Part shown: positions 1 through 64,000 of the stretch, in pieces | How positions within the stretch are numbered: the stretch's first letter is position 1 | Layout: each line of letters opens with the position of its first letter | Assembly (NCBI GenBank): GCA_964548415.1 | Contig: CAZJQG010000004.1 | Span: 4,259 to 68,258, forward strand | Direction of reading: 5' to 3' | Length of the DNA stretch: 64,000 nucleotides | DNA from: an uncultured Dehalococcoidales bacterium | GTDB taxonomy: Bacteria > Chloroflexota > Dehalococcoidia > GIF9 > UBA5629 | Notes under the pieces: model-generated | The model's database searches: none | Seen by the model: the letters and a program-made list of their open reading frames with translations, nothing else | What the model was told of the DNA's origin: nothing | Program-made: the position numbers and the translations under genes

Positions 1-501
1 TCCGACGCCAATACACTGGTATGCGGCGCCGGCGGGTTCTGCGACGGCAAGACGCTGGCGGCGGCGCTGGTCATGGGTGCGGACGGTGTGCTAATGGGGA
101 CTCGCTTTCTGGCAACTCAGGAGAGCGATTTCCACCAGATCTGGAAAGAAGCTGTTGTGGAATCAGGCGACAGGGCGACTCTGGTAGCGCGCGGCTTTGT
201 GGGACCGGCAAGGTGGTTGAAAACGCCGCGCAGCCAGGAACATGCTAAGCAGACCCTCCAGAAATCGCCCGGCGTTTTTCTGGGTGCTCCCGATGATTAC
301 TCGACCATCGACATGTCTTTGATTCAGTATGAGATCGAATCTATAAAAGCTACCTTCGAAGGGAATAAGGAAAAGGCGATGATGGCAGCCGGCGAAGCGG
401 CCCAGCGGATTAAGGATATGCCTAAGGTAAATGATCTGGTTCAGAAGATCGTTTCTGATGCCGAGGGCATCCTCAAGAATGTTCCAAAGATGTTAGGTTA
501 A
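1..501 (+). CDS. Nitronate monooxygenase / FabK-like FMN oxidoreductase, C-terminal part (5' end lies outside the window)
   Basis: Frame 1 is open from base 1. The translation ...GAGGFCDGKTLAAALVMGADGVLMGTRFLATQES... matches the C-terminal TIM-barrel signature of the NMO / 2-nitropropane dioxygenase family. Confidence 0.75.
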   Translation, partial: SDANTLVCGAGGFCDGKTLAAALVMGADGVLMGTRFLATQESDFHQIWKEAVVESGDRATLVARGFVGPARWLKTPRSQEHAKQTLQKSPGVFLGAPDDYSTIDMSLIQYEIESIKATFEGNKEKAMMAAGEAAQRIKDMPKVNDLVQKIVSDAEGILKNVPKMLG

Positions 502-514
502 ATTTTTTGTTTTT

Positions 515-835
515 TACCCTCACCCTGCCCTCTCCCTAGAAATAGGGAGAGGGTTTTTGTTTGGAAACTAAGAGGGGTTGCACCCCTCTTAGCACTTCCT
601 GCTTCTAAAAGGAAAATAGTTTTTATAAAGAGGGGCTGCGCCCCCTCTTAAACTCCCCAAGATATAAGGGGAGGGACTAAGAAGGGTTGCACCCTTTTTA
701 GAATTTACCGCTTTCTCCGTCGTGTCATTGCGAGTCCTTCCTGCATAAGAAGGCCGTGGCAATCTCATCCCCACCAGACACCACCGCGATCCTCACGTCG
801 TCCTTCTTGAGAAGGACTCCTCAGGATGACACGAG
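515..835. repeat. Mosaic intergenic hairpin-repeat element, locus R1 (modules A, Bx3, C, D)
   Basis: Module A hairpin is CCCTCTCCC-loop-GGGAGAGGG. There are three copies of module B, CTAAGAGGGG-TTGC-ACCCCTCTTAG. Module C is GTGTCATTGCGAG...GGCAATCTCATC. Module D is TCCTTC-TTGA-GAAGGA...CAGGATGACA. The same modules recur at five other loci. Confidence 0.85.
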
Positions 836-895
836 GAAAATTGAAATCTATTGACACATGGTTCCATCGGCTATATTATGTGGCGAATGGAGAAA

Positions 896-3733
896 ATGAT
901 GCGTAAAAAGATATTCTTCTTTTCAACAGCCCTTCTCGTACTATTATCACTACTGGTTTACCCGCTGGCCGACTTGATGCCCGGGAACCGTACCTCAAAC
1001 ACCACAGCTTTATCGACAAACAGTAGTGTGGCTACGGCATACGGCCAGCTGCCCGTACTCTTCATCCGGAACCAGGGGCAGCTGGACAGAACGGTCAAGT
1101 ACTACGTTAAGACGCCGGCGCAGACGCTCTATTTCACTAAAGAGGGCATTGTCTTCGACCTCACGCGCCATAACCAGGCTGAAGCGGCCGGCAGACAGGT
1201 TGAAAGGCTGGTCTTCAGCCTCGACTTTCTGGGAGCGAACAAAAAGCCGGCCGTAGAGGGTACGGACAAAGATACCGCCGTAGTCAATTACTTTAACGGC
1301 AATGACCCACGGATGTGGCGCACCGATATACCAACCTATGGAGAGGTGGTGTACCACGACATTTATCCTTCCATCGACCTCAGGCTCCGCGGAGAGGGAA
1401 ATGCGCTGGAATATGATTTTATCGTTAAACCAGGAGCCAAACCGGAAGATATAACTCTGGCCTACAACGGTGTAGATAGCCTGGCAATCAAAAACGGCGA
1501 GCTCGTGGCCGGCACTGCCTTCGGCTATATAACGCAGGACAGGCCGTACATCTACCAGCAGATTGGGGATGAAACCATGAAGGTGGCCGGCGGTTTCAGA
1601 CTCGGCGCTGGCAACACCTATGGTTTCTATGCGACGGCTTACGATGAGCGCTACCCACTAATCATAGACCCCACGCTGGCCTACTCCACCTACCTCGGCG
1701 GCAGCAGGTTTGATCAGGGAAGTGGCATAACCGTAGATGCAGCCGGTTGTGCCTACGTTACCGGATATACCGGGTCCAGCGACTTCCCCACCCAGATACC
1801 CTACCAGGGGACAAATGCCGGGGCTAACGACGTCTTTGTAGCCAAGCTATCGGCAGCGGGAAACAACCTTATCTACTCAACTTACCTGGGTGGCAGCAGT
1901 GGTGACTCTGGAGGTGGCATAGCCGTGGATGCCGCAGGCTGCGTCTACCTTACCGGGGACACGAATTCCAGTGATTTCCCCACGCAGAACCCCTATCAGG
2001 GGACAATAGCCAGCAGCGATGATGCCTTTGCAGCAAAGCTGTCGGCGGCGGGAAACAGCCTCATCTACTCAACATACCTGGGCGGCAGCTCGACTGATTC
2101 GGGAAACGACATAACTGTCGATGCGGCAGGCTGCGTTTATATCTGCGGAGATACATCTTCAAACAACTTTCCCACACAGAACCCCTATCAGGGGACGTTA
2201 TCCGGTGGTGGTGATGCTTTTGTAACCAAGCTAACGGCGGCGGGAAACAGCCTTATCTACTCAACGTACCTTGGCGGCAATAGTGGTGAGTTGGGACGTG
2301 GCATAGCTGTGGATTCGGCCGGCTGCGCCTATGTCACCGGATTCACGACTTCCAGCAATTTTCCCACACAGAACCCCTATCAGGGGACGATAGCCGGTGC
2401 GGGTGATGCCTTTGTTACTAAGCTGTCGGCGGCGGGAAACAGCCTGATTTACTCCACCTACCTTGGCGGCAGTTCGACTGATTCGACAGCTGGCATAGCC
2501 GTGGATGCGGCGGGCTGCGCCTATGTCACCGGACATACGTCATCCAGCAACTTCCCTACTAAAAACCCGTATCAGGGTACATTAAACGTGAAGGACGATG
2601 CCTTTGTGACAAAGTTTGCGGCGGCGGGAAATAGTCTCAATTATTCTACTTACCTGGGCGGCAGTGACCTCGATGTGGCAGGCGGCATTGCTGTGGATTC
2701 GGCGGGCTGCGCCTATGTCACCGGATATACGCTATCAAGCAACTTTCCGACGCGGAACCCTTATCAGGGTACGAACTACGGGGGTGCTAATACCTTTGTG
2801 ACCAGGCTGTCTGCAGCCGGGAACAGCCTCAGCTACTCGACCTACCTTGGCGGCAGCAGTGGTGACCTGGCAATGGGCATAGCCGTGGATGCAGCCGGGG
2901 GCGCTTATATCACAGGACGGACGAATGCCAGCGACTTTCCTACTCAGAATCCCTATCAGGGGACATTGGCCGGGCTTTTTGATGCATTTGTCTTCAAGTT
3001 TAGCCTTATCCCGCCCAAGGTAACCACTAACGCTGCCACCGGTGTCAGCCTGAATTCAGCTACGCTCAATATGAGCTTCAGCCCTGGTGGGGAAATTGAC
3101 ACGGTCTATGTGCGGTTCGCCTATAAGACAATTGCGGACTCCGACTGGACCTATACGCCATATGTTTCACAGTCTGCGGCAGGCACTTATGCCGAGACAA
3201 TTAGCGGACTCCTTCCCGGCATTCCGTACGATTTCAAGGCGCAGGTTAAATACCTGGCCAATGTGGTCGACGGAGAGACACTACAGTTTGTCACGGGTTC
3301 GCTGTCCCAGCCGCATGTCTCGCCGCCATTGCCCGGCCAGCTCAATCAGGCAAAGGTATACGTGCAATATCTGAACGTAAATCCGGGGCAGGCGTCGGCG
3401 GACCAGCCGGTTATCATCAGCACCAATGTAGTCAATACCGGCGACCAGGCCGGCAGCCTCGACGTCGTGCTCAGGATAAACGGCCAGACGGAGCAGACAA
3501 GGCTGGTCAGCGTGGGCCCTAAGGCAACCCAGCCGGTCAGGTTTACTGTTAGCCGGACACAGCCCGGGACTTATGCCGTGAATATATTCGACCAAGAAGG
3601 TAGCTTCACTGTATCCGGCGACAGCACACCCGGTAGTAAGCCGGTTAATAGCGGCGTAATCGTGGTGCTGGCCTTGATGGTTTTGGTTTTGACAGCGGCT
3701 GTCCTTCTGGTTTTGAAGTTCAGATCTAGCTGA
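896..3733 (+). CDS. Secreted SBBP beta-propeller repeat protein with C-terminal CARDB-like domain and TM anchor
   Basis: Seven ~60-aa repeats of YSTYLGG-x7-GIAVDxxGCxYVTGxTxSxxFPTxNPYQ. The N-terminus is hydrophobic (MMRKKIFFFSTALLVLLSLL). The C-terminal block VVNTGDQAGSLDVVLRINGQ...GTYAVNI is followed by a TM helix and a basic tail. The start was chosen at the Met before the signal peptide. Confidence 0.8.
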   Translation: MMRKKIFFFSTALLVLLSLLVYPLADLMPGNRTSNTTALSTNSSVATAYGQLPVLFIRNQGQLDRTVKYYVKTPAQTLYFTKEGIVFDLTRHNQAEAAGRQVERLVFSLDFLGANKKPAVEGTDKDTAVVNYFNGNDPRMWRTDIPTYGEVVYHDIYPSIDLRLRGEGNALEYDFIVKPGAKPEDITLAYNGVDSLAIKNGELVAGTAFGYITQDRPYIYQQIGDETMKVAGGFRLGAGNTYGFYATAYDERYPLIIDPTLAYSTYLGGSRFDQGSGITVDAAGCAYVTGYTGSSDFPTQIPYQGTNAGANDVFVAKLSAAGNNLIYSTYLGGSSGDSGGGIAVDAAGCVYLTGDTNSSDFPTQNPYQGTIASSDDAFAAKLSAAGNSLIYSTYLGGSSTDSGNDITVDAAGCVYICGDTSSNNFPTQNPYQGTLSGGGDAFVTKLTAAGNSLIYSTYLGGNSGELGRGIAVDSAGCAYVTGFTTSSNFPTQNPYQGTIAGAGDAFVTKLSAAGNSLIYSTYLGGSSTDSTAGIAVDAAGCAYVTGHTSSSNFPTKNPYQGTLNVKDDAFVTKFAAAGNSLNYSTYLGGSDLDVAGGIAVDSAGCAYVTGYTLSSNFPTRNPYQGTNYGGANTFVTRLSAAGNSLSYSTYLGGSSGDLAMGIAVDAAGGAYITGRTNASDFPTQNPYQGTLAGLFDAFVFKFSLIPPKVTTNAATGVSLNSATLNMSFSPGGEIDTVYVRFAYKTIADSDWTYTPYVSQSAAGTYAETISGLLPGIPYDFKAQVKYLANVVDGETLQFVTGSLSQPHVSPPLPGQLNQAKVYVQYLNVNPGQASADQPVIISTNVVNTGDQAGSLDVVLRINGQTEQTRLVSVGPKATQPVRFTVSRTQPGTYAVNIFDQEGSFTVSGDSTPGSKPVNSGVIVVLALMVLVLTAAVLLVLKFRSS

Positions 3734-3738
3734 TTGTA

Positions 3739-4046
3739 TTCACCCTCACCCTACCCTCTCCCGTCAAGGGAGAGGGTTTTCCTTTGGAAACTAAGAAGGG
3801 TTGCACCCTTCTTAGAACTTCCCGCTTTTGACCCCGTGTCATTGCTCGGCAATCTCATCTTGCCTGCCAGCTCTAGTCGAGATCCTTCGTTCACGCTTAT
3901 TCCACCATGGTTCGACAGGCTCACCACGAGCGGTAAATAAAATCCCTCTTAGACCTCTCTGCTTTTGCTACTCTGTCATTGCTCGGCAGTCTCATCTTGC
4001 CTGCCAGCTCTAGTCGAGATCCTTCGCTTCACTCAGAATGACACCG
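3739..4046. repeat. Mosaic intergenic hairpin-repeat element, locus R2 (modules A, B, then module C duplicated)
   Basis: CACCCTCACCCTACCCTCTCCCGTCAAGGGAGAGGG is followed by CTAAGAAGGGTTGCACCCTTCTTAG. A ~57-nt internal direct repeat, GTCATTGCTCGGCA(A/G)TCTCATCTTGCCTGCCAGCTCTAGTCGAGATCCTTCG, occurs at ~3836 and ~3973. Confidence 0.85.
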
Positions 4047-4187
4047 GGCAAAAATCCCTCTCCCTCTAACAGTTGCATAATCGGATACGTAGTCCTACAA
4101 TGGGGAAGCGAGAGGTGGAGCGTGAACGGACCTCACCGGCACGAAAGATTTGAAAAACCAGGCCACTCCAAAAATCGTTCCGTTATT

Positions 4188-5680
4188 TTGTTGAAGAGGG
4201 TATGGCTGTACGTCCAGCATAACTCCTTTATAATCGGCCTGCTCAGCCTCATCTGGTTCGCCGTTAGAACCGGTACCAAGCCATCCAGAGCTGTCTATCC
4301 TTGCCAGCAAGCAGCTGCAGCCAATAGCTATGCTTGGCTGGCAGCTTATATTTTGCCGCTGTTCGCCGGAGTGGTGAGAAGGACGGGTCAGCTCTATGCC
4401 CGAAGAAATCTAATATTTACGGGCATGGCAGCGCTGGCAGTAGTTGTATCCCTGATATTTTCGGTATGTACTGCTCCCGGAGGTAGCGTGGGTCCGGAGC
4501 CCTCCGGTCAAGTTGCTGCGCTCACCCTGTCGGAGAAACAGGCGGCAGCCGCACCGGCCTCGGATATTTTTGTCCTGCAGGGGACTTCGGGGAACGACCA
4601 GGGGATTGCCGAGTTGATAGACCTCATGGGCGATCACAATTTTCAGTTCTATAACTCATCTGCATCAGGAAAGAACAAAGGTCCGTCCGGCCTCATTGCC
4701 AGGGATGATACCGTCATTATCAAGGTCAATTCTCAATGGGACGAGAGGGGAGGGACCAATACCGACGTGGTCAAAGCCCTGATCTCAGCTATCGTGCAGC
4801 ATCCTGATGAATTCGCCGGTGAGATAATAGTTGCCGACAACGGCAGGCTCAGAATGGCCCAACATATCAAGGCGGCAGCTTAAACTATAGTAGAAACAAT
4901 GCGGAGGACATTTCTCAGTCGGTCCAGAAAGTGGTTGACTCCTTTGCCGGTTCCCATAAAGTGTCGACGTATCTCTGGGATACTATCACCAGACAAAGAG
5001 TTCAGGAATACTCCGGGGGAGACATGACCGACGGTTATATTGTCGATCAAACCATCAATCCCAGGACGGGATTGATGGTTTCTTATCCGAAGTTTAAGAC
5101 CGAATACGGCACATATGTCAGTTTTAAGCTGGGAATCTGGAATCCGGAGACGCAAGCCTATGACAGCGGCCGGCTAAAGGTAATCAACGTTCCGGTGCTC
5201 AAGAGCCATGATGACTTTGGCGTCACTGCCTGTGTTAAACATTATATGGGAGTACTTTCATACAACCTAACGATACAACTGGGAAATAATGCACATGAAG
5301 CAATATTGACCGGCGGTCTGGGAACAGAGATGGTGGAAACGCGGTTTCCGGTGTTAAATATCGTCGATGCTATATGGGTGAACGCACTGCCTTATGGGGG
5401 GCCTACATCGTCGTATAGTGGTGCCACAAGAACTAATGTGATTGCCGCCAGCCAGGACCCTATAGCCCTCGATTACTGGGGGGCCAAGCATATACTATTA
5501 CAGATAGCGCAAAACACAAAATACTTTCGTCTTTCAACTGTGTTGGATCCAGACAACGCGTCACAGACAAACTTATTCGGGCAGTGGCTGAGATTATCCA
5601 TGGAGGAGATAAACCGGGCCGGTTATCAGACGACGGTTGACGAAGTCCACATGAACATCTACGTGGGCCAGTATCAGTAA
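4188..5680 (+). pseudogene. DUF362-family protein interrupted by a single-base frameshift near 4845 (true pseudogene or sequencing error)
   Basis: ORFs 4038..4883 and 4931..5680 are the N- and C-halves of one DUF362-like protein (DDTVIIKVNSQWDERGGTNTDVVKALI...IIVADNG, then NVPVLKSHDDFGVTACVKHYMG...DAIWVNALPYGGP). The second frame is already open from 4823 and reads ...QAQNGPTYQGGSLNYSRNNAEDISQSVQKVVDSF. The start is uncertain (TTG at 4188/4191) because the ORF's annotated 5' end runs into repeat R2. Confidence 0.6.
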
Positions 5681-5887
5681 AACCGCTCAATAAATCATTT
5701 CTACGGGCGGCTATTCCCAGCGTCTCTACACTATACTAAAAAGAAGCAAGAGAAATACTCATGGTTATCCCCCTTAGTAAAAGGGGGACTAAGGGGAATT
5801 TTTAATAAATACTGTTCTTGAAACCGTTGACAGTGCCTACTATGTTGTACAACAATAGCATAAATGCGGTTCTTCAGGAGGTCAATA

Positions 5888-6598
5888 ATGGCAATGTATG
5901 AGTACACCATGGACGAAAAGGTGGCGGTGCTCACCATGAATGAGACTGTATTCAATATAAATTCCCTTACTGAATTTCTGTCCATGCTGGACCAGATAGA
6001 AAAGGACACCGACGCCAAGGCGCTGGTGGTCGGGTCGAGCGATGAGAAGATATGGTGCAACGGCATAGACCTCAACTGGCTGTTACCGTACGTCCAGAAA
6101 CAGGAGAGAAAGATAACCGATATGTTCTCCGCCAAGCTGAACGAGCTTCTCAAAAGGTTACTCGTCTATCCTATGATTACCGTGGCTGCCATTACCGGCC
6201 ACGCTTTCGCCGGCGGAGCCATAATGGCGTGTTGTTTCGATTTCCGCTTCATGAGAAAAGACCGCGGCTTCCTCTGCTTTCCGGAGGTCGACCTGGGCAT
6301 ACCTTTTATTCCCAGCATGACCGCCATGGTTAGAAAAGCCATGCCGATGTATATGGTAGAGGACATGCAGCTCACGGGCAGGAGAGTTACCGCCGACGAA
6401 CTGGAATTACGCCACGTCATAAGGAAGGCCTGCACGATGGACAAACTGATGGGTGAAGCCGTGTCCTTTGCCAAGGGGCTGAATAAGCAAAGGGCAATAG
6501 TGGGTAAATTGAAGAGTGTGCTGCACAAGGATATTTTGACGGTAATGGAGGTGGATGACCCGCCTGCCATTAAATCATTATATGATTCAGGGTTTTAA
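5888..6598 (+). CDS. Enoyl-CoA hydratase/isomerase (crotonase) family protein
   Basis: The crotonase fold motif AAITGHAFAGGAIMACCFDFRFM...FPEVDLGIPF is present. AGGAGG lies 6 nt upstream of the ATG at 5888. Confidence 0.85.
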   Translation: MAMYEYTMDEKVAVLTMNETVFNINSLTEFLSMLDQIEKDTDAKALVVGSSDEKIWCNGIDLNWLLPYVQKQERKITDMFSAKLNELLKRLLVYPMITVAAITGHAFAGGAIMACCFDFRFMRKDRGFLCFPEVDLGIPFIPSMTAMVRKAMPMYMVEDMQLTGRRVTADELELRHVIRKACTMDKLMGEAVSFAKGLNKQRAIVGKLKSVLHKDILTVMEVDDPPAIKSLYDSGF

Positions 6599-6607
6599 TC
6601 TTATTAA

Positions 6608-6745
6608 TTCACCCTCATCCTGCCCCCTCCCTCAAGGGAGAGGAACAAAAGTTAAAGATTAAAAGCCAAAGGCAAAAAAGTTTTCATCCAGATCCCGGCC
6701 GAGATTCCTCATCCTTCTGCGGAAAGACTCAGAATGACAATATCA
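6608..6745. repeat. Mosaic intergenic hairpin-repeat element, locus R3 (near-identical to R5)
   Basis: CACCCTCATCCTGCCCCCTCCCTCAAGGGAGAGGAACAAAAGTTAAAGATTAAAAGCCAAAGGCAAAAAAG...GATTCCTCATCCTTCTGCGGAAAGACTCAGAATGACA. It shares a long identical string with locus R5. Confidence 0.85.
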
Positions 6746-6838
6746 CTCACTCCCCGGGGTTATATTCGAAGGTGTCTTGCCCCTCTTATACTTCCCTATA
6801 TTTGAAAATGGGGCCTTGCCCTGCTTAAACTTCGCTGG

Positions 6839-7654
6839 CTACTGGATGACCTTGGTGCACATGAGGCGCCAGGCGGTGCTGTCGAGACTGACGGTTCCCC
6901 AGTAGGCCTGCTTGGCAATCGTTACGTCCGTTTGACGGTCGACGATGTTGTAGCTGCCGGAGCCGGATTCCTCGGCGACCATCCTATGTCCCAGCGCGAG
7001 CAGGTCGGTGTAGTCTTTGAAGGTCGGGTCGGTGAACAGGTTCAGACCGGTATCGATACCGGTTGAATCGTAGAGGTTCAGGCCATCCAGCTGGACTACG
7101 TCCAGGGCAATATCCGTACCTCTCAAAATCGGTCTGGAGGCGCCGGCCAGCATTGTTTCAGGAGCGAAAAGCACGCTTATAGAGCCGGCGAATTTGGCAT
7201 TTTGAGTTTCAATGGGCCACATGAGGACAACGGCGTTCATGCCTTCTACCGCCGGGAACATCTGGCTGAGCATGGGTTTCTTGCTCTGCATGAATTTAAC
7301 CGTTACATCCTGGGTACTGATGTCCGTGCCTTCGTAATTGCGATAGGCATCGGGAGCTACGGTGACCATCATGCCCGCGGGATCAGTGGTGCAGGCATCG
7401 ATTATGAAGGGATATTTGGCGGCCAGGCCGTTCAATATGTTCCCGGTTTCGTCGCCACTCAATCCGGCGCGGGACAGCTCCACAGCTGCGTTCTTCACAT
7501 CGAGGTCAAGTTTATCGAGTTCTGCTTGGACAGCTAATGTAATTTGCTGATTGGTTGTTTTTAGCTCTACTTGCGTGGCGTCAGGGGTAGTGCAGCCGGC
7601 CACTGTGAATATGAGGGATATAGACAGAGCTAAGAGAGATAGTTGTTTTAACAT
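6839..7654 (-). CDS. Lipoprotein with a Cache/PDC-like extracytoplasmic sensor fold (function unknown)
   Basis: Signal peptide plus lipobox (LIFTVAGC). The central block YPFIIDACTTDPAGMMVTVAP...YEGTDIS...KKPMLSQMF...VVLMWPI resembles Cache/PDC ligand-binding domains. No output domain is present. Confidence 0.5.
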   Translation of the reverse strand: MLKQLSLLALSISLIFTVAGCTTPDATQVELKTTNQQITLAVQAELDKLDLDVKNAAVELSRAGLSGDETGNILNGLAAKYPFIIDACTTDPAGMMVTVAPDAYRNYEGTDISTQDVTVKFMQSKKPMLSQMFPAVEGMNAVVLMWPIETQNAKFAGSISVLFAPETMLAGASRPILRGTDIALDVVQLDGLNLYDSTGIDTGLNLFTDPTFKDYTDLLALGHRMVAEESGSGSYNIVDRQTDVTIAKQAYWGTVSLDSTAWRLMCTKVIQ

Positions 7655-7765
7655 GGTTTGGTCTCCTGTTTTATTGATGTTTAAAAATATTGTAACAGAT
7701 GGGGTGGTTTTTAGAAACCTTCCAATAAAGCTAACATTTTGGGTTTTGGTTTTTGGATTTTATTA

Positions 7766-7903
7766 CACCCTCACCCTGACCCTCTCCCGTCAAGGGAGCG
7801 GGAATTGGGGTTATCTAAGAAGGGCTTCGCCCCTCGTAAACTCCCAGTTTGACTCCGTATCATTGAGAGGTCCCGATGCAATCGGGGCCGTGGCAATCTT
7901 ATC
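7766..7903. repeat. Mosaic intergenic hairpin-repeat element, locus R4
   Basis: ACACCCTCACCCTGACCCTCTCCCGTCAAGGGAGCGGG is followed by CTAAGAAGGGCTTCGCCCCTCGTAA and then GTATCATTGAGAGG...GTGGCAATCTTATC. Confidence 0.85.
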
Positions 7904-7920
7904 TTTAGCTCCATGTTTAG

Positions 7921-8340
7921 TCATGTAGCCGTCTTAAATTCACCGTTAATCCCCGCGGATTTCCAGAAGATGAGGGAGACGACCATTATGAAGAGCCCAA
8001 CTACCATGGTTATGGTCAGATAATATTCGGGCACTCCGATTCCCGTGATGTTGTATATGGCGGTTCCCAGCAGCGACCGGATGCGCACGTAGCTAGCGGT
8101 GGCGTCATAGTGGCTGCGAAGCCAGTATTCCAAGTCGGTTATGGGACAGAACTTCCATATTTTGGTCGACAACATAACTTGAAGACCCACAGCTGCGCTA
8201 ATGAACACCCAGAAAAATATTTTCCAATTGCGGTGGGCCCTGAAAACACCGGCGGCCAGAAGTACCGCCGACACGGCAAAGAAGGCTATGAGGAGCAGGT
8301 GCAGCCCGGTAACCGTATCGGCCAAGAACTTCCACGGCAT
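7921..8340 (-). CDS. Small integral membrane protein (DUF2784-like)
   Basis: Four predicted TM helices and a conserved-looking CPITDLEYWLR motif, as I recall it from DUF2784. The family assignment is from memory only. Confidence 0.5.
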   Translation of the reverse strand: MPWKFLADTVTGLHLLLIAFFAVSAVLLAAGVFRAHRNWKIFFWVFISAAVGLQVMLSTKIWKFCPITDLEYWLRSHYDATASYVRIRSLLGTAIYNITGIGVPEYYLTITMVVGLFIMVVSLIFWKSAGINGEFKTAT

Positions 8341-8380
8341 GTTTGTTGAAGCAAATTATAGCTTAAGTTAAATTTTTTAT

Positions 8381-8520
8381 ACACCCTCACCCTGGCCCTC
8401 TCCCTCAAGGGAAAGGAACAAAAGTTAAAGATTAAAAGCCAAAGGCCAAAAAGTTCTAATCCACATCCCCGCTGGGATTCCTCGTCCTTCTACGGAAGGA
8501 CTCAGAATGACAGACTGAGG
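8381..8520. repeat. Mosaic intergenic hairpin-repeat element, locus R5 (near-identical to R3)
   Basis: ACACCCTCACCCTGGCCCTCTCCCTCAAGGGAAAGGAACAAAAGTTAAAGATTAAAAGCCAAAGGCCAAAAAG...GATTCCTCGTCCTTCTACGGAAGGACTCAGAATGACAG. Confidence 0.85.
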
Positions 8521-8584
8521 AAAAAGTGAAGCCGGCACGGGGGTGATGTGCCAGCTTCTGTGAGGTGAACATAAAGTAATTTAG

Positions 8585-9754
8585 CTATTCTTTGAAAGTC
8601 AGGGTGATGACTCCTGCGACCCTTATCTTGTCGCCGTCGCGCAGCAGGTATTTGCCCCCGTTGTCGATTCTAGAGCCGTTGAGCTTGGTGCCGTTGGTAC
8701 TGCCGCGGTCCTCGATGAAGCAGTCATCGACTTCGCAGATGAACTTCAGGTGGTTCCGCGAAATAAGGTCGGCTTTTCCCGGTTTCAACAGCGAACTAAA
8801 GTCGCTCCGGCCCAGTGACCCTTTTCCGGACAAAGACAGGTGCTCACCATTGGACAATTCGAACCTCGGTCCGGCGCCGGGTGTGGTGGCCGGAACCCAG
8901 TCCGCGGTCTGCGTGGCCACGGCGTATCCAGTCCTCTTGCCGGAAGGGGCCGGAGCCAGGGCCGGCCTTCGGATAAAGAGGACGATGGCCGCAGCGATGG
9001 CTACAGCCAGCAGACCGAGCAGCGTGATCACCATGCCCAGATTGTCGGTGACCTCGCTGAGACCGCCGGTCAGCACCGTAGTATTTGGTGCGGGGTCTAC
9101 CACCGTGGACACCGGGGCGCTTGTGGTGGGGTAGCTGTAAACATAGGGTGCTACGGTCACCGTAGTGCTGGCGCTGGCGTTGCCACCGCTGCCGGTGGCG
9201 GTTAAGGTATACGTGGTGTTAGAACCCGGGCTCACATTATATGAGCCGGAGGCCTGGACGGTACCGATGCCGGGAGATATTGTGACCGAAGTGGCATTTG
9301 TGGTAGTCCAGCTGAGCAGAATACCCTGCCCTGATTGAATATAAGACGGGCTGGCCGAGAAGGAGTTGATTACCGGCACGTAAACCGGAGGCTGGCTCGG
9401 GTACGAGTACGGGTATGGGTACGAGTAGTGGTATGACGGTATGATTAACCAACTTGATACATACGGAGGCCACCTTAAACCATAGGGGTAGTGATAGTAG
9501 TCACCGTCAGTCGGTGGATAGTGCCATGGCCAGTGCCAGCCATCATCCGGTGGTGATGGTGGAGAGGGCGGAGACGGTGGTAATGGCGGAGAAGGTGGTA
9601 TGGGTGGGACCGGTGGATATGGCGGCCCGACAAGTATGGTGTCAGTGGTCACGTTATCGGAGGCAAATGCCTGCGACACCGGGAATAACTGCGCGGAGAA
9701 CAGCAGTAGTGCTGCTGTTACCGCCAGGATGAGAAAACCTTTTTTGAACCTCAT
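8585..9754 (-). CDS. Single-pass membrane protein: signal peptide, Pro/Tyr-rich region, Ig-like ectodomain, TM helix, cytoplasmic C-terminal FHA domain
   Basis: The FHA signature is GRS...ISRNHLKF...IEDRGSTNGTKLNG...GDKIRV. The TM segment is VITLLGLLAVAIAAAIVLFI. GGAGG lies 5 nt upstream of the ATG. Confidence 0.85.
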   Translation of the reverse strand: MRFKKGFLILAVTAALLLFSAQLFPVSQAFASDNVTTDTILVGPPYPPVPPIPPSPPLPPSPPSPPSPPDDGWHWPWHYPPTDGDYYHYPYGLRWPPYVSSWLIIPSYHYSYPYPYSYPSQPPVYVPVINSFSASPSYIQSGQGILLSWTTTNATSVTISPGIGTVQASGSYNVSPGSNTTYTLTATGSGGNASASTTVTVAPYVYSYPTTSAPVSTVVDPAPNTTVLTGGLSEVTDNLGMVITLLGLLAVAIAAAIVLFIRRPALAPAPSGKRTGYAVATQTADWVPATTPGAGPRFELSNGEHLSLSGKGSLGRSDFSSLLKPGKADLISRNHLKFICEVDDCFIEDRGSTNGTKLNGSRIDNGGKYLLRDGDKIRVAGVITLTFKE

Positions 9755-9855
9755 TTAACCCTCCAAAATTTTATTTAGCTTGAATATCAGTACCGAGCAA
9801 AGGATCAATGCTGCCGTCATTAAGAAAATGGCCTTTTTCAATTTGGCGTCTCTCC

Positions 9856-11463
9856 TTAATTATTATTTTGTTGTTTAAAACTCATATTGAGCTTCCCGGC
9901 CAGCTCTATGACGTCGCCGTCCTCGAGCGCATGACGGCCGGTACCCTTGATATCCATACCGTTGACCCTGGTGCCGTTGGTGCTGCTGCGGTCTTCGATG
10001 TAGTAACGTCCCTTTTCGGTCCAGATATTGATATGCTGGCGTGATATATATGAGACCTGCGAAGCAGACATTAATTCTTCGAAGTCGTGACGGCCGAACG
10101 AACGTGAATTTCCGGCCAGTAGTATGTCGTTGCCGTTTTTCAGCTTGAGCTTGGCCGGCGCTGCCTCCGCCACAGCCACCGGTGTGGTGGCCAGTTCCGT
10201 ATCTTCGGTATCGGTGTCTCCGGTATCGGTGTCTGCCGAAGCATTGGCCCGGGCCGCCGCAGTGGCTGCCTGGCGTAACGGACGGGCCCTGGATTGTCGC
10301 GTGCCAAGAAGTACGGCTATAACAATGACGGCTACGGCCAGCAGGGCGATAAGCCCCCACAGCAGGTAGGGAGGCTGCTCCACGCTTACGGTTGCTAAGC
10401 TCGACTGGGTAGTACCGTCGACGTAATTGGCTGTCAGCGTGTAAGTAGTTGTCTGGGCAGGCGAAACCTGTGTGGTGCCGCTGCTGCTGACGCTGCCGAT
10501 GCCAGAGATATAGACACTGACGGCTCCAGGAGCATTCCAGGTTAGCGAGGCTGACTGCCCGCTCTTTATGGTGGGCAGGCTGAGACTCAGGCTTGGCGAC
10601 ACCTTCGGCATGACAGTTACGGTAGCGGTCGATGTCACGGCGCTGCCCGATTGACCCGTGGCCGACAGCGTGTAAGTTGTGGTGGCCGAAGGAGTGACCG
10701 TGGTTGAACCGGAAGCGGCCACCGTGCCCACTCCGGGTGAAATTGTCACGCTGGTGGCGCTGGTGGTCGTCCAGGTAAGCACCACCGTCTCACCACCCTG
10801 TATGGCGGACTTGCTGGCAGTGAAGGAGCTGATGGAGGCAGGGTTATAGACGGGCGACGGTGCGTAACCTGGTATGTCCGGCGGATAATAGCCTCGGATG
10901 TAATTGAAATGGAGAATGCGGGTGGACCAGGAACCACCTGATGTGTACCACATCCTCCAGGTGTACCGACCGGAGGGGTCGAACGACTGGGCGACGAAGG
11001 GGCCGATTCTCCAGGTACCGCCATAAGGCCGATACCACCGGTAGCACAGCCAGTGTCCGTAGGGTGAAGCCGGGTAAGGGTAATATTCCCAGAGATAAAA
11101 ATAACCGGGTCCGTTGAAGGATACCACCAGGTATATAGCCTGGTTGCCGTACATGCTGGTGACAATCCGGCCGTAGGCGTCCGTTATATATGCATTGTAT
11201 ATAGAACCGGCGTAGCCGGGGGGATAAGGTGGATAAGGATATGTTTGTGTACCCGGTGATGATGTGTCTGGTGCCGCCTCACTGTATTGCTCCACCGGTA
11301 CCGGCGGCTCTACGGCCTGTCCGGCCTCTTCGGGCGGCTGCCACGATTCCTCGGGGCTGGCCGGTGGCGTAGGGTTGTCATCGGCGAATGTCAGCGAGAT
11401 TTGTACCAGCGCCACCGAGAAGACGACGACGGTAACTATCAGTGCGCTTAAGATTTTTTTCAT
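9856..11463 (-). CDS. Single-pass membrane protein: signal peptide, W/Y-rich ectodomain, three Ig-like repeats, TM helix, cytoplasmic FHA domain
   Basis: The FHA signature is FGRHDF...ISRQHINIWTEKGRYYIEDRSSTNGTRVNG...GDVIELAG. The TM segment is LLWGLIALLAVAVIVIAVLL. The Ig-like repeats are of the form TWTTTSATSVTISPGVGTV...TTTYTL. Confidence 0.85.
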   Translation of the reverse strand: MKKILSALIVTVVVFSVALVQISLTFADDNPTPPASPEESWQPPEEAGQAVEPPVPVEQYSEAAPDTSSPGTQTYPYPPYPPGYAGSIYNAYITDAYGRIVTSMYGNQAIYLVVSFNGPGYFYLWEYYPYPASPYGHWLCYRWYRPYGGTWRIGPFVAQSFDPSGRYTWRMWYTSGGSWSTRILHFNYIRGYYPPDIPGYAPSPVYNPASISSFTASKSAIQGGETVVLTWTTTSATSVTISPGVGTVAASGSTTVTPSATTTYTLSATGQSGSAVTSTATVTVMPKVSPSLSLSLPTIKSGQSASLTWNAPGAVSVYISGIGSVSSSGTTQVSPAQTTTYTLTANYVDGTTQSSLATVSVEQPPYLLWGLIALLAVAVIVIAVLLGTRQSRARPLRQAATAAARANASADTDTGDTDTEDTELATTPVAVAEAAPAKLKLKNGNDILLAGNSRSFGRHDFEELMSASQVSYISRQHINIWTEKGRYYIEDRSSTNGTRVNGMDIKGTGRHALEDGDVIELAGKLNMSFKQQNNN

Positions 11464-11592
11464 TGTGACTCTCCGAACAACATATATTTAACTAGTATAA
11501 ATATACGTCCCGGGGGAGCTGTGTGCTTGACGCGCTGCTGACAGGTCACTGACAGTTGGCTGACAAAATGGAAAACGAGGATTTTATGTGGA

Positions 11593-12663
11593 TCAAAGCA
11601 GATGAAACTTTAATGAGACAGTGCCGGCGGGCTCAATGAGGTCGCCATCTGCGAGTTTAACCGGGCCCTGGTGGCTAATGTCTTTATGGTTAAGGGTTGT
11701 GCCGTTAGCCGAGCCTAGGTCTTCGATATAGAAATGCTCCCCATCCGCTTTTACCTGAAAATGTTTTCTGGAGATGAGCGTCAATTCGTCCAGGCTCAGC
11801 GCGCGGGACAGGTCGGCGCGGCCTATCACTTGCTCTTCACCGCAAAGGCGGATAGAGTTTCCGTCCGGTAATGATATTCTGGCCCTGGCGGGTACCAGTA
11901 GCAGGTTATCTGGAAAGGATGCCGATATTTCCTCTTCTACGGACAGCCGACTTCGGCGGCGCCACAAAAAAAACAATACTAGCGCTAGTCCGATGACTAC
12001 CGCCAAGAGGCAGGCCCCCAGTACCATAGGCCTGGTGAAAAACTCTTTTAGCCGTGAGACGAAGCCCGGTTCTTCAACCGGCGTTACCGGTGGCGAAAGG
12101 GATTCGGCAGGTTTATTTTTGGTATAAGTCCAGTAGATCAGGTTGTTTGGTGAAGTCTGGTCGCTACCGGCCCACTGGTCCCCGCTGTAGAACCAGACCC
12201 GGTAGGCGTGTTGTCCCTCAGCTTCATTGTCGGTTGGCGCGAAGGGGCCAAGCCGCCACAGGCCGCTCTCTGGCAGCTGCCATTTGTACGCCAGCCACTG
12301 GCCGGGTTGGGCCTGGTCCTGCGGGAAATATTCGTAGATATAAGCCCAACCGGGTGCGTTTACGTCAAGGTCGAGATACCAGTGCTCGTCACCGGTGACG
12401 ACGGGCTCATTATTACCAGAAGCCGGCGTGAAGGCGATGATAATGCCGGGCGGCGTGGTTTCGGTTTGCGACGTAGCCCGGAGCAGTACGTATTCGACCG
12501 GCGGCTTGATTTCGTTTTGGGGCTGCTCGCCGGCGGGAGAATTGGGGATGGTGGTGTTGTCGCTGGGCGCTCCCAGGGCGGCCACCGGAGCAGCTGGCAA
12601 AATCAGCACTGCCATAGTGCTGAAGGTCAGGACGAGAGCCAGTAAAGCTAGCTTATTTTTCAT
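11593..12663 (-). CDS. Single-pass membrane protein: signal peptide, W/Y-rich ectodomain (paralogous to that of 9856..11463), TM helix, cytoplasmic FHA domain
   Basis: The FHA signature is IGRADL...ISRKHFQVKADGEHFYIEDLGSANGTTLN...GDLIEPAG. The start was moved to the internal Met (MKNKLALLALVL, a signal peptide) at 12663. The longer ORF extension overlaps the kinase gene and looks non-coding. Confidence 0.8.
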   Translation of the reverse strand: MKNKLALLALVLTFSTMAVLILPAAPVAALGAPSDNTTIPNSPAGEQPQNEIKPPVEYVLLRATSQTETTPPGIIIAFTPASGNNEPVVTGDEHWYLDLDVNAPGWAYIYEYFPQDQAQPGQWLAYKWQLPESGLWRLGPFAPTDNEAEGQHAYRVWFYSGDQWAGSDQTSPNNLIYWTYTKNKPAESLSPPVTPVEEPGFVSRLKEFFTRPMVLGACLLAVVIGLALVLFFLWRRRSRLSVEEEISASFPDNLLLVPARARISLPDGNSIRLCGEEQVIGRADLSRALSLDELTLISRKHFQVKADGEHFYIEDLGSANGTTLNHKDISHQGPVKLADGDLIEPAGTVSLKFHLL

Positions 12664-13666
12664 TTTTATCACGAGATGGGGCAGCCTTAACCTGATAGCC
12701 CTCCGCCGATGATAGAGCTGCCTTGAAGGCTTTGGCATCGGCGAATCTGCGGTCGGCGGAAAAAAGTATGCCCTGTGCCAGGCATTTGGCGGTGCGCTTG
12801 GATATGCCGCGGGAAACCAGGTAGTCGGCCACCGCGCCGGCTTCGGCGTAGGAGCGCGGCCAGTTTGATTTGAACAGGTCGAGGCAAATTTCGTTGGGAT
12901 GTTTGAGCGTAAGCATATAGATGCAGGTCTGTGCCAGACCGAATAGATCGCAGCGCTGGTCGGCATCGCCGCCGATGAACAGTTCCGGAATATCGAAGCC
13001 CTTGTTGGTTATCTTGGTGAACGGGTCGTGGCCCCCCTTGTCTTTATCGGAGCCGTTTAAGTTTTTAGCAGTGCCGAAATCAATTAGCTTGACCGTGCCG
13101 TTGTCGGCGAGCATGATGTTCTTGGGATTGATGTCCCGGTGAATGACGCCGGCTTCATGTATGTAAGACAGCGCGTCCAGCAGCTGGCAAGCCCAGGCAA
13201 TGACCTGGGGTTCCTGATACGGAGTCCGGGGCGAGGCTGCCATCAGCGTTTCCCCGTTAACGTATTCCATCACCAGGTTAAATTCTCCCTTGTAGTAAAA
13301 ATTATCAAGGTATTTGACGATGGCGGTATGTTTAAGTCGCTTCAGGTAGCTGGCTTCCAGCATCAGCTTGTCTAGGTAGACGTTGTCCATGGCGGTTCCG
13401 CGGCGCGGCGTCTTGATGATGCAGGGTTTTCCGGTCTTGCGATTGCGGCCGTACCAGATGGTGGCCATGCCGCCTTGCTTGTATGGCGGTGCTACCAGTT
13501 CGTAGCGACCGTTGACCACGTAGACGTTGTTACTGCTATGCACAGGCATTTGCGGTTTGGCTGGCGAGTATCTCCGGCGCCGGCGAACGACGAGCAGCAC
13601 GATGACCACCACTGCCAGCGTGGCCCAGACCATTATCATCAGCATCAGGGCATCATCGGGCCACAT
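12653..13666 (-). CDS. Hanks-type Ser/Thr protein kinase with only an N-terminal TM anchor
   Basis: The catalytic loop HRDINPKNIML and DFGTA are present, and the VAIK-like block is KPCIIKTP. An N-terminal hydrophobic helix (LMLMIMVWATLAVVVIVLLVV) is followed by RRRRR. There is no C-terminal sensor region. Confidence 0.9.
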   Translation of the reverse strand: MWPDDALMLMIMVWATLAVVVIVLLVVRRRRRYSPAKPQMPVHSSNNVYVVNGRYELVAPPYKQGGMATIWYGRNRKTGKPCIIKTPRRGTAMDNVYLDKLMLEASYLKRLKHTAIVKYLDNFYYKGEFNLVMEYVNGETLMAASPRTPYQEPQVIAWACQLLDALSYIHEAGVIHRDINPKNIMLADNGTVKLIDFGTAKNLNGSDKDKGGHDPFTKITNKGFDIPELFIGGDADQRCDLFGLAQTCIYMLTLKHPNEICLDLFKSNWPRSYAEAGAVADYLVSRGISKRTAKCLAQGILFSADRRFADAKAFKAALSSAEGYQVKAAPSRDKNEK

Positions 13667-14469
13667 TACGTTCTCCTCAGGCTGGTCTCGGCGGCAATCA
13701 TGGCCTGCCAGGACGGCAGATTGTCGGGTTTAACGACGATTATGGATATATTGTCCGGTCCGCCGGCCAGATTAGCCTGAGCTGTCAGGTCGGTGCAGGC
13801 CTGGTCTGGAGTGGCGGCACCGTTGACCGTCTCTGCAATTTGAGACGAAGGCAGCACACCGCAGAGGCCGTCCGAGCAAAGCAGTATGTTGTCGCCGGCA
13901 TATAGCTTTACATAATATAGGTCAGGTATAACGTTGCGGGTGTAACCCAGGACGCGGGTTATCTCGTTTTTACGAGGGTGTTTTCTGGCCTCTTCCGGGC
14001 TGATAGCACCAGCATCCACTAGTTCCTGTACCACGGAATGGTCGCGCGTGACCTGCATTATTTCTCGCTGGTTGATAACATAGCATCGGGAATCTCCAAC
14101 GTGGGCCACGTAAAGATCGCCGCCTATTACCAGAGCCGCGGTCAGTGTGGTGCCCATACCTTTTAGCTCGGCTTCGGTGGCGGAGTCCAGCACCTTGCGG
14201 TTGGCTTTCTTGAAGGCGGCGGCTAAGACCTGGAGTGGAGCGATGGGAGTTTTGGCGTGAAGGCCGAAGATACATTCGGCATGCAGCGTCTTGGTGGCCA
14301 GGTGGCTGGCGATTTCACCGGCGTTGTGGCCGCCCATGCCGTCGGCTACCGAGAACAGTCCGGCCGAGGTGGTGCCCAGGTGTGTCCTGAGGTCGAAGGT
14401 AGTGCACAGGACGCTGTCTTCGTTGAGCTCTCTCAGCAGCCCCGTATCCCAGCTGTAACCCGTTTCCAT
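13666..14469 (-). CDS. PP2C-family Ser/Thr phosphatase
   Basis: The motifs SVADGMGGHNAGEIAS, AHVGDSRCY and LLCSDGLCG are present. Its stop overlaps the kinase start (TAATG). Confidence 0.9.
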   Translation of the reverse strand: METGYSWDTGLLRELNEDSVLCTTFDLRTHLGTTSAGLFSVADGMGGHNAGEIASHLATKTLHAECIFGLHAKTPIAPLQVLAAAFKKANRKVLDSATEAELKGMGTTLTAALVIGGDLYVAHVGDSRCYVINQREIMQVTRDHSVVQELVDAGAISPEEARKHPRKNEITRVLGYTRNVIPDLYYVKLYAGDNILLCSDGLCGVLPSSQIAETVNGAATPDQACTDLTAQANLAGGPDNISIIVVKPDNLPSWQAMIAAETSLRRT

Positions 14470-14471
14470 TT

Positions 14472-15062
14472 TTATTTAACGCCTTTGAACAATTTAAAAG
14501 TTAGTGTAAGCTCCGACTGGCCGGCCAGCTCGATTTTATCGCCGCTTTTCAGAGCTTTCCTGGTCTTGCCGTGTATATCGACGCCGTTGAGTTTAGTATG
14601 GTTGGTGCTGCCCGTGCCGTCACGGCCGTAGTCTTTGACATAGTATCTGCCTCTATCGTAGGTAATGAGAATGTGCTGCCGGGATACTTTCATCAGCAAG
14701 TCCGCCGACGCTTTCCCGTCAAAGTCGCTGCGTTCGATGAAGGTGGGCTCACCGCTGAGCGTGACTATAGAACCACCGGGCATGATGATCCTGGCTTTGG
14801 GCGACGGATGTGGCACGCTCTTTTTAGTTGTAGAGGGAAGCCGGCTTATCTTGGTCGGCTCTGCCTCAGCAAAGTATTTGCCGCAGGCGTAGCAAAAGAA
14901 GCTGGCAGCGTTATTGGAGTGCCGGCAGCGCGGGCAGATGATTTTGCGGGCGGGCTCGTCCTGTGATGCGGCCAGGGGCAGCCCGCATTTATGGCAGACT
15001 TTTTCATTCGCCTCGTTCCTGGCGTGGCAGGCCCGGCAAGTAATTTTAGCCCGTTTACGCAT
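14472..15062 (-). CDS. Double zinc-ribbon plus FHA domain protein (cytoplasmic)
   Basis: Two CxxC-x10-12-CxxC ribbons (CRACHARNEANEKVCHKCG; CPRCRHSNNAASFFCYACG) are followed by FHA (VSRQHILITYDRGRYYVKDYG...STNHTKLNG...GDKIELAG). Confidence 0.85.
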   Translation of the reverse strand: MRKRAKITCRACHARNEANEKVCHKCGLPLAASQDEPARKIICPRCRHSNNAASFFCYACGKYFAEAEPTKISRLPSTTKKSVPHPSPKARIIMPGGSIVTLSGEPTFIERSDFDGKASADLLMKVSRQHILITYDRGRYYVKDYGRDGTGSTNHTKLNGVDIHGKTRKALKSGDKIELAGQSELTLTFKLFKGVK

Positions 15063-15118
15063 TGTTTTTAACAGTCCGTGGTGTTAAAGACAGTGTAGCT
15101 GATTGGTAGGGACTCTGC

Positions 15119-15147
15119 TTGACAGCTTTCTGACAAATACCTAATAT
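15119..15147 (+). promoter_or_regulatory. Sigma-70-like promoter for the FHA-wHTH regulator gene (TTGACA-17-TAATAT)
   Basis: TTGACA lies at 15119-15124, followed by a 17-nt spacer and TAATAT at 15142-15147, ~60 nt upstream of the ATG at 15211. Confidence 0.5.
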
Positions 15148-15210
15148 AAATCTGATATACTCACGGTTTAATCGCATGTATTATACTACACCGAATAAAA
15201 GGCAGCCCAA

Positions 15211-15894
15211 ATGGGTGGAGGTTACGTGGCTTCGTTAATTGTGAGGAAGGGCACCGCCGAGGACATAGGTAAAATCTTCAGCCTGGACCTGTCGCGCACT
15301 GTGGTTGGTCGGCTTACGCTGCAAAACAAACCCGATATCGAACTCAGCGCCGATGTCATTTCCAGACAGCACCTGGAGATTGTGAGTCAGGACGCTAAGT
15401 ACTGGGTGAAAGACCTGGGCAGCACCAACGGCACCACGCTTAACGACGACCGCATAATTCCTGGAAACCTATACGAGCTCAAGCACAATGCCAGGATAGG
15501 ATTGGGAGTGGAAGGGACGTCTCAGCAAACCGTCCTGGTGTTCAAGGAGTCCGAAGATACCAATATCATGCGGGCAAAAGAAGGCAGCGTACCCGCGGTA
15601 GTATCATGGCTGAAGGTAGACGAGGGCAGGAAGGAGGCCGTGGTGGACGGCAAGCCGAAGAAGCTATCCAAGAAGGAATACGACCTGCTGCTGCTGCTTT
15701 ATCGTAACGCCGGAAATATCTGCTCCCGCGACGAGATAATCGAGGCTGTCTGGCCGGAAACGAAGGACGCTTCGGCGATATCAGATGCCACCATCGACCA
15801 GCTTATTCACCGGCTGCGGGAAAAGGTGGAACCGAAACCTGCCAAACCGACGAGAATAATCAGTAAGAAGGCATTTGGCTATATGCTGGTGTAG
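15211..15894 (+). CDS. Fusion regulator: N-terminal FHA domain plus C-terminal OmpR/PhoB-type winged-helix DNA-binding domain
   Basis: The FHA block is VGRL...ISRQHLEIVSQDAKYWVKDLGSTNGTTLND. The wHTH block is LSKKEYDLLLLLYRNAGNICSRDEIIEAVWP...ATIDQLIHRLREKVE...IISKKAFGYMLV. No receiver domain is present. Confidence 0.85.
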   Translation: MGGGYVASLIVRKGTAEDIGKIFSLDLSRTVVGRLTLQNKPDIELSADVISRQHLEIVSQDAKYWVKDLGSTNGTTLNDDRIIPGNLYELKHNARIGLGVEGTSQQTVLVFKESEDTNIMRAKEGSVPAVVSWLKVDEGRKEAVVDGKPKKLSKKEYDLLLLLYRNAGNICSRDEIIEAVWPETKDASAISDATIDQLIHRLREKVEPKPAKPTRIISKKAFGYMLV

Positions 15895-15897
15895 CTG

Positions 15898-16635
15898 CTA
15901 TACGACTCTTTGTTTGAAAGCCTCGTACATCACCAGTGCGGCGGCTACGGAGGCGTTGAGCGAGTTGATCTGGCTGCGCATGGGGATATTGGCCAGGAAA
16001 TCGCACCGTTTTTTAACCAGATCGGATAAGCCTTTGCCTTCGCTACCGATGACGATGGCAGACGGTGACTTGAAGTCCATCCTGGTGTATTCGTCCTTAC
16101 CGCTGCTTTCGATGCCGATAACCCAGACATCCTTCTTCTTGAGGGTTTCGATGGCATCAGCGACGCTGGAAACGGCGGCCACGGGCACGTACCACATAGC
16201 GCCCGCCGATGCCCTGGCCACAGATGCAGTGAGGCCGGCAGCCCTTCTCTCCCGGATAACTACACCATGAACACCGCTGGCATTAGCGGTCCTGAGAATG
16301 GAGCCCAGGTTCTGAGGGTCTTCGATGCCATCGAGGATGACGTAAAGAGGCGGCTCGTTCTTTTTTGCGGAGACGGCCAGCAGGTCATCCAGGCTTACGT
16401 ATTCCTTGGGGGCAGCGTAGGCCATGACCCCCTGATTTATTTCCGTAGTGCTCTGATTGTCTATCAAGTGGCGGGGTACACGCTCCACTGGTATGTTTCT
16501 CAACCTGGCCAGGCGAGTGATTTCGGCCAAGGCATCACCCGGCCTGGTGCTGTCGGCGATAAGTATTTTGGTGATCGGATGCCCGGACTTAAGCAGTTCG
16601 ATTACCGGGTTTCTGCCTTCGATGATGAATGGCAT
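15898..16635 (-). CDS. rlmB: TrmH/SpoU-family 23S rRNA 2'-O-methyltransferase (RlmB-like)
   Basis: An N-terminal SpoU substrate-binding region (IEGRNPVIELLKSG) precedes the SpoU methylase motifs (LDGIEDPQNLGSILRTA, IGSEGKGLS, IPMRSQINSLNASVAAAL). Confidence 0.75.
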   Translation of the reverse strand: MPFIIEGRNPVIELLKSGHPITKILIADSTRPGDALAEITRLARLRNIPVERVPRHLIDNQSTTEINQGVMAYAAPKEYVSLDDLLAVSAKKNEPPLYVILDGIEDPQNLGSILRTANASGVHGVVIRERRAAGLTASVARASAGAMWYVPVAAVSSVADAIETLKKKDVWVIGIESSGKDEYTRMDFKSPSAIVIGSEGKGLSDLVKKRCDFLANIPMRSQINSLNASVAAALVMYEAFKQRVV

Positions 16636-16671
16636 GGTAAAACATATTGTAACAAAAATAAATTTTCTGTT

Positions 16672-16810
16672 TTACCCTCTCCCTGCCCTCTCCCTCAAGG
16701 GAGAGGGAGTAGTAGTTTATTAAGAGGGGCTTCGCCCCTCTTATACTCCCCGTTGGCAACGCTCCAGCAAGCACAAGGCGGAGATTCCTCGTCTCTGTTA
16801 ATGACAGGGA
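16672..16810. repeat. Mosaic intergenic hairpin-repeat element, locus R6
   Basis: TTTACCCTCTCCCTGCCCTCTCCCTCAAGGGAGAGGG is followed by TTAAGAGGGGCTTCGCCCCTCTTA and then GATTCCTCGTCTCTGTTAATGACAGG. Confidence 0.85.
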
Positions 16811-16837
16811 GTTATCTACAGCCCAGACGGAGTAAAG

Positions 16838-17449
16838 TTAATCGGTGAAGACGTAGCCGCCCTTTTTGAGGTACGAGTAGAAGGTGAGTACGGTGGAAAT
16901 AATCGCCAGGTACATCAGGGTGGCCAGTAGCCAGACCGGGCCGACATTGAAAACGGCTATTACCAGTGGCGCCAGCCAGAACCAGAAGTTGATCTTGGCG
17001 ATGCCGGTAGGGGTGGGAAACGCGATGGCCTGTTTGCGGCGTTTAAATAGGTAGGAGCCGATGCCGGCGAATACGGCCACTCCACCGGCCAGGGCGGGAA
17101 TGGCGTAGGGATACGGATTAAAGGGCATCAGACTGTTAGCCTTCGAGAATAGCCCCAAGATTACGGCTATAATCAGGCTGGGCATAAAAAGAAGCTGGTC
17201 GGCAACCATATCATAAATCGAGCCTACCAGGCTGGATTGATGCAGCCGGCGGGCTGTTAAGCCGTCGATACCATCGGTGCAGGCGGCGACTACGATGAGG
17301 ATGCCTGCTGCCAAAAATTGGTGCTGCAGCAGCAGGTAAGCGACGAATCCGGCCATGACCACGCGGATAGTGGTTACGATGTTCGGCACGTTTAGATCGA
17401 ACGTAAGTTCGGGGTTCAGTGCCTGGCTTGCTGTCTCTTTTGTTTTCAT
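16838..17449 (-). CDS. CDP-alcohol phosphatidyltransferase family protein
   Basis: The signature DG-x2-AR-x8-G-x3-D-x3-D is seen as DGLTARRLHQSSLVGSIYDMVAD. The protein is multi-TM. The start was taken at the internal Met (MKTKETAS). Confidence 0.85.
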   Translation of the reverse strand: MKTKETASQALNPELTFDLNVPNIVTTIRVVMAGFVAYLLLQHQFLAAGILIVVAACTDGIDGLTARRLHQSSLVGSIYDMVADQLLFMPSLIIAVILGLFSKANSLMPFNPYPYAIPALAGGVAVFAGIGSYLFKRRKQAIAFPTPTGIAKINFWFWLAPLVIAVFNVGPVWLLATLMYLAIISTVLTFYSYLKKGGYVFTD

Positions 17450-17614
17450 AAATATTCCCCCATCCGATTTAAACGGCAGAATAGCACGGCAGGGGATGCC
17501 TGTCAATCGTTCCTGCTCGATAATGAGTAAAGATAGACGGTTAGCCTAAAATAAACTTTTGGCGGACTGTATCGTTCTATATAGTATAGGCCAGGTTTTC
17601 TGGAGGGAGGACAC

Positions 17615-17836
17615 ATGATTCAGATTGATCAGCTGACAATGAGAGAGAAAGAGATTTTGCGTCTTATTGCCCTCGGATATTTTAACAAGCAGATCGCAGT
17701 AGATTTCAACATCAGCGAACAGGCCGTCAAAAACTATATGACCCGAATTTTACGTAAGCTGGACGCCGCCAACCGTACCGAGGCGGTCGTCAAGGCAGTT
17801 TCATCCGGTCTGGTTTCAATTGAGTCGCAAAAATAG
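17615..17836 (+). CDS. Stand-alone LuxR/GerE-type HTH transcriptional regulator (73 aa)
   Basis: LTMREKEILRLIALGYFNKQIAVDFNISEQAVKNYMTRILRKLDAANRTEA is a typical GerE HTH. GGAGGGAGG lies upstream of the ATG. Confidence 0.85.
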   Translation: MIQIDQLTMREKEILRLIALGYFNKQIAVDFNISEQAVKNYMTRILRKLDAANRTEAVVKAVSSGLVSIESQK

Positions 17837-17856
17837 TCATCGTTTTTAGCATAATT

Positions 17857-17890
17857 TAAAAGGGGGAGTCCAGTACTGGACTCCCCCTTT
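17857..17890. terminator. Bidirectional intrinsic terminator between convergent genes
   Basis: AAAA-GGGGGAGTCC-AGTACT-GGACTCCCCC-TTTT is a perfect 10-bp stem flanked by A- and T-tracts. Confidence 0.85.
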
Positions 17891-17913
17891 TCTTTGTCTG
17901 CTTTGCTGCGTAG

Positions 17914-18606
17914 TTACGGTACGTTGGTCCACGAGCCGGACGTCGTGGGATAGAAACGGATCTGCATCAGCTTCAAGCCCTGATTGTCATAGTCCCAGAA
18001 GTAAGACAGGAGCGTCGGCACGTTGAATACCCATACATTGGTAAAGGTGGTATAAATATTGGAATCAAACGTACCGGAAGCGTCGACATCGATCCAGCCG
18101 CTGGCGCGGAAGATGTCACTGATGTTAACCGGCTTCGGAGTTCCCTTACCTCTTTTGAGTTCGAAGGAACCCATTAGCAGGCTGCCGTAGGTACCATCTT
18201 CGAACGTGACGGTGGCGTCCACGTTAGCCAGTCCAACCGGTTTGCCCAGAGCGGTGGCGTACACATTGAAGGACAGGGTGCCGTAATCCTGGAAAGGAAC
18301 GGCAATGGTGGCACTGCCATCTGTGGCATTTCCATCCAGAACTTCAAACTGGTCAGGATTGGCAACGTTACGAACAACAAATATGTGGCATGACTTCACC
18401 TCGCCGCTGGCGCCCAGCGGTACGAATATGGTGTGACGGCTTGAATCCGTCATGTCTGCGGTCTTGCCGTGCGGGACACCTATGATGTTAAGGTTATAGT
18501 GCGTGCCATTGTCCGGGATTTCGGAACCAATTCCGGCGAATGCCGGGCTCACTCCCAGGGTGAGCACTGCCAGCATACTGAGAATTAGTGCGATTAATTT
18601 TTTCAT
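17914..18606 (-). CDS. Secreted hypothetical protein (signal peptide, no recognisable family)
   Basis: The signal peptide is MKKLIALILSMLAVLTLGVSPAFA. The ORF has even coding-like composition. I recognise no motif. Confidence 0.6.
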   Translation of the reverse strand: MKKLIALILSMLAVLTLGVSPAFAGIGSEIPDNGTHYNLNIIGVPHGKTADMTDSSRHTIFVPLGASGEVKSCHIFVVRNVANPDQFEVLDGNATDGSATIAVPFQDYGTLSFNVYATALGKPVGLANVDATVTFEDGTYGSLLMGSFELKRGKGTPKPVNISDIFRASGWIDVDASGTFDSNIYTTFTNVWVFNVPTLLSYFWDYDNQGLKLMQIRFYPTTSGSWTNVP

Positions 18607-18939
18607 TTAGATATTTCCTCATTGTTGTTGGTTAACTCCCCTCGATGAAGGTGCTACATACCTGGATTAATATACATATCTTTAAGGCCACCGCATTGCT
18701 GAACTAGGGAACGGTAGCCGGAACATTTGTCAGGTTATTTCATGGTGTATCACATCCTTGTAACAGTAAAACGAAGACGGATTGAGCGGCTGTTTAGTGT
18801 TTATTGATTACTTTGGTACACAGCGACGAATGACGTATATACCAAAGTACATGTCTTGTTTTTAAGGACCGGAAAATAGTATTTTAGATGAGACATTTGT
18901 CACATCTTAATTTCCCATTGTGTTGTATATTATTATTAG

Positions 18940-19215
18940 AGTTAAGAAGAGGAGGTGAGGGCAATGCCAGAAAGATATCTGCTATGCCGACTCTTGATCG
19001 GTAGTCGCCCTCAGCCGGCAGGGTAGTGGAAGTCGTGGTGAAGATGAATTGCCGGAGGAGGGGCGCGAAGGTTCCCGAGCTCCTCAGCGAGCGTTGAGGG
19101 TTCATCCGCAAGGATTTCTCCAAAAACGAGCCAGTTTGATGTAGTCAACCAAAAGGGAGGAGTAGTGGAACGAAGCTAGGGACAGGCTCGAAGCTATCGA
19201 GGCTGTCCTTTTTTA
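18940..19215 (+). ncRNA. Candidate structured RNA / cis-regulatory leader ending in an intrinsic terminator (class unknown)
   Basis: The 700-nt gap has no credible ORF. Nested helices are CCCTCA(19008)/TGAGGG(19094), CCGGCA/TGCCGG, GAGGAG/CTCCTC, CGACT/AGTCG and an ATCC-GCAA-GGAT GNRA hairpin. The terminator is GGACAGGCTCG-AAGCTAT-CGAGGCTGTCC plus T6 at 19170-19215. Confidence 0.3.
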
Positions 19216-19311
19216 TGCCTGACAGCCCAAAAATTAAACCTTTTTGCTTCTTTACTCGTTAAATAAGTAAAATAGGATTGTTGACATAAGTTCACGAAGA
19301 GGCCGAAGAAG

Positions 19312-19596
19312 ATGTGGCAAGTTAATTTTTGCCCCAATTGTGGAGCTAGGGCTGCGAGCAACAGTATATTTTGCGGGACGTGCGGTTTTAATCTGGCAAT
19401 GGTAGTTCCCCAGGTACCGCCCATGCATTATGAATATCAGTTGCCTTTTCAGCAGTGGGTACCATGTGGGGCTTCCTATCATGAGGCTGGTAGCTATGCG
19501 AGTAGAGAAGATAGGAATGCTTCGCCTATGAGCGCCCAGATTTCCAAGCTGCTCGAAGAGTTATTCGAAAAACGCGTTAGATACGATAAGAGCTAA
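19312..19596 (+). CDS. Small zinc-ribbon protein (94 aa)
   Basis: The N-terminal CPNCG-x12-CGTCG is a zinc ribbon. The rest has no recognisable family. Confidence 0.6.
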   Translation: MWQVNFCPNCGARAASNSIFCGTCGFNLAMVVPQVPPMHYEYQLPFQQWVPCGASYHEAGSYASREDRNASPMSAQISKLLEELFEKRVRYDKS

Positions 19597-19619
19597 GGGT
19601 TCACAATCTCAAATATAAA

Positions 19620-19651
19620 GGCAGCCTCCCCAAGGGAGGCTGCCTTTTTTA
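19620..19651. terminator. Bidirectional intrinsic terminator between convergent genes
   Basis: AAAG-GCAGCCTCCC-CAA-GGGAGGCTGC-CTTTTTT. Confidence 0.85.
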
Positions 19652-19676
19652 TATCAGTTTTATTTACAGGAACTGT

Positions 19677-21119
19677 CTACAGTGCGGCGTCAAGGTTCGT
19701 ATTTTCGAGCAATTGCGCCGAATCGGTAGCTGATGGGACGGTAGCAGCCGGGACTTCTATGGGAATCACAGGCTGAATCATGGCTGGTGCTGATGGCATC
19801 GGCTGAATTACAGGTTCCGGGGCTGCAACCGGCTGTTGATAGTTAGTTATGACTGGTTCCGGTCTTGGAACGGGCTCGATAACAGGCATGGATTGTACTA
19901 CCACGGGTGTTGGGTCCATAACCGGCATAGGTTCGACTGCCACCGGCGCTGGCTGGGAAATCGGCATGGGTTCCACTACCACCGGCGCCGGTTCCATAAC
20001 CGGCAGAGGTTGCACCGCTACTGGTACAGGTTCAATAACCGGGAGTGGTTCCGCAGCCAGGGGTGCCGGTTCCGTAACCGGTAGGGGTTCTACTGCTACT
20101 GGTGCGGGTTCTATAACTGGCGCTGTCTCGACAACAACCGGCGCTGGTTCTGTCAGTACCTGTTCGGTCACGATAACCGGTTCAGTTGCTGGAGCCACAT
20201 CAATAGAAGGTTCATTTGCCACCGATTGAGTTGGCTCTGATATCTGCGGTTCAACCGGCACTTCGGTGACTACCGGGGATACATCGAAAGCCGGTTCGCT
20301 TGGAGTTGCTTCAAGTGTCGGTTCGGGTACCGTCGTTGTCGTATTGATGACAAGTTCAGGTTCTGGCTCAGTCGTCACTACCGGTGATGTTGGTTCCGCA
20401 AGCGGTGATTCAGCTTGCACTTCCGGCGTGGCTGTGACTGTGCCATCAATAGTTGGCTGGTCTATAGTGTCAACCGTTGGCGAATTCTCAACCACGGGCT
20501 CGGATGGGGTCTCGGGTGCGATCGCAGGCGGGTCGGCTGATGCGATGGGGCTGGCTGGCATCGTGATTGCATCCGGAGGTGAGACGGGGGCTTCGACAAC
20601 TACGGGGTGTGGACATCCAGGGGGAGCTGGCGGCTCAGGACCATCCGGGGGATGTGAGCAGGGTGGATGTGGGTGTGGGTGTGGGAAAGGAGGAGGACAA
20701 TGCATCCACGGGACGTAATATTGACAGTAGTTATTGTAATACCACGATAAGTAATAACACTGGTTCAATTGACCGGGGTAAAAGCCGATAGGCGTGCAGG
20801 GACTGTAACAATAAGGTGTAGTTGTCACGCAGCCATACGGGTTTACCACGCAAGTCTGAGCTGTCTTCTGACAGGTAGTGCAGTCTTGTGACGTCTGATT
20901 CAGCTGGTTTTGAAGCTGAGTATTTTGATTTTGTAGGTTTTGGAGTGCCGTTTGCGTAGACTGCAGGCTATTTTGAGTCGTTGCCAGAGACAGGCTTAAT
21001 GCCTGTACCTGGTATTGTAATTCTGCCAGCTCTTTCTCGCTGGCTGAAGGGGCGCAGGCAGAGCCAACAAGTGCAATAATAAGCAGAAGGGAAGCTAGTC
21101 CGAACACCTTTTTTAACAT
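19677..21119 (-). CDS. Secreted protein: Q/N-rich coiled-coil segment, Cys/His-rich segment, long Pro/Val/Glu-rich degenerate repeat tail
   Basis: The signal peptide is MLKKVFGLASLLLIIALVGSACA. GGAGG lies 6 nt upstream of the ATG at 21119. Heptad-like LQNLQNQNTQLQNQLNQ is followed by PPFPHPHPHPPCSHPP. About 12 degenerate (E/Q)P(A/V/M)PV(A/V)V units follow. Confidence 0.7.
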   Translation of the reverse strand: MLKKVFGLASLLLIIALVGSACAPSASEKELAELQYQVQALSLSLATTQNSLQSTQTALQNLQNQNTQLQNQLNQTSQDCTTCQKTAQTCVVNPYGCVTTTPYCYSPCTPIGFYPGQLNQCYYLSWYYNNYCQYYVPWMHCPPPFPHPHPHPPCSHPPDGPEPPAPPGCPHPVVVEAPVSPPDAITMPASPIASADPPAIAPETPSEPVVENSPTVDTIDQPTIDGTVTATPEVQAESPLAEPTSPVVTTEPEPELVINTTTTVPEPTLEATPSEPAFDVSPVVTEVPVEPQISEPTQSVANEPSIDVAPATEPVIVTEQVLTEPAPVVVETAPVIEPAPVAVEPLPVTEPAPLAAEPLPVIEPVPVAVQPLPVMEPAPVVVEPMPISQPAPVAVEPMPVMDPTPVVVQSMPVIEPVPRPEPVITNYQQPVAAPEPVIQPMPSAPAMIQPVIPIEVPAATVPSATDSAQLLENTNLDAAL

Positions 21120-21208
21120 GGCATACCTCCGAGCCTTAATGTTTAACATGGTTTGTTCAGGAAACGACCAAGCGAGTACACAAACCCATGTTCCGGTGGA
21201 CTATTTGA

Positions 21209-21237
21209 ACTATAAATCAGCAAATCCGGTTTGTCAA
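21209..21237 (-). promoter_or_regulatory. Sigma-70-like promoter (TTGACA-17-TATAGT) for the Pro-rich secreted protein gene
   Basis: On the minus strand, TTGACA is at 21237-21232, the spacer is 17 nt and TATAGT is at 21214-21209. Confidence 0.5.
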
Positions 21238-21330
21238 ATGGCGAGCAGACATGAACAGAAGATATTCCAGTAAATGGACACAAATTTTACAATTCATTTA
21301 TGATTGACATAAAATAATAGGTGGAACGGG

Positions 21331-24300
21331 TCATGGACTATGGGGACCTGGCAGTGGTGCATAAACCATCTCGTAGAGACGGGCGTATAGTCCGCCGCGG
21401 CGCAATAATTCCTGATGACGGCCCTGCTCCACAAGGCGCCCGTCGTCGATGACCAGTATCAGGTCAGCATCCCGAATAGTCGACAGCCGGTGAGCGATGA
21501 CTACGGTAGTTCTGCCTCTGAGCAGATTTTGCAGACCTTGTTGGAGGACGCGCTCGCTATAAGAGTCGACGCTAGCAGTAGCTTCATCCAGCAGCAGAAT
21601 TGCCGGATTGGCTAGTAGCGCCCGGGCAAAGCTGATTAGCTGGCGCTGTCCCATGCTCAGATTCTGTGCGCGTTCTTGAAGCTCGGTGTCGTAGCCCTTC
21701 TCCAGCCTCATAATGAAATCGTGAGCGCCAACCGTGGTAGATGCAGCAACTATTGCCTCCTCGCTGGCCTCCAGTTTGCCGTAACGAATATTGTCGCGCA
21801 CCGTTCCGGAGAAGAGGAATGGGTCCTGAAGCACCAGCCCCAACTGTCGACGGTAGCTGCCCACATCGATGTCGCGCAAATCACGGCCGTCGATAAGGAT
21901 TCTGCCCTTGTCGACATCGTAGAAGCGGGCGATGAGGCTGACAACGGTGCTCTTGCCGGCGCCTGTCGGCCCTACCAGGGCTATAGTTTTTCCCTGCGGG
22001 ATGTGCAGGTTTATATCGTGAATTACCTCTATACCCGGCTCATAGCTGAATGACACTCCCTCAAACTTGATATCGCCCTGTATTCTATCCAGTTTTTGTT
22101 TACCGGTAGCCAATTCCGGCTTCACATCCAGCAACTCGAAGACGCGGGCGCCTGAAGCCATGGCCATCTGCAATTGGGTATATTCCATAGTCAGCGACCT
22201 GATGGGGTCGAAGAAGTTCTGCATGTACAGAATGAACGCCAGTAGCGTGCCTACCAGCAGTGTGCCGTTAAGCACGCCGGTACCGCCAAAAAAGACGATG
22301 ATAACCGTCGATAGCGCCAGCAGCAGCTCCACTCCGGGCATCATACCGGACGATAATCTGGCTGCATGTACGTTGGCCTCGAAATGTCCGTAATTTACAC
22401 GCTCGAAGTGCTGGGAATTCAACTCTTCGCGTGACAGGCTTTGAATCACCCGCACACCGGAGATGTTCTCCTGCAGTGCGGCATTCACCGGGGCTAGCGC
22501 CTGCCTGACCTTGATGAATGAGCGGCGGGCTGTGGTCTGCCATAGCATTATGAACAGAAACAACAGCGGTACTACTACCAGAGTGAGCAATGCCAGTTTC
22601 AGGTTCATGGCAAACATAGCGATGACTATAGCGATCAGGCTTATTATCTCGCCGGCTACCCAGAAGACTCCTGAATCCAGAAAATCTCCGACCTCACCAA
22701 CGTCGTCCTGAACGCGGGACATAACGCGGCCTACCTCGTTGCTTTCGATAAATCTCAAAGGCAGACGCTGCAAGTGGTCGAATAGCTGGCTGCGCAAGTG
22801 GAGCAGTATGCTCTGGCCGAGCCGCGCTTCAGCCCGGATTTGCGCATAATAAGATATCCCGTTGAGCAACGCTACGCCGATGAATATCAGTACGATTACA
22901 TTCAGTCCGGAAAGATTGCCAGCTACGATATAGTTATCTTCAGCCACTCCTACCAGATACGGGTTGGCCACTATGGTTATGGTGTAGAGCAGTGTAGCTA
23001 CGATAGTGAGCGGTAGCGCTACTTTATAGGTAGCGAAATATCTGGCTAGCCTTGAGACTAGGCGAGAGTCATAAGGCTTGCCGAAGACGATATCATCCGA
23101 GATGCGAAGGCTGGTGGCATGTTCGCTTCGGGCGCGTGTGGGCTGCCTCATAGCGCCTTCCGGGCAGACGGAGGCTGTTTCTTCTTCAACCATGGCTGGA
23201 AGCGAGGATTCGATAAAGTCTTCCTGGTGCTCGAACTGGAGGCCGTAAAGCTGCTGGTACCAGCCGTTCCGGGCCAGCAGTGCCTCGTGGTTGCCGCGCT
23301 CCACTATCTGACCATCCTTAAGCACCAATATCAAATCGGCCATCTGCACCGAACGCAGCCGGTGGGCGATAATGAAGGTAGTACGACCAGCGGGCAATTC
23401 AGCCAGGGCTTGCTGCAGCAGGTACTCGGTTTCGGCATCCAGGCTCGACGTGGAATCGTCCATTATTAGGATACGCGGGTTGAGCAATATTGTGCGGGCG
23501 ATGGCCAGCCGCTGTTTCTGACCGCCGGATAGGGTAACGCCGCGCTCACCAACCCAGGTCTCGTAGCCATCGGGTAGGCTCATTATGAAGTCATGGAGTC
23601 GTGCAGTTTTGGCGGCCTCCATTATTTCTCCCAGGCTGGCATCGGGCTTCCCATAGCTGATGTTTTCCCGGATGGTGGCCGAGAATAAGAAAGTATCCTG
23701 GTGAACGATGCCGACGTGTTTTCTGAGTGAGGCCAGCGGCATATCGCGGATATCCACATCATCGATGGTGATGCGCCCGGCAGTAACATCGTAGAACCGC
23801 GGTATCAAATTGGCTATTGTAGATTTACCGCTGCCGCTGGCGCCCACGAGGGCAATTATCTGCCCGGGCTGTGCTTCGAAGCTGACATCCTTCAGGGCGG
23901 TGCCATGCGAATCGTAGCTGAAAGAAACATTTTCGAATTTAACCAGACCTCTAATGTACCGGACATCGGCGGCACCAGGTTTCTCCTGTACCGGGGATAC
24001 CTGGTCTATTATTTCGAAAATACGTTTTCCAGAAGCCATAGCCCGTGAGAACAGTATACTCAACCAACCGAGTATGTAGACGGGCGTGCTGAGCATTACC
24101 AGGTAAATCAGGAACTGGGCCAACTCGCCCTGCGTCAGGCTGCCGGCTATTACCAGTCGGCCGCCGTACCACAGGACAAAACCCATGGCCAGCAGCAAGG
24201 CAAAACTCATGACCGGGCTGTTTGATGCCAGAAGATTGTTGCTCTCAATCTCCTGGTTATAGATGACTTCGGCCTGGCTGTGGAACTTTTTACTTTCGAA

Positions 24301-24945
24301 CTCTTCGCGGGCGAAAGCCCTGACCACTCTAACTCCGGTCAAGTTTTCCTGCAGGATGGTACCGAGGTCGCCTATGCCCTGCTGTATCTTTGCCCACAGC
24401 ACGCGCAATGTCCGGTTTATAGAGACGGTGCGGAAAGAAATGAAGGGCAGCACGCTTAAGCTGATAAGCGCCAGTTTCCAGTTGAGTATCAAAAGGACCA
24501 CTGTTATGGCCACCATGAGCAACACGAAATAAAGTCCCCGTAGCAGCGCAAAACCGACGAACATGCGGACGGCCTCCACGTCAGAAGTAGCCCGCGACAT
24601 GAGTTGGCCTGTCTGTGACCGGTCGTGGAAGGCGTAGCTGAGCGTCTGAAGCCGGTTATAGATTGTATTGCGGAGGTCGTAAGCGACTCTATTGGAAAGG
24701 AACTCGGCCAGATATCCCTGGCCGTAGCTAAACAGGCTACGAAATACACCGGCAATAAGTATGGCCAGGGCTAACAGCACCAGTGCACTATGCTGGCCGG
24801 CGCCTAGAGCCAGGTCGATAGCCTGGCCGGTGAACTGCGGTATTAGTATAGTTAGCGCTGCTCCGGCAAACAGGCAGATGTAAGCCAGTGCTGCCCGGGG
24901 CCAATATTTCCAGAACAACGCGCCAACTCGTATAAAGATGCGCAT
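21331..24945 (-). CDS. Fused full-length ABC exporter (TMD-NBD-TMD-NBD, 1204 aa) of the MsbA / multidrug half-transporter type
   Basis: There are two six-helix TMDs and two NBDs. The first NBD has Walker A GASGSGKST, signature LSGGQKQR and Walker B ILIMDDSTS. The second has GPTGAGKST, LSMGQRQL and ILLLDEATA. A ~45-aa linker joins the halves in one uninterrupted ORF. Confidence 0.9.
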   Translation of the reverse strand: MRIFIRVGALFWKYWPRAALAYICLFAGAALTILIPQFTGQAIDLALGAGQHSALVLLALAILIAGVFRSLFSYGQGYLAEFLSNRVAYDLRNTIYNRLQTLSYAFHDRSQTGQLMSRATSDVEAVRMFVGFALLRGLYFVLLMVAITVVLLILNWKLALISLSVLPFISFRTVSINRTLRVLWAKIQQGIGDLGTILQENLTGVRVVRAFAREEFESKKFHSQAEVIYNQEIESNNLLASNSPVMSFALLLAMGFVLWYGGRLVIAGSLTQGELAQFLIYLVMLSTPVYILGWLSILFSRAMASGKRIFEIIDQVSPVQEKPGAADVRYIRGLVKFENVSFSYDSHGTALKDVSFEAQPGQIIALVGASGSGKSTIANLIPRFYDVTAGRITIDDVDIRDMPLASLRKHVGIVHQDTFLFSATIRENISYGKPDASLGEIMEAAKTARLHDFIMSLPDGYETWVGERGVTLSGGQKQRLAIARTILLNPRILIMDDSTSSLDAETEYLLQQALAELPAGRTTFIIAHRLRSVQMADLILVLKDGQIVERGNHEALLARNGWYQQLYGLQFEHQEDFIESSLPAMVEEETASVCPEGAMRQPTRARSEHATSLRISDDIVFGKPYDSRLVSRLARYFATYKVALPLTIVATLLYTITIVANPYLVGVAEDNYIVAGNLSGLNVIVLIFIGVALLNGISYYAQIRAEARLGQSILLHLRSQLFDHLQRLPLRFIESNEVGRVMSRVQDDVGEVGDFLDSGVFWVAGEIISLIAIVIAMFAMNLKLALLTLVVVPLLFLFIMLWQTTARRSFIKVRQALAPVNAALQENISGVRVIQSLSREELNSQHFERVNYGHFEANVHAARLSSGMMPGVELLLALSTVIIVFFGGTGVLNGTLLVGTLLAFILYMQNFFDPIRSLTMEYTQLQMAMASGARVFELLDVKPELATGKQKLDRIQGDIKFEGVSFSYEPGIEVIHDINLHIPQGKTIALVGPTGAGKSTVVSLIARFYDVDKGRILIDGRDLRDIDVGSYRRQLGLVLQDPFLFSGTVRDNIRYGKLEASEEAIVAASTTVGAHDFIMRLEKGYDTELQERAQNLSMGQRQLISFARALLANPAILLLDEATASVDSYSERVLQQGLQNLLRGRTTVVIAHRLSTIRDADLILVIDDGRLVEQGRHQELLRRGGLYARLYEMVYAPLPGPHSP

Positions 24946-25074
24946 TTTCTTATATTTATATTAGCACGTACCAGCCGTTGGATGCTGGACTTATGTTTTG
25001 GGCTTTGTTAGACTTACGCGGATATTTCGGCTCATTTTAAGGAGTTATTTAACTAGCCGCAAAGGAGGTAAACC

Positions 25075-25599
25075 ATGCAGTGGTCCAGCCCGCCGGCAAT
25101 GACTATTGACCAGAACAAACAGTATACAGCAACCGTCAAGTCCAATTACGGAGATATTACGGTTCAGCTTTTCCCTAAAGACGCACCGCTGGCTGTGAAT
25201 AATTTTGTTTTTCTATCACGACAGAGTTTTTATAACGGAGTCAAGTTTCATCGCGTAGTTAAAGGTTTCGTAATTCAGGGAGGCGACCCGACGGGCACCG
25301 GCAGGGGCGGGCCAGGCTACAAGTTCGCCGATGAGCCGGTAACTAAAGACTACGTAGCCGGCACACTGGCGATGGCTAATGCCGGACCGAATACCAATGG
25401 CAGCCAGTTCTTCATCACGTTAGCCGACCTCAGCGGCAGGCTGCCCAAGAACTACACTATCTTTGGCCTGGTTACGGCTGGGATGGATGTAGTTCAGAAA
25501 ATAGGGGCCGTGCCGGTAAAATCCGAAGCGCCCGGAGATGAGGTCTCATCGCCAACAGCGGACGTTCATATAGACGGCGTTGTTATTGAGGAGAAATAA
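25075..25599 (+). CDS. Cyclophilin-type peptidyl-prolyl cis-trans isomerase
   Basis: FHRVVKGFVIQGGDPTGTGRGGPGY...GTLAMANAGPNTNGSQFFIT. AAAGGAGG lies upstream of the ATG. Confidence 0.9.
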   Translation: MQWSSPPAMTIDQNKQYTATVKSNYGDITVQLFPKDAPLAVNNFVFLSRQSFYNGVKFHRVVKGFVIQGGDPTGTGRGGPGYKFADEPVTKDYVAGTLAMANAGPNTNGSQFFITLADLSGRLPKNYTIFGLVTAGMDVVQKIGAVPVKSEAPGDEVSSPTADVHIDGVVIEEK

Positions 25600-25610
25600 G
25601 CCAAATCTAG

Positions 25611-27842
25611 TTAGGTCTGGGGTTGGTTTTTAGGCGGCTGTTCGGTAGGTTCTCGGCTAAAGCCTTCTTCTTCCAGTTTTTCCATAATACGGGCGGCTCT
25701 GGGGTAACCGATGCGCAGCTTTCGTTGTAAGAAAGAAGTGGATAAATATTTGTGCTCTTTAGCCAGTTGCCTGGCCGATTCCATTATCGAATCTTCACTG
25801 CTTTTTTCCGTCGAAGTCAGCTGGCTCAGGTCCTCGAACCGGACCGGTTCAGCTTCCGGCCGACGCTGATTGCCCCAGAAATAGACCACCCTCTCTGTCT
25901 CCGCATCCGAAACGAAGGTACCCTGAAGGCGTTTTGGTTTAGCCGCATCGGTCGGCATGTAGAGCATATCGCCCCGGCCCAGCAGCTTTTCGGCGCCTGC
26001 AGAATCGAGTATGGTACGCGAGTCCACCTGTGAAGTCAGAGCGAAGCTGATACGTGTGGGGAAGTTGGCTTTGATAAGGCCGGTTACCACGTCGACCGAT
26101 GGCCGCTGGGTGGCGACTATAAGATGTATACCCGTGGCGCGTGCCAGCTGTGCCAGGCGGCAGAGGGTGCGCTCAACTTCGTCGAAGGCGGTCATCATGA
26201 GGTCAGCCAGTTCATCGATTATAACCACAATGAAGGGCATAGATTCGCCCGACTGCCTGTTCTTATTGTAGCCTTCGATGTTCCGGGCTCCAACCTGAGC
26301 GAATTTCTGGTAGCGATTGTCCATTTCCTGGTTGAGCCAGCGGAGTGCCAGTACCGCCTTATCCGCGTCCACAACCACGGGAGCTATCAAGTGCGGCAGC
26401 GAATTGAAATTGACCAGCTCTACGCGCTTTGGATCTATCATTATAAACTGGACGTCGTCCGGAGTGTTGTGAATTAGCAGGCAGCAGATAGTAGAGTTGA
26501 GACAGGCCGTCTTGCCGCTGCCGGTGGCACCTGCTATAAGCAGATGTGGCATGCGGGCGAGGTCGGCGGCCACGGTTTCACCACCAGCACCCTTGCCCAT
26601 GGCGATTGCCAGTTTCGATTTGGCGCCGGCTTTCTGGAAAGAAGCTGATTCGATTACTCCGCGCAGGTTGACCAGTCCGAATGAAGTATTTGGGACTTCG
26701 ATGCCCACAATTGATTTGCCAGGCACGGGAGCTTCGATCCTGATGCTTGATGCAGCCAGAGCTAAAGCCAGGTCGCTGGCCAGCGCACTGATACGGTCGA
26801 CCTTTACTCTTGTTTTCGATATCTCCTCACTACGTACCTGAGTTTCACCGTTCTTGTCCCGCTCTCTGATCTCCTTGTATTTGCGGTCCCAGCCGGGCTC
26901 GACGCCGAACTGGGTAACCGTGGGGCCAACGTTTATCTGGACTACTTTAGCTTCGACCCCATAACTTCCCAGAGCCTCTTCGATGAGCTGAGCCCGTTTC
27001 TGGATTTCGTTCTTACTGAGCTCGACCTCGGTAGGCTCATCAAGTATGCTGATTGGTGGTAGCTGCCAACCTCCAGCTGTGACCACGGGCTGCCGTTTCC
27101 CGGGTTCCCAGGCTTCATGTTTTGGCGCCTCTGCAGCTTTGGGCGCATTTATTATCGGAGCAGGTTCGGGCACCGGTTCTCTAACGCTCGGTTCAGGCTT
27201 ACTGTACTCGATTTCCCTGGGCGTTTGTTCCGCTTCTACCTTGGGCGGGCGCTGGAAGGTTCGTTTGATAGCCTGCCCCAGGAGTAGGAAAACTTTACCT
27301 ATACTTTTGAATAGACCGCTAAGCATCCGCCATGTCCAGTGCGGCACTATTATCAAGATACCCAGAAAAACAAGGCCGATTAGCCTCAAAGCCCCAATAA
27401 AATAGTCTTCAGTGATTATGTTTTTACCTATGTCGCCGCCAAGCGAGTGATGTCCTATAACGCCGTGGCCAGGGCTTAAAAAGACTAGTATACCCCAGGC
27501 AGCGACGGTCAGAGGAATCCCACCCAGCCACCATTTCCAGTACTTCGTGAAAATCGAGAACCGTCCGGAAGCGATCATCCAGATTATGACTCCCAGAAAT
27601 ACCGCAGTCGGGATTAAGCCCAAACCGAAAATAGACAGCAGCCCCTCCCAGGTGCCGGTCATCCAATCGGTGGCATTCGACCAGGTTTCTTCTGCCCAGC
27701 TGGATATAATTGGCCAGAACCAGACCACAAGACCAACGATTATAACGGCCAGCAACAACCGTATTACGGGACCTTGCCAGTTGGTTTTTTTCTTGCCTTT
27801 GCCGCTGTCGGAGGTTTTAGTGGTTTTCTTTTTCTTAGCCAT
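25611..27842 (-). CDS. ftsK: DNA translocase FtsK
   Basis: The N-terminal TM helices are followed by the motor domain (HLLIAGATGSGKTACLN, VVIIDELADLMM, HLIVATQRPSVDV) and a C-terminal gamma wHTH (LLQRKLRIGYPRAARIMEKLE). Confidence 0.9.
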   Translation of the reverse strand: MAKKKKTTKTSDSGKGKKKTNWQGPVIRLLLAVIIVGLVVWFWPIISSWAEETWSNATDWMTGTWEGLLSIFGLGLIPTAVFLGVIIWMIASGRFSIFTKYWKWWLGGIPLTVAAWGILVFLSPGHGVIGHHSLGGDIGKNIITEDYFIGALRLIGLVFLGILIIVPHWTWRMLSGLFKSIGKVFLLLGQAIKRTFQRPPKVEAEQTPREIEYSKPEPSVREPVPEPAPIINAPKAAEAPKHEAWEPGKRQPVVTAGGWQLPPISILDEPTEVELSKNEIQKRAQLIEEALGSYGVEAKVVQINVGPTVTQFGVEPGWDRKYKEIRERDKNGETQVRSEEISKTRVKVDRISALASDLALALAASSIRIEAPVPGKSIVGIEVPNTSFGLVNLRGVIESASFQKAGAKSKLAIAMGKGAGGETVAADLARMPHLLIAGATGSGKTACLNSTICCLLIHNTPDDVQFIMIDPKRVELVNFNSLPHLIAPVVVDADKAVLALRWLNQEMDNRYQKFAQVGARNIEGYNKNRQSGESMPFIVVIIDELADLMMTAFDEVERTLCRLAQLARATGIHLIVATQRPSVDVVTGLIKANFPTRISFALTSQVDSRTILDSAGAEKLLGRGDMLYMPTDAAKPKRLQGTFVSDAETERVVYFWGNQRRPEAEPVRFEDLSQLTSTEKSSEDSIMESARQLAKEHKYLSTSFLQRKLRIGYPRAARIMEKLEEEGFSREPTEQPPKNQPQT

Positions 27843-27855
27843 AGTTCGATAAAAT

Positions 27856-29514
27856 TTATACTTCTAAGGCGGTTGTTAGAATCATAGGACGGCGCCGTGT
27901 TTGCTCGAAAAAGAACTTACCTAAAGTATCTTTAACCTTGGTATTTATGTAGCTCGATTCCAGTGGAAGCCCGCCGCTGTGGTCGAGAGCGGTTTTTACC
28001 AGGTCACGTCCCTGCTCCAGTATTATTTCACCTTCTTTCATGTCCACGAAACCCCTGGATACGATATCCGGCCGGCCAACAATCTTGCCTTTCTCTTTAT
28101 CGATAGCTACGATTACTACTACAATACCATCCCGGGACAGCAACTTGCGGTCGCGCAGAATAACGTTGGCCAGGTCTCCCATGACCAGTCCGTCAACGTA
28201 TACGTTACCTGTGGGCAGTTTGGTCGTTATCCTGCCCTTTTCGCGGTCCAGTTCCAGAATATTGCCGTTCTCGAGCACGAAAATGTTGTCTTCAGACATG
28301 CCCAGGCTTTTTGCCAGCTTGGCGTGAAGGCTCAAGTGGCGGTATTCGCCGTGTATCGGGACGAAGAACTTTGGCTTAACCAGACTGAGCAGTAGTTTCA
28401 ATTCTTCCTGGCTGCCATGGCCGTGCACATGCACCTGTGCTAATTTCTCATAGACCACGTTAGCACCCTGCCTGAAGAGGTTGTCTATGGTACGGTTAAC
28501 CAGCGCTTCATTGCCCGGCACCGGTGTGGCCGACATAATGACTGTGTCTCCCTGGATAATTTTGACCTGGTTGTTATCGCGATTGGCAATGCGTACCAAT
28601 GCCGATGTCGGCTCTCCCTGGCTGCCTGTAGTCAAAAGGATGATTTTATCGTGAGGAAAGTGGTGTATTTCATCGAAGTGCCGCATGATACCAGACGGAG
28701 AATTGAGATAACCGAGCTCCGTGGCGATACGCACGGTATCTCTCATGCTGCGGCCGATGATGAAAACGTGTCGGTTGTGCTTGACGGCAGCATCGATTAC
28801 CTGTTGAATGCGTGAAATAAGCGACGAAAAGGTGGTGATGATTACTCTCCCCGGTGCATCGCCTATGATGCGTGCCAACGTTTCTCCGACTACCGTCTCT
28901 GAGGGCGTGTAGCCTGGGAGCTCGGCGTAGGTTGAGTCAGCCAGAAGCAGCAGCACGCCTTCTGTTCCCAATTTGGCCAGCTTGGCTAGTTCTGTAGGTT
29001 TGCAGTCCACCGGCGTGTAGTCGATTTTAAAGTCGCCGCTGTGCACCACAATGCCTATTGGCGTATAAATAATAAATCCAAGCGAATCGGGGATACTGTG
29101 GCAGACCGCAAAAGGTTCTATCTTAAAGTTGCCCAGTGAGAATTTCACTCCTGGTTGAACCGTCTTGAGTGTGGCCTTCTTTTGATACCGGTGTTCCTTC
29201 AATTTGACCGATATCAGGCCTTTGGTAAGTTTTGTCCCGTAGACGGGCACATCGAGCTGCGGCAGTATATAAGGCAGAGCCCCGATGTGGTCCTCATGTC
29301 CGTGGGTAATGATTATGCCCCTGATTTTCTCGCGGTGTTCCAGCAGGTAGCTGATGTCGGGAATCACCAGGTCGATACCCAGCATTTCTTCTTCAGGGAA
29401 CATGAGTCCGGCGTCGATGATGACGATGTCGTTAGCGAACTCGATTGCCATCATGTTTTTACCGATTTCGCCGAGTCCGCCGAGGGGAATTATTTTTAGT
29501 TTTTGTTTGCTCAT
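27856..29514 (-). CDS. rnj: Ribonuclease J
   Basis: The metallo-beta-lactamase / beta-CASP protein begins KIIPLGGLGEIGKNMMAIEF and carries ITHGHEDHIGALPY. Its 552-aa length is typical of RNase J. Confidence 0.9.
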   Translation of the reverse strand: MSKQKLKIIPLGGLGEIGKNMMAIEFANDIVIIDAGLMFPEEEMLGIDLVIPDISYLLEHREKIRGIIITHGHEDHIGALPYILPQLDVPVYGTKLTKGLISVKLKEHRYQKKATLKTVQPGVKFSLGNFKIEPFAVCHSIPDSLGFIIYTPIGIVVHSGDFKIDYTPVDCKPTELAKLAKLGTEGVLLLLADSTYAELPGYTPSETVVGETLARIIGDAPGRVIITTFSSLISRIQQVIDAAVKHNRHVFIIGRSMRDTVRIATELGYLNSPSGIMRHFDEIHHFPHDKIILLTTGSQGEPTSALVRIANRDNNQVKIIQGDTVIMSATPVPGNEALVNRTIDNLFRQGANVVYEKLAQVHVHGHGSQEELKLLLSLVKPKFFVPIHGEYRHLSLHAKLAKSLGMSEDNIFVLENGNILELDREKGRITTKLPTGNVYVDGLVMGDLANVILRDRKLLSRDGIVVVIVAIDKEKGKIVGRPDIVSRGFVDMKEGEIILEQGRDLVKTALDHSGGLPLESSYINTKVKDTLGKFFFEQTRRRPMILTTALEV

Positions 29515-29522
29515 TTTGTAGT

Positions 29523-30119
29523 CTAGAACAGGCTTAACTGCTGCGCTTCAGCTTCATCCTGAGGTAATTTCTGAGTTTGAGCCAGTATTTGTGGGATTTT
29601 AAGCATGTCCGCCTCTATCGTCTTTCTCAAGCTTCCCTGGTGTAGAGCTGCAGCCGGGTGGTACATGGCGAAGTATATTACGTCATCCTGCTTTTTAGCT
29701 TTGCCGTGGACCTGGCTGATGCTCTGGCTGGGAAAGTATTTCGCCATGGAGTAGCGTCCCAGTGTAACGACCATCTTCGGTTTGATTAGTTCTATCTGTT
29801 GAGTCAACCATTTGCTGCAAGCTTGGATTTCACCGGGCAAGGGGTCCCTGTTTGACGGCGGACGGCATTTAATAACGTTGGCAATAAACACTTGCTCGCG
29901 TTTCAAGCCGATAGAAGCCAGCAGTTCTTCCAGAAATTTGCCGGCGGGGCCCACGAACGGGCGTCCTTGCTGGTCTTCATGCCATCCTGGTGCTTCGCCA
30001 ATGAAGAGGAGGGTAGCATCTTCGGGGCCTTCCCCGGGCACGGCCCTATTGCGGTGTTTGCCTAACTCGCAGTCCTGGCAGCGTTCGATTTCTTCGTTCA
30101 GCTCTGTAAGCGCTGACAT
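29523..30119 (-). CDS. Uracil-DNA glycosylase, family 4
   Basis: CQDCELGKHRNRAVPGEGPEDATLLFIGEAPGWHEDQQGRPFVGPAGKFL is the family-4 Fe-S UDG N-terminal signature. Confidence 0.85.
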   Translation of the reverse strand: MSALTELNEEIERCQDCELGKHRNRAVPGEGPEDATLLFIGEAPGWHEDQQGRPFVGPAGKFLEELLASIGLKREQVFIANVIKCRPPSNRDPLPGEIQACSKWLTQQIELIKPKMVVTLGRYSMAKYFPSQSISQVHGKAKKQDDVIYFAMYHPAAALHQGSLRKTIEADMLKIPQILAQTQKLPQDEAEAQQLSLF

Positions 30120-30158
30120 CTGGGAGAATCATAGCATAGCTTTTCAACGCCGGTCAAT

Positions 30159-30494
30159 TTAGACCAGCAGTACTATAATGCTGATAGCGGCCAGGCAGAG
30201 GACGGCTACTGATATGCCGATGAACAGTCTGTTTCTGTCTAATGAGAAGAACACGATTGATAGAATCACCTGTATTATGGGTATTAGCAACAGCAGAAAA
30301 ATACCGATACTTATTATTATGGCTGCGGGTATTTGCTCTAATTTAACGAACGGCTGTATGTTGCTCGAGCGCGAGATATAGATAAGTAAAATAAAGCCGA
30401 TTAAGACCAGAGTGAGCGAGATACCAATACCTACTCTGAATACAATGCTGGACCACGCTTTCAATCGGCTATTGTCAATCTTATTACTTTTCAT
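30159..30494 (-). CDS. DUF1634-like small membrane protein
   Basis: It has three TM helices and sits immediately downstream of a TauE/SafE gene, the usual DUF1634 context. Confidence 0.55.
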   Translation of the reverse strand: MKSNKIDNSRLKAWSSIVFRVGIGISLTLVLIGFILLIYISRSSNIQPFVKLEQIPAAIIISIGIFLLLLIPIIQVILSIVFFSLDRNRLFIGISVAVLCLAAISIIVLLV

Positions 30495-30497
30495 ATC

Positions 30498-31355
30498 CTA
30501 GTCTATTATCCCTACTGTTTCAAGGAACATTAACACGGAGACCATAAACAGGAAAATACCGAATATACGCCTAAGCCAGTCCCCATGGATCTTTTTGGTT
30601 AGCTGGACACCGGCACTTGAGCCGATAACCGTGCCGATTACCAGTGGGGCGATGATGAAAGGCTGCAGATTGCCGTAATGCTGATGGATAAAAGCACCGG
30701 TAGCAGCTGTAAGCGCTATCATAAAAGTACTAGTGGCTACGGCTGCTTTCATCGGCACTCCCATGACCAGATGCATTACCGGGACTTTTATGACTCCGCC
30801 GCCGACGCCAAGCAGGCTGGATAATATGCCAGCTCCAAACCCGGCTCCCATTCCGGCTGGAGTTCTATTAACATTGTAGGTGATCTTCTTGCTGAGATTT
30901 TCGTCTTCATAAGAATCTGATAGAGACCTGGATAGACGACTACCGCTTGTGTCTGGTTCAATGACAGCATTGGTATTATTTGAAGCAGAGTACATTCGGG
31001 CCACCATGGTGTAGCCGACATACAGCAGTAACAGCCCGAATAAAGCGCTGAGCACTGCAGCCGGAATGTATGCCGCCGCAAAACCGCCCACTATTGCTCC
31101 TGGAATGGTCGTTGTTTCTAGCAGCAGACCAAGCTTTATATTGGTAAATCCGGATCTGGTATAGGCCCCGGCCGCGGTGCAGGCGTTGGCCACGATGGCA
31201 ACCAGACTGCTACCCACAGCTAACTTAATAGGCAGGTGTAGTGCCAGCGTAAGAATAGGTACGATGATAAAACCACCACCTACTCCCAGCATGGAACCCA
31301 GGAGGCCGGCGATTATGCCGGTGCCACCCAACCACCAGAGATTAACTTCATTCAT
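30498..31355 (-). CDS. TauE/SafE family anion (sulfite) exporter
   Basis: It is a duplicated 4-TM protein with GxGGG motifs (LGVGGGFIIVPIL; LLGVGGGVIKVPVM). The start was taken at the internal Met (MNEVNLWW). Confidence 0.8.
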   Translation of the reverse strand: MNEVNLWWLGGTGIIAGLLGSMLGVGGGFIIVPILTLALHLPIKLAVGSSLVAIVANACTAAGAYTRSGFTNIKLGLLLETTTIPGAIVGGFAAAYIPAAVLSALFGLLLLYVGYTMVARMYSASNNTNAVIEPDTSGSRLSRSLSDSYEDENLSKKITYNVNRTPAGMGAGFGAGILSSLLGVGGGVIKVPVMHLVMGVPMKAAVATSTFMIALTAATGAFIHQHYGNLQPFIIAPLVIGTVIGSSAGVQLTKKIHGDWLRRIFGIFLFMVSVLMFLETVGIID

Positions 31356-31484
31356 AGGTGCGATTAGACATAGTAACATTCGTAGCTTCGACAGGTCAAC
31401 GCTTGCTCAATTTTCGCAATCGCGACGACCTTATTGTTGTACCGTGACATCAATGTTATACTGTCCAGTGAAAAGTCGGTCTGG

Positions 31485-32210
31485 ATGAAAAGAATCGACG
31501 GTCGTGTCAGTGACGAGCTTCGTACCATAAATATTATTTTGGGATACCAGGCGTTTGCTGAAGGCTCAGCGCTCATAGAACTGGGGCGCACCCGTGTGCT
31601 CTGCTCCGTCAGTGTGGAGGAAAGGGTCCCAAACTTTCTTAAAGGGAAGGGTACCGGCTGGGTAACCGCAGAATACGCCATGTTGCCCCGGTCGACCCTT
31701 ACACGAACTCCCAGGAACATCTCACCGGAGAGACAAGCCGGCAGAAACCAGGAAATACAACGGCTGATAGGCCGGAGCTTGAGGGCTGTTACCGACCTTA
31801 CCGTTCTCGGCGAACGGACGTTTACGGTAGACTGTGACGTGTTACAGGCGGACGGCGGCACCAGAACGGCGGCTATTACAGGCGGATATGTGGCGCTATA
31901 TACGGCGATGTACAATCTTGAGAAACAGGGAGCACTGAAGTCGATTCCGTTAAAAGGCAAGGTAGCCGCCACCAGCGTCGGCGTTCTCGGTCGGGAGGCG
32001 CTGTTGGACCTTTGCTACGAGGAAGACTTTAAAGCGGACGTGGATTTCAATGTGGTAATGACTGATAAGGGTGATTTTGTGGAACTGCAAGGAACTGCTG
32101 AGGGTAAACCGTTCCCCAAGCAGACCATAGATATACTTCTAGCACTGGCCGAGAAGGGCATTAAACAGCTATTTAAAGTTCAGAAAATGACCTTGGACGA
32201 GCTGCACTAA
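31485..32210 (+). CDS. rph: Ribonuclease PH
   Basis: [13 protein letters not shown]...[20 protein letters not shown]...[11 protein letters not shown]...[18 protein letters not shown]. Confidence 0.9.
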
Positions 32211-33481
32211 GGTCTTACCTGCCCGTTACCGATGATAATCCACTTGTAGCTGGTTATCTCTCTCAAGGCCATTGGACCACGGGCGTGGAATTTTTGGGTG
32301 CTTATGCCGATTTCTGCGCCAAGGCCGAACTGGCCGCCGTCGGTAAATCTGGTGCTGGCGTTGGCGTAGACGCAGGCGGCATCAACTTCATTCAAAAAAC
32401 GGTCTGCGGCTGCTTTGTCCTCGGTGACGATAGCTTCGGAGTGTCCCGAGCCGTACCGTGCGATGTGCTGGATAGCTTCGTCCAGTGAATCCACGATTTT
32501 TACGGCTGCTATTAATGATAAAAATTCCTTGCCCCAATCATCAGTCTTGGCCGGCATAACTTTAAGGGCAGGGACGGGGCCGAGGATAGATAAAGCTCGC
32601 TTATCGCAGTGCATTTCCACACCGGCTTTATCCCATTCCGCGGCTATTAAGGGCAGATACTTGGGCGCAATGGCAGAGTGAACCAAAAGCGTATCCAATG
32701 CATTGCAGACAGTGGGGCGTTGTACTTTAGCGTTATAAGCGATGGCTACCGCCTTATTAACATCAGCGCTCTTGTCCACGTATGTATGACAGACACCGAT
32801 GCCGCCGGTTAGTACCGGCATGGTCGCCTTTTCGGCCACCGATTTGATTAAACCAGCGCCGCCGCGCGGTATAACCAGGTCGATGGTGTCCCTCATCTTC
32901 AGCATTTGATTAACTAGTGCCCTGTCCGTAGACTCGATAATCTGCACGGCACCTTCAGGTATACTGGCTTTATATGCGGCTTTTTGGACGATCCCCGCGA
33001 GAGCCAAGTTCGAACGGAGCGCTCCCTTACCGCCCCGCAAGATGACCGCGTTTCCCGACTTCAGGCATAGTACCGAGATGTCAACCGTGACATTAGGACG
33101 GCTTTCGTATATGGCTGCCATAACTCCCAGTGGCACACGCTTTTTGCTTATTTGAAGTCCGTTGGGCAGGATTCGCTGCTCTATTATTTCCCCAACCGGG
33201 TCGGGTAAAGCTGCCACTGTTCTGACATCGTTGGCGATGCCATTGAGCCTTTCGGAGTCTAGCATCAATCGATCAAGCAAGACGGCGCTGGTGCCCGATG
33301 CCTGACAATCTGCATAGTCCTTTGCGTTAGCGGCTAGTATTTCTTTCTCTCCAGCCTTTAGGGCATCGGCCACGTCAAGCAGGGCTTTGTTTTTTACTTC
33401 GGTCGGCAGGAAGGCCAGCCTTTTGGATGCGGCTTTAGCTGCTTTACCTTTGTCTTCGAGCTCTACGAAACCAGACTTCAT
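32207..33481 (-). CDS. proA: Gamma-glutamyl phosphate reductase
   Basis: It is aldehyde-dehydrogenase-like, with [32 protein letters not shown] and [10 protein letters not shown], and is adjacent to proB. Confidence 0.9.
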
Positions 33482-33500
33482 TATTGCTCCTTATTACTGC

Positions 33501-34613
33501 TTAAATCAGCACCATGTTGTTTCTATGGATTAGTTCGTCTCCATATTCGTGGCCTATTAGGCTGGAAATTTGTTCCGATCGTGCTCCCTTGATGGCTGCA
33601 ATCTCGCTGGCGTCGTAGTTGGGCATGCCGCATCCAAGACGGGTGCCTTTAGAATCGTAGATATTCACGACATCGCCGCGTTGGAACTCACCTTCTACAC
33701 CGATGACGCCGGCAGGAAGCAGACTACGGTTCTGCTTCTTCAAAGCTACAACGGCCCCATCGTCGATCGTGAGTTTGCCTTTACAAGCTAGCCCGCTTAA
33801 CATCCATCGTTTCTTGCTTTCCACCTTGCTGGTTCGAGATGGAAATATAGTGCCTATGGCTTTTCCTGCCGTGATTTGTTTTAGTACGTTTTCTTTACGA
33901 CCGTTGGCGATTGCTACGGTTACTCCGGAAGTAGTGGCGAGCTTCGCAGCTTCGAGTTTGGTTATCATGCCGCCGACACCGCAGGAACTGGAGGTATCAC
34001 CGGCAGCCCGTTCAATCTCGGCGTCTATTCTGTCGATTCTGGGGATGAGTTTAGCCTCGGGATTGCAGGTCGGGTCGGCATCGTAGAGGCCATCGATATC
34101 CGTGAGAAGCGCCAGCAAATCGGCATCAACTAAATTGGCCACCATAGCCGAAAGATTATCATTATCTCCAAACTTCAACTCACCCAATTCGTCGGTGGCC
34201 ACCACGTCATTTTCGTTTACGATACATATTACGCCAAGCTCCAGCAATGCTAGAAGCGTGTTGCGAGCATTCAGGTAACCGGCACGGTCGATTAGGTCCG
34301 ACTTAGTCAGCAGTGCCTGGGCTACAATAATCTTATGTTTACCGAAAAGTTGTTCGTAAGTGTTCATTAGCCGGCTTTGTCCGACTGAAGCCAGAACTTG
34401 CTTGAAAGGGATGTCCTTCTGTTCCCGCGCAAATCCCAGCTTCTCTCTACCGGCAGCAACGGCCCCGGAAGACACGATTATTATCTCATGGCCCTGGTGG
34501 TGGAGCTCGGCTACCTGCTCCACCAGACTTGACATAAGGTCAATATCGAGTTGGTTGCTGCCTCCAGTGAGTAAATTTGTACCGAATTTAGCTATCAGGC
34601 GATGATAACGCAT
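33501..34613 (-). CDS. proB: Glutamate 5-kinase (with C-terminal PUA domain)
   Basis: The amino-acid kinase fold is shown by IIVSSGAVAAG, FGDNDNLSAMVA and GMITKLEAAK. The PUA tail is DDGAVVALKKQNRSLLPAGV. Confidence 0.9.
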   Translation of the reverse strand: MRYHRLIAKFGTNLLTGGSNQLDIDLMSSLVEQVAELHHQGHEIIIVSSGAVAAGREKLGFAREQKDIPFKQVLASVGQSRLMNTYEQLFGKHKIIVAQALLTKSDLIDRAGYLNARNTLLALLELGVICIVNENDVVATDELGELKFGDNDNLSAMVANLVDADLLALLTDIDGLYDADPTCNPEAKLIPRIDRIDAEIERAAGDTSSSCGVGGMITKLEAAKLATTSGVTVAIANGRKENVLKQITAGKAIGTIFPSRTSKVESKKRWMLSGLACKGKLTIDDGAVVALKKQNRSLLPAGVIGVEGEFQRGDVVNIYDSKGTRLGCGMPNYDASEIAAIKGARSEQISSLIGHEYGDELIHRNNMVLI

Positions 34614-34774
34614 GGTATGTGAATTATAACGCCGCCTGAGCTTACCAACAAGTATAAGCGGTGCTAGGTAGTATATTTACGTGAGATGGCGCGGTGTATT
34701 TGTATCAATGAAGTAGCCGCTCTAATCTGGCTTAGGCACTTCTTTTTCCCGTTTCTGGTGCCGCTGTTGTCTTA

Positions 34775-36139
34775 TTATGGTTTATGATGGGCCTGGTACC
34801 ATTTCCAGCCGATAACTGACCATATTGCTAGCACAGCGATTATTCCGATAATGCTGCCTATAAGCCACCAATTAATACCATGTACGGCTGAGGCAACCAC
34901 TTCGAATTCACCTGTAAGGCCGGATATTTCCACTCGGTGTTTGCCCAGCTCGTCAGACGTCACGGTGAAATTAACTAACTTGTTATCCCCGGGTGCTACG
35001 GTTACCTGCGTGCTTGATTTGGCCGCGCCATCAATTTTGAGGTCTAAGTTGTAGTCGGAACTTATTTCACCGGTATTAGCTACTTTAACAGAGATGGTTA
35101 TTGCCTCGTTTGATTTAATTCGTGACGGATTAATAGTAAGGTCGCTAACGGTAAATTTAGCTGGTACCGCGGTCGGTTCTGCAATCTTGGCTAATACAGC
35201 ATATATAGAGAAGTGAGTCAGCAGACAATGTGCTTTGCCGATTTCTGCAACGCCCGGTCCAGGGTCTAACGCTAGCCAGCCCTCACTTTTATCATAGTTG
35301 GCAATGTAGCCTTCTATCGCGCCTGGAGGCAAAGAAGCCGGATCGTAATTCAAGATTAGACGGGCTGAGGGAGTAATAGCGATTGACGACGGCGCAGTAC
35401 TCTGTGCCGAGGAGTAAGCACTGAGTTCGTACACCGAGCTAATTATTTTAGTATTTTCAGGAACAGGTAATTCAGCGGCTGAGGTAGTGAATTTGATTGA
35501 ATATGGAACAACGTTGCCGGCAAGGGCTAGCTTGGTGCCTTTATCGAGTTCCAGCGAATTTTTACCTGATTTATCTTTGGCCAGACAGGCTTCACAAAGT
35601 ATGCCCTCAGTGGTCATACTGGCGACGGTAATATTGCCTTGAACATCGGCTGCCAGGCTCAGGGGGCAGCCAGCTAACGTCCCGGCTAGACCACCTAGAT
35701 CACCGCCTGCACCTCCACCGCCGCCACCGCTACATAGTGTTGTACCCTGCGGGTCATTAGATATGGCAGTCCACGTACCCATCGAATCGGTCGCCTTTAT
35801 GGCAAAGAAATAGGAAGTACACTGGTCTAAACCTATGACCAGAAGTGTTTCAGGCTGGCCTGGTGGCAGAGGATCTGGCGGATTTGCCAGTTGAGTAGCT
35901 GCTTGCCATTCGCTCTCGCTGGTAATCGGCAAAAGAGAGTAACGAATATCATATTTGGTGGCTGGCCCCCAATCTGGCGGGCTACTCGGTGGTGAAGTCC
36001 AGGTCAATGTCAGGCTTGTGTAGTTGAGATTGGTAGTGGCTAAGTCTATAATCCTGTTATTTATGATGGTTACACTGGCCTGAACTTCTGTATTATCGGC
36101 GTTAACTATACCGGGTATTATCCATAGCAACAGAGCCAA
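34775..36139 (-). CDS. Cell-surface protein: FN3-like domain, poly-Gly linker, conserved ~330-aa C-terminal module (Cys-containing domain plus CARDB-like domain plus TM anchor)
   Basis: The FN3-like block is LTLTWTSPPS...YDIRY. GGGGGGAGG is followed by CPLSL...ILCEACLAKD. The CARDB-like block is VANTGEISSDYNLDLKIDG...GKHRVEI. The C-terminus is INWWLIGSIIGIIAVLAIW plus a basic tail. The start is uncertain (TTG at 36139; the frame stays open further upstream). Confidence 0.75.
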   Translation of the reverse strand: MALLLWIIPGIVNADNTEVQASVTIINNRIIDLATTNLNYTSLTLTWTSPPSSPPDWGPATKYDIRYSLLPITSESEWQAATQLANPPDPLPPGQPETLLVIGLDQCTSYFFAIKATDSMGTWTAISNDPQGTTLCSGGGGGGAGGDLGGLAGTLAGCPLSLAADVQGNITVASMTTEGILCEACLAKDKSGKNSLELDKGTKLALAGNVVPYSIKFTTSAAELPVPENTKIISSVYELSAYSSAQSTAPSSIAITPSARLILNYDPASLPPGAIEGYIANYDKSEGWLALDPGPGVAEIGKAHCLLTHFSIYAVLAKIAEPTAVPAKFTVSDLTINPSRIKSNEAITISVKVANTGEISSDYNLDLKIDGAAKSSTQVTVAPGDNKLVNFTVTSDELGKHRVEISGLTGEFEVVASAVHGINWWLIGSIIGIIAVLAIWSVIGWKWYQAHHKP

Positions 36140-36185
36140 CAGAATAACTGTTAGCTTCAGTGTATCCGTTAATTTTAATACTCGT

Positions 36186-36902
36186 TTAATAATAGCGGCG
36201 TCGCCTCGTCAGTACTATTAACACAATAATAATAATTAAGACAACAACGGCAGCACCAATGGCTATTGGCAACCAGTTTATGGATTTCTTGGCTGGCTGT
36301 GCGCCGCCTTCACCGATGATTTTCTCCCCGGTACCTGTGCTAGCAGAGATTACCTGGACTGAGAACTCGAAATCCCTGGTCTGCTTTATGGCAGCCGTCC
36401 CGGTTTGACCGAGCCATTCCGCCGTCCCCGAAACTTTTATTTCAGCCTGTTGCCCGATTTTTTCAGTTTCAGGTACGGTGACGATAATATTAGCCACCTT
36501 AGCCAGTGCATAACCTCTGCTGGGAACAGTAATAGATGCGCTTCCCGCCGGGACGTCGGTGGCTGGCTGGGACAGCAGTTCAGACGGTTCAATGTAAAGG
36601 TTCTCGGTAACGGTGACTACCTGTCCATTGACCTCTACCTGCATCTCATGTAACGGCGGGTCAATTTTAACATCCCAATTATCCGGAGCCTGCGCTATAT
36701 TCAAAGTAACATGGGTTATGCGATTGCCGTCCACATTGTAAAAATAAATAACTCCTGTACCTGTTTTGCCCGGAATTACCTGTATTTGCTTATTGCCCTG
36801 GGCGGTAGCAAAGTTGTACTTTGCTGGTTCCTGGGCTAAGACCAGTGATGGTATGGCCAGTAACAGGGCAATGGTGAGAATTAAGGTGATTGTCTTTTTC
36901 AT
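36186..36902 (-). CDS. Cell-surface protein, NEW3/CARDB-like beta-sandwich with C-terminal TM anchor
   Basis: The signal peptide is MKKTITLILTIALLLAIPSLVLA. The block VIPGKTGTGVIYFYNVDGNRITHVTLNIAQAPDNWDVKIDP is NEW3-like. The C-terminus is INWLPIAIGAAVVVLIIIIVLIVL followed by TRRRRYY. Confidence 0.65.
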   Translation of the reverse strand: MKKTITLILTIALLLAIPSLVLAQEPAKYNFATAQGNKQIQVIPGKTGTGVIYFYNVDGNRITHVTLNIAQAPDNWDVKIDPPLHEMQVEVNGQVVTVTENLYIEPSELLSQPATDVPAGSASITVPSRGYALAKVANIIVTVPETEKIGQQAEIKVSGTAEWLGQTGTAAIKQTRDFEFSVQVISASTGTGEKIIGEGGAQPAKKSINWLPIAIGAAVVVLIIIIVLIVLTRRRRYY

Positions 36903-36929
36903 TCGCTGTTCTCCAGACTTCGTAATTAA

Positions 36930-39900
36930 TTACTGTGTCGCCTGATAATAAAAAGTACTGCTATAGTCCCCGGGGGTTTGTCCGGCAGGGATTGATATCC
37001 AGTGATAGCATTGATGAACATCGCCTGCATAGGCGGACACAGTATACCACGTGACGTAGCTGGTCTGCATAGTGCTGGCTCCGAGAGTAGTGTTGACGCT
37101 ATTATATTTGACGTTAGCTATTGATATATTTCCGGGACCGCTAAAGTTATCACCTCTAATCTGAACATTGACATCTACGTTTGTCTCCGTGCTAACGGTG
37201 AGTGTGACCGCACCCTGACTGGGTGTCTGGTCAGCGGGTTGATCGGTCGTTCCGGGGTTCAGGCTGCCAAACTTGATGCCGTCGCCACTATAGTCTGTGA
37301 CCGTGAATGAAATGTAGATATTTGACTCCCCGATAGCAAAATCGCCAAATGACGCCAATCCCGTCGCCTGCGTACTCGTAGACGTACGTGTGCCAACTGC
37401 GGGATATGCCCAGGTAGAGCCATTGAAATTGCCGACAATAAATGTACTGGTGTTGGCCCCACTATCGATATCGCCTGAATTGAAATTGAAGGTGGCGCTA
37501 TAGTTTGTGAAACCGATTCCTGAGTTTGTTAAGCTCCAGTATAAATTAACGCTCTTACTCGAATTGATTGTAGAAGATGCAATGGATGGGTGATCGCCTG
37601 GCGTGGCTTTTGCAGTTAGATTGCCGGCAGTGCCGACACTATTAAAAATTACAGTGACGGGATTATAGCCACTTGTGGTACCGATTTCGAATGTGCATGA
37701 GACGTTTGTCCCAGAAGAAACATTCTTCTGCAAGTTGCCGATGATATAGCCGCTGGTGCGTGAGACGCTGCCGCCGGTTCCAATTATGACTGTACTGCCG
37801 CCGGTGGTAATCTTGCTGCTGGTTAAATTAAGTATATTGTTGATTGTGGCGTTGTTATTCAGGTTAAGACCGTTGCTGTTATTAAGCGTAAGGTTATAAA
37901 AGGTGGTGGCGCCGGTCACCGACTGCGTGCTTGTCCCATTCAAGGTGATAGTGCTGCTATTTGCCGTGAACGTCCCACTATTATTCCAGTTTCCTGTCAG
38001 GCTCAGCGTGCTGGAACCGCCATTCAATGTGCCTGCGGTCAGCGTGACGTCGCCGTTGATGGTATGTGTTAATCCGGTACCAAGATTCAATGTCCCGCCA
38101 GAACCGTCAAGGGTTAAGGCAATTCCATTCACATTTCCGGTTAAGGTAGCCGTACCTCCGGTCTTTGTCATAGATACGATACCGGAGGTGGAGAAGCCGG
38201 CGATGCTCTGCGTTCCTGTGCCGCTGATTGTAATAGTGGAGGTGCCGGCGGTAAACGTGCCGCTATTGATAAAGTTGCCGCCGAATGTGAGGGCGTAGCT
38301 GCCGGTGTTTAATATGGCGCCGGTGTTAATAGTAAGCGGAGCGTTGATTACCTTCCCCTGATTTAGTGTAACCGCACTGCCACTCGTATTAGCAATTATT
38401 ACTCCTCCCGAACCGCTCCACGTTGCCGGAAATTCCGTTCCCGTCGTTTGAGCGCTGGTCCCCTTGTATTGCAGCGTAGCGGCCGCGCCGTATGTGGGGG
38501 TTGTTCCCGTGGTTGTGGCAGTCCCTTCAATGGAGAGAATGCCGTTAATATTTATGGTACCAATAGCCTTTTGCCCGCTGCCGGACAGTGTAAGGTTGTT
38601 ATATGTTGTCATCCATGTGGTCGGGAGCGTTTGAGCAGCGCCGTAGTACTCAACAGTACCCGTACCGGGAGTCCATGTGCCCCTCGTCCCATTGATTGAG
38701 ACTGTGGTACCGATTTTCAGAGTACCACCACTGGACATATTGATGCTACCCCGCCTATTACCATTACCCCCGACACTTAGCCATGTACCGATCGTGAGCT
38801 GTGATACGCTATTTAAAAATGATAGTGTTGAGGTGGTGTTATTGGTAGTACCCACGGTGAGGGTTGAGCATACAGCATCACTTACGTTGACGGTCACCGT
38901 ATAACCGTTGTTAATAAATACATTATCGTTCGAAGTAGGTACAGCGGCACCTCCCCAGGTGGCTGTATTGTTCCAGTTGCCACTAGCTGAGGCCGTTCTG
39001 GTAGCCGCTGGGGCGTATACCGGTGGCGTGGGGCCGGGTTCCGGTGTGGGGACTGGAGCGGGTATTATAGGCGGTGTTGCCGCCTCACCCATGGCTGTGG
39101 CTATGTTAATACGACCAAACCACTGGTTTGGTACCGGGTCAACCGCGCCTCGGATCTGGTCGAAGACATAATCATTGTTTTGTCCATTTGCCGTCAGTAG
39201 AGCTGCCAGCCCGGCTACATTGGCAGCGGCGGCAGAAGTGCCGCTTATGGTGTAATAATTACCGCCTATAAACGTAGTGTAAATACCGACTCCAGGTGCA
39301 GCCACGTTGGCGCTGCCCGTATTGCTATCAGCGGCTACATTATCGTCCTGGTCGGTGGATGCGACTCCAAGCACGTGCTCCATGCCAGCCGGATAACTGG
39401 GTGCAGTTGAACCATCGTTGCCCGTAGCGGCCACTAACACGCATCCCTTGTTCCATGCGTACTGGATGGCGTCCGCTAATGCATCCGAGTAATCGGGGCT
39501 GCTGAAGCCCATCAAAATAACATTGGCGCCGTTATCGGCTGCCCACAGCATGCCGGCCACGATATCGCTGTCCAGGCCAGTGCCATCAGGTTGAAGCACC
39601 TGGACCGAAGAGAGTGTAGTTCCAGCATAAGCTACGCCAGCGATGCCGACAGCGTTGTTGACATTGGCAGCGGCTATGCCGGCTAGCGCGGTTCCATGGC
39701 CGTTCGGGTCACAGCTGGCATCACCATCGACGAAGCTCTGTCCTGATACAATACGGCCGGCAAAATCCGGGTGACCGGAATCTATGCCTGTATCCAGCAC
39801 TGCAATCGTGGCCGAGCCGGTAAAATTCCGTATATCGTAAACTTGATCCCAGGACATCTTGGGCAGAGCCCATTGCTGCGAATACAGAGGATCATCCGGT

Positions 39901-40235
39901 GTTCCGGCCTTATGGAACTTGACGGCCTTGGATGCTCGTTCGACGTGAGGGTTATTTGCCAGCGTGGACAGTACATTGTCTGCTGCCGCCGCCGGCACGC
40001 TGATTACATGTGTGTGAAGTTGCGAAAAATGGCGTAGGGCTTTGCCATGTGAGGCCTGTATTGCTGTATCTACTGCAGAGGTATTATCAGCATCCTTGAA
40101 TTTGACGATGATTTGGACTGTATCGTCGGATGGCTGTGCCTGAGTGATGCTGGTCGAGCTCACCAGTGTGAGCGTCGCCAGCATCACCATGAGTGTCAGT
40201 CCAACAACACATCTACGCAAAAACTGCTTTCCCAT
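36930..40235 (-). CDS. Secreted subtilisin-like (S8) serine protease with I9 propeptide, long Thr/Gly/Asn-rich beta-helix-like passenger and a C-terminal domain homologous to the neighbouring 172-aa protein
   Basis: The catalytic triad blocks are AVLDTGIDSGHPDF, HGTALAGIAA and SGTSAAAANVAGLAALL. The I9-like block is IVKFKD...HVISVP. Imperfect ~20-aa TGxxxLxxxGN repeats follow. The start was taken at the Met before the signal peptide (MGKQFLRRCVVGLTLMVML). Confidence 0.85.
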   Translation of the reverse strand: MGKQFLRRCVVGLTLMVMLATLTLVSSTSITQAQPSDDTVQIIVKFKDADNTSAVDTAIQASHGKALRHFSQLHTHVISVPAAAADNVLSTLANNPHVERASKAVKFHKAGTPDDPLYSQQWALPKMSWDQVYDIRNFTGSATIAVLDTGIDSGHPDFAGRIVSGQSFVDGDASCDPNGHGTALAGIAAANVNNAVGIAGVAYAGTTLSSVQVLQPDGTGLDSDIVAGMLWAADNGANVILMGFSSPDYSDALADAIQYAWNKGCVLVAATGNDGSTAPSYPAGMEHVLGVASTDQDDNVAADSNTGSANVAAPGVGIYTTFIGGNYYTISGTSAAAANVAGLAALLTANGQNNDYVFDQIRGAVDPVPNQWFGRINIATAMGEAATPPIIPAPVPTPEPGPTPPVYAPAATRTASASGNWNNTATWGGAAVPTSNDNVFINNGYTVTVNVSDAVCSTLTVGTTNNTTSTLSFLNSVSQLTIGTWLSVGGNGNRRGSINMSSGGTLKIGTTVSINGTRGTWTPGTGTVEYYGAAQTLPTTWMTTYNNLTLSGSGQKAIGTININGILSIEGTATTTGTTPTYGAAATLQYKGTSAQTTGTEFPATWSGSGGVIIANTSGSAVTLNQGKVINAPLTINTGAILNTGSYALTFGGNFINSGTFTAGTSTITISGTGTQSIAGFSTSGIVSMTKTGGTATLTGNVNGIALTLDGSGGTLNLGTGLTHTINGDVTLTAGTLNGGSSTLSLTGNWNNSGTFTANSSTITLNGTSTQSVTGATTFYNLTLNNSNGLNLNNNATINNILNLTSSKITTGGSTVIIGTGGSVSRTSGYIIGNLQKNVSSGTNVSCTFEIGTTSGYNPVTVIFNSVGTAGNLTAKATPGDHPSIASSTINSSKSVNLYWSLTNSGIGFTNYSATFNFNSGDIDSGANTSTFIVGNFNGSTWAYPAVGTRTSTSTQATGLASFGDFAIGESNIYISFTVTDYSGDGIKFGSLNPGTTDQPADQTPSQGAVTLTVSTETNVDVNVQIRGDNFSGPGNISIANVKYNSVNTTLGASTMQTSYVTWYTVSAYAGDVHQCYHWISIPAGQTPGDYSSTFYYQATQ

Positions 40236-40310
40236 ATTGCTTCCTGGCTCCCTGCATCGCCAAGAAGTATCCATTGTCAGTGTTTTACGAGCAGGTTCTT
40301 ACTTTTTACT

Positions 40311-40829
40311 CTATAGCGTCTTGTCTATTTTGTAATCGAAATTAGTTTGGTAGGTTGCAGCCGCCTGTCCGGCCGGGATGTTAATCCAGTGCCACACACC
40401 CTGTGACCAGGCCACGCCGGGAGTTGTATCCGAGCCTATCTGAGCATAAGTCGTGTCCATGGCAGTTCCAGGAGTGACGTTATCGGTGTTCCAGGTGGCG
40501 TTGTCAAGAGCAAATGAATTGGTTCCACCATCGCTAAAGTCCCCCTCGCCTTTTAGGCCGACTTTGCAGACTGCATTGGTCTCTGCAGCCACATCGATGG
40601 TGACAGCGCCGGTACTATCACTCTGATTAATCTCGGGTACATTCGTATCACCCGGATTCAGAGTGCCGAAACCAATGGTCCCACCAGTAACGGTTACCGT
40701 AGCATTAATATATTCATTGATAGTTACCGATGCATTGACTGATTCCTCAACTGCCAGAACTGGTGCTGCCACAGTACCTACTAGGATGAGTGCACAGGCC
40801 AGGCTGATAAGTAGATTTGTTTTTTTCAA
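40311..40829 (-). CDS. Small secreted beta-sandwich (fimbrial / pilin-like or WxL-like) protein, first gene of the riboswitch-controlled operon
   Basis: The signal peptide is MKKTNLLISLACALILVGTVAAPVLA. The blocks FGTLNPGDT...GAVTIDVAAETN...WHWINIPAGQAAATYQTNFDY align with the S8 protease C-terminus (FGSLNPGTT...GAVTLTVSTETN...YHWISIPAGQTPGDYSSTFYY). It has a TTG start with GGAGG 5 nt upstream. Confidence 0.7.
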   Translation of the reverse strand: MKKTNLLISLACALILVGTVAAPVLAVEESVNASVTINEYINATVTVTGGTIGFGTLNPGDTNVPEINQSDSTGAVTIDVAAETNAVCKVGLKGEGDFSDGGTNSFALDNATWNTDNVTPGTAMDTTYAQIGSDTTPGVAWSQGVWHWINIPAGQAAATYQTNFDYKIDKTL

Positions 40830-40965
40830 TTTTGCCTCCTTTTTTATTTTGTATTTTAGTTGTCTGATAATCGCTAATTTTCTTCTAGAAAATCATATGT
40901 GCCATTTCGTATCTAAATCTGAGCCTCTAGGTATCACCTCCTGTTTGTCATATGTTCTATAAAAC

Positions 40966-41056
40966 GCAAAAACCGACCTATTTTTGGGTCGGTTTCACTA
41001 CTGGCTCGGCACCGCTCAAGTGACCAAATTACAAACGGTGCTTCATTGCCTCCCAA
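40966..41056 (-). promoter_or_regulatory. Class-II c-di-GMP riboswitch (aptamer plus intrinsic-terminator expression platform), copy 1
   Basis: The minus strand reads GGGAGGCAAUGAAGCACCGUUUGUAAUUUGGUCACUUGAGCGGUGCCGAGCCAGUAGUGAAACCGACCC-AAAAAUA-GGGUCGGUUUUUG. It contains the conserved c-di-GMP-II blocks (CAAUGA, AAUUUGGNCACUUGA, AGUAGUGNAACCGACC). Its helices covary with copy 2. Confidence 0.8.
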
Positions 41057-41091
41057 TTCATGAAATAATGACTATTTATTTAGCTGACTAA

Positions 41092-41120
41092 ATAATCTCA
41101 TAGGGCTTAAATGGTGTCAA
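41092..41120 (-). promoter_or_regulatory. Sigma-70-like promoter TTGACA-17-GATTAT driving riboswitch copy 1 and the surface operon
   Basis: On the minus strand, TTGACA is at 41120-41115, the spacer is 17 nt and GATTAT is at 41097-41092. The hexamers and spacing are identical to those upstream of copy 2. Confidence 0.6.
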
Positions 41121-41689
41121 GTGACTTAAACTAACCAAACCTCCCAAAAGCAGTACCTTTTTCCTATAAGAATTGGTACTTTTGAGCCATTTTATAATAT
41201 TTTGCGATACGATTGTGTCATACCGGTGGGCAAAATTGAGAAAAAAAATGGTACTAAAGACCTATTAATCGAAAGTCTAGTAATCCATGGCGTTACTGTA
41301 GGGCACGGGCCGGACAACTTCTGTGACCGGGTGCTTTTGACGACAGTGGAATCTTCGTAAACAGTGATACTATCCAGTTAAAGCGAAAAGGTGCCGTCTC
41401 AGCGAAGATTGTTACCGATCTAATCGAGTATGGTGCTAGCAGCTCTCGGGAAGTGGTGGTAATGGGTTCGCCAGGTTGACGATGACTCGATATCTTCGAA
41501 GTAATCTCCATTTGAGATGTAATGATGTTAACTGACTCGGGAGTAGGGAGGTCTTCTACCCCGTCCGTACTGGAAAAATCACAGTACTATCTAGCCACGA
41601 AATTCGGTACCTTTGCGGGATTGTAGGAGGAGATAAGATAGGATAGAGTTAGTATAGTTTCACAGCAGATAACATTAAGGAGTAAGAAC

Positions 41690-41938
41690 ATGGGAAAGAA
41701 AAATAACGGAAACGGACTTTTAACCGCCAGACAGGTGGCTCGGCTTCTTAATGTTCATGTGAATACGGTCCGGCGCTGGAATGACCGGGGCATTCTCAAG
41801 GCATACCGTATCGGTCCGCGCGGCGACCGGAGATTCGACAAGGCCGACGTCGAAGGTTTCCTGTCTGGTAACGGAGACGGTAGTGGCAATGACCAACACG
41901 GCAGCCAGTCTGTACCCGAGCTCGTACTCGTCAATTGA
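41690..41938 (+). CDS. Excisionase/MerR-superfamily small HTH DNA-binding protein (82 aa)
   Basis: LLTARQVARLLNVHVNTVRRWNDRGILKAYRIGPRGDRRFDKADVEGF is a typical excisionase-family HTH. AAGGAG lies upstream of the ATG. No integrase is nearby. Confidence 0.75.
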   Translation: MGKKNNGNGLLTARQVARLLNVHVNTVRRWNDRGILKAYRIGPRGDRRFDKADVEGFLSGNGDGSGNDQHGSQSVPELVLVN

Positions 41939-41995
41939 TAATATTTGGCGGGATTCTTTTGGGCAATGAAATATGCCCGGCCGGTAGCCAGCTGA

Positions 41996-44900
41996 TTAGT
42001 AGTTAAACCGCCTCCATCTCATTAAAATCCATATGGCGAATGCCAGTATAATAACAGCAATAATGCCGCCGATTAGCCACCAGTTGAGGCTATTGGGCCC
42101 AGCTACTACAAATTCACCCTTTAGCCCGGCCACAGTCACCTGGTAGGTTCCAACGATGTCTTCGGTTGTAGTGAAACTCACCACGCTGCTTGTCCCGGCA
42201 GCAAGGGTTACTTCTTTCGTTGATTTCGTTATACCATTCACTTTTAGCTCAACGTTGTAGTTTCCAGCAGTGCTGCCCGTATTAGCTACATTTAAACCAA
42301 TGGTTACTTGCTGAGCGGGTTGTATTTGAGTCGGGTTGATAGTTAAATTGCTTACTTCAAATTTAGCTGCCGCCTCCGCAAGCTTAGCCAATAAAGTGTC
42401 GGGTACGAAATAGTCCAGAGTACCTACCGCTTGGCCGAGTTCGGCCACCGTACCTACGGAGCCCATGGCCTGCCAGCCCTGGTTTTGACTGGAGTAGTAA
42501 TCATAGGTTACCTGTGCAGTATTTTCTGGCAGCTCATTAGGGTCATAAGCTGAGGCGATAGTGAACAGCGGATAAATATTGATGGCTGACGGATCCGTGC
42601 CGTCCAATGAGGCATAAGCGTTAATATTATAGGCTTGTCCGATTGTCTGGCCACCAGTAACCGGTGGTGATGAGCTGGCGAGTGTTACTTTGATAAGTTG
42701 TGGTATCTGATTATCCACCAGGGTAAGCTTTGTTCCTTCTTTAGCTTCCCAGCTATCTTGCTTCTGCGGGTCGTAGGCCAGGCAATTTTCGCATAGCACA
42801 CCATCCGATGTCATTTTGGCGGTGGTTATTTGGCCCAGCATATTTACAGTAAGTGTTAGGGGACAACCGCCGCCTGTTGTTGTCTGCCCAAAACCAACTT
42901 CACCTCCGCCACCTCCGCCTCCACCGCCACATTGTATGACGCTAACCGTGGTTGTGGCATTATCGCTGATACAGCCGTTTGTGTTGGTAACAACCAGAGT
43001 ATAAGTGCCAGACATATTGGAGGTGGCATTAGGTATGGAGGGATTCTGCAAATTGCTGGAAAACCCGAGAGGCCCCGTCCAGCCATATGAAGCTACATTA
43101 TCTGAACCGGCCATTAGCTGTATAGTACCGCCGATGCAGACAGGTGAGTTAGTGGATGGAGCGGAGATGGGTATAGGATTTATGGTTACGTGTCCGGTGG
43201 CGGTGTCATCGGGGCAGACGCCGTTAGAGCAGGTGACGGTATAGTCGTAGGTCCCTGGAGTCGAAGGGTTAACCAGGTGATAATCTAGGGTCATAGAACA
43301 GGAGCCGGAGCAGGCGGCGCCGTTAGAGGTAAACAGGGTATCGTTAAGTGTCGTTCCCTGGCAGATAGAGAAATCGGGAGCGGTGGAAGTGCAGGGAGAA
43401 ACGACGGTTACGTGTCCGGTGGCGGTGTCATCGGGGCAGACGCCGTTAGAGCAGGTGACGGTATAGTCGTAGGTCCCTGGAGTCGAAGGGTTAACCAGGT
43501 GATAATCTAGGGTCATAGAACAGGAGCCGGAGCAGGCGGCGCCGTTAGAGGTAAACAGGGTATCGTTAAGTGTCGTTCCCTGGCAGATAGAGAAATCGGG
43601 AGCGGTGGAAGTGCAGGGAGAAACGACGGTTACGTGTCCGGTGGCGGTGTCATCGGGGCAGACGCCGTTAGAGCAGGTGACGGTATAGTCGTAGGTCCCT
43701 GGAGTCGAAGGGTTAACCAGGTGATAATCTAGGGTCATAGAACAGGAGCCGGAGCAGGCGGCGCCGTTAGAGGTAAACAGGGTATCGTTAGGTGTCGTTC
43801 CCTGGCAGATAGAGAAATCGGGAGCGGTACTTAAACAGGGAGCGACGATGGTTACATCGATGCTGTTATTACATGTGCAGCCGTTATTGGAGATAGTGAC
43901 TGCGATATGCGCTGTACCAGATGAAGCAGCATCCCAGGTGATAGAGTTGCCAGCATTACTCCCTACTATGCTACCGCTACCGGTTATAGTCCAATCATAG
44001 GTAGCGTTATCCACGGCGTTGGGTACTGAAGCCGAGTTGCTGGTGGAGTTTTCGCAGACTGCATTAGTTGTGTCGATGGTGCAGTCGGGCAGCGAGTTAA
44101 CGGTAATATAGTTTGTCTTTGTCTGGTTGTCAGAGCCACAATCATTCGTAGCGATTAAAGTGACGTAATAGCTGCCGGCCGTATCGTAGGTTATGGCTAG
44201 AGGATTCCGATCGCTCGAGAATGAAGGATTCCCGCCTTCGAAAGTCCAGCTAAAAGAGGTAGCGTTGGTGGATGTATTGGTAAAGATGACGTTATTGCCA
44301 GCGCAAATTGCAGTAGGACAGCCGGAGAAATCGGCGATAGGCCCATTGCATGTAACCTGTCCAAGCTTGGCGCAAATTGCATTAGCGTAAGCCTGACCGT
44401 TGGCGATTATCTGTACCCAGCCTGGCGGCGGATAAGCTGGCGGCGTAGCATAAGAGCCGGTTTGAGGCCAGACGATGTCAGTCCGCAGCCACTCGCTTGC
44501 CGTATCCTGTGAGGGACCTATATACTCAGCATCGATCTCATCCTGGTCAGAGGTCATGCCTAAATGACCGATGGTGTAAACTTGTGCTGCCTCCGTGCTG
44601 TCCATAGCCTCTGTACACCCATCAACGATATCGCACGAGTCACAGCCAACTGAATTATAGGGATGACCGGTGTCATTGCAACAGCGTGTGGGTATGCCAT
44701 CGGTGACTAGATTAACGACCTGTTTGATATCAGGATCAAAGCACGGTGCACCGTATAATGTATCGGCAGCCAGGTAAAAGGCGCAGGCTAGAGGGGTATA
44801 TCCGCCCCTTTTGGAGATGCCACTGATAGTATTGGCCACGCTAACGGCGTTGCTGGCCGTGATAACAGTAGGCGGTACTTCGATCACTGCCCCAATGCCT

Positions 44901-46795
44901 CCCGGTGGGAAGAGGGGCAGACCGATTTGTACCACCGTCAGCTGTATCGAGCCATCATGTATAAAACAGCCGGGATCTGCGTTCTCGATGGCTGAAGCCA
45001 GGCCGTTCTTCATATCGGTGAAATCGGTACCGGATATGCTGGCGCTACCATCCAAGATTATGGCTAGCTGGACCCGCAGAGGCACAAAGTCGGGGTCGGC
45101 GGCATCTATCAAAGTGTCGCAGTCGTTGTCGATGCCGTCGCAAACCTCCAGGGCGCCGGGATGGACATTGGGATTGGAATCGTTGCAGTCGGTGTTATCA
45201 GCAACATAGCCGACGGGCTGACTGCACGAAAACTGCTGGATACTGGGGTTGCCATATCCATCATTATCGCTGTCCCTATACCAGACTGTGGGTGAGTTAT
45301 AGGTAAAAGAACCGCTACTGGTAGCGGTGCCACCGGACGTGGTCACCGTAATTTGGCCGCTGGAGCCAGTGCCCACCACAGCCGTAATTTGGGTGGCCGT
45401 GTTAACAGTGTAACTGGCAGCATCGGTGCCGCCAAATTGAACCGCGGTGGTCCCGAGGAAATCGGTGCCATGGATTGTTACCGAAGTATCGGTGCAGCCG
45501 GATATCGGGTCAAACGAAGTAATCGTGGGTGGTGCTGGGGGAGTGTAGAAAATCTTTACCTGCACCTGGTCCAGCCATATGGAATCACCACCTCCAGTCG
45601 CATCCATCCTCACTCTAAAGCTATTGCTATTGATTATAGTCGTGGTCCATGAGCCGTATCCCCAATTGTTACTACTGCCTCCGAGCACTATCGTGGTATC
45701 ATAAGTCTGCAGACTGCCGGTATTTATAGCAGTTGTCCAGTGGGTGCCACCGTCGTAGGAGAGGGAGACGTCCCAGGTCCTTGATGAACTGGAATCTCTA
45801 TATCCCTCGATACTGACCTGAATGCCATCGATAGTAGAACCACCCGGAATAGTAAGTCCGAAACCATAGTATTGATTTATATCATTAGTGGAATCATACT
45901 CCGCTCTAAGGTTGTTTGAGGTATAAGCATAAGTCGGATTACCAACACCGCCTCCAGTGGAACTGTTAGGCTGTTTCCAGCCGTCTTCGAAACTAGCAGC
46001 TATTGTATGATTAGCGGTAACGTTGGTGAAAGTATAACTATTTGTTCGTCCTTGCGAGACGCTGTCTACTGCCACGTCAGAAACTATATAACTTGTATTT
46101 GGGGGGATGTCGAATGCCTGGTCATTTCCTTCATCGACCGATACGACACCGGAAGGTGTTATGCTACCTCCTGCTCCGGCAGTAGCGTTAATGGTATAAG
46201 TTACTGTCGGAGTGTAGTAAACCGTAATCCGAATAAAGTCTACATATATGTCAGTATTATTGCTCCGGGCTTGCGCTGCCATGTGGACACCAAATGTAGA
46301 GGCATTGATTTCAGAGCGAGTCCATGTTGTTCCCCATAGGTCGGTTGGCCCACCGTATGTTCTTATGGTTGCTGAGCCGGGCCAGTTAGGTGATGTAACG
46401 GCTTTGTTGTCACCTACCCGGGCGGTGCCGTTCTTTGTAAGTTGGACGAGGGCATCCCTGGCGCTACCGGCGCCGCAATATCTCTCAATCTCTACTTGGA
46501 TACCTGTTATGGCGTTACCAGCGGGTATGTTAAAGCTAAAGTTAGTTGCCATCAGGACATAAGAGTAATCATTGTCGTCAAAAGATGAGGCAGTTATGCT
46601 CGCATTATTCCCGTCATCGGCACTTATGTTACCCCGGTTTATCCAGTCTTCGTCGTTGTATGAACCCTCGGAATTTGTATTGACTGTTCCTGGATAGCTG
46701 ATGCCCGTATTGTCTGCCAGCGCTGTACCGGCCATTGGTAGTGTTAGTGCAAGGAGCATGATTACTCCGAGTATCAGGTATAATAGCCTTCTCAT
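41996..46795 (-). CDS. Giant (1599 aa) multidomain cell-surface adhesin
   Basis: Domains in N-to-C order:
- Signal peptide.
- Two paralogous ~150-aa N-terminal domains (motif I(T/D)GIQV(E/S)IE).
- IPT/TIG-like domain (ITSFDPISG...VTIHGTDF).
- MopE-type metal-binding motif (DNDGYG...CDGIDNDCD).
- VWA-like domain (ILDGSASISG).
- PKD-like domain (WTFEGG...YDTAGSYYVTLIATNDCG).
- Three tandem Cys-rich 74-aa repeats.
- Poly-Gly linker.
- The same C-terminal module and NWWLIG TM anchor as 34775..36139. Confidence 0.85.
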   Translation of the reverse strand: MRRLLYLILGVIMLLALTLPMAGTALADNTGISYPGTVNTNSEGSYNDEDWINRGNISADDGNNASITASSFDDNDYSYVLMATNFSFNIPAGNAITGIQVEIERYCGAGSARDALVQLTKNGTARVGDNKAVTSPNWPGSATIRTYGGPTDLWGTTWTRSEINASTFGVHMAAQARSNNTDIYVDFIRITVYYTPTVTYTINATAGAGGSITPSGVVSVDEGNDQAFDIPPNTSYIVSDVAVDSVSQGRTNSYTFTNVTANHTIAASFEDGWKQPNSSTGGGVGNPTYAYTSNNLRAEYDSTNDINQYYGFGLTIPGGSTIDGIQVSIEGYRDSSSSRTWDVSLSYDGGTHWTTAINTGSLQTYDTTIVLGGSSNNWGYGSWTTTIINSNSFRVRMDATGGGDSIWLDQVQVKIFYTPPAPPTITSFDPISGCTDTSVTIHGTDFLGTTAVQFGGTDAASYTVNTATQITAVVGTGSSGQITVTTSGGTATSSGSFTYNSPTVWYRDSDNDGYGNPSIQQFSCSQPVGYVADNTDCNDSNPNVHPGALEVCDGIDNDCDTLIDAADPDFVPLRVQLAIILDGSASISGTDFTDMKNGLASAIENADPGCFIHDGSIQLTVVQIGLPLFPPGGIGAVIEVPPTVITASNAVSVANTISGISKRGGYTPLACAFYLAADTLYGAPCFDPDIKQVVNLVTDGIPTRCCNDTGHPYNSVGCDSCDIVDGCTEAMDSTEAAQVYTIGHLGMTSDQDEIDAEYIGPSQDTASEWLRTDIVWPQTGSYATPPAYPPPGWVQIIANGQAYANAICAKLGQVTCNGPIADFSGCPTAICAGNNVIFTNTSTNATSFSWTFEGGNPSFSSDRNPLAITYDTAGSYYVTLIATNDCGSDNQTKTNYITVNSLPDCTIDTTNAVCENSTSNSASVPNAVDNATYDWTITGSGSIVGSNAGNSITWDAASSGTAHIAVTISNNGCTCNNSIDVTIVAPCLSTAPDFSICQGTTPNDTLFTSNGAACSGSCSMTLDYHLVNPSTPGTYDYTVTCSNGVCPDDTATGHVTVVSPCTSTAPDFSICQGTTLNDTLFTSNGAACSGSCSMTLDYHLVNPSTPGTYDYTVTCSNGVCPDDTATGHVTVVSPCTSTAPDFSICQGTTLNDTLFTSNGAACSGSCSMTLDYHLVNPSTPGTYDYTVTCSNGVCPDDTATGHVTINPIPISAPSTNSPVCIGGTIQLMAGSDNVASYGWTGPLGFSSNLQNPSIPNATSNMSGTYTLVVTNTNGCISDNATTTVSVIQCGGGGGGGGGEVGFGQTTTGGGCPLTLTVNMLGQITTAKMTSDGVLCENCLAYDPQKQDSWEAKEGTKLTLVDNQIPQLIKVTLASSSPPVTGGQTIGQAYNINAYASLDGTDPSAINIYPLFTIASAYDPNELPENTAQVTYDYYSSQNQGWQAMGSVGTVAELGQAVGTLDYFVPDTLLAKLAEAAAKFEVSNLTINPTQIQPAQQVTIGLNVANTGSTAGNYNVELKVNGITKSTKEVTLAAGTSSVVSFTTTEDIVGTYQVTVAGLKGEFVVAGPNSLNWWLIGGIIAVIILAFAIWILMRWRRFNY
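43184..43828. repeat. Near-perfect tandem repeat, 222-nt unit x 2.9, inside the adhesin gene
   Basis: GGTTACGTGTCCGGTGG recurs at 43184, 43406 and 43628. The units are identical apart from one or two substitutions (for example TTAAGT vs TTAGGT, giving Leu vs Pro). Confidence 0.95.
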
Positions 46796-46843
46796 TTCTC
46801 TATTACGCCTCCTATTCGCGGCAATCCTGGATGTTCGCTAAAA

Positions 46844-46936
46844 TAAAAAAACCGACCGTTAAAATGGGTCGGTTTCACTACTGGCTCAGCACAAGTCAAG
46901 TGACCAAATTATTACTCGTGCTTCATCGCCCCCCAA
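46844..46936 (-). promoter_or_regulatory. Class-II c-di-GMP riboswitch (aptamer plus terminator), copy 2, upstream of the giant adhesin
   Basis: The minus strand reads GGGGGGCGAUGAAGCACGAGUAAUAAUUUGGUCACUUGACUUGUGCUGAGCCAGUAGUGAAACCGACCC-AUUUUAAC-GGUCGGUUUUUUU. AGGAGG and the ATG at 46795 follow ~35-50 nt later. Confidence 0.8.
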
Positions 46937-47048
46937 CAAGTTCTTAAGTACGTAAATTATTTCGAGTTGGTTACCTCCATGGCAGCCTTCGACTTGATTT
47001 GAAGTTACTTAAACAACACGCAAATCTGCCAAATTTACGATAATTTAC

Positions 47049-47077
47049 ATAATCGCATAGTACCAGTTACTTGTCAA
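47049..47077 (-). promoter_or_regulatory. Sigma-70-like promoter TTGACA-17-GATTAT driving riboswitch copy 2 and the adhesin gene
   Basis: On the minus strand, TTGACA is at 47077-47072, the spacer is 17 nt and GATTAT is at 47054-47049. Confidence 0.6.
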
Positions 47078-47300
47078 GAGTTTTTTCACCCTTTTTTCAC
47101 AAAGTTTTCATGAAATCTTCACGTTTCTCTGAGGCCGCAAACTAATTATCTTCGGCCAAAGGCTTTGTAATCTTTCCCCGGCACATTTCCTCGTTTATTT
47201 AGGAATTCAGTACTAGTGAGTTGGGGGACTAAACTACGGCGAAAAACGTGACCTACGGGTCATTCGAAAGCTCAGCCAACCGGTTAAACTAGCCCTTAAC

Positions 47301-48326
47301 ATGGTAAAAACGGGGAAGTTTATTTGGTTGGCGCTCATTCTCCTGATTACGCTAGTGGTTACAGTATTAGCTCCAACCCTTGTTAGAATCTCAGGCATTT
47401 CCTTGACAGGTTCAGTCGCGGTTCTGCCATTTGAACCGGGAACCGAAATTCAAAAGCCCAGTTCGATTGTTCCGAAAGATTCTTCCGGAAAGCAGTGGGC
47501 TATAACGAAGGTAATGGCGCCACAAGCCTGGCAGGTTACTGGCGGTGAGCCGAATATCCTGATAGCTGTATTGGATACCGGAATCGATAAAGACCAGAAA
47601 GACCTCGCTGGCAAGGTGATGGCCGAAATCAATTTCACCGATAGCGATACAGTTGAAGATGTTTACGGCCATGGCACTCATATAGCGGGCATCATTGCAG
47701 CCTGGGCAAAAAATAGTGGCGGTGTTGACGGTTTGGCTCCCGATTGTCGACTGCTTAATGTGAAGGTGGCTGACGATCAGGGCAGATTTGACAGCAAAGT
47801 AGCAGCTAAAGGCGTCATCTGGGCGGTTGACCATGGTGCCAAGGTCATAAACATGAGTCTGGTTACCCTGGAGCCGTCGTCCGCCTTGGAGGCGGCAATT
47901 GACTATGCCTGGAACAAAGGGGCTGTTGTAGTCGCTGCAGCCGGCAATCTCGTTGGCGATAAGATTGTATATCCAGCATATTATTCGCGGTGCATCGCCG
48001 TGGCTGCCACTGACAGCAACGACAGTATAGCTTCCTGGTCCAGCCAGGGAGAATGGGTGGATGTAGCGGCGCCGGGTGTGGATATTTATTCTACGCTGCC
48101 CCGAGATAATTATGGCTACAAAAGCGGGACCTCAATGGCATCGGCTCATGTATCAGGAGTGGCCGGGCTATTATTTGCTCTGGAGAAAGACACTGACGGC
48201 GATGGCCTGATTAACGATGAAGTCAGGTCTGCGCTTGAGAACGGTTGTGATGGTCTTGATGCAGGTGTTGTAAAAGGGCGAATTAATGCCTATCATGCAG
48301 TGAATAGCGCGTTAACCTCCAAATAG
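47301..48326 (+). CDS. Membrane-anchored/secreted subtilisin-like (S8) serine protease (341 aa)
   Basis: The triad blocks are AVLDTGIDKDQKDL, HGTHIAGIIAA and SGTSMASAHVSGVAGLL. The N-terminus has a hydrophobic helix. Confidence 0.9.
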   Translation: MVKTGKFIWLALILLITLVVTVLAPTLVRISGISLTGSVAVLPFEPGTEIQKPSSIVPKDSSGKQWAITKVMAPQAWQVTGGEPNILIAVLDTGIDKDQKDLAGKVMAEINFTDSDTVEDVYGHGTHIAGIIAAWAKNSGGVDGLAPDCRLLNVKVADDQGRFDSKVAAKGVIWAVDHGAKVINMSLVTLEPSSALEAAIDYAWNKGAVVVAAAGNLVGDKIVYPAYYSRCIAVAATDSNDSIASWSSQGEWVDVAAPGVDIYSTLPRDNYGYKSGTSMASAHVSGVAGLLFALEKDTDGDGLINDEVRSALENGCDGLDAGVVKGRINAYHAVNSALTSK

Positions 48327-48329
48327 ACG

Positions 48330-48385
48330 GAACGAAGCAACCTCATTCAATTTACTCACCCCTGAGGTTGCTTCGTTCTGATATT
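48330..48385 (+). terminator. Intrinsic terminator after the S8 protease gene
   Basis: GAACGAAGCAACCTCA - 17-nt loop - TGAGGTTGCTTCGTTC is followed by a T-rich tract. Confidence 0.7.
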
Positions 48386-48469
48386 TTCGGTAGTAATTCC
48401 ATCAACTCGATATAGCTTCGAATTCCAGTTCTTTCCTTTTTATTATAGTGGCAGTATAATCTGGAAATC

Positions 48470-49951
48470 ATGCCCAAAATGGATAAAGACCTCTATGGTC
48501 TGCTCACCACGCTGTCCGATATCCTCACCCCCAAGCAAAGACCGGCTTATGTGGTTGGTGGGTTTGTCCGTGACTGGCTCCTGGGAAAGGATACCGTTGA
48601 TGTTGATATTGCTGTTCAGGGGGACGCACTAAAAACAGCTCATCAAGTGGCCCAAGCGGTTAACGGGAAATATGTTTTGCTTGATCAAGTCAATAAAGTT
48701 GCCAGGGTGGTTGTCACATCTGGGCGACAATGGCATCTGGATTTCAGTACGTTTCAAATCGATATCGAGTCAGACCTGGCACGGCGTGATTTCACCGTCA
48801 ATGCTATGGCCTTCGAACTTCAGGGTTTGATTGACGGCTCGCCAAGTATTATCGATCCGTTCTCAGGCAAAGGAGACTTGAAGAAGAAGCGGGTACGCGC
48901 GGTCAGCGAGCAAATCTTTCACGCAGATGCCGCCAGACTAATGCGCGCCCTTAGAATAGCCGCCGAACTCAACTTTAAGATTGAGCCTGCCACAGAAACG
49001 CTCATCAGGAAAGATTGCCAGTTGGCAGCACTGGTTCCGGGCGAACGGCTGCGCGATGAGCTGGTCAGGATACTTGCGGTGCCTGGAGCCGCTGCTTTGG
49101 TACGATATATGGATAGCCTCGGTTTGCTGACCGCCATTATTCCTGAACTGGACTGTTTAAAAGGCGTGGAACAGCCGAAAGAGCATTATTGGGATGTATT
49201 TAATCATTCCGTTGAAACGATAGCCACAGCTGAATTTTTACTGCGGGAAAGTAGGTGGAAGTACGGGAAAACTAGTTTGTTGTCCGTAACTCCCTGGTCG
49301 GAAGAAGTGGAGCATCATTTTGATGGTGAGATTTCATCGGGGACGAACAGGAAGGTGATGCTAAAGATTGGTGCATTGATGCACGATATAGCCAAGCCTG
49401 CCACCAAGGCCGTTGATGAGACGGGCAGGACGCGTTTTTTGGGTCATCCCAAAGAGGGTGCCGCGATTACAGTGAAAGTTTTGGAGAGACTCAGGTTCAG
49501 TAGTCGGGAAATTAGACTGGCAGAAAACTTGGTTTATCATCACCTGCGTCCGGCACAAATGTCCAATGTGGGGATGCCGACCAGTCGGGCTATTTTCAGA
49601 TATTTCCGGGATACGGAGGGAGCCGGAATCGATATATTGTTTTTAGCGCTGGCCGATTATTTAGCCACGCACGGTCCCAAACTTGACATTCAGGAGTGGA
49701 ACAATCATAATCATGTGATTAATTTTGTACTGACCGAGCATTTGCATCAGGAAACCAAGGTTTTACCGGTCAAGTTGATAGATGGCAATGATTTAATGAA
49801 GACCTTCGGCTTGAAGCCGGGGCGCTTATTGGGCGAGCTTTTAAAGGAAGTGCAAGAAGCTCAAGCCGCCCGAGAACTGAGTACCAGGGAGCAAGCTCTG
49901 GACCTGGTCAGGAAAGAATTAGAAAAAAGGCAGTGCGGTTCAGCATGCTAA
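48470..49951 (+). CDS. cca: CCA-adding tRNA nucleotidyltransferase / poly(A) polymerase family protein with HD domain
   Basis: The head-domain block is VVGGFVRDWLLGKDTVDVDIAV and RRDFTVNAMA. The HD block is MHDIAKP...LGHPKEG. Confidence 0.8.
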   Translation: MPKMDKDLYGLLTTLSDILTPKQRPAYVVGGFVRDWLLGKDTVDVDIAVQGDALKTAHQVAQAVNGKYVLLDQVNKVARVVVTSGRQWHLDFSTFQIDIESDLARRDFTVNAMAFELQGLIDGSPSIIDPFSGKGDLKKKRVRAVSEQIFHADAARLMRALRIAAELNFKIEPATETLIRKDCQLAALVPGERLRDELVRILAVPGAAALVRYMDSLGLLTAIIPELDCLKGVEQPKEHYWDVFNHSVETIATAEFLLRESRWKYGKTSLLSVTPWSEEVEHHFDGEISSGTNRKVMLKIGALMHDIAKPATKAVDETGRTRFLGHPKEGAAITVKVLERLRFSSREIRLAENLVYHHLRPAQMSNVGMPTSRAIFRYFRDTEGAGIDILFLALADYLATHGPKLDIQEWNNHNHVINFVLTEHLHQETKVLPVKLIDGNDLMKTFGLKPGRLLGELLKEVQEAQAARELSTREQALDLVRKELEKRQCGSAC

Positions 49952-49985
49952 ACTTAGTCAATCAAATAAATAGGCAGGCAGTCAA

Positions 49986-51320
49986 TTGAAAAGAGCAAAT
50001 ACACCACTACTAATTTTTATCCTGGCTCTATTTGCCGTCTGTGTCTGGTTCATTTTGCCGGGTAATGGATTTGGTGACAGAAAAGATTTCAAATTGGGCC
50101 TCGACCTTAAAGGCGGCAGCCATCTGGTCTATAGAATAGACCTCTCGAAAAAGGACCCGTCTCAGTCGGACGCCGACGTTATAGCCGGCGTTAAACAAAA
50201 GATCGAACGCCGCGTAAATGCCTACGGTGTCACCGAGCCCATTGTCCAGACAATCACTAATGAGGGAGGCAGCTTCGTTCTCGTTCAGTTGCCCGGCGTC
50301 ACCGACATAGATGAGGCAATTAACCTCATCGGCCAGACCGCAGAACTGGACTTCAGGGAACAAGTGGTCGATGCTAGCGGCAAGCCGGTACTTGATGCCG
50401 AGGGCAACCAGGAATGGAAAATTGCCACGGCCAAAGGCACCGATGGGCAGGAAAGAGAGCTAACAGGTAAATATCTAAAACCAAACGCTCAGGTGGTTCT
50501 GACTCCGCAAACTAATGAGCCTGAGGTAGCATTTGAGTGGAATTCGGAGGGTGCCACGCTCTTTGAGCAGATCACGCAACGCAACTTAAATAAACCTCTC
50601 GGTATATTTCTTGATAATAAACTTATTTCGGCACCGACGGTGCAGGCTGTAATTAAGGATAAAGGCGTCATCACCGGCCTGACCCTGGAAAACGCCAAGA
50701 CACTGGCCATACAGTTGAATTCGGGTTCATTGGATGTTCCGCTGACGATAGTGGAACGCAGAGATATTGGCGCAACTCTAGGCGCGGATTCTCTGAAGAA
50801 AAGCCTTGAAGCCGGTATCATCGGGGCCGCCATGGTCATTATTTTTATGATCGCCTATTACCGGTTCTCCGGCCTTATGGCATGTCTGGCTTTAATAGTC
50901 TACGTGGCCTTAACCTTAGCCGTATTTAAGCTGATTCCGGTAGTTTTGACGCTGCCCGGTATAGCCGGCTTTCTGGTTTCGGTCGGCATGGGAGTAGATG
51001 GCAATGTCCTTGTCGCCGAGCGCCTTAAAGAAGAATTGAGACGCGGGCGCACCCTGGGAGCGGCTATAGAGGAAGGCTTCAAGCAGTCGTGGTCAGCCAT
51101 TTTAGATGCCAACGTAACCGTATTTATCGCCTGCATAGTTCTATACTGGCTGGGCAATACATTCGGCAATTTCCTGGTTCTGGGTTTTGCCACCACTTTG
51201 TTCATAGGTACACTTTTAAGCATGTTTACGCAGGTTGTAGTAACCAGGACTTTCCTCCGCGCCGTTGTAGGTGCCGGTATGGCTAAGAGTCCCGCGGCTT
51301 ATGGAGTAGCGAAACAATGA
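49986..51320 (+). CDS. secD: Protein translocase subunit SecD
   Basis: LGLDLKGGSHLVY...ELDFRE are followed by the C-terminal 6-TM domain. It has a TTG start and lies directly upstream of secF with a 4-nt overlap. Confidence 0.9.
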   Translation: MKRANTPLLIFILALFAVCVWFILPGNGFGDRKDFKLGLDLKGGSHLVYRIDLSKKDPSQSDADVIAGVKQKIERRVNAYGVTEPIVQTITNEGGSFVLVQLPGVTDIDEAINLIGQTAELDFREQVVDASGKPVLDAEGNQEWKIATAKGTDGQERELTGKYLKPNAQVVLTPQTNEPEVAFEWNSEGATLFEQITQRNLNKPLGIFLDNKLISAPTVQAVIKDKGVITGLTLENAKTLAIQLNSGSLDVPLTIVERRDIGATLGADSLKKSLEAGIIGAAMVIIFMIAYYRFSGLMACLALIVYVALTLAVFKLIPVVLTLPGIAGFLVSVGMGVDGNVLVAERLKEELRRGRTLGAAIEEGFKQSWSAILDANVTVFIACIVLYWLGNTFGNFLVLGFATTLFIGTLLSMFTQVVVTRTFLRAVVGAGMAKSPAAYGVAKQ

Positions 51321-52225
51321 TTGATTTAGTAGGCAAAAGGAACTGGTTTTTTCTCATCTCGGCGATAGTAATTATCCCGGGCATTATTTCACTGGCTGTA
51401 TTTGGGCTTAAGCCGGGAGTTGATTTTAGCAGTGGCACGGCGATAACGTTTCATTTTGATAAAACGGTGGAGTTGGGCCAGTTACGGCAGGAGTTAACTA
51501 ACGAGGGCTATGACCAGGCAGTCGTTCAACCCGCGGGAGAGGGCGATTTCTTTGTGCGACTCCCCGAAATGTCTACCGACCAAACTACAAAACTAAAAAA
51601 TGATTTGCAAACGGGATTGGATACCACGGTAACCATTAGCAGCCTTTATACCGTCTCGCCTATAGTCGCGGCCGGCACTGTTCGGAATACCATCATTGCG
51701 ATAGTAGTGGCTGCCGTGGCCATTTTGCTGTATATATCGTGGGCCTTTCGTAAAATGCCTAAGCCATTTCGGTGGGGCACCTGTGCTATTATCGCGCTAG
51801 TACACGACCTGGTGGTAGTTATCGCCATATTTTCAATTCTGGGTTGGGCGGCCGGTGTGGAGGTTGATGCACTATTCGTGACCGGCGTACTGGCTGTGGT
51901 CGGCGTTAGCGTTAATAATATAGTAGTCGTGTTTGACCGCATCAGGGAAAATATGAAGAGGGGCATAAGCCGTGACTTCGAGGTAGTAGCGAACTACGGC
52001 ATTGTTGAGTCTTTAGGACGTTCTCTGAATACAGGCTTGGCCACACTATTTGTGATAGTGGCTCTTTACTTGCTGGGCGGGCAGACTACACATACGCTGG
52101 TGTTAGCACTGCTTATAGGTATAGCCACCGGAATATACTCATCATTGTGTATTGCCGGGCAGCTTCTGGTAGTCTGGGAAAAAGGCCTGGCACCAAGAAA
52201 AAAGGAAGCGGTTAGCTCTATCTAA
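51317..52225 (+). CDS. secF: Protein translocase subunit SecF
   Basis: GVDFSSGTAITF is followed by the 6-TM domain with VHDLVVVIAIFSI and FDRIREN. Confidence 0.9.
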   Translation: MIDLVGKRNWFFLISAIVIIPGIISLAVFGLKPGVDFSSGTAITFHFDKTVELGQLRQELTNEGYDQAVVQPAGEGDFFVRLPEMSTDQTTKLKNDLQTGLDTTVTISSLYTVSPIVAAGTVRNTIIAIVVAAVAILLYISWAFRKMPKPFRWGTCAIIALVHDLVVVIAIFSILGWAAGVEVDALFVTGVLAVVGVSVNNIVVVFDRIRENMKRGISRDFEVVANYGIVESLGRSLNTGLATLFVIVALYLLGGQTTHTLVLALLIGIATGIYSSLCIAGQLLVVWEKGLAPRKKEAVSSI

Positions 52226-52260
52226 TTACCGGCTTTCCTTCAAATTGCCAGTACCCAAAA

Positions 52261-53292
52261 TCAAATCTGGTGGATTTCTTTCACCATTCGTACGAAGTTA
52301 TCAAAGCTTATGTGCCTCGATCTTGCCGGCTGTCTACCGAGGGGGTCGGAAATTTGCTTCTCACCCCTGAGCGTGTCCAAAGTGGCCGCTATCGATAGCG
52401 ACAGCGCTTCAAGATTGTAGCCGCCCTCGAGGACGAAGACCATCTTCCCCTGGCACAGCATATCGGCCAGAGTTATAATAATTTCGACCAGGCGGGCAAA
52501 GCCTGATACACTGAGCTGCATCGATGCCAGCCTGTCAGCCCAGTGGGCGTCGTAACCTGCTGAAACCATAATTATCTGGGGCTCAAACCGCTTCGCTATC
52601 GGCGCTAAAATGTCTTCGAAAACTTTCTGGTACTCGTCATCGCCCCAGCCTGCAAGGAGTGGAATGTTGACGGTAAAACCCTCTCCGCCTCCGGCTCCCG
52701 TCTCATCTATGCTGCCCGTTCCCGGGTAAAACGGATATTCATGAGTGGAGAAATAAAGTACGTTCGGGTCGGCGTAGAATGTATCCTGTGTACCATTGCC
52801 GTGATGGACGTCGAAATCCACTATTAGTATACGTTTGATATCGAAATTGGCGAGTGCGTATTTTGCAGCTATGGCTATATTATTGAATAGGCAGAAGCCC
52901 ATTGCTTGCCAGCAAGTTGCGTGGTGTCCGGGAGGCCTGACCAGCGCGAAAGAACTGCTTACCTCCCTGTTCATCACGGCATCAACCGCGGTTATGGTAC
53001 CCCCGGCGGCGAACAAAGCTGCGTTGTACGAACCTGGCGAGGTCACTGTGTCGTGATCCAGCCAGCCTCCGCCCCTCTCCGATTGACTTCTAATTCGTGA
53101 AATATATTCAGGCGCATGAACCGCCGTCAGTTCAGCGACGGTAGCCGCACGCGGATGCAATAAATTGAGTTTATCTATTGAGTGGGTGTCCTCGAGGTGG
53201 GATAGGGTGGCTGTCAGCCGCTGACCGTTTTCAACGTGAGTCCCGGTATCGTGTTCTAGATAAACAGGGTCAGAAATCAGGCCGACTCTCAT
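52261..53292 (-). CDS. Histone deacetylase-family (AcuC/HDAC class) deacetylase
   Basis: The motifs RPPGHHA, DFDVHHGNGTQ and EGGYN are present. The start was moved to the internal Met (MRVGLISDPVYLEHDTG) because the upstream extension overlaps the DegV promoter region. Confidence 0.85.
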   Translation of the reverse strand: MRVGLISDPVYLEHDTGTHVENGQRLTATLSHLEDTHSIDKLNLLHPRAATVAELTAVHAPEYISRIRSQSERGGGWLDHDTVTSPGSYNAALFAAGGTITAVDAVMNREVSSSFALVRPPGHHATCWQAMGFCLFNNIAIAAKYALANFDIKRILIVDFDVHHGNGTQDTFYADPNVLYFSTHEYPFYPGTGSIDETGAGGGEGFTVNIPLLAGWGDDEYQKVFEDILAPIAKRFEPQIIMVSAGYDAHWADRLASMQLSVSGFARLVEIIITLADMLCQGKMVFVLEGGYNLEALSLSIAATLDTLRGEKQISDPLGRQPARSRHISFDNFVRMVKEIHQI

Positions 53293-53481
53293 ACGTACTT
53301 TGCTCTTTGGGAAAATGTGGCAGGCAATTTGTTTAAAGAGCATGCCTATGATAGCAAAGCTGGACGTAATGGGCAACAAATGCCTTGTATCCAACGTTGA
53401 AATAACATAGAATATGAAGTCGCCTCGCATATCTAGGCATATCACGCTTGATAAGTCACTCGGAATATACAGGAGGACTAA

Positions 53482-54315
53482 ATGATTAGACTCGTTACCG
53501 ACAGCGCGTCCGATATACCACCCGAGTTTGAAAAAGAGCTGGATGTAACCGTAGTGCCGCTTCAAATACAGTTTGGTAACGAAACTTATAAAGACAGGGT
53601 CGACCTGAGTGCCGAGGAGTTCTACGACAAGCTGCAACACAGTTCCATTCTGCCATCCACTGCAGCTCCCGGTCCGGGTATATTCGCCGAAGTGTTTGAC
53701 GAACTGGCATCAAAGACCAACGAAATTCTGGGTGTATTTGTTTCTCGAAAGTTAAGCGCCACGTATGATGCTGCGCTGCAGGGAATAAAGCTGATGAAAA
53801 GGAAATGCCGGGTGGAAATTGCCGATTCAATGTCTGGCATACTGGGAGAAGGAATACTGGTTATCGAAGCGGCTAACAGAGCGAAAACCAGTGTCAGCCT
53901 GGATGAACTGATTAGTTTTATATCGGAAACCATCCCCAAGATACACGTTAGAGTAACCCTTGACACCCTGGAATACTTGGCCAGAGGCGGCAGGATTGGT
54001 AAGGTGCAGGCTTTCCTCGGCTCTATGCTCAAAATGAATCCGATATTGGGTCTTAAAGACGGTGTGGCTTTTCCTGCTGCCAGAGAGAGGTCCCGGGCTA
54101 AGGCGACCGAATGGCTGATTGACTTTGTATCCCATTTCAGTAAAGTAAAGGCTATGGGTGTGGAGTACGGGACTAATCTTATCGAGGCAAAGGCATTCGC
54201 GGCGCGTCTAACTTCGATTTTTCCGCAGGCTACCATGTATATGTCGAATGTTAGTCCGGTTATCGGGACGCATACCGGGCCTAATTTGTTAGGTTTAACT
54301 GTTCTGGAAGGCTAG
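53482..54315 (+). CDS. DegV-family fatty-acid-binding protein
   Basis: IRLVTDSASDIPPE...VVPLQIQFGNETYKD...SSILPSTAAPGPG...LSATYDAA. Confidence 0.85.
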   Translation: MIRLVTDSASDIPPEFEKELDVTVVPLQIQFGNETYKDRVDLSAEEFYDKLQHSSILPSTAAPGPGIFAEVFDELASKTNEILGVFVSRKLSATYDAALQGIKLMKRKCRVEIADSMSGILGEGILVIEAANRAKTSVSLDELISFISETIPKIHVRVTLDTLEYLARGGRIGKVQAFLGSMLKMNPILGLKDGVAFPAARERSRAKATEWLIDFVSHFSKVKAMGVEYGTNLIEAKAFAARLTSIFPQATMYMSNVSPVIGTHTGPNLLGLTVLEG

Positions 54316-54486
54316 TACAAGCAGGGACTACAGGAAGTACCCTTCTAACGGACTTCCAGACCTATACTGTAAAGCACTACTTCTCTTACCCACGTGTTAT
54401 GCCACTCGTCGCCGCGATTTTCTGTATAAGCACCTAACGGGGCCGATATTTTTTATAGCAGGCTTCGGCGACAATATTAGAAATCG

Positions 54487-54515
54487 TTGTTTGGGTTATG
54501 ACCTCGTGATATACT
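54487..54515 (+). promoter_or_regulatory. Candidate promoter TTGTTT-17-TATACT for the NurA / HAS-barrel / HerA operon
   Basis: The hexamers lie at 54487-54492 and 54510-54515 with a 17-nt spacer, ~18 nt upstream of the ATG at 54533. Confidence 0.4.
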
Positions 54516-54532
54516 GGGGCGTCGGGATAATC

Positions 54533-55735
54533 ATGTCTCTGGATCTATCAAAAATAATCGGACAGATTGTGAACCTGGCTGCTAACTTGAAGCAGAAGGA
54601 GGCACAGAGGCGGTCAAAAATAAGGCATGCCGTGGATGCTCTGGCGTCGGCTGCTGCCGATATAAATGCCTTGAAACAAAAAGTAGAATCGAGCAAAACG
54701 ACCTGGCTGGTGGCGGGGCCAAAAGAGAGCATCGACCTCCGGCAGCCCGCAAAAGAATGTTCCACCGATTACATAGCTGTGGCAAGCGATGGTTCTCACA
54801 TAGACGTGGACCGTCATCAATCGGCCCATTGTTTTCTTATTAACATCGGCATAGCCGAGTTACAGTATGGATTCAATCCAGGCGCTGAACTGCTCAGCGT
54901 ACCGAAGCTATACTTTAGAGACGATGAAGTGGTTATTATGTCCGCGGACGGACGCATAGTCCCGATTGAGGGACAGCTCCTTGGTATAAAGCGCAGTATC
55001 GAGGAATGCCGTATGCTAGTCGATAGGTTGGAAAGGCCGGAATCGTCGCTGCCTATAATTATGTTGCTCGATGGTTCCCTTATATTATGGAGCTTGGCCG
55101 AGCAAATTTACCCTGATTTTGTAGTTAATGAGTTGTTGGTTAATGGATTTTTAAAACACCTGGACAAAATTAGACGGTTCGGTCCAAGACCCCTCTTGGC
55201 CCTGGCAAGTTATATTAGTTTTCCGCGCAGCACGGAGGTGATTAATCTGCTGAGGCTGGCCACCTGTCCGCATCAACAAGTGGACTGTGACCAGTACTGT
55301 TCGGGGAAATTTTCTACGAGGGAATGTGACAGAGTAGGCGGCATACTGGACCGTGAACTTTTTACTTACCTGTTAGCTCCGGGAGAAAGGTCGGCAGTGT
55401 TTACCAGCCGCTCTTCTGTTGTTACCAGGCACTATGAAGCCAACGAAATTAACTTTTTCTACGTCAGGCTGGATAGGGAAGTGGCCCGAATTGAAATTCC
55501 ATTATGGGTAGCTGAAAACGAAAAGCTGCTTGAGCTAACACATTCCGCCATTCTTGACCAGTGCCGAAGAGGATTGGGATACCCGGTTGCTCTGAGCGAA
55601 GCTCACGAGCAAGCAGTGGTAAATGTCGGAGACCGGCAGCAGTTCTGGAATCTGGTCGGGCAAGTACTGGGCGAAGATGGGATTTCAATGTCAAGCTCGG
55701 CCAAGAGTGAAAGCAAGAGAGCCAGATGGATATAG
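54533..55735 (+). CDS. nurA: NurA-domain nuclease
   Basis: The NurA blocks are IAVASDGSHIDVD, IIMLLDGSLILWS, SYISFPRSTEV and the C-terminal GLGYPVALSEAHEQAVV. The start was placed at the Met after the predicted promoter. Confidence 0.75.
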   Translation: MSLDLSKIIGQIVNLAANLKQKEAQRRSKIRHAVDALASAAADINALKQKVESSKTTWLVAGPKESIDLRQPAKECSTDYIAVASDGSHIDVDRHQSAHCFLINIGIAELQYGFNPGAELLSVPKLYFRDDEVVIMSADGRIVPIEGQLLGIKRSIEECRMLVDRLERPESSLPIIMLLDGSLILWSLAEQIYPDFVVNELLVNGFLKHLDKIRRFGPRPLLALASYISFPRSTEVINLLRLATCPHQQVDCDQYCSGKFSTRECDRVGGILDRELFTYLLAPGERSAVFTSRSSVVTRHYEANEINFFYVRLDREVARIEIPLWVAENEKLLELTHSAILDQCRRGLGYPVALSEAHEQAVVNVGDRQQFWNLVGQVLGEDGISMSSSAKSESKRARWI

Positions 55736-56358
55736 AACAAGCTAAAAGCCAAAAACCAAAAACCAAAAACCATTCGGAAAGGCGAATAGGAGAGGTTATT
55801 AAGGCAAGTAGTGCAGAGTTCGCCGCTCAATGTTATAAGCTTGATGAGGCACCGCCTCTAGGATGTCTGGTTAAAACTGAGGGTAAGCCGGGTGAAATTT
55901 ACGGCGTTGTCTACGACGTGGAAACTCAAAGCCTGGAACCGGGTCGTCGTGTAGTGGCCAGGGGGGAGAAATTGGATTCAAAGGACGAGGTTTTTGCGGC
56001 CAATCCGCAACTGTCGCGGCTTCTATCAACCGATTTTAAGGTGATGGTGGTCGGGGAGGTTGAAGGGAAAAGTCGACACTACTATCTGCCGCCAACACCC
56101 GCCGCGATTCACAGTTTTGTCTATGTCTGTCAACCCGAAGAGGTCAGGGGTTTTACCGAGTCCTTGGATTTCCTCAGCCTGCTGATAAACGCTAAAATTT
56201 TGGTTCCGGTGGATGAAGTCATTGCCTCCTGCCTGCGGAATGCCAGCCTAACCCATCCCGACTCGAATGCATTTTTAGTTAAGGCCGGCAAAGAACTGGC
56301 ACGCATGTTGAGTAACGATATTAATAGATTAAATTCTGTGTTGAAAAGGCTAAGGTAA
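55726..56358 (+). CDS. Stand-alone HAS-barrel-like protein (HerA N-terminal-domain paralogue without ATPase) with a helical C-terminal extension
   Basis: RIGEVIKASSAEFAAQCYKLDEAPPLGCLVKTEG..GEIYGVVYDVE...FKVMVVGEVEG...YLPPTPAAIHSFVYVCQPEEV parallels the HerA N-terminus of the next gene (LGAVVSGSLTQGVEVRL...VGRYVAIEG..HRFFGMITDVS...LPMLTIGG...PAKTVPAHFSTVKLASQRDV). It overlaps both neighbours. Confidence 0.55.
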   Translation: MDIEQAKSQKPKTKNHSERRIGEVIKASSAEFAAQCYKLDEAPPLGCLVKTEGKPGEIYGVVYDVETQSLEPGRRVVARGEKLDSKDEVFAANPQLSRLLSTDFKVMVVGEVEGKSRHYYLPPTPAAIHSFVYVCQPEEVRGFTESLDFLSLLINAKILVPVDEVIASCLRNASLTHPDSNAFLVKAGKELARMLSNDINRLNSVLKRLR

Positions 56359-57983
56359 TGGCAACTGAAGAAGAACAGAAACGTTTAGGGGCTGTGGTTT
56401 CCGGCTCGCTTACTCAGGGCGTCGAAGTCAGGCTAGACGCCTCTATTTCGGTTGAAGACATGGCTGTGGGCAGGTACGTGGCGATTGAGGGCACCAAGCA
56501 CCGTTTCTTTGGAATGATTACCGATGTCAGCCTGGAAACCGTAGACCCTAATGTGGCAGTAACGCCTCCTGATGTATCTGACCCCTTTATTGCCCAGGTG
56601 ATAAACGGTACCACTACATATGGAAAACTCGAGGTGTTGCCCATGCTGACCATTGGCGGCGATGCTGCCAGTATTCTAGAAGGCCCTCAACCGGCGAAGA
56701 CAGTGCCAGCCCATTTCTCTACTGTGAAGCTGGCTTCTCAACGTGATGTTGAGGTAGTTTTCGGCGCCGAGGATGAAAAGCGATTTTACGTTGGAACACC
56801 GCTTGATATGGAGACCAAGGTGTGTCTGGATGTGGCTGAATTTGTTAAGCGCTCGAATGGTGTTTTCGGCAAAAGCGGTACGGGCAAAACATTTCTCACG
56901 CGCTTACTTCTCGTCGGCATGCTACAAAAGAATGCAGCGGTTAGTCTCGTATTCGACATGCACAGCGAGTACGGATGGGAAGGTAAAACCGAAAAAGGCT
57001 ATAAAGTTAAGGGTTTGAAGCAGCTATTTCCATCTAAAGTTGCCATTTTTACTCTGGATGAGGAAAGTTCCAAACGCAGAAGAGTAAACACCGATGTTGT
57101 GGTTAGAATCGGCTACAATGAAATCGAACCCGAAGATGTCGAGCTTCTACGTCAAACCCTCAACCTTACCGAGGCGTCCACTCAAACGATATATCAGCTA
57201 GCGAGAGAGTTCGGGGACAGTAAATGGCTGGAGACCGTGCTGAACCTGAATGAGGAGGACGGTAAACAATTAATATCGAGGCTGAATATTCATGACAGCA
57301 CCTACCGCAACTTGCGGCGCGGTCTCGAAAACCTGCGGCGTTTTTCATTTTTGGTGCCCCATACCCGCGAAAATTCGGTGCAGCGCATACTAGATTACCT
57401 GGATAGGGGCATAAATGTAATACTTGAGTTCGGCAGGTTCGATGATTTCGCTGCTTACATCCTGGTAGCCAATCTACTGAGCCGGCGAATATACGCCAGA
57501 TATCGGGAGAATGCGGAAAGGGAGATGGGAGGCGAGGTAGCCCCGTCCCGTCCCTTGGTCATAACCATTGAAGAGGCGCACCGTTTTCTGAATCCAGAGC
57601 TTTCGTCTCACACCATATTCGGTAGAATAGCCCGCGAAATGAGGAAATACAACGTAACCCTACTGGTAATCGACCAGCGGCCCAGTGGAATAGACGCCGA
57701 AGTCATGTCTCAGCTGGGGACTAAGATAACCTGTCTTCTTGATGATGAACGGGACCTGGACAGCGTGCTTACAGGAACTTCAGGTAAAAGCGAATTAAAA
57801 TCAGTTCTGTCAAAATTAGAGACGAAACAGCAAGCCCTTATATTCGGCCACGCCGTGCCTATGCCGGTGGTGATTAAAACCCGGGAGTACGGCACCGCCG
57901 AGTCTTATAGGGAGCTCGGTTTTCTGGACGCGGCTGAACTTAAGAAAAAGACGCAAAAAGACATAGAAGATTTGTGGGCTTGA
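56358..57983 (+). CDS. herA: HerA-like (DUF87, FtsK-HerA superfamily) hexameric ATPase/helicase
   Basis: An N-terminal HAS barrel is followed by Walker A FGKSGTGKTFL, the DMHSEYG block, ITIEEAHRFLNP and LLVIDQRPSGID...ITCLLDDERD. Confidence 0.8.
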   Translation: MATEEEQKRLGAVVSGSLTQGVEVRLDASISVEDMAVGRYVAIEGTKHRFFGMITDVSLETVDPNVAVTPPDVSDPFIAQVINGTTTYGKLEVLPMLTIGGDAASILEGPQPAKTVPAHFSTVKLASQRDVEVVFGAEDEKRFYVGTPLDMETKVCLDVAEFVKRSNGVFGKSGTGKTFLTRLLLVGMLQKNAAVSLVFDMHSEYGWEGKTEKGYKVKGLKQLFPSKVAIFTLDEESSKRRRVNTDVVVRIGYNEIEPEDVELLRQTLNLTEASTQTIYQLAREFGDSKWLETVLNLNEEDGKQLISRLNIHDSTYRNLRRGLENLRRFSFLVPHTRENSVQRILDYLDRGINVILEFGRFDDFAAYILVANLLSRRIYARYRENAEREMGGEVAPSRPLVITIEEAHRFLNPELSSHTIFGRIAREMRKYNVTLLVIDQRPSGIDAEVMSQLGTKITCLLDDERDLDSVLTGTSGKSELKSVLSKLETKQQALIFGHAVPMPVVIKTREYGTAESYRELGFLDAAELKKKTQKDIEDLWA

Positions 57984-57992
57984 GGACGCGTT

Positions 57993-58427
57993 TTACTTTT
58001 TAGGAAACGGCCCTCTGCCGATCTTCATTTCGCCCTTGAAGTACAGGGAATAGGCCTCGTTTATCTTCTGGTTCCAGACTTTTTCGCCCTGCTGTTTTCT
58101 GAGACACAAACTATAGATTTTGATGTTATGTGGGAGGCGTTCCGCTCTGTCTGCACATGGTAAAAGTTTGGAGCAGGGAAACTCGGCGCAATCACAACAA
58201 AACTCCACGCCTTTATCCTGAGCACAGATGTATGTGGCACATTGCTCTCCGATAACCGGGCAATAGCCGATAACGGCCCTGCAGCCCTTACAGGTAGCCT
58301 TTTCAGGAGGAACATTCATTCGCTGCGACAGAGTGTCTCTCAATTTCTCGTCAGTCAACGCTTTGTTCAGCAGACAGAGGCCGCAGTGAATTCCACACGG
58401 CGCCGCAAGTCCGGCCTGGTCAGTCAT
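57993..58427 (-). CDS. Cys-rich DUF3795-like protein
   Basis: CGIHCGLCLL...CKGCR...CATYICAQDKGVEFCCDCAEFPC is the pattern typical of DUF3795. Confidence 0.65.
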   Translation of the reverse strand: MTDQAGLAAPCGIHCGLCLLNKALTDEKLRDTLSQRMNVPPEKATCKGCRAVIGYCPVIGEQCATYICAQDKGVEFCCDCAEFPCSKLLPCADRAERLPHNIKIYSLCLRKQQGEKVWNQKINEAYSLYFKGEMKIGRGPFPKK

Positions 58428-60021
58428 TTACAGTTACCTCCTTTAATATGGGGACTCCCTGTATATCGAGTTTAAAGTTATTGACATAAGGTTTAACAAG
58501 CAGATAGGTCTTTCCGAAAAACAATGGCAAACAAGCCGCGTCATCGACAAGCTTCTGCTCGGCCTCCTGGTACATAAGCAATCTGGTGGCCTCGTCCTTT
58601 TCGATTCCGGCCTTGTCGAGCAGGGCATCGACGTCCGGATTACTGTACTTGCCCGTGTTGTATTCGGCGCCGGTATGAAACAGCGTATCCAGAAAGTTCT
58701 GGGGGTCGGCATAGTCTGCAATCCAGCCGCTGACGTACATCTGATCAACTTCCTGGTTTAGAACATAGTTAAATATCTCGGGTTCCAGCTGCCTTACACT
58801 TACTTCTACACCCAGGTTATTCTTCCAGTCCTGAATAGCGGCACCAAGATATTCGTCTATATTACCGCCGAGGCCGGAGTCGGTGATGGTAATGGGCGGC
58901 AAGTTGGCGACGCTGCCATATTTGGAACTGGCTATTAAGCTTTTGGCTTTCTCTACGTCGAAGTCGAGCCCCACCAGTTTGTCATTGTATCCCGGCAAGC
59001 TGGGGGGCAATATGCCGTCTGCTTTGTCCATAGAGTCCTTTAGAATGACTTTAATTATGCGCTCCTTGTCGATCGCGTAGCAGAAAGCCCGACGAACGTT
59101 GGCATCATCGAACGGAGGCTTCTGACTGTTGAAACCGATGTAGAAAAAACTCAGGTCGGGAAAAGTGTGAAATTCGTTGAGGAACGGACCTCGCGGGTCT
59201 GTTGCCCTGTCTAGATTATATTCATCGACTTGAGCTACATCTATATCTCCCAGTTCATATAATGCCATGGGGAGGCCGGCTAGCAGATGGAAAATAACTT
59301 TAACCTTGGCCGGTTGTCCGTAATAAAGTACATTCGGCTCCAATGTCAGTATCTGGTTCTGTGTCCACTCAGTTAGCTTGAAGGGTCCCGTCCCGTTGGG
59401 TTTCAGCCACCAATTGACACCCGACTCTACGTTGGCTTTATCGACAACAAAAGTGGCATGGTAGGTTAACTTAGACAGAAAAAACACCTTGGGTGCATCG
59501 ATGGTTACCTTTAATGTGTGGTCATCTATTATCTGTACGCCGCTGATTTCAGTGGTTTTTCCATCCAGTACATTGGCTACACCGACGATATCACCCAGAT
59601 AAGTGGCTGCGGTCTGCGAATCGGTCTTAGGCAGGCAAGCCCTCTCCCAGGAATACTTAAAATCGCTGGCAGTAACTTCTCTCCCATCCTGGAATTTCAC
59701 CCCGTCCCGTAGAAAAAAAGTATAGGTCTTGCCATCGTCGCTTACCTGCCACCTCTCCGCGATATCCGGCTCAGGCTGTGCATCGGCCCCTGTGCGGACC
59801 AGACCGCTGAAGATTTGCCTTACATAGACCGTCGAGATCGATTCACTGGCTATTGCCGGGTCAAGCGTAATCGGGCCGCTGTCCCACAAATTGAGAGCTC
59901 CGGGTTCCCGAATTGTGGTGGATGTAGTGGTGGTCGTGGGCTGGCATTTAACAATGAACGGCAATGCAACTAAAGCACATACGATTGCACCAATTAAGGT
60001 AAAGTGCCAAATTTTCCTCAT
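58420..60021 (-). CDS. ABC transporter substrate-binding protein, family 5 (peptide/nickel type), orphan
   Basis: An N-terminal anchor is followed by LDPAIASE...GLVRTG...PDIAERWQVSDDGKTYTFFLRDGVKFQDGREVTASDFKYSWER. No permease or ATPase genes are adjacent. Confidence 0.85.
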   Translation of the reverse strand: MRKIWHFTLIGAIVCALVALPFIVKCQPTTTTTSTTIREPGALNLWDSGPITLDPAIASESISTVYVRQIFSGLVRTGADAQPEPDIAERWQVSDDGKTYTFFLRDGVKFQDGREVTASDFKYSWERACLPKTDSQTAATYLGDIVGVANVLDGKTTEISGVQIIDDHTLKVTIDAPKVFFLSKLTYHATFVVDKANVESGVNWWLKPNGTGPFKLTEWTQNQILTLEPNVLYYGQPAKVKVIFHLLAGLPMALYELGDIDVAQVDEYNLDRATDPRGPFLNEFHTFPDLSFFYIGFNSQKPPFDDANVRRAFCYAIDKERIIKVILKDSMDKADGILPPSLPGYNDKLVGLDFDVEKAKSLIASSKYGSVANLPPITITDSGLGGNIDEYLGAAIQDWKNNLGVEVSVRQLEPEIFNYVLNQEVDQMYVSGWIADYADPQNFLDTLFHTGAEYNTGKYSNPDVDALLDKAGIEKDEATRLLMYQEAEQKLVDDAACLPLFFGKTYLLVKPYVNNFKLDIQGVPILKEVTVND

Positions 60022-60032
60022 TTATATTTGCC

Positions 60033-60755
60033 TCAAACCAGATTTTTAGCCTTCATGCTCAGGTGTTCGTTGTCGCAGACAACTATGTGGTCGAGCACGT
60101 CTATACCGATAATTTCACCCGCCTCAATCAACCGCTTAGTCATCTTGATATCGTCTTCCGACGGCGTGGGGTCGCCCGAGGGGTGGTTGTGTATGAAAAT
60201 CACAGAGGCAGCACTGGAAGAAATTGCTTCTTTAAACACCTCGCGCGGATGAACAATGCTGCAATCCAGGCTGCCGATGGAAACCACATTGGTCTTTATT
60301 AAATGATTTCGTGTATCCAGACATAAAACAAGAAAATGTTCTTTCTTCTTGCCTTTTAGCAAGGTCCTTGCCGTTTTAATAACGTCCTCCGGAGATTTGA
60401 CTGTTAGTTTTGGAGCTTCTGCCGAGGAATTTTCCAGCCTTTTGCTCAGCTCGAAGGTGGCTTTAATTTGGGCGGCCTTAGCCGGTCCTATGCCGTTTAT
60501 TTGTGTCAGCTCCTCTATTGTAGCGGAGGCTAAATTTTTTAAATTGCCGAACTTGGTCAATAGTTTCTGTGCAGTAACTATTACCGATTCGCCTTTGATA
60601 CCCCGGCCAAGAATCACCGCTAGAATTTCCTGGCTGGAAAGAGCCTCGCTGCCAAGCTTTGATAGTCTTTCTCTGGGGCGCTCAGAAAGCGGCAGGTCGT
60701 GGACGGTGAAAGAGTTCTTCAATAAACCTCCTGTAATACGCATATCTGAGCCCAC
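60033..60755 (-). CDS. radC: RadC-like JAB-domain protein (UPF0758)
   Basis: ERPRERL...ELLAVILGRG are followed by HhH (INGIGPAKAAQI) and the JAB motif HNHPSGDPTPSEDD. The start is either 60755 or 60743. Confidence 0.85.
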   Translation of the reverse strand: MGSDMRITGGLLKNSFTVHDLPLSERPRERLSKLGSEALSSQEILAVILGRGIKGESVIVTAQKLLTKFGNLKNLASATIEELTQINGIGPAKAAQIKATFELSKRLENSSAEAPKLTVKSPEDVIKTARTLLKGKKKEHFLVLCLDTRNHLIKTNVVSIGSLDCSIVHPREVFKEAISSSAASVIFIHNHPSGDPTPSEDDIKMTKRLIEAGEIIGIDVLDHIVVCDNEHLSMKAKNLV

Positions 60756-61867
60756 ATAGAATTTTCTTTAGACTGGCTTGGTGTCTGACCGGTCACGTAT
60801 TGCTGCCATAGTGCATCGAGTCCATCCTGGTCGAAACCATAGACATGAAGGAGTGCGTCATCATACGTATTCCCAACTTTGAATAAATTCAGAAGCTCTA
60901 GCACTTTGTCTCCACCGTAGTTTTGAATAAGGAAAGTAACGATGCTTTGGCTTTCAGCATATGACAGATAAGCCTCTGCCGGTATGGCCGAAAACGGGCT
61001 GGCTAAGCTGCGCACAGATATAAGGTTGTGTTGGGCTATTCCCTTTACCAGCACCGATTCCAGATAAGAATCAGGTTCACCCTGGGCATACATGGCTAAG
61101 CCTTCATCCAACCAGAAAGGTAGGACGGCACCATAGGGGCTGAAAGTTATTTGATGAGTTACCATATGGCCGAGCTCATGTGCCAGCGCACTTTTACCCC
61201 AGTCCAGATCACTTGTGGGAATACCGATTGCGATTATGCCGTATGCATAGTAAGAGAAGCCGCCCGACCATTCTTGCGGGAAGATCATGGCGCTGTGCAG
61301 GTCATTGGAGCTGGCATATATGTATATGCTCACCGGTTTCTCGAGATGGACACCCGTATCTTGTGCCAGTTTCTGCAACGTGTCCCCACCCGCCGCTAAC
61401 AATTGATCAGCAAAAGATTGGCTACCTTGGTACCAGTAGATATTTAGTTGACCTGAAGTTGCGCTCTTCCACTGGTGGCGAAGATCGTCGAAACTAATTT
61501 TTTGCTTTTGGGTGGTGAGAATGTTGCCGGTGACATCCTCAATTGTCCACCAGTAGGTGACCGCGGCGCCAACCGGCAAGGAAGCTTTTCTCATATCCCA
61601 GACCCATTGTGTTTTCACTTTGGTGGAAGGCGTAAACTCAGGCCAGCCTTCATCCGTTACCTTAGCGTAGTTCATACTGTCAACTTGATAGTGCAGGCGC
61701 AATTTGACAATGTTATTTGGGCTCTCAGCAGTAATGCTGAACGTTAGAGCCGATGGGAAATATATCTGAGCTGAGCTGTCAACCAACGAAATTCCACTCT
61801 CGGCATGAGTAATGGAGGGAACAATAACCATTAGAGCCAGCATAACGGAGAGTAACCACTTACTCAT
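60719..61867 (-). CDS. Secreted MA-clan zinc metallopeptidase-like protein
   Basis: The signal peptide is MSKWLLSVMLALMVIVPSITHA. HELGHMV is followed by a downstream glutamate (WLDEGLAMY). Confidence 0.7.
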   Translation of the reverse strand: MSKWLLSVMLALMVIVPSITHAESGISLVDSSAQIYFPSALTFSITAESPNNIVKLRLHYQVDSMNYAKVTDEGWPEFTPSTKVKTQWVWDMRKASLPVGAAVTYWWTIEDVTGNILTTQKQKISFDDLRHQWKSATSGQLNIYWYQGSQSFADQLLAAGGDTLQKLAQDTGVHLEKPVSIYIYASSNDLHSAMIFPQEWSGGFSYYAYGIIAIGIPTSDLDWGKSALAHELGHMVTHQITFSPYGAVLPFWLDEGLAMYAQGEPDSYLESVLVKGIAQHNLISVRSLASPFSAIPAEAYLSYAESQSIVTFLIQNYGGDKVLELLNLFKVGNTYDDALLHVYGFDQDGLDALWQQYVTGQTPSQSKENSMWAQICVLQEVY

Positions 61868-62968
61868 TTTCCTACCCCCAGTCTGTAGCGCAGATATGCG
61901 GCGATAAAATCGTCGATTTCCCCATTGAGCACGGCGCCAGCGTTACTCGTCTCATATTTGGTTCGATGGTCTTTCACCATTTGATAGGGATGCAATACGT
62001 AACTTCTTATTTGGTTACCCCAGCCGGCTTCAATCCGCTCGCCTTTCAATTTGGACTTTTCCATCTCCTGTTCTTCAACCTTCTGTTCCAGAAGTCTTGC
62101 ATAAAGCACTTTCAGGGCACTTTCCTTATTTTGCCGCTGTGAACGTTGACTCTGACAGCTGACCACCATGCCAGTTGGCAGATGTGTAATTCTAACAGCA
62201 CTGCTGGTTTTTTGCATATGCTGCCCACCGGGCCCACTCGATCTGAACGTGTCTATTTTCAGGTCTTCCGGTTTTACTTTGATATCAATCTCCCCCTCGG
62301 CTTCAGGAAGTATCTCGACGAGAACGAAAGAAGTGTGGCGGGCATGGTCGGCGTCGAAGGGAGACAGACGGACAAGACGATGGACCCCATGTTCCGATTT
62401 TAAGTAGCCGTAGGCGTAGTCCCCCTTTATTTCTAACGTGGCACTCTTCAGACCGGCTTCTTCGCCGGGTGAGGTGTCCAATATTTCCGTTTTATGGTTA
62501 TGCCGCTCAGCCCAGCGCAAATACATCCGGAACAGCATCTCAGCCCAATCCTGCGATTCGGTACCTCCAGCGCCGGCATGTATGGTCATGATGGCGTCTC
62601 GAGTGTCGTATTCTTCACTCAGCAGCAGTCTGGTCTCAAGCTCATCGAGTTCAGATGTCATCTCCTCAGCGCGTGTCTGTATGTCTTCCTTGAAAGACTC
62701 ATCATTTTCGTTTATAGCCAGCGAAACTATATCAAGCAGGTCAGCAACTTCCTTTTCCAGCTTACGCCAGGTTTCCACTGTGCTTTTAGCGGCTCCAAGC
62801 TGGCGCATTAAAGCCTGCGCTCTGGCAGGCTCCTGCCAAAAATCAGGTTTGATAGTTTTAGCCTCGAGATTGGCAATTTGTTTTTCCCTACTGGGAATGT
62901 CAAAGACGCACCAGAATGTCCGAGATGCGCCGGTTCAGAGCTTCGAGAATATCTTTTTGTTCCTGCAT
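61864..62968 (-). CDS. prfB: Peptide chain release factor 2, requires programmed +1 frameshift at CTT TGA C (62905-62899)
   Basis: ORF0 is ATG(62968) MQEQKDILEALNRRISDILVRL followed by TGA. The +1 frame continues DIPSREKQIANLEAKTIKPDFWQEPARAQALMRQL... into the 314-aa ORF, which carries SPF and GGQ motifs (RSSGPGGQHMQKT). Confidence 0.9.
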
Positions 62969-63023
62969 GGATAGTCACTCCTTTTTCTTACTTTAGGGAT
63001 CCTTTCGGGGAATGGAGCCAATC

Positions 63024-63818
63024 TCAGGTGAGACCGGATAAAATGGCCGCCATATTTCCGCCAGCTGCAAGATGAGCCAATCGAGCGGGTTCAGGAAGCC
63101 GATAACCGCAGCAGCACTCCGTTACCCATTTCACGGCTGTCATCAGGTCAATCTTGTGTCCTATAGATACATATATTGGTTTCGTGCCGGTTTTACTACG
63201 GAGTACAGCGCCGATGATTTCACCGTTATCTGTCAGTTCGGCGTAACTGCCTGCCTCTGAGTCAATGGGTGGTTCTAAACCAGACAACCGGGATTTAGCG
63301 CAACCTATAGTAGGCAGGTCTAGCAGCAGGCCCAGATGTGAGGCAATTCCGAAACGCCTTGGGTGGGCGATTCCGTGTCCATCTACAATTAACAGGTCAG
63401 GCTCGATAGATAGTTTCCGCCAGGCGGCTAATATCAGTGGGGTCTCTCTAAAAGACAGGAGGCCAGGGACGTAGGGAAAGTTAAGCTCGTCCTCAGCTGT
63501 CTTTATCTCACGAACGCGAAGCTCAGGATAATTGATGACGACTACGGCGGCCCGCGCTGTCTTGCGTGCCTGTCCGGATGATATGTCGACACCGGCGATA
63601 AATCTAGGTTTGATGCCATTGCTTTGCCGAGACACCTGGCAAGCTAGTTCGAGCTGTATCTGTTTAGCCTGATTTATGCCGATTTGCCAGTCGTGCAAAT
63701 CCTTTATTTTCACATTACTGATTATAATAGCTGCTGTAATTAGAGGCAACATTAGCAGGAGAAGCGTATTGACAGTTTGGGTGAGTTTAGTGCATAATAG
63801 CCTACAAAAATTTCTCAA
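63024..63818 (-). CDS. nfi: Endonuclease V
   Basis: IAGVDIS...[18 protein letters not shown]...[22 protein letters not shown]...PTIGCAKS. The true start is probably downstream of 63818 (for example GTG at 63713), because the first ~35 codons look like a non-conserved extension. Confidence 0.85.
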
Positions 63819-63843
63819 GGAGGCCTATCTAAATAGACAACCG

Positions 63844-64000
63844 ATGGTGAAGATTAGATTGCGGAGGATTGGTACCAGGAATAAACCCATTTATAGAATG
63901 GTTGTAACCGATGAACGTTCACCTCGTGACGGTAGATTTATCGAGATCATCGGACATTATAATCCTTTGATGGAGCCCACAAGCTTTGATGTTAATGAAG
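63844..64000 (+). CDS. rpsP: 30S ribosomal protein S16, 5' part (runs off the window; not in the supplied ORF track)
   Basis: The ATG at 63844 gives [42 protein letters not shown]..., the canonical S16 N-terminus. Confidence 0.9.

Follow-up and report, generated by a model that had tools for sequence, protein, structure and literature searches.

An earlier note on this DNA had placed a second copy of a c-di-GMP riboswitch before the gene of a 1599-aa adhesin and had left the long leader in front of it unexplained. The locus raises the question of whether this second copy (copy 2) is a genuine riboswitch that controls the adhesin gene, how it is related to the first copy (copy 1) in the window (the whole stretch of 64,000 nucleotides that was analyzed), and whether its leader is a regulatory element in its own right.

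Copy 2 belongs to the class II c-di-GMP riboswitches

The minus strand from 46936 to 46844 reads exactly as the earlier note had quoted it; this range begins with P1 and ends with the U-run of the terminator. A scan of the whole window with Rfam 15 (cmscan) returned exactly two matches above the gathering score, both to the c-di-GMP-II family (RF01786; gathering score, 53.5 bits) and both on the minus strand. Copy 2 was matched at 46942-46858, which we take as the aptamer boundaries (65.5 bits; E value, 2.1e-12), and copy 1 at 41062-40978 (74.9 bits; E value, 4.8e-15). Each match covered the full length of the family model (positions 1 to 84 of 84), and RF01786 was the best-scoring family within its Rfam clan, the lower clan matches being discarded. 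Since both copies lie above the c-di-GMP-II gathering score, the description of copy 2 as a second copy of the same c-di-GMP riboswitch holds. Under our own covariance model (R1), copy 2 scored 98.4 bits.

The four-base-pair P1 of copy 2 joins 46935-46932 to 46868-46865, and P2 joins 46930-46928 to 46885-46883. The P3 hairpin (46921-46889) has the 5′ arm GCACGAGU at 46921-46914 and the 3′ arm ACUUGUGC at 46896-46889. Within the P3 loop lies the 5′ strand of the pseudoknot, GGUCAC (46905-46900), to which the 3′ strand GUGA(AA)CC (46878-46871) is complementary. The unit of copy 1 (41120-40969, minus strand) comprises a promoter at 41120-41092, the aptamer at 41062-40978, and a terminator at 40996-40969. 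In the Rfam alignment, 30 of the 34 strongly conserved (upper-case) consensus positions are retained in copy 2 and 32 of the 34 in copy 1. The exceptions in copy 2 are A12G and U30A, which are found in this copy only, and both sides of one compensated pseudoknot pair. This third pair of the pseudoknot is U-A in both copies and G-C in the Rfam consensus (GGGCAC/GUGC..CC). By family match and fold, copy 2 qualifies as a genuine member of the class II c-di-GMP riboswitches, and it is predicted to bind c-di-GMP.

Compensatory changes in P3 support the fold and set the two copies apart

Pattern scans for the aptamer subtype identified 6 genome loci (5 Dehalococcoidia/Chloroflexota MAGs and 1 Bacillota MAG) and 23 metagenome contigs. 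A covariance model made from 24 aptamers then yielded 32 distinct copies in related loci, which come mostly from Dehalococcoidia/Chloroflexota metagenomes. Paired cells amounted to 89.6% in the alignment of these 32 aptamers, compared to 27 to 44% when the partners were slid. Cells with double changes numbered 43, against 15.7 ± 4.0 in shuffles, and the observed covariation score was reached by none of 500 shuffles, statistics which overstate the significance because the relatives share ancestry and the alignment was fitted to the model. Nevertheless, the three-helix fold can be regarded as secure in view of the slid controls and of how many pair types occur. The support is unevenly distributed: seven of the eight P3 pairs showed changes on both sides, P1 was well supported at its three G-C pairs only, and P2 is nearly invariant and hence uninformative with regard to covariation. 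The complementarity of the pseudoknot was invariant in all 24 aligned members; these bases had been required by the search patterns, and their invariance therefore does not count as independent or covariation evidence. Noncompensatory helix changes were looked for in the homologues, and compensatory changes were found instead. A coding function of the aptamer region was rejected as well, since the open reading frames (ORFs) that cross it are at most 54 aa long, the two that overlap the aptamer encode just 35 and 38 aa, and compensatory changes such as those in P3 are not what a coding region would show.

Of the 73 core positions, 12 differ between the two copies, and half of these differences (6 of 12) make up three compensated pairs in P3, a helix formed by GCACGAGU and ACUUGUGC in copy 2 and by GCACCGUU and AGCGGUGC in copy 1. 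From copy 1 to copy 2, the three consecutive pairs change from C-G to G-U, from G-C to A-U, and from U-G to G-C, and none of them is broken. Thus, the compensatory change in the internal helix that the earlier note had described was reproduced, with three positions altered and all three still paired. The blocks AAUUUGGUCACUUGA and GAGCCAGUAGUGAAACCGACCC do not differ between the copies. Their identity had been reported correctly; their presumed single-strandedness was not upheld, as they contain the pseudoknot strands, the 3′ strand of P2 (GCC), and the 3′ strand of P1 (CCC). Each copy is approximately 92% identical to aptamers of other organisms, whereas the two copies share 84% identity. Because each is closer to the aptamers of other organisms than to its partner in the window, the copies are old paralogues. 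This difference in identity and the recurrence of P3 compensation among the 32 aptamers both agree with the proposal that selection has acted on the RNA structure and that no recent DNA duplication took place.

A terminator shares its 5′ arm with the aptamer

Copy 2 runs into an intrinsic terminator (46876-46845, minus strand) that consists of GAAACCGACC, a 9-nt loop, GGUCGGUUUU, and a U-run. The hairpin has a predicted energy of -13.2 kcal/mol (RNAfold), is followed by 7 U, and is present in the minimum free energy structure of the whole leader; the terminator of copy 1 (40996-40969, minus strand) reaches -14.0 kcal/mol. The same aptamer-terminator platform was observed in all related units inspected except those of the Bacillota locus L001 and of L015, whose terminator region is cut at the end of the locus. 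The 5′ arm of the copy 2 terminator, GAAACCGACC (46876-46867), overlaps the 3′ strands of the pseudoknot and of P1. As these nucleotides are shared, the terminator and the ligand-bound aptamer are mutually exclusive, and from the same overlap we infer that the switch is of the transcriptional ON type.

According to this model, the 3′ tail of the aptamer, GUGAAACCGACCC, would have two competing partners. When c-di-GMP is bound, the tail would pair with the P3 loop to form the pseudoknot and would close P1, so that the terminator is blocked and RNA polymerase reads into the gene. When the ligand is absent, GAAACCGACC would instead pair with the downstream GGUCGGUUUU, and the resulting terminator with its U-run would stop transcription at approximately 46845. 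High levels of c-di-GMP would thereby lead to production of the surface protein, and copy 1 would by the same means control the neighboring operon, which encodes a secreted protein and an S8 protease. We consider it very probable that copy 2 is a class II c-di-GMP aptamer acting as a transcriptional ON switch for the gene of the 1599-aa adhesin-like protein and that copies 1 and 2 are old paralogues.

The compensation of all three altered P3 pairs, the intact core and pseudoknot strands, the intact terminator and U-run, and the retention of the whole unit in the syntenic orthologues L002 and L157 despite a DNA divergence of approximately 26% make it very unlikely that copy 2 is a decayed or nonfunctional relic with a class II appearance and no regulatory activity, even though its score is lower than that of copy 1 (65.5 versus 74.9 bits), its P1 is just 4 bp long, and a G replaces the conserved A12. 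Such relics would have precedent in Clostridioides difficile, in which only 11 of 16 predicted c-di-GMP riboswitches regulate and 5 of 16 (about a third) do not (PMC6366702).

Genes for surface and secreted proteins lie downstream of the two copies

The gene behind copy 2 (46813-41996, minus strand; ORF list, translation, and Pfam) is preceded by a Shine-Dalgarno (SD) sequence, AGGAGG (46813-46808), and starts with the ATG at 46795. Its 1599-aa product carries a signal peptide, a C-terminal membrane anchor, and PKD, VWA, and MopE-type domains (Pfam). Copy 2 is thus located in the 5′ untranslated region (UTR) of a gene for an adhesin-like surface protein, as had been proposed. Between residues ~1010 and 1240, the protein (41996-46795, minus strand) contains three near-identical tandem repeats of approximately 75 aa (…TAPDFSICQGTT.NDTLFTSNGAACSGSCSMTLDYHLVNPSTPGTYDYTVTCSNGVCPDDTATGHVT…), which points to a recent internal duplication.

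Copy 1 is followed by genes for a 172-aa secreted protein (40311-40829, minus strand) and a 1114-aa S8 protease (36930-40274, minus strand), and two more downstream genes encode a 454-aa CARDB/fn3 protein and a 238-aa protein without a Pfam match. The genes downstream of the related riboswitches again encode proteins with signal peptides, the large ones with PKD, Ig, or cadherin-like domains. When homologues of the N terminus of the adhesin (P0035, P0027, and P0091) were inspected, none had a riboswitch upstream, and most matches shared only a repeat domain. In the interval that separates the two riboswitch units, a gene for an 82-aa HTH_17/MerR-like protein (41690-41938, plus strand) is oriented convergently to the adhesin gene. 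The DNA of this gene is also conserved in the loci L004, L005, and L006, and an equivalent 76-aa HTH_17 gene adjoins the riboswitch unit of L160.

No GGDEF, EAL, or HD-GYP genes were detected in the 64-kb window by motif scan and Pfam. Some GEMM-I variants sense cGAMP, and the variant families c-di-GMP-II-GAG and c-di-GMP-II-GCG belong to the same Rfam clan as RF01786. It is very unlikely that the copies are members of such a variant family or use the class II fold to sense another ligand, as the U-A pseudoknot pair that is fixed in this lineage (G-C in the Rfam consensus) and a window with no c-di-GMP cyclase gene in view might suggest, because canonical RF01786 is the best clan match for both copies, the pseudoknot change preserves Watson-Crick pairing, the remaining strongly conserved core positions are canonical, and surface protein genes are a classic c-di-GMP output.

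The long leader of copy 2 contains a conserved SD-like block

The distal promoter of copy 2 (47077-47049, minus strand) is of the sigma-70 type and reads TTGACA-17-TG-GATTAT, with an extended -10 element and 10 of 12 consensus positions. The promoter scan found the same arrangement, TTGACA-17-TG-GATTAT, for copy 1 (41120-41092, minus strand). From the predicted transcription start to P1, the leader of copy 2 (47042-46937, minus strand) spans approximately 105 nt and that of copy 1 approximately 30 nt; the positions of the two matching promoters thus account for both leader lengths that the earlier note had given. The distal promoter is conserved in L002, L014, L019, L023, and L157. In most related units, the distance between the -10 element and the ATGAAGC motif is 41 to 53 nt; a minority, namely, copy 2 of the window, L014/L025, L019, and L023, has distances of 105 to 125 nt. 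Homologous long leaders were identified in L002, L014, L019, L023, L008, and L157. They have diverged from each other except for a block of approximately 40 nt just upstream of P1.

This block has the consensus AGGCnnnCA-GGAGGUnAYYAACUnnnRRUARUU and occupies 46988-46950 (minus strand) in copy 2, with the SD-like GGAGGU at 46978-46973. Its core, AGGUAACCAACUCGAAAUAAUU, is unique in the window, where 0.03 chance matches are expected. The block precedes the aptamer in nine other units, among them the two tandem aptamers of L023, and its core was found at this place in every long-leader unit; L010, L027, and L157 have variant forms of it. In seven of seven long leaders, GGAGGU or AGGUGAU is the best site for pairing with the anti-SD sequence (-10.6 to -14.7 kcal/mol, calculated with an assumed 16S 3′ end instead of the one of this genome), and the site is always located 29 to 39 nt before P1. 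Compared to shuffles, the pairing reached modest significance for the individual leaders (P values of 0.00 to 0.15). The block can also be read as a weak promoter, CTGCCA-18-AATAAT (46985-46956, minus strand). The leader is thus real and recurs in a subclass of the related units, and the SD-like block alone is its conserved feature.

Several other functions of the leader were tried and rejected. A structured RNA or second riboswitch was not supported, since the RNAalifold consensus of six leaders amounted to only -2 kcal/mol with no real covariation; single leaders folded no better than shuffles (z scores of -0.9 to +0.4; copy 2, -0.9), and an Rfam E-value scan of the leader revealed no known RNA family. 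A mini-ORF (ATG GAG GTA ACC AAC TCG AAA TAA) lacks an in-frame start codon in most orthologues, and the leader does not code for a conserved peptide. Antitermination by pairing of the leader with the 3′ arm of the terminator was significant in L157 only, where the leader contains a perfect 14-bp complement to the 3′ half of its own first terminator (z score, -5.5); the z score for the window was -0.4. Pairing of the leader with the aptamer 3′ tail or the P3 loop was not significant in the seven leaders, with the exception of L019 and the P3 loop (P of ~0.01), a pairing that the other six leaders did not reproduce. The copy 2 leader sequence GTTTAAGTAACTT resembles the -35 region of copy 1 over 13 nt. 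This likeness was set aside as either due to chance or too decayed to function, given that the sequence at the equivalent -10 position reads ATGGAG and the other long leaders show no such resemblance. Finally, a scan with AGGTNAYY-N30-60-GGCNATGAAGC returned 80 loci, none of them with an aptamer, as this pattern is too loose for a collection of 596 Gb; a strict pattern of block plus aptamer had L002 as its sole match.

The promoters of the two copies are preceded by different repeats

Four heptamers, GTGAAGA, ATGAAAA, GTGAAAA, and GTGAAAA (47122-47083, minus strand), abut the -35 element of copy 2 with an exact period of 11 bp, at positions -45, -34, -23, and -12 relative to TTGACA. The periodic array was also present in L002, L014, L019, and L157. 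It looks like a putative activator-binding site for a winged-helix protein of the OmpR/PhoB type. The window encodes a 227-aa protein with FHA and OmpR/PhoB-type Trans_reg_C domains (15211-15894, plus strand), whose gene adjoins those of a Ser/Thr kinase, a PP2C phosphatase, and four more FHA proteins within 8585-15894. To regard this protein as a candidate binder of the heptamer array is speculative. The short-leader promoters, including that of copy 1 (~41125-41190, minus strand), have a common upstream region with two AAAGGTAC repeats in the layout …AAAGGTACCA…TTATAGGAAAAAGGTACTG…GATAGGATAAG…TTGACA, which was seen in many related loci. This region is probably the site of a regulator different from that of copy 2.

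Possible functions of the leader block

The block might act at the RNA level as an SD-like 30S-binding site without an ORF, that is, as a 5′ stabilizer or ribosome stand-by site of the STAB-SD type, a function that we put forward only tentatively. In this role, it would shield the long mRNA of the adhesin against 5′-to-3′ decay by RNase J, an enzyme that is encoded at 27856-29514. Conservation within the block is highest at GGAGGU/AGGUGAU, and this sequence is not followed by a conserved start codon or ORF; as the best anti-SD site at a fixed 29 to 39 nt before P1 in all seven long leaders, it fits such a role, as does the fact that the block travels with the aptamer in the tandem duplication of L023. 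However, the shuffle significance per leader is modest (P, 0.00 to 0.15), the 16S 3′ end was assumed and not taken from this genome, and such a role does not account for the conserved TAACU...AUARUU portion. The short-leader units, moreover, also drive long genes and do so without the block. The STAB-SD of Bacillus thuringiensis cryIIIA is a 5′ mRNA stabilizer, an SD-like sequence in the 5′ UTR far from the start codon. Both cases combine a strong SD-like sequence with a long 5′ UTR, a large distance to the start codon, and an organism with RNase J. The site described here differs in its fixed distance upstream of an aptamer and its position within a larger conserved block.

The alternative that the block acts as DNA is rather doubtful. 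It would then represent a second, weaker promoter, CTGCCA-18-AATAAT, with a start near 46949 and perhaps an operator in the spacer, and transcription would begin at two sites, with the 105-nt leader present on the distal transcript only. This promoter was listed by the promoter scan at 46985-46956. Its equivalent in L008 reads CTGACA-18-TG-AATAGT, and the distal -35 element has apparently been deleted in that locus; in L010 and L027, no consensus promoter precedes the block. A2 and T6 of the -10-like hexamers are retained throughout the units. The -35-like hexamer, on the other hand, shows little conservation (CTGCCA, CCGACA, CAGCCG, CCAACA, and CTACCA), and conservation is highest in the spacer, opposite to the pattern expected for a plain promoter. 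In L023, moreover, the second block falls within a tandem transcript, at a place that requires no promoter.

It appears unlikely that the heptamer array, the SD-like block, and the riboswitch together make up a new kind of composite control region, one that accompanies the class II c-di-GMP aptamers of Dehalococcoidia. In such a region, the four-heptamer array would bind a winged-helix factor of the OmpR/PhoB type that sets transcription initiation, the SD-like block would recruit 30S subunits or another factor to tune transcript stability or aptamer folding, and the riboswitch would then gate elongation. If true, a single adhesin gene would receive three inputs.

Distribution in relatives and comparison with known systems

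L002, a Dehalococcoidia MAG, is syntenic with 46842-53385 of the window at 74% identity, including the riboswitch, the leader, and the promoter. The orthologues of the neighboring S8 peptidase are annotated as Dehalococcoidia or Chloroflexota and led to the syntenic loci L155, L157, and L160. The type of promoter-and-leader cassette at the site adjoining the S8 peptidase gene differs among relatives, which suggests that cassettes may have been swapped among surface protein genes. The riboswitches are clustered: two lie in the window, a single related contig has as many as three, and tandem pairs occur. Two complete class II units lie in tandem before one surface protein gene in L023 (1244-1471) and L157 (2478-2681; also in L158). 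The Bacillota locus L001 contains one c-di-GMP-I and two c-di-GMP-II riboswitches within 2.5 kb (3392-3483 and 1047-1954).

The class II riboswitches of C. difficile control pili and sortase-anchored adhesins (Cdi-2-4 of pilA1, Cdi-2-3 of CD2831, and Cdi-2-1 of CD3246); four of four are ON switches, and Cdi-2-4 was shown to act via a transcription terminator (PMC6366702). The units described here have in common with them the aptamer class RF01786, the surface protein targets, and the presence of several copies per genome (PMC6366702). In contrast to C. difficile, the host is a relative of the Dehalococcoidia/Chloroflexota and not a Firmicute, one pseudoknot pair is U-A instead of G-C, and the targets are membrane-anchored PKD/VWA proteins and not sortase substrates. 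Copy 2 further differs by its leader of ~105 nt with the conserved SD-like block and by the four heptamers with an 11-bp period before the promoter. Repeated aptamer-terminator units for the same ligand are also known from tandem c-di-GMP riboswitches such as the class I triple-tandem Bc3-5 of B. thuringiensis (survey, PMC12452182). L023 and L157 are similar to these, with two class II units in series before one gene, whereas the two copies in the window are 5.9 kb apart and belong to separate transcription units, so that they would act in parallel on different genes.

The riboswitch class has long been known and its gene context here is typical, and knowledge of the class itself is unchanged. 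In the literature searched, we found no paper that links c-di-GMP-II riboswitches to Chloroflexi or Dehalococcoidia; one survey mentions Chloroflexota solely for a general enrichment of riboswitches. Our analysis indicates that relatives of the Dehalococcoidia, which are largely uncultured and whose surface biology is poorly understood, probably wire large PKD/VWA surface proteins and an S8 protease operon to c-di-GMP, with the RNA device by which Clostridia control adhesins and pili. The clustering of the switches and the possible swapping of cassettes may help to predict attachment regulons from metagenomic data.

Two further intergenic elements were observed in the window. A leader/promoter block of ~100 nt (47199-47300, plus strand) upstream of the S8 peptidase gene (47301-48326) is near-invariant in six orthologous loci. 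It contains the hairpin GUGACC-UACG-GGUCAU, which is invariant and so shows no covariation, and has no Rfam match. A REP-like intergenic repeat, which does not correspond to tRNA genes, occurs at 3738-3776, 6606-6643, 7766-7802, and 8379-8416. It forms the hairpin CCCTCTCCC-TCAA-GGGAGAGGG, preceded by CACCCTCACCCT, and copies of it are present in L005 and L006.

Follow-up and report, generated by a model that had tools for sequence, protein, structure and literature searches.

Within the 64-kb window, the whole stretch of DNA that we analysed, three genes follow one another on the + strand (ORF list): nurA, a 210-aa ORF whose product we call P210, and herA (Table 1). The first-pass annotation described the middle ORF as wedged between its neighbors and overlapping both, and the sequence bears this out. 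The nurA gene ends ...gccagATGGATATAGaac, with the P210 ATG at 55726 and the end of the nurA stop codon at 55735, a 10-nt overlap; at the other junction, ...aggTAATGgca, the P210 stop (56356–56358) and the herA ATG (56358–56360) have one A in common. Two candidate starts are listed for nurA (54491 and 54533, with a common end at 55735), of which we favor 54533 because alignments to homologues begin at residue 1 of the resulting 400-aa NurA. A promoter and terminator scan of the locus returned counts at or below shuffled expectation.

Table 1. Features of the nurA–P210–herA locus (positions are those of the window)
Feature	Position	Strand	Basis
Upstream intergenic region after degV, presumed operon control region	54316..54532	+	Sequence read
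nurA, 400-aa NurA-family nuclease with helical ~83-aa N-terminal extension	54533..55735	+	Pfam NurA
nurA end/P210 start overlap, 10 nt, ATGGATATAG	55726..55735	+	Sequence read
P210, stand-alone HAS-barrel protein, 210 aa	55726..56358	+	ORF, Pfam, homologues, AF2 model, Foldseek
P210 residues 20–135, predicted HAS-type beta-barrel domain	55783..56130	+	Pfam, AF2 strands, Foldseek
P210 residues 136–210, predicted five-helix C-terminal domain	56131..56355	+	AF2 model, Foldseek
P210/herA stop/start junction, TAATG	56356..56360	+	Sequence read
herA, 541-aa HerA-family (DUF87) ATPase carrying an N-terminal HAS barrel	56358..57983	+	Pfam
herA Walker A, GKSGTGKT, residues 171–178	56868..56891	+	Orthologue alignment
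herA Walker B acidic pair E405-E406 (ITIEEAH)	57570..57575	+	Orthologue alignment

The nurA product carries the Pfam NurA domain (E = 3.5e-25, residues 84–363), and D86 (DGS), D180 (DGSL), and H358, in the numbering of the 400-aa protein (alignment number minus 14), are invariant in 54/54 aligned orthologues. The herA product matches DUF87 (E = 3.1e-31) and, partially, the HAS barrel (E = 7.3e-8, residues 11–63, profile positions 2–50 of 90). Its nearest solved relatives are the HerA chains 8wiv and 4d2i, and a sequence search of the PDB with its N-terminal 181 residues returned nothing. Six of the eight Walker A positions are invariant in 64/64 orthologues, S173 and T178 being kept in 59/64 and 63/64, and the acidic pair EE405-406 is invariant in all 64 aligned. 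As read from these alignments, the catalytic motifs of both NurA and HerA are intact.

Pfam assigns P210 a sole domain, the HAS barrel (PF09378; E = 4.3e-5, residues 21–113, profile positions 1–89 of 90), with a score of 24.0 bits that falls just below the gathering cut-off of 25.2 bits. This entry is already present in the precomputed annotation of many P210 homologues, and the fusion homologue P0210 scores 27.1 bits against it. An AF2 model of P210 (pTM 0.71) places strands across residues 20–134 and helices from about residue 137 to 209. When the model was compared with the PDB using Foldseek, HerA chains accounted for 50/50 of the top matches (E = 4.1e-6 to 1.2e-3, 126–146 aligned columns), led by Sulfolobus HerA and drawn mostly from known defence pairs (Sir2-HerA, DUF4297-HerA, TdpAB); no ATP synthase chain was found among these 50. 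The likeness to the HerA N-domain proposed in the first-pass annotation is thus upheld by both domain and fold matches, and no unrelated family laid claim to P210 in profile or fold searches. Comparison of the P210 and cognate HerA families with hhalign gave a colinear, non-significant alignment (E = 0.032, probability 1.6%), which pairs the same columns as the motif pairs picked out originally (RIGEVI/RLGAVV, PLGCLV/AVGRYV, and EIYGVVYDV/RFFGMITDV), an agreement that is weak on its own at this E value. The same alignment sets FTES---LDFLSLL opposite the HerA Walker A segment FGKSGTGKTFLTRLL; the score being non-significant, we made no use of this pairing. Searches of the PDB by sequence with P210 and its family profile produced chance matches alone (bL19m, E = 1.3; an FMN-binding protein, E = 0.0044 over 37 residues).

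The absence of a P-loop and the presence of a helical tail, also proposed at the outset, hold as well: we found neither a Walker A/P-loop in the sequence nor a DUF87 or AAA match in Pfam, and helices alone follow residue 137. P210 is not a HerA, the barrel being the sole part in common, and its sequence indicates that it is non-catalytic. Modeled by AF2, the C-terminal domain (residues 129–210) forms a five-helix bundle (pLDDT 92.7), for which a Foldseek search of the PDB with this domain alone recovered no structural analogue (best E = 2.9). Two motifs within it, DE(V/L)xAAxLR and FLxxAG(K/R)xL, are kept family-wide. No family-wide invariant residue marking a DNA-binding or interface site was found in P210. 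A PGRRxxARG loop and Cys36/Cys135 were rejected as functional sites, being invariant in Dehalococcoidia and unconserved in Tectimicrobiota or Sericytochromatia members. Taken as modeled, P210 is a predicted stand-alone HAS barrel followed by a five-helix bundle of unknown type.

One database search yielded 491 relatives of P210, and a second database holds 965 clusters at 50% identity (E ≤ 1e-3), almost all about 190–215 aa in length; a further database search with a diverse P210 profile added only more Dehalococcoidia sequences. Members are annotated only as 'hypothetical protein', neither Pfam nor NCBIfam having a model dedicated to the family. Pairwise identity averages 0.54 in the P210 barrel, 0.52 in its C-terminal domain, and 0.54 in the NurA nuclease domain. 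By this measure P210 is conserved as strongly as the NurA nuclease domain, and it is a real gene.

The nurA-P210-herA arrangement recurs in other genomes, as the first-pass annotation would have it, with about 160 independent loci distributed over several phyla. Across Chloroflexota, Tectimicrobiota, and Thermodesulfobacteriota, the gene order is kept at 36–48% identity. We assessed linkage in a GTDB set of 80 species genomes (mostly Dehalococcoidia, with some Tectimicrobiota and Thermodesulfobacteriota) and in a second sample of 80 metagenome loci representing a divergent P210 subgroup. In the GTDB set, herA lies directly downstream of P210 in 77/78 evaluable loci, overlapping it in 58 of the 78 (by 4 nt in 51 and 1 nt in 7), and nurA is found no more than 5 kb upstream in 60/67, with the same 10-nt overlap in 20 of those 67. 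Within these Dehalococcoidia-dominated genomes, P210 and herA form a tight unit from which nurA is often split off by unrelated genes. In the metagenomic subgroup, herA adjoins P210 in 57/66 loci and nurA does so in 60/66; all three genes occur together in 46/56. Where trios are broken, P210 stays with herA in Dehalococcoidia and with nurA in three other loci (L140, L143, L145), and so has ties to both. One homologue, P0210, is a fusion of a NurA C terminus to P210. Mirror-tree and partial correlations of pairwise identities between P210 domains and HerA or NurA domains were all positive (partial r 0.09–0.49), a result that does not discriminate between the two partners.

Linkage of the P210 family to herA is not universal. 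In the four homologues examined from a Sericytochromatia/Cyanobacteriota subgroup, P210 adjoins neither herA nor nurA: for two of them (loci L081, L082, and L084) it follows a 2Fe-2S thioredoxin-like ferredoxin gene across a 3-nt gap or 4-nt overlap, and for the others it follows an AF_1845 gene or a 69-aa ORF. P210 also stands alone in loci L144, L146, and L151, and among housekeeping genes in some marine loci. Recombination genes accompany the trio in several relatives. An Entotheonella locus (Tectimicrobiota; L077) reads radA-recA-mraZ-like-nurA-P210-herA-Metallophos, another from Tectimicrobiota (L085) further contains rusA, a second DUF87 ATPase, and an SMC_N/SbcC-like gene, and an Mre11-like gene follows herA in 8/34 metagenome loci. 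A tblastn search of the 64-kb window for Mre11, RecA, and RadA gave no hit. The flanking housekeeping synteny (SecDF, deacetylase, RadC, SBP) is kept in 20–30 Dehalococcoidia loci.

We give about an even chance to P210 being an accessory, non-catalytic third subunit of a chromosomal bacterial NurA-HerA end-resection machine for double-strand-break repair. NurA, P210, and HerA would be made from one transcript, with translation of P210 coupled to that of nurA and herA through the overlapping stop and start codons. Removal of the HAS barrel from HerA abolishes NurA binding and leaves hexamer formation in place (PMC3326311), and in the cryo-EM complex from D. radiodurans this barrel is the NurA docking surface (PMC9960219). 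Since the HAS barrel is where the NurA dimer docks on HerA, the P210 barrel would be seated on the HAS crown of the HerA hexamer or next to it; the helical domain may contact NurA or DNA and so mediate or gate the coupling of motor to nuclease. We infer each of these elements: the binding of P210 and its stoichiometry, how the complex is arranged, and how activity is affected. Several observations count against a third subunit, namely that HerA has a HAS barrel of its own, which leaves the need for a second unaccounted for; that P210 is found apart from herA and nurA in the Sericytochromatia loci examined and in some marine loci; that hhalign detects only weak similarity between it and the barrel of the cognate HerA (E 0.032); that the mirror-tree analysis does not discriminate between HerA and NurA; and that family-wide invariant interface or DNA-binding residues are absent.

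P210 might instead act as a decoy or brake, a mimic of the HerA HAS barrel that binds the NurA dimer; the nuclease would then be held away from HerA, or otherwise inactive, until P210 was displaced by a DNA end or some other signal. We regard this as unlikely. It draws on the role of the barrel as the NurA-binding element of HerA (PMC3326311; PMC9960219), on the match of P210 to the whole HAS profile, on the three loci where nurA and P210 occur without herA, and on the NurA-C/P210 fusion; however, in the Dehalococcoidia-dominated GTDB set P210 is coupled more tightly and more constantly to herA than to nurA, unrelated genes often lie between nurA and P210, and simple mimicry does not account for the conserved C-terminal domain. 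The solitary loci, both marine and of the Sericytochromatia subgroup, would fit a P210 whose function is independent of NurA-HerA complex formation and which is carried along in the operon in some lineages. That is doubtful given a gene order kept across three phyla, overlapping stop and start codons at both P210 ends, and a sole recognizable domain otherwise specific to HerA-type ATPases. Furthermore, genes for one complex are commonly dispersed, and herA and nurA may lie elsewhere in genomes with a solitary P210.

A defence role, which the first-pass annotation left open, is disfavored by these data. An anti-phage system that combines HerA with a nuclease, P210 serving as sensor or adaptor, would be consistent with the match of HerA to several generic PADLOC HerA models (best E = 5.1e-35), its sub-threshold matches to NCBIfam anti-phage HerA models, and the predominance of Sir2-HerA, DUF4297-HerA, and TdpAB among the solved HerA structures that resemble P210, but we judge it improbable. 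NurA and P210 had no PADLOC match, the HerA scores fall far below all NCBIfam equivalog cut-offs, plasmid and phage searches found no homologues, and a search of the BFVD viral structures gave no match. HerA is moreover 85–94% identical among the twelve closest GTDB loci, the genes appear non-mobile with housekeeping synteny in common, and the neighbors in relatives are recA, radA, rusA, and mre11/rad50-like genes. It is scarcely credible that P210 is a decaying, functionless remnant of a duplicated herA 5' end, as one might read from its colinearity with the HerA N terminus and a P-loop since lost. The alignment behind that reading is non-significant, whereas the gene occurs in several phyla as 965 clusters of constant length, is conserved to the degree of the NurA nuclease domain, and encodes a conserved helical domain predicted with confidence to fold; as judged from sequence conservation, the remnant reading is effectively refuted.

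The third-subunit reading can be taken further, to a tentative proposal that we would not bet on: P210 may represent a new class of ATPase-less HAS-barrel subunit that co-assembles with the HerA hexamer, either stacked as a second tier of barrels or interleaved within the crown, and makes NurA-HerA an obligate three-component machine. The five-helix domain could then be an adaptor that reconciles HerA with the NurA dimer despite their 6:2 symmetry mismatch, or a recruiter of Mre11-Rad50 or RecA. The N-terminal barrels of F1/V1 ATP synthase alpha and beta subunits belong by Pfam definition to the same superfamily (HAS, for HerA-ATP Synthase), and barrels of catalytic and non-catalytic subunits stand side by side in the ring of the ATP synthase crown. 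By analogy, that crown may offer a precedent for the barrels of two polypeptides in one crown, with the difference that P210 is without any nucleotide-binding domain.

NurA-HerA is the archaeal-type answer to RecBCD/AddAB, and to our knowledge those so far studied in bacteria consist of two genes. The HAS barrel was reportedly defined by Iyer et al. 2004, a paper outside the reach of our full-text literature search; that search turned up no account of the P210 gene. Like Deinococcus radiodurans NurA-HerA (PDB 7wrx; PMC9960219) and Thermus nurA-hepA (PMC5448004), the locus described here is chromosomal, with nurA upstream of herA in one apparent operon, a HerA composed of a HAS barrel and a RecA-like ATPase domain, and a NurA nuclease whose acidic residues are conserved. 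The Deinococcus and Thermus operons have been described as gene pairs, whereas here a third, stand-alone HAS-barrel gene is inserted, in apparent translational coupling, and HerA is too divergent for phmmer to reach the Deinococcus chain at E ≤ 1e-3. With the archaeal herA-mre11-rad50-nurA system (Sulfolobus, Pyrococcus; PDB 4d2i; PMC3326311), it shares the linkage to Mre11/Rad50-type genes, seen in Tectimicrobiota relatives, the HAS barrel as NurA docking surface, and Sulfolobus HerA as the best structural match of P210. It differs in that the window is without mre11, rad50, recA, or radA, and the descriptions we found of the archaeal system contain no separate HAS-barrel protein. The HerA anti-phage systems (Sir2-HerA/Nezha, DUF4297-HerA, TdpAB; PDB 8sub, 8zir, 8wfd) pair a HerA hexamer with an effector, and the modeled P210 barrel superposes on their HerA N-domains; unlike them, the present genes lie in a housekeeping and recombination context and, for P210 and NurA, lack PADLOC matches.

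Defining the P210 family would improve the annotation of many genomic and metagenomic copies. If P210 is a true subunit, Dehalococcoidia, Tectimicrobiota, Thermodesulfobacteriota, and many uncultured lineages would possess an unrecognized NurA-HerA architecture, and reconstitutions from which P210 is omitted could be incomplete. P210 would then be the first case of a HAS barrel functioning as an independent polypeptide, with a bearing on how partners dock onto HerA rings, those of HerA-based defence systems included.

The first-pass annotation described a 210-aa ORF, encoding the stand-alone HAS-barrel protein P210, that overlaps both nurA and herA, and the junction sequences show that description to be accurate. 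The nurA/P210 junction reads gccagATGGATATAG, with an overlap of 10 nt, and the P210/herA junction reads aggTAATGgca, a single A being common to both genes. The longest nurA ORF begins with a TTG at 54491; because homologue alignments begin at residue 1 of the 400-aa version, we favor the start at 54533. Each of the 80 species-genome loci in our GTDB set has an ORF that clusters with the antisense ORF within herA; we rejected the latter as a gene, regarding it as a shadow cast by herA, whose coding sequence is very highly conserved.

Features of the window, with position, strand and assignment
Feature	Position	Strand	Assignment
nurA	54533-55735	+	ORF; NurA domain (Pfam E 3.5e-25)
P210 (210 aa)	55726-56358	+	ORF; HAS-barrel as sole Pfam domain
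herA	56358-57983	+	ORF; DUF87 (Pfam E 3.1e-31) and HAS-barrel (E 7.3e-8)
Antisense ORF	56414-56653	-	79-aa ORF within herA
Deacetylase	52261-53640	-	longest ORF; histone-deacetylase family
degV	53482-54315	+	
c-di-GMP-II aptamer	40978-41062	-	riboswitch, RF01786
c-di-GMP-II aptamer	46858-46942	-	riboswitch, RF01786
prfB	61864-62808	-	RF2 ORF, lacking the N-terminus
CTTTGAC motif	62899-62905	-	just upstream of the prfB ORF

Elsewhere in the window, the two riboswitch aptamers lie approximately 5.9 kb apart and score 74.9 and 65.5 bits, against an Rfam gathering score of 53.5. The CTTTGAC motif fits a classical programmed +1 frameshift site for prfB. The longest deacetylase ORF would overlap the start of degV by 159 nt; since its Pfam domain starts only at residue 135, translation probably begins within this ORF, near MRVGLISDP, which would make the overlap an artefact of ORF calling.

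P210 matched the Pfam HAS-barrel profile over positions 1-89 of 90 (E 4.3e-5; 24.0 bits, cut-off 25.2) and had no match among NCBIfam or PADLOC models. An AlphaFold2 model based on 22 homologues (pLDDT 73.9, pTM 0.71) places a beta-rich domain at residues 20-134, followed by five helices at residues 137-209. When this model was compared with the PDB using Foldseek, HerA chains accounted for all 50 of the top 50 matches (Sulfolobus, Thermococcus, TdpA, Sir2-HerA, DUF4297-HerA, and Deinococcus; E 4.1e-6 to 1.2e-3 over 126-146 aligned columns); a PDB search by sequence alone found nothing. We detected neither a Walker A motif nor a RecA-like strand order beyond the barrel; a HerA-like HAS barrel in the first ~140 residues, the absence of a P-loop, and a helical tail, all proposed in the first-pass annotation, are borne out. 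Profile-profile alignment with the cognate HerA was colinear but weak (E 0.032), making P210 an old, diverged HAS barrel rather than a recent copy of its neighbor. The C-terminal domain, modelled alone (residues 129-210), reached a pLDDT of 92.7 and had no structural analogue in the PDB (best Foldseek E 2.9). A PGRRxxARG loop and Cys135, considered as candidate functional residues, are seen in Dehalococcoidia but do not extend to the whole family, and they carry no weight in our interpretation.

By domain and motif tests, the flanking genes encode members of the HerA and NurA families, and both look like active enzymes. Six of the eight positions of the HerA Walker A motif (GKSGTGKT) are unchanged in 64/64 orthologues, with S173 retained in 59 and T178 in 63, and the Walker B pair EE405-406 is unchanged in all 64; NurA D86, D180, and H358 are likewise invariant (54/54). 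Among the twelve closest GTDB loci, identity is 85-94% for HerA, 63-72% for NurA, and 64-73% for P210. The window HerA lies far from all curated NCBIfam equivalogs (best 89 bits, cut-off 800), and a phmmer search with it did not reach the Deinococcus HerA chain. In HerAs linked to P210 (window residues 1-140, encoded at 56358-56777, and homologous loci L077 and L079), the HAS-barrel profile aligned over only the first 47-59 of 90 positions, compared with positions 1-89 in P210.

A gene-neighborhood survey, proposed in the first-pass annotation, showed that the trio recurs in Dehalococcoidia, Tectimicrobiota-type, and metagenome loci. The GTDB set is mostly Dehalococcoidia, with two Tectimicrobiota and one Thermodesulfobacteriota. 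Here, herA lies directly downstream of P210 in 77 of 78 evaluable loci, overlapping it by 4 nt in 51 and by 1 nt in 7. Of the 67 loci evaluable for nurA, 60 have that gene on the same strand no more than 5 kb upstream, and 20 show the exact 10-nt overlap. Genes between displaced nurA and P210 are unrelated (glutamine cyclotransferase, M20 peptidase, GNAT acetyltransferases, SMR transporter). A divergent subgroup, with ~46-91% identity to a Tectimicrobiota-type member, was surveyed at 80 metagenome loci; there, P210 adjoins herA in 57/66 and nurA in 60/66, with the complete trio in 46/56. Three loci retain nurA-P210 with no herA within 4 kb (L140, L143, L145), and in three others P210 stands alone amid housekeeping genes such as tsaD (L144, L146, L151). 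Together, these counts and exceptions tie P210 to nurA as well as to herA, with the tighter bond in the GTDB set being that to herA, although neither association is obligate. A single 372-aa protein of the representative library, P0210, carries both a C-terminal portion of a NurA domain (Pfam E 1.4e-13) and a complete P210-like sequence (HAS-barrel score 27.1 bits) in one chain; it may have arisen by genuine gene fusion, or else from a frameshift or an error of assembly.

One database search returned 491 relatives, most of them either without a label or labelled Dehalococcoidia and every one annotated as hypothetical. An exhaustive profile search of 1.84 billion representatives yielded 965 clusters at E<=1e-3, of which 633 remain at the stricter E<=1e-10; nearly all are 190-215 aa long. 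No copies were found by tblastn in 72,556 plasmids and 50,697 phage genomes, and BFVD gave no match. A distant branch occurs in non-photosynthetic Cyanobacteriota (Sericytochromatia and Obscuribacterales). In the retrieved loci, the four homologues examined from the Sericytochromatia subgroup adjoin neither herA nor nurA; at three loci representing two homologues (L081 5521-6612, L082 1246-2334, L084 5534-6600), the P210-family gene comes directly after one for a 2Fe-2S thioredoxin-like ferredoxin (PF01257), separated from it by 3 nt or overlapping it by 4 nt, and elsewhere in the subgroup it follows an AF_1845 (PF27226) gene in one locus and a 69-aa ORF in another. The ferredoxin and AF_1845 pairings hint at a second genomic context for the family. 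An independent role for the family, a reading on which these loci bear, nonetheless seems quite unlikely to us, given less weight than the decoy reading considered below.

Removal of the HAS barrel from Sulfolobus HerA abolishes NurA binding while hexamer formation is kept (PMC3326311), and in the D. radiodurans cryo-EM complex a NurA dimer is seated on a ring of six HAS barrels (PMC9960219). Taken with this docking, the composition of P210, a barrel of this kind combined with a conserved helical domain, and its presumed co-translation with HerA and usually NurA make a non-catalytic subunit that takes part in the HAS crown or in the interface with NurA the most economical reading, and a plausible one; such a subunit may mediate or gate motor-nuclease coupling. 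The same docking would allow P210 to be a decoy that binds NurA in place of HerA, which we consider improbable. Mirror-tree analysis of P210 against its partners was uninformative. A relic pseudogene is excluded, as conservation of P210 equals that of the NurA nuclease domain.

We favor chromosomal DNA-break repair over phage defense as the function of the trio. In Candidatus Entotheonella (L077, 507-8546), the gene order is radA, recA, mraZ-like, nurA, P210, herA, and Metallophos (Mre11/SbcD-like); a related metagenome contig (L085, 1-12576) adds a second DUF87 ATPase (653 aa), rusA, and, downstream of the phosphoesterase, a 1009-aa SMC_N/SbcC-like gene. This gene content, found in Tectimicrobiota-type genomes, mirrors the archaeal herA-mre11-rad50-nurA repair operon; the MraZ-family gene is unusual in a repair cluster. 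Flanks in the closest GTDB loci are core genes (SecDF, deacetylase, RadC, solute-binding protein), in keeping with the earlier view that the neighbors do not resemble a defense island. These neighbors and flanks, the conserved enzymes, the conservation of HerA, and the lack of a PADLOC match for NurA or P210 jointly argue for repair, and a phage-defense system is unlikely.

Iyer et al. 2004 (Nucleic Acids Res 32:5260), who reportedly defined the HAS-barrel domain, fall outside our full-text literature searches, in which no paper described a HAS-barrel partner standing alone; an early mention there is possible. That bacterial NurA/HerA pairs are normally two genes agrees with the characterized Deinococcus and Thermus operons, which are described so (PMC9960219, PMC5448004), whereas the window carries an extra, coupled P210 gene. 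Pfam, Foldseek, and recurrence of the trio support the structural and comparative interpretation of a three-gene module. In sum, this NurA-HerA module includes an additional, uncharacterized putative subunit, and no fold relative is known for the C-terminal domain modelled for it; the finding is of relevance to the DNA-repair and ring-ATPase fields.
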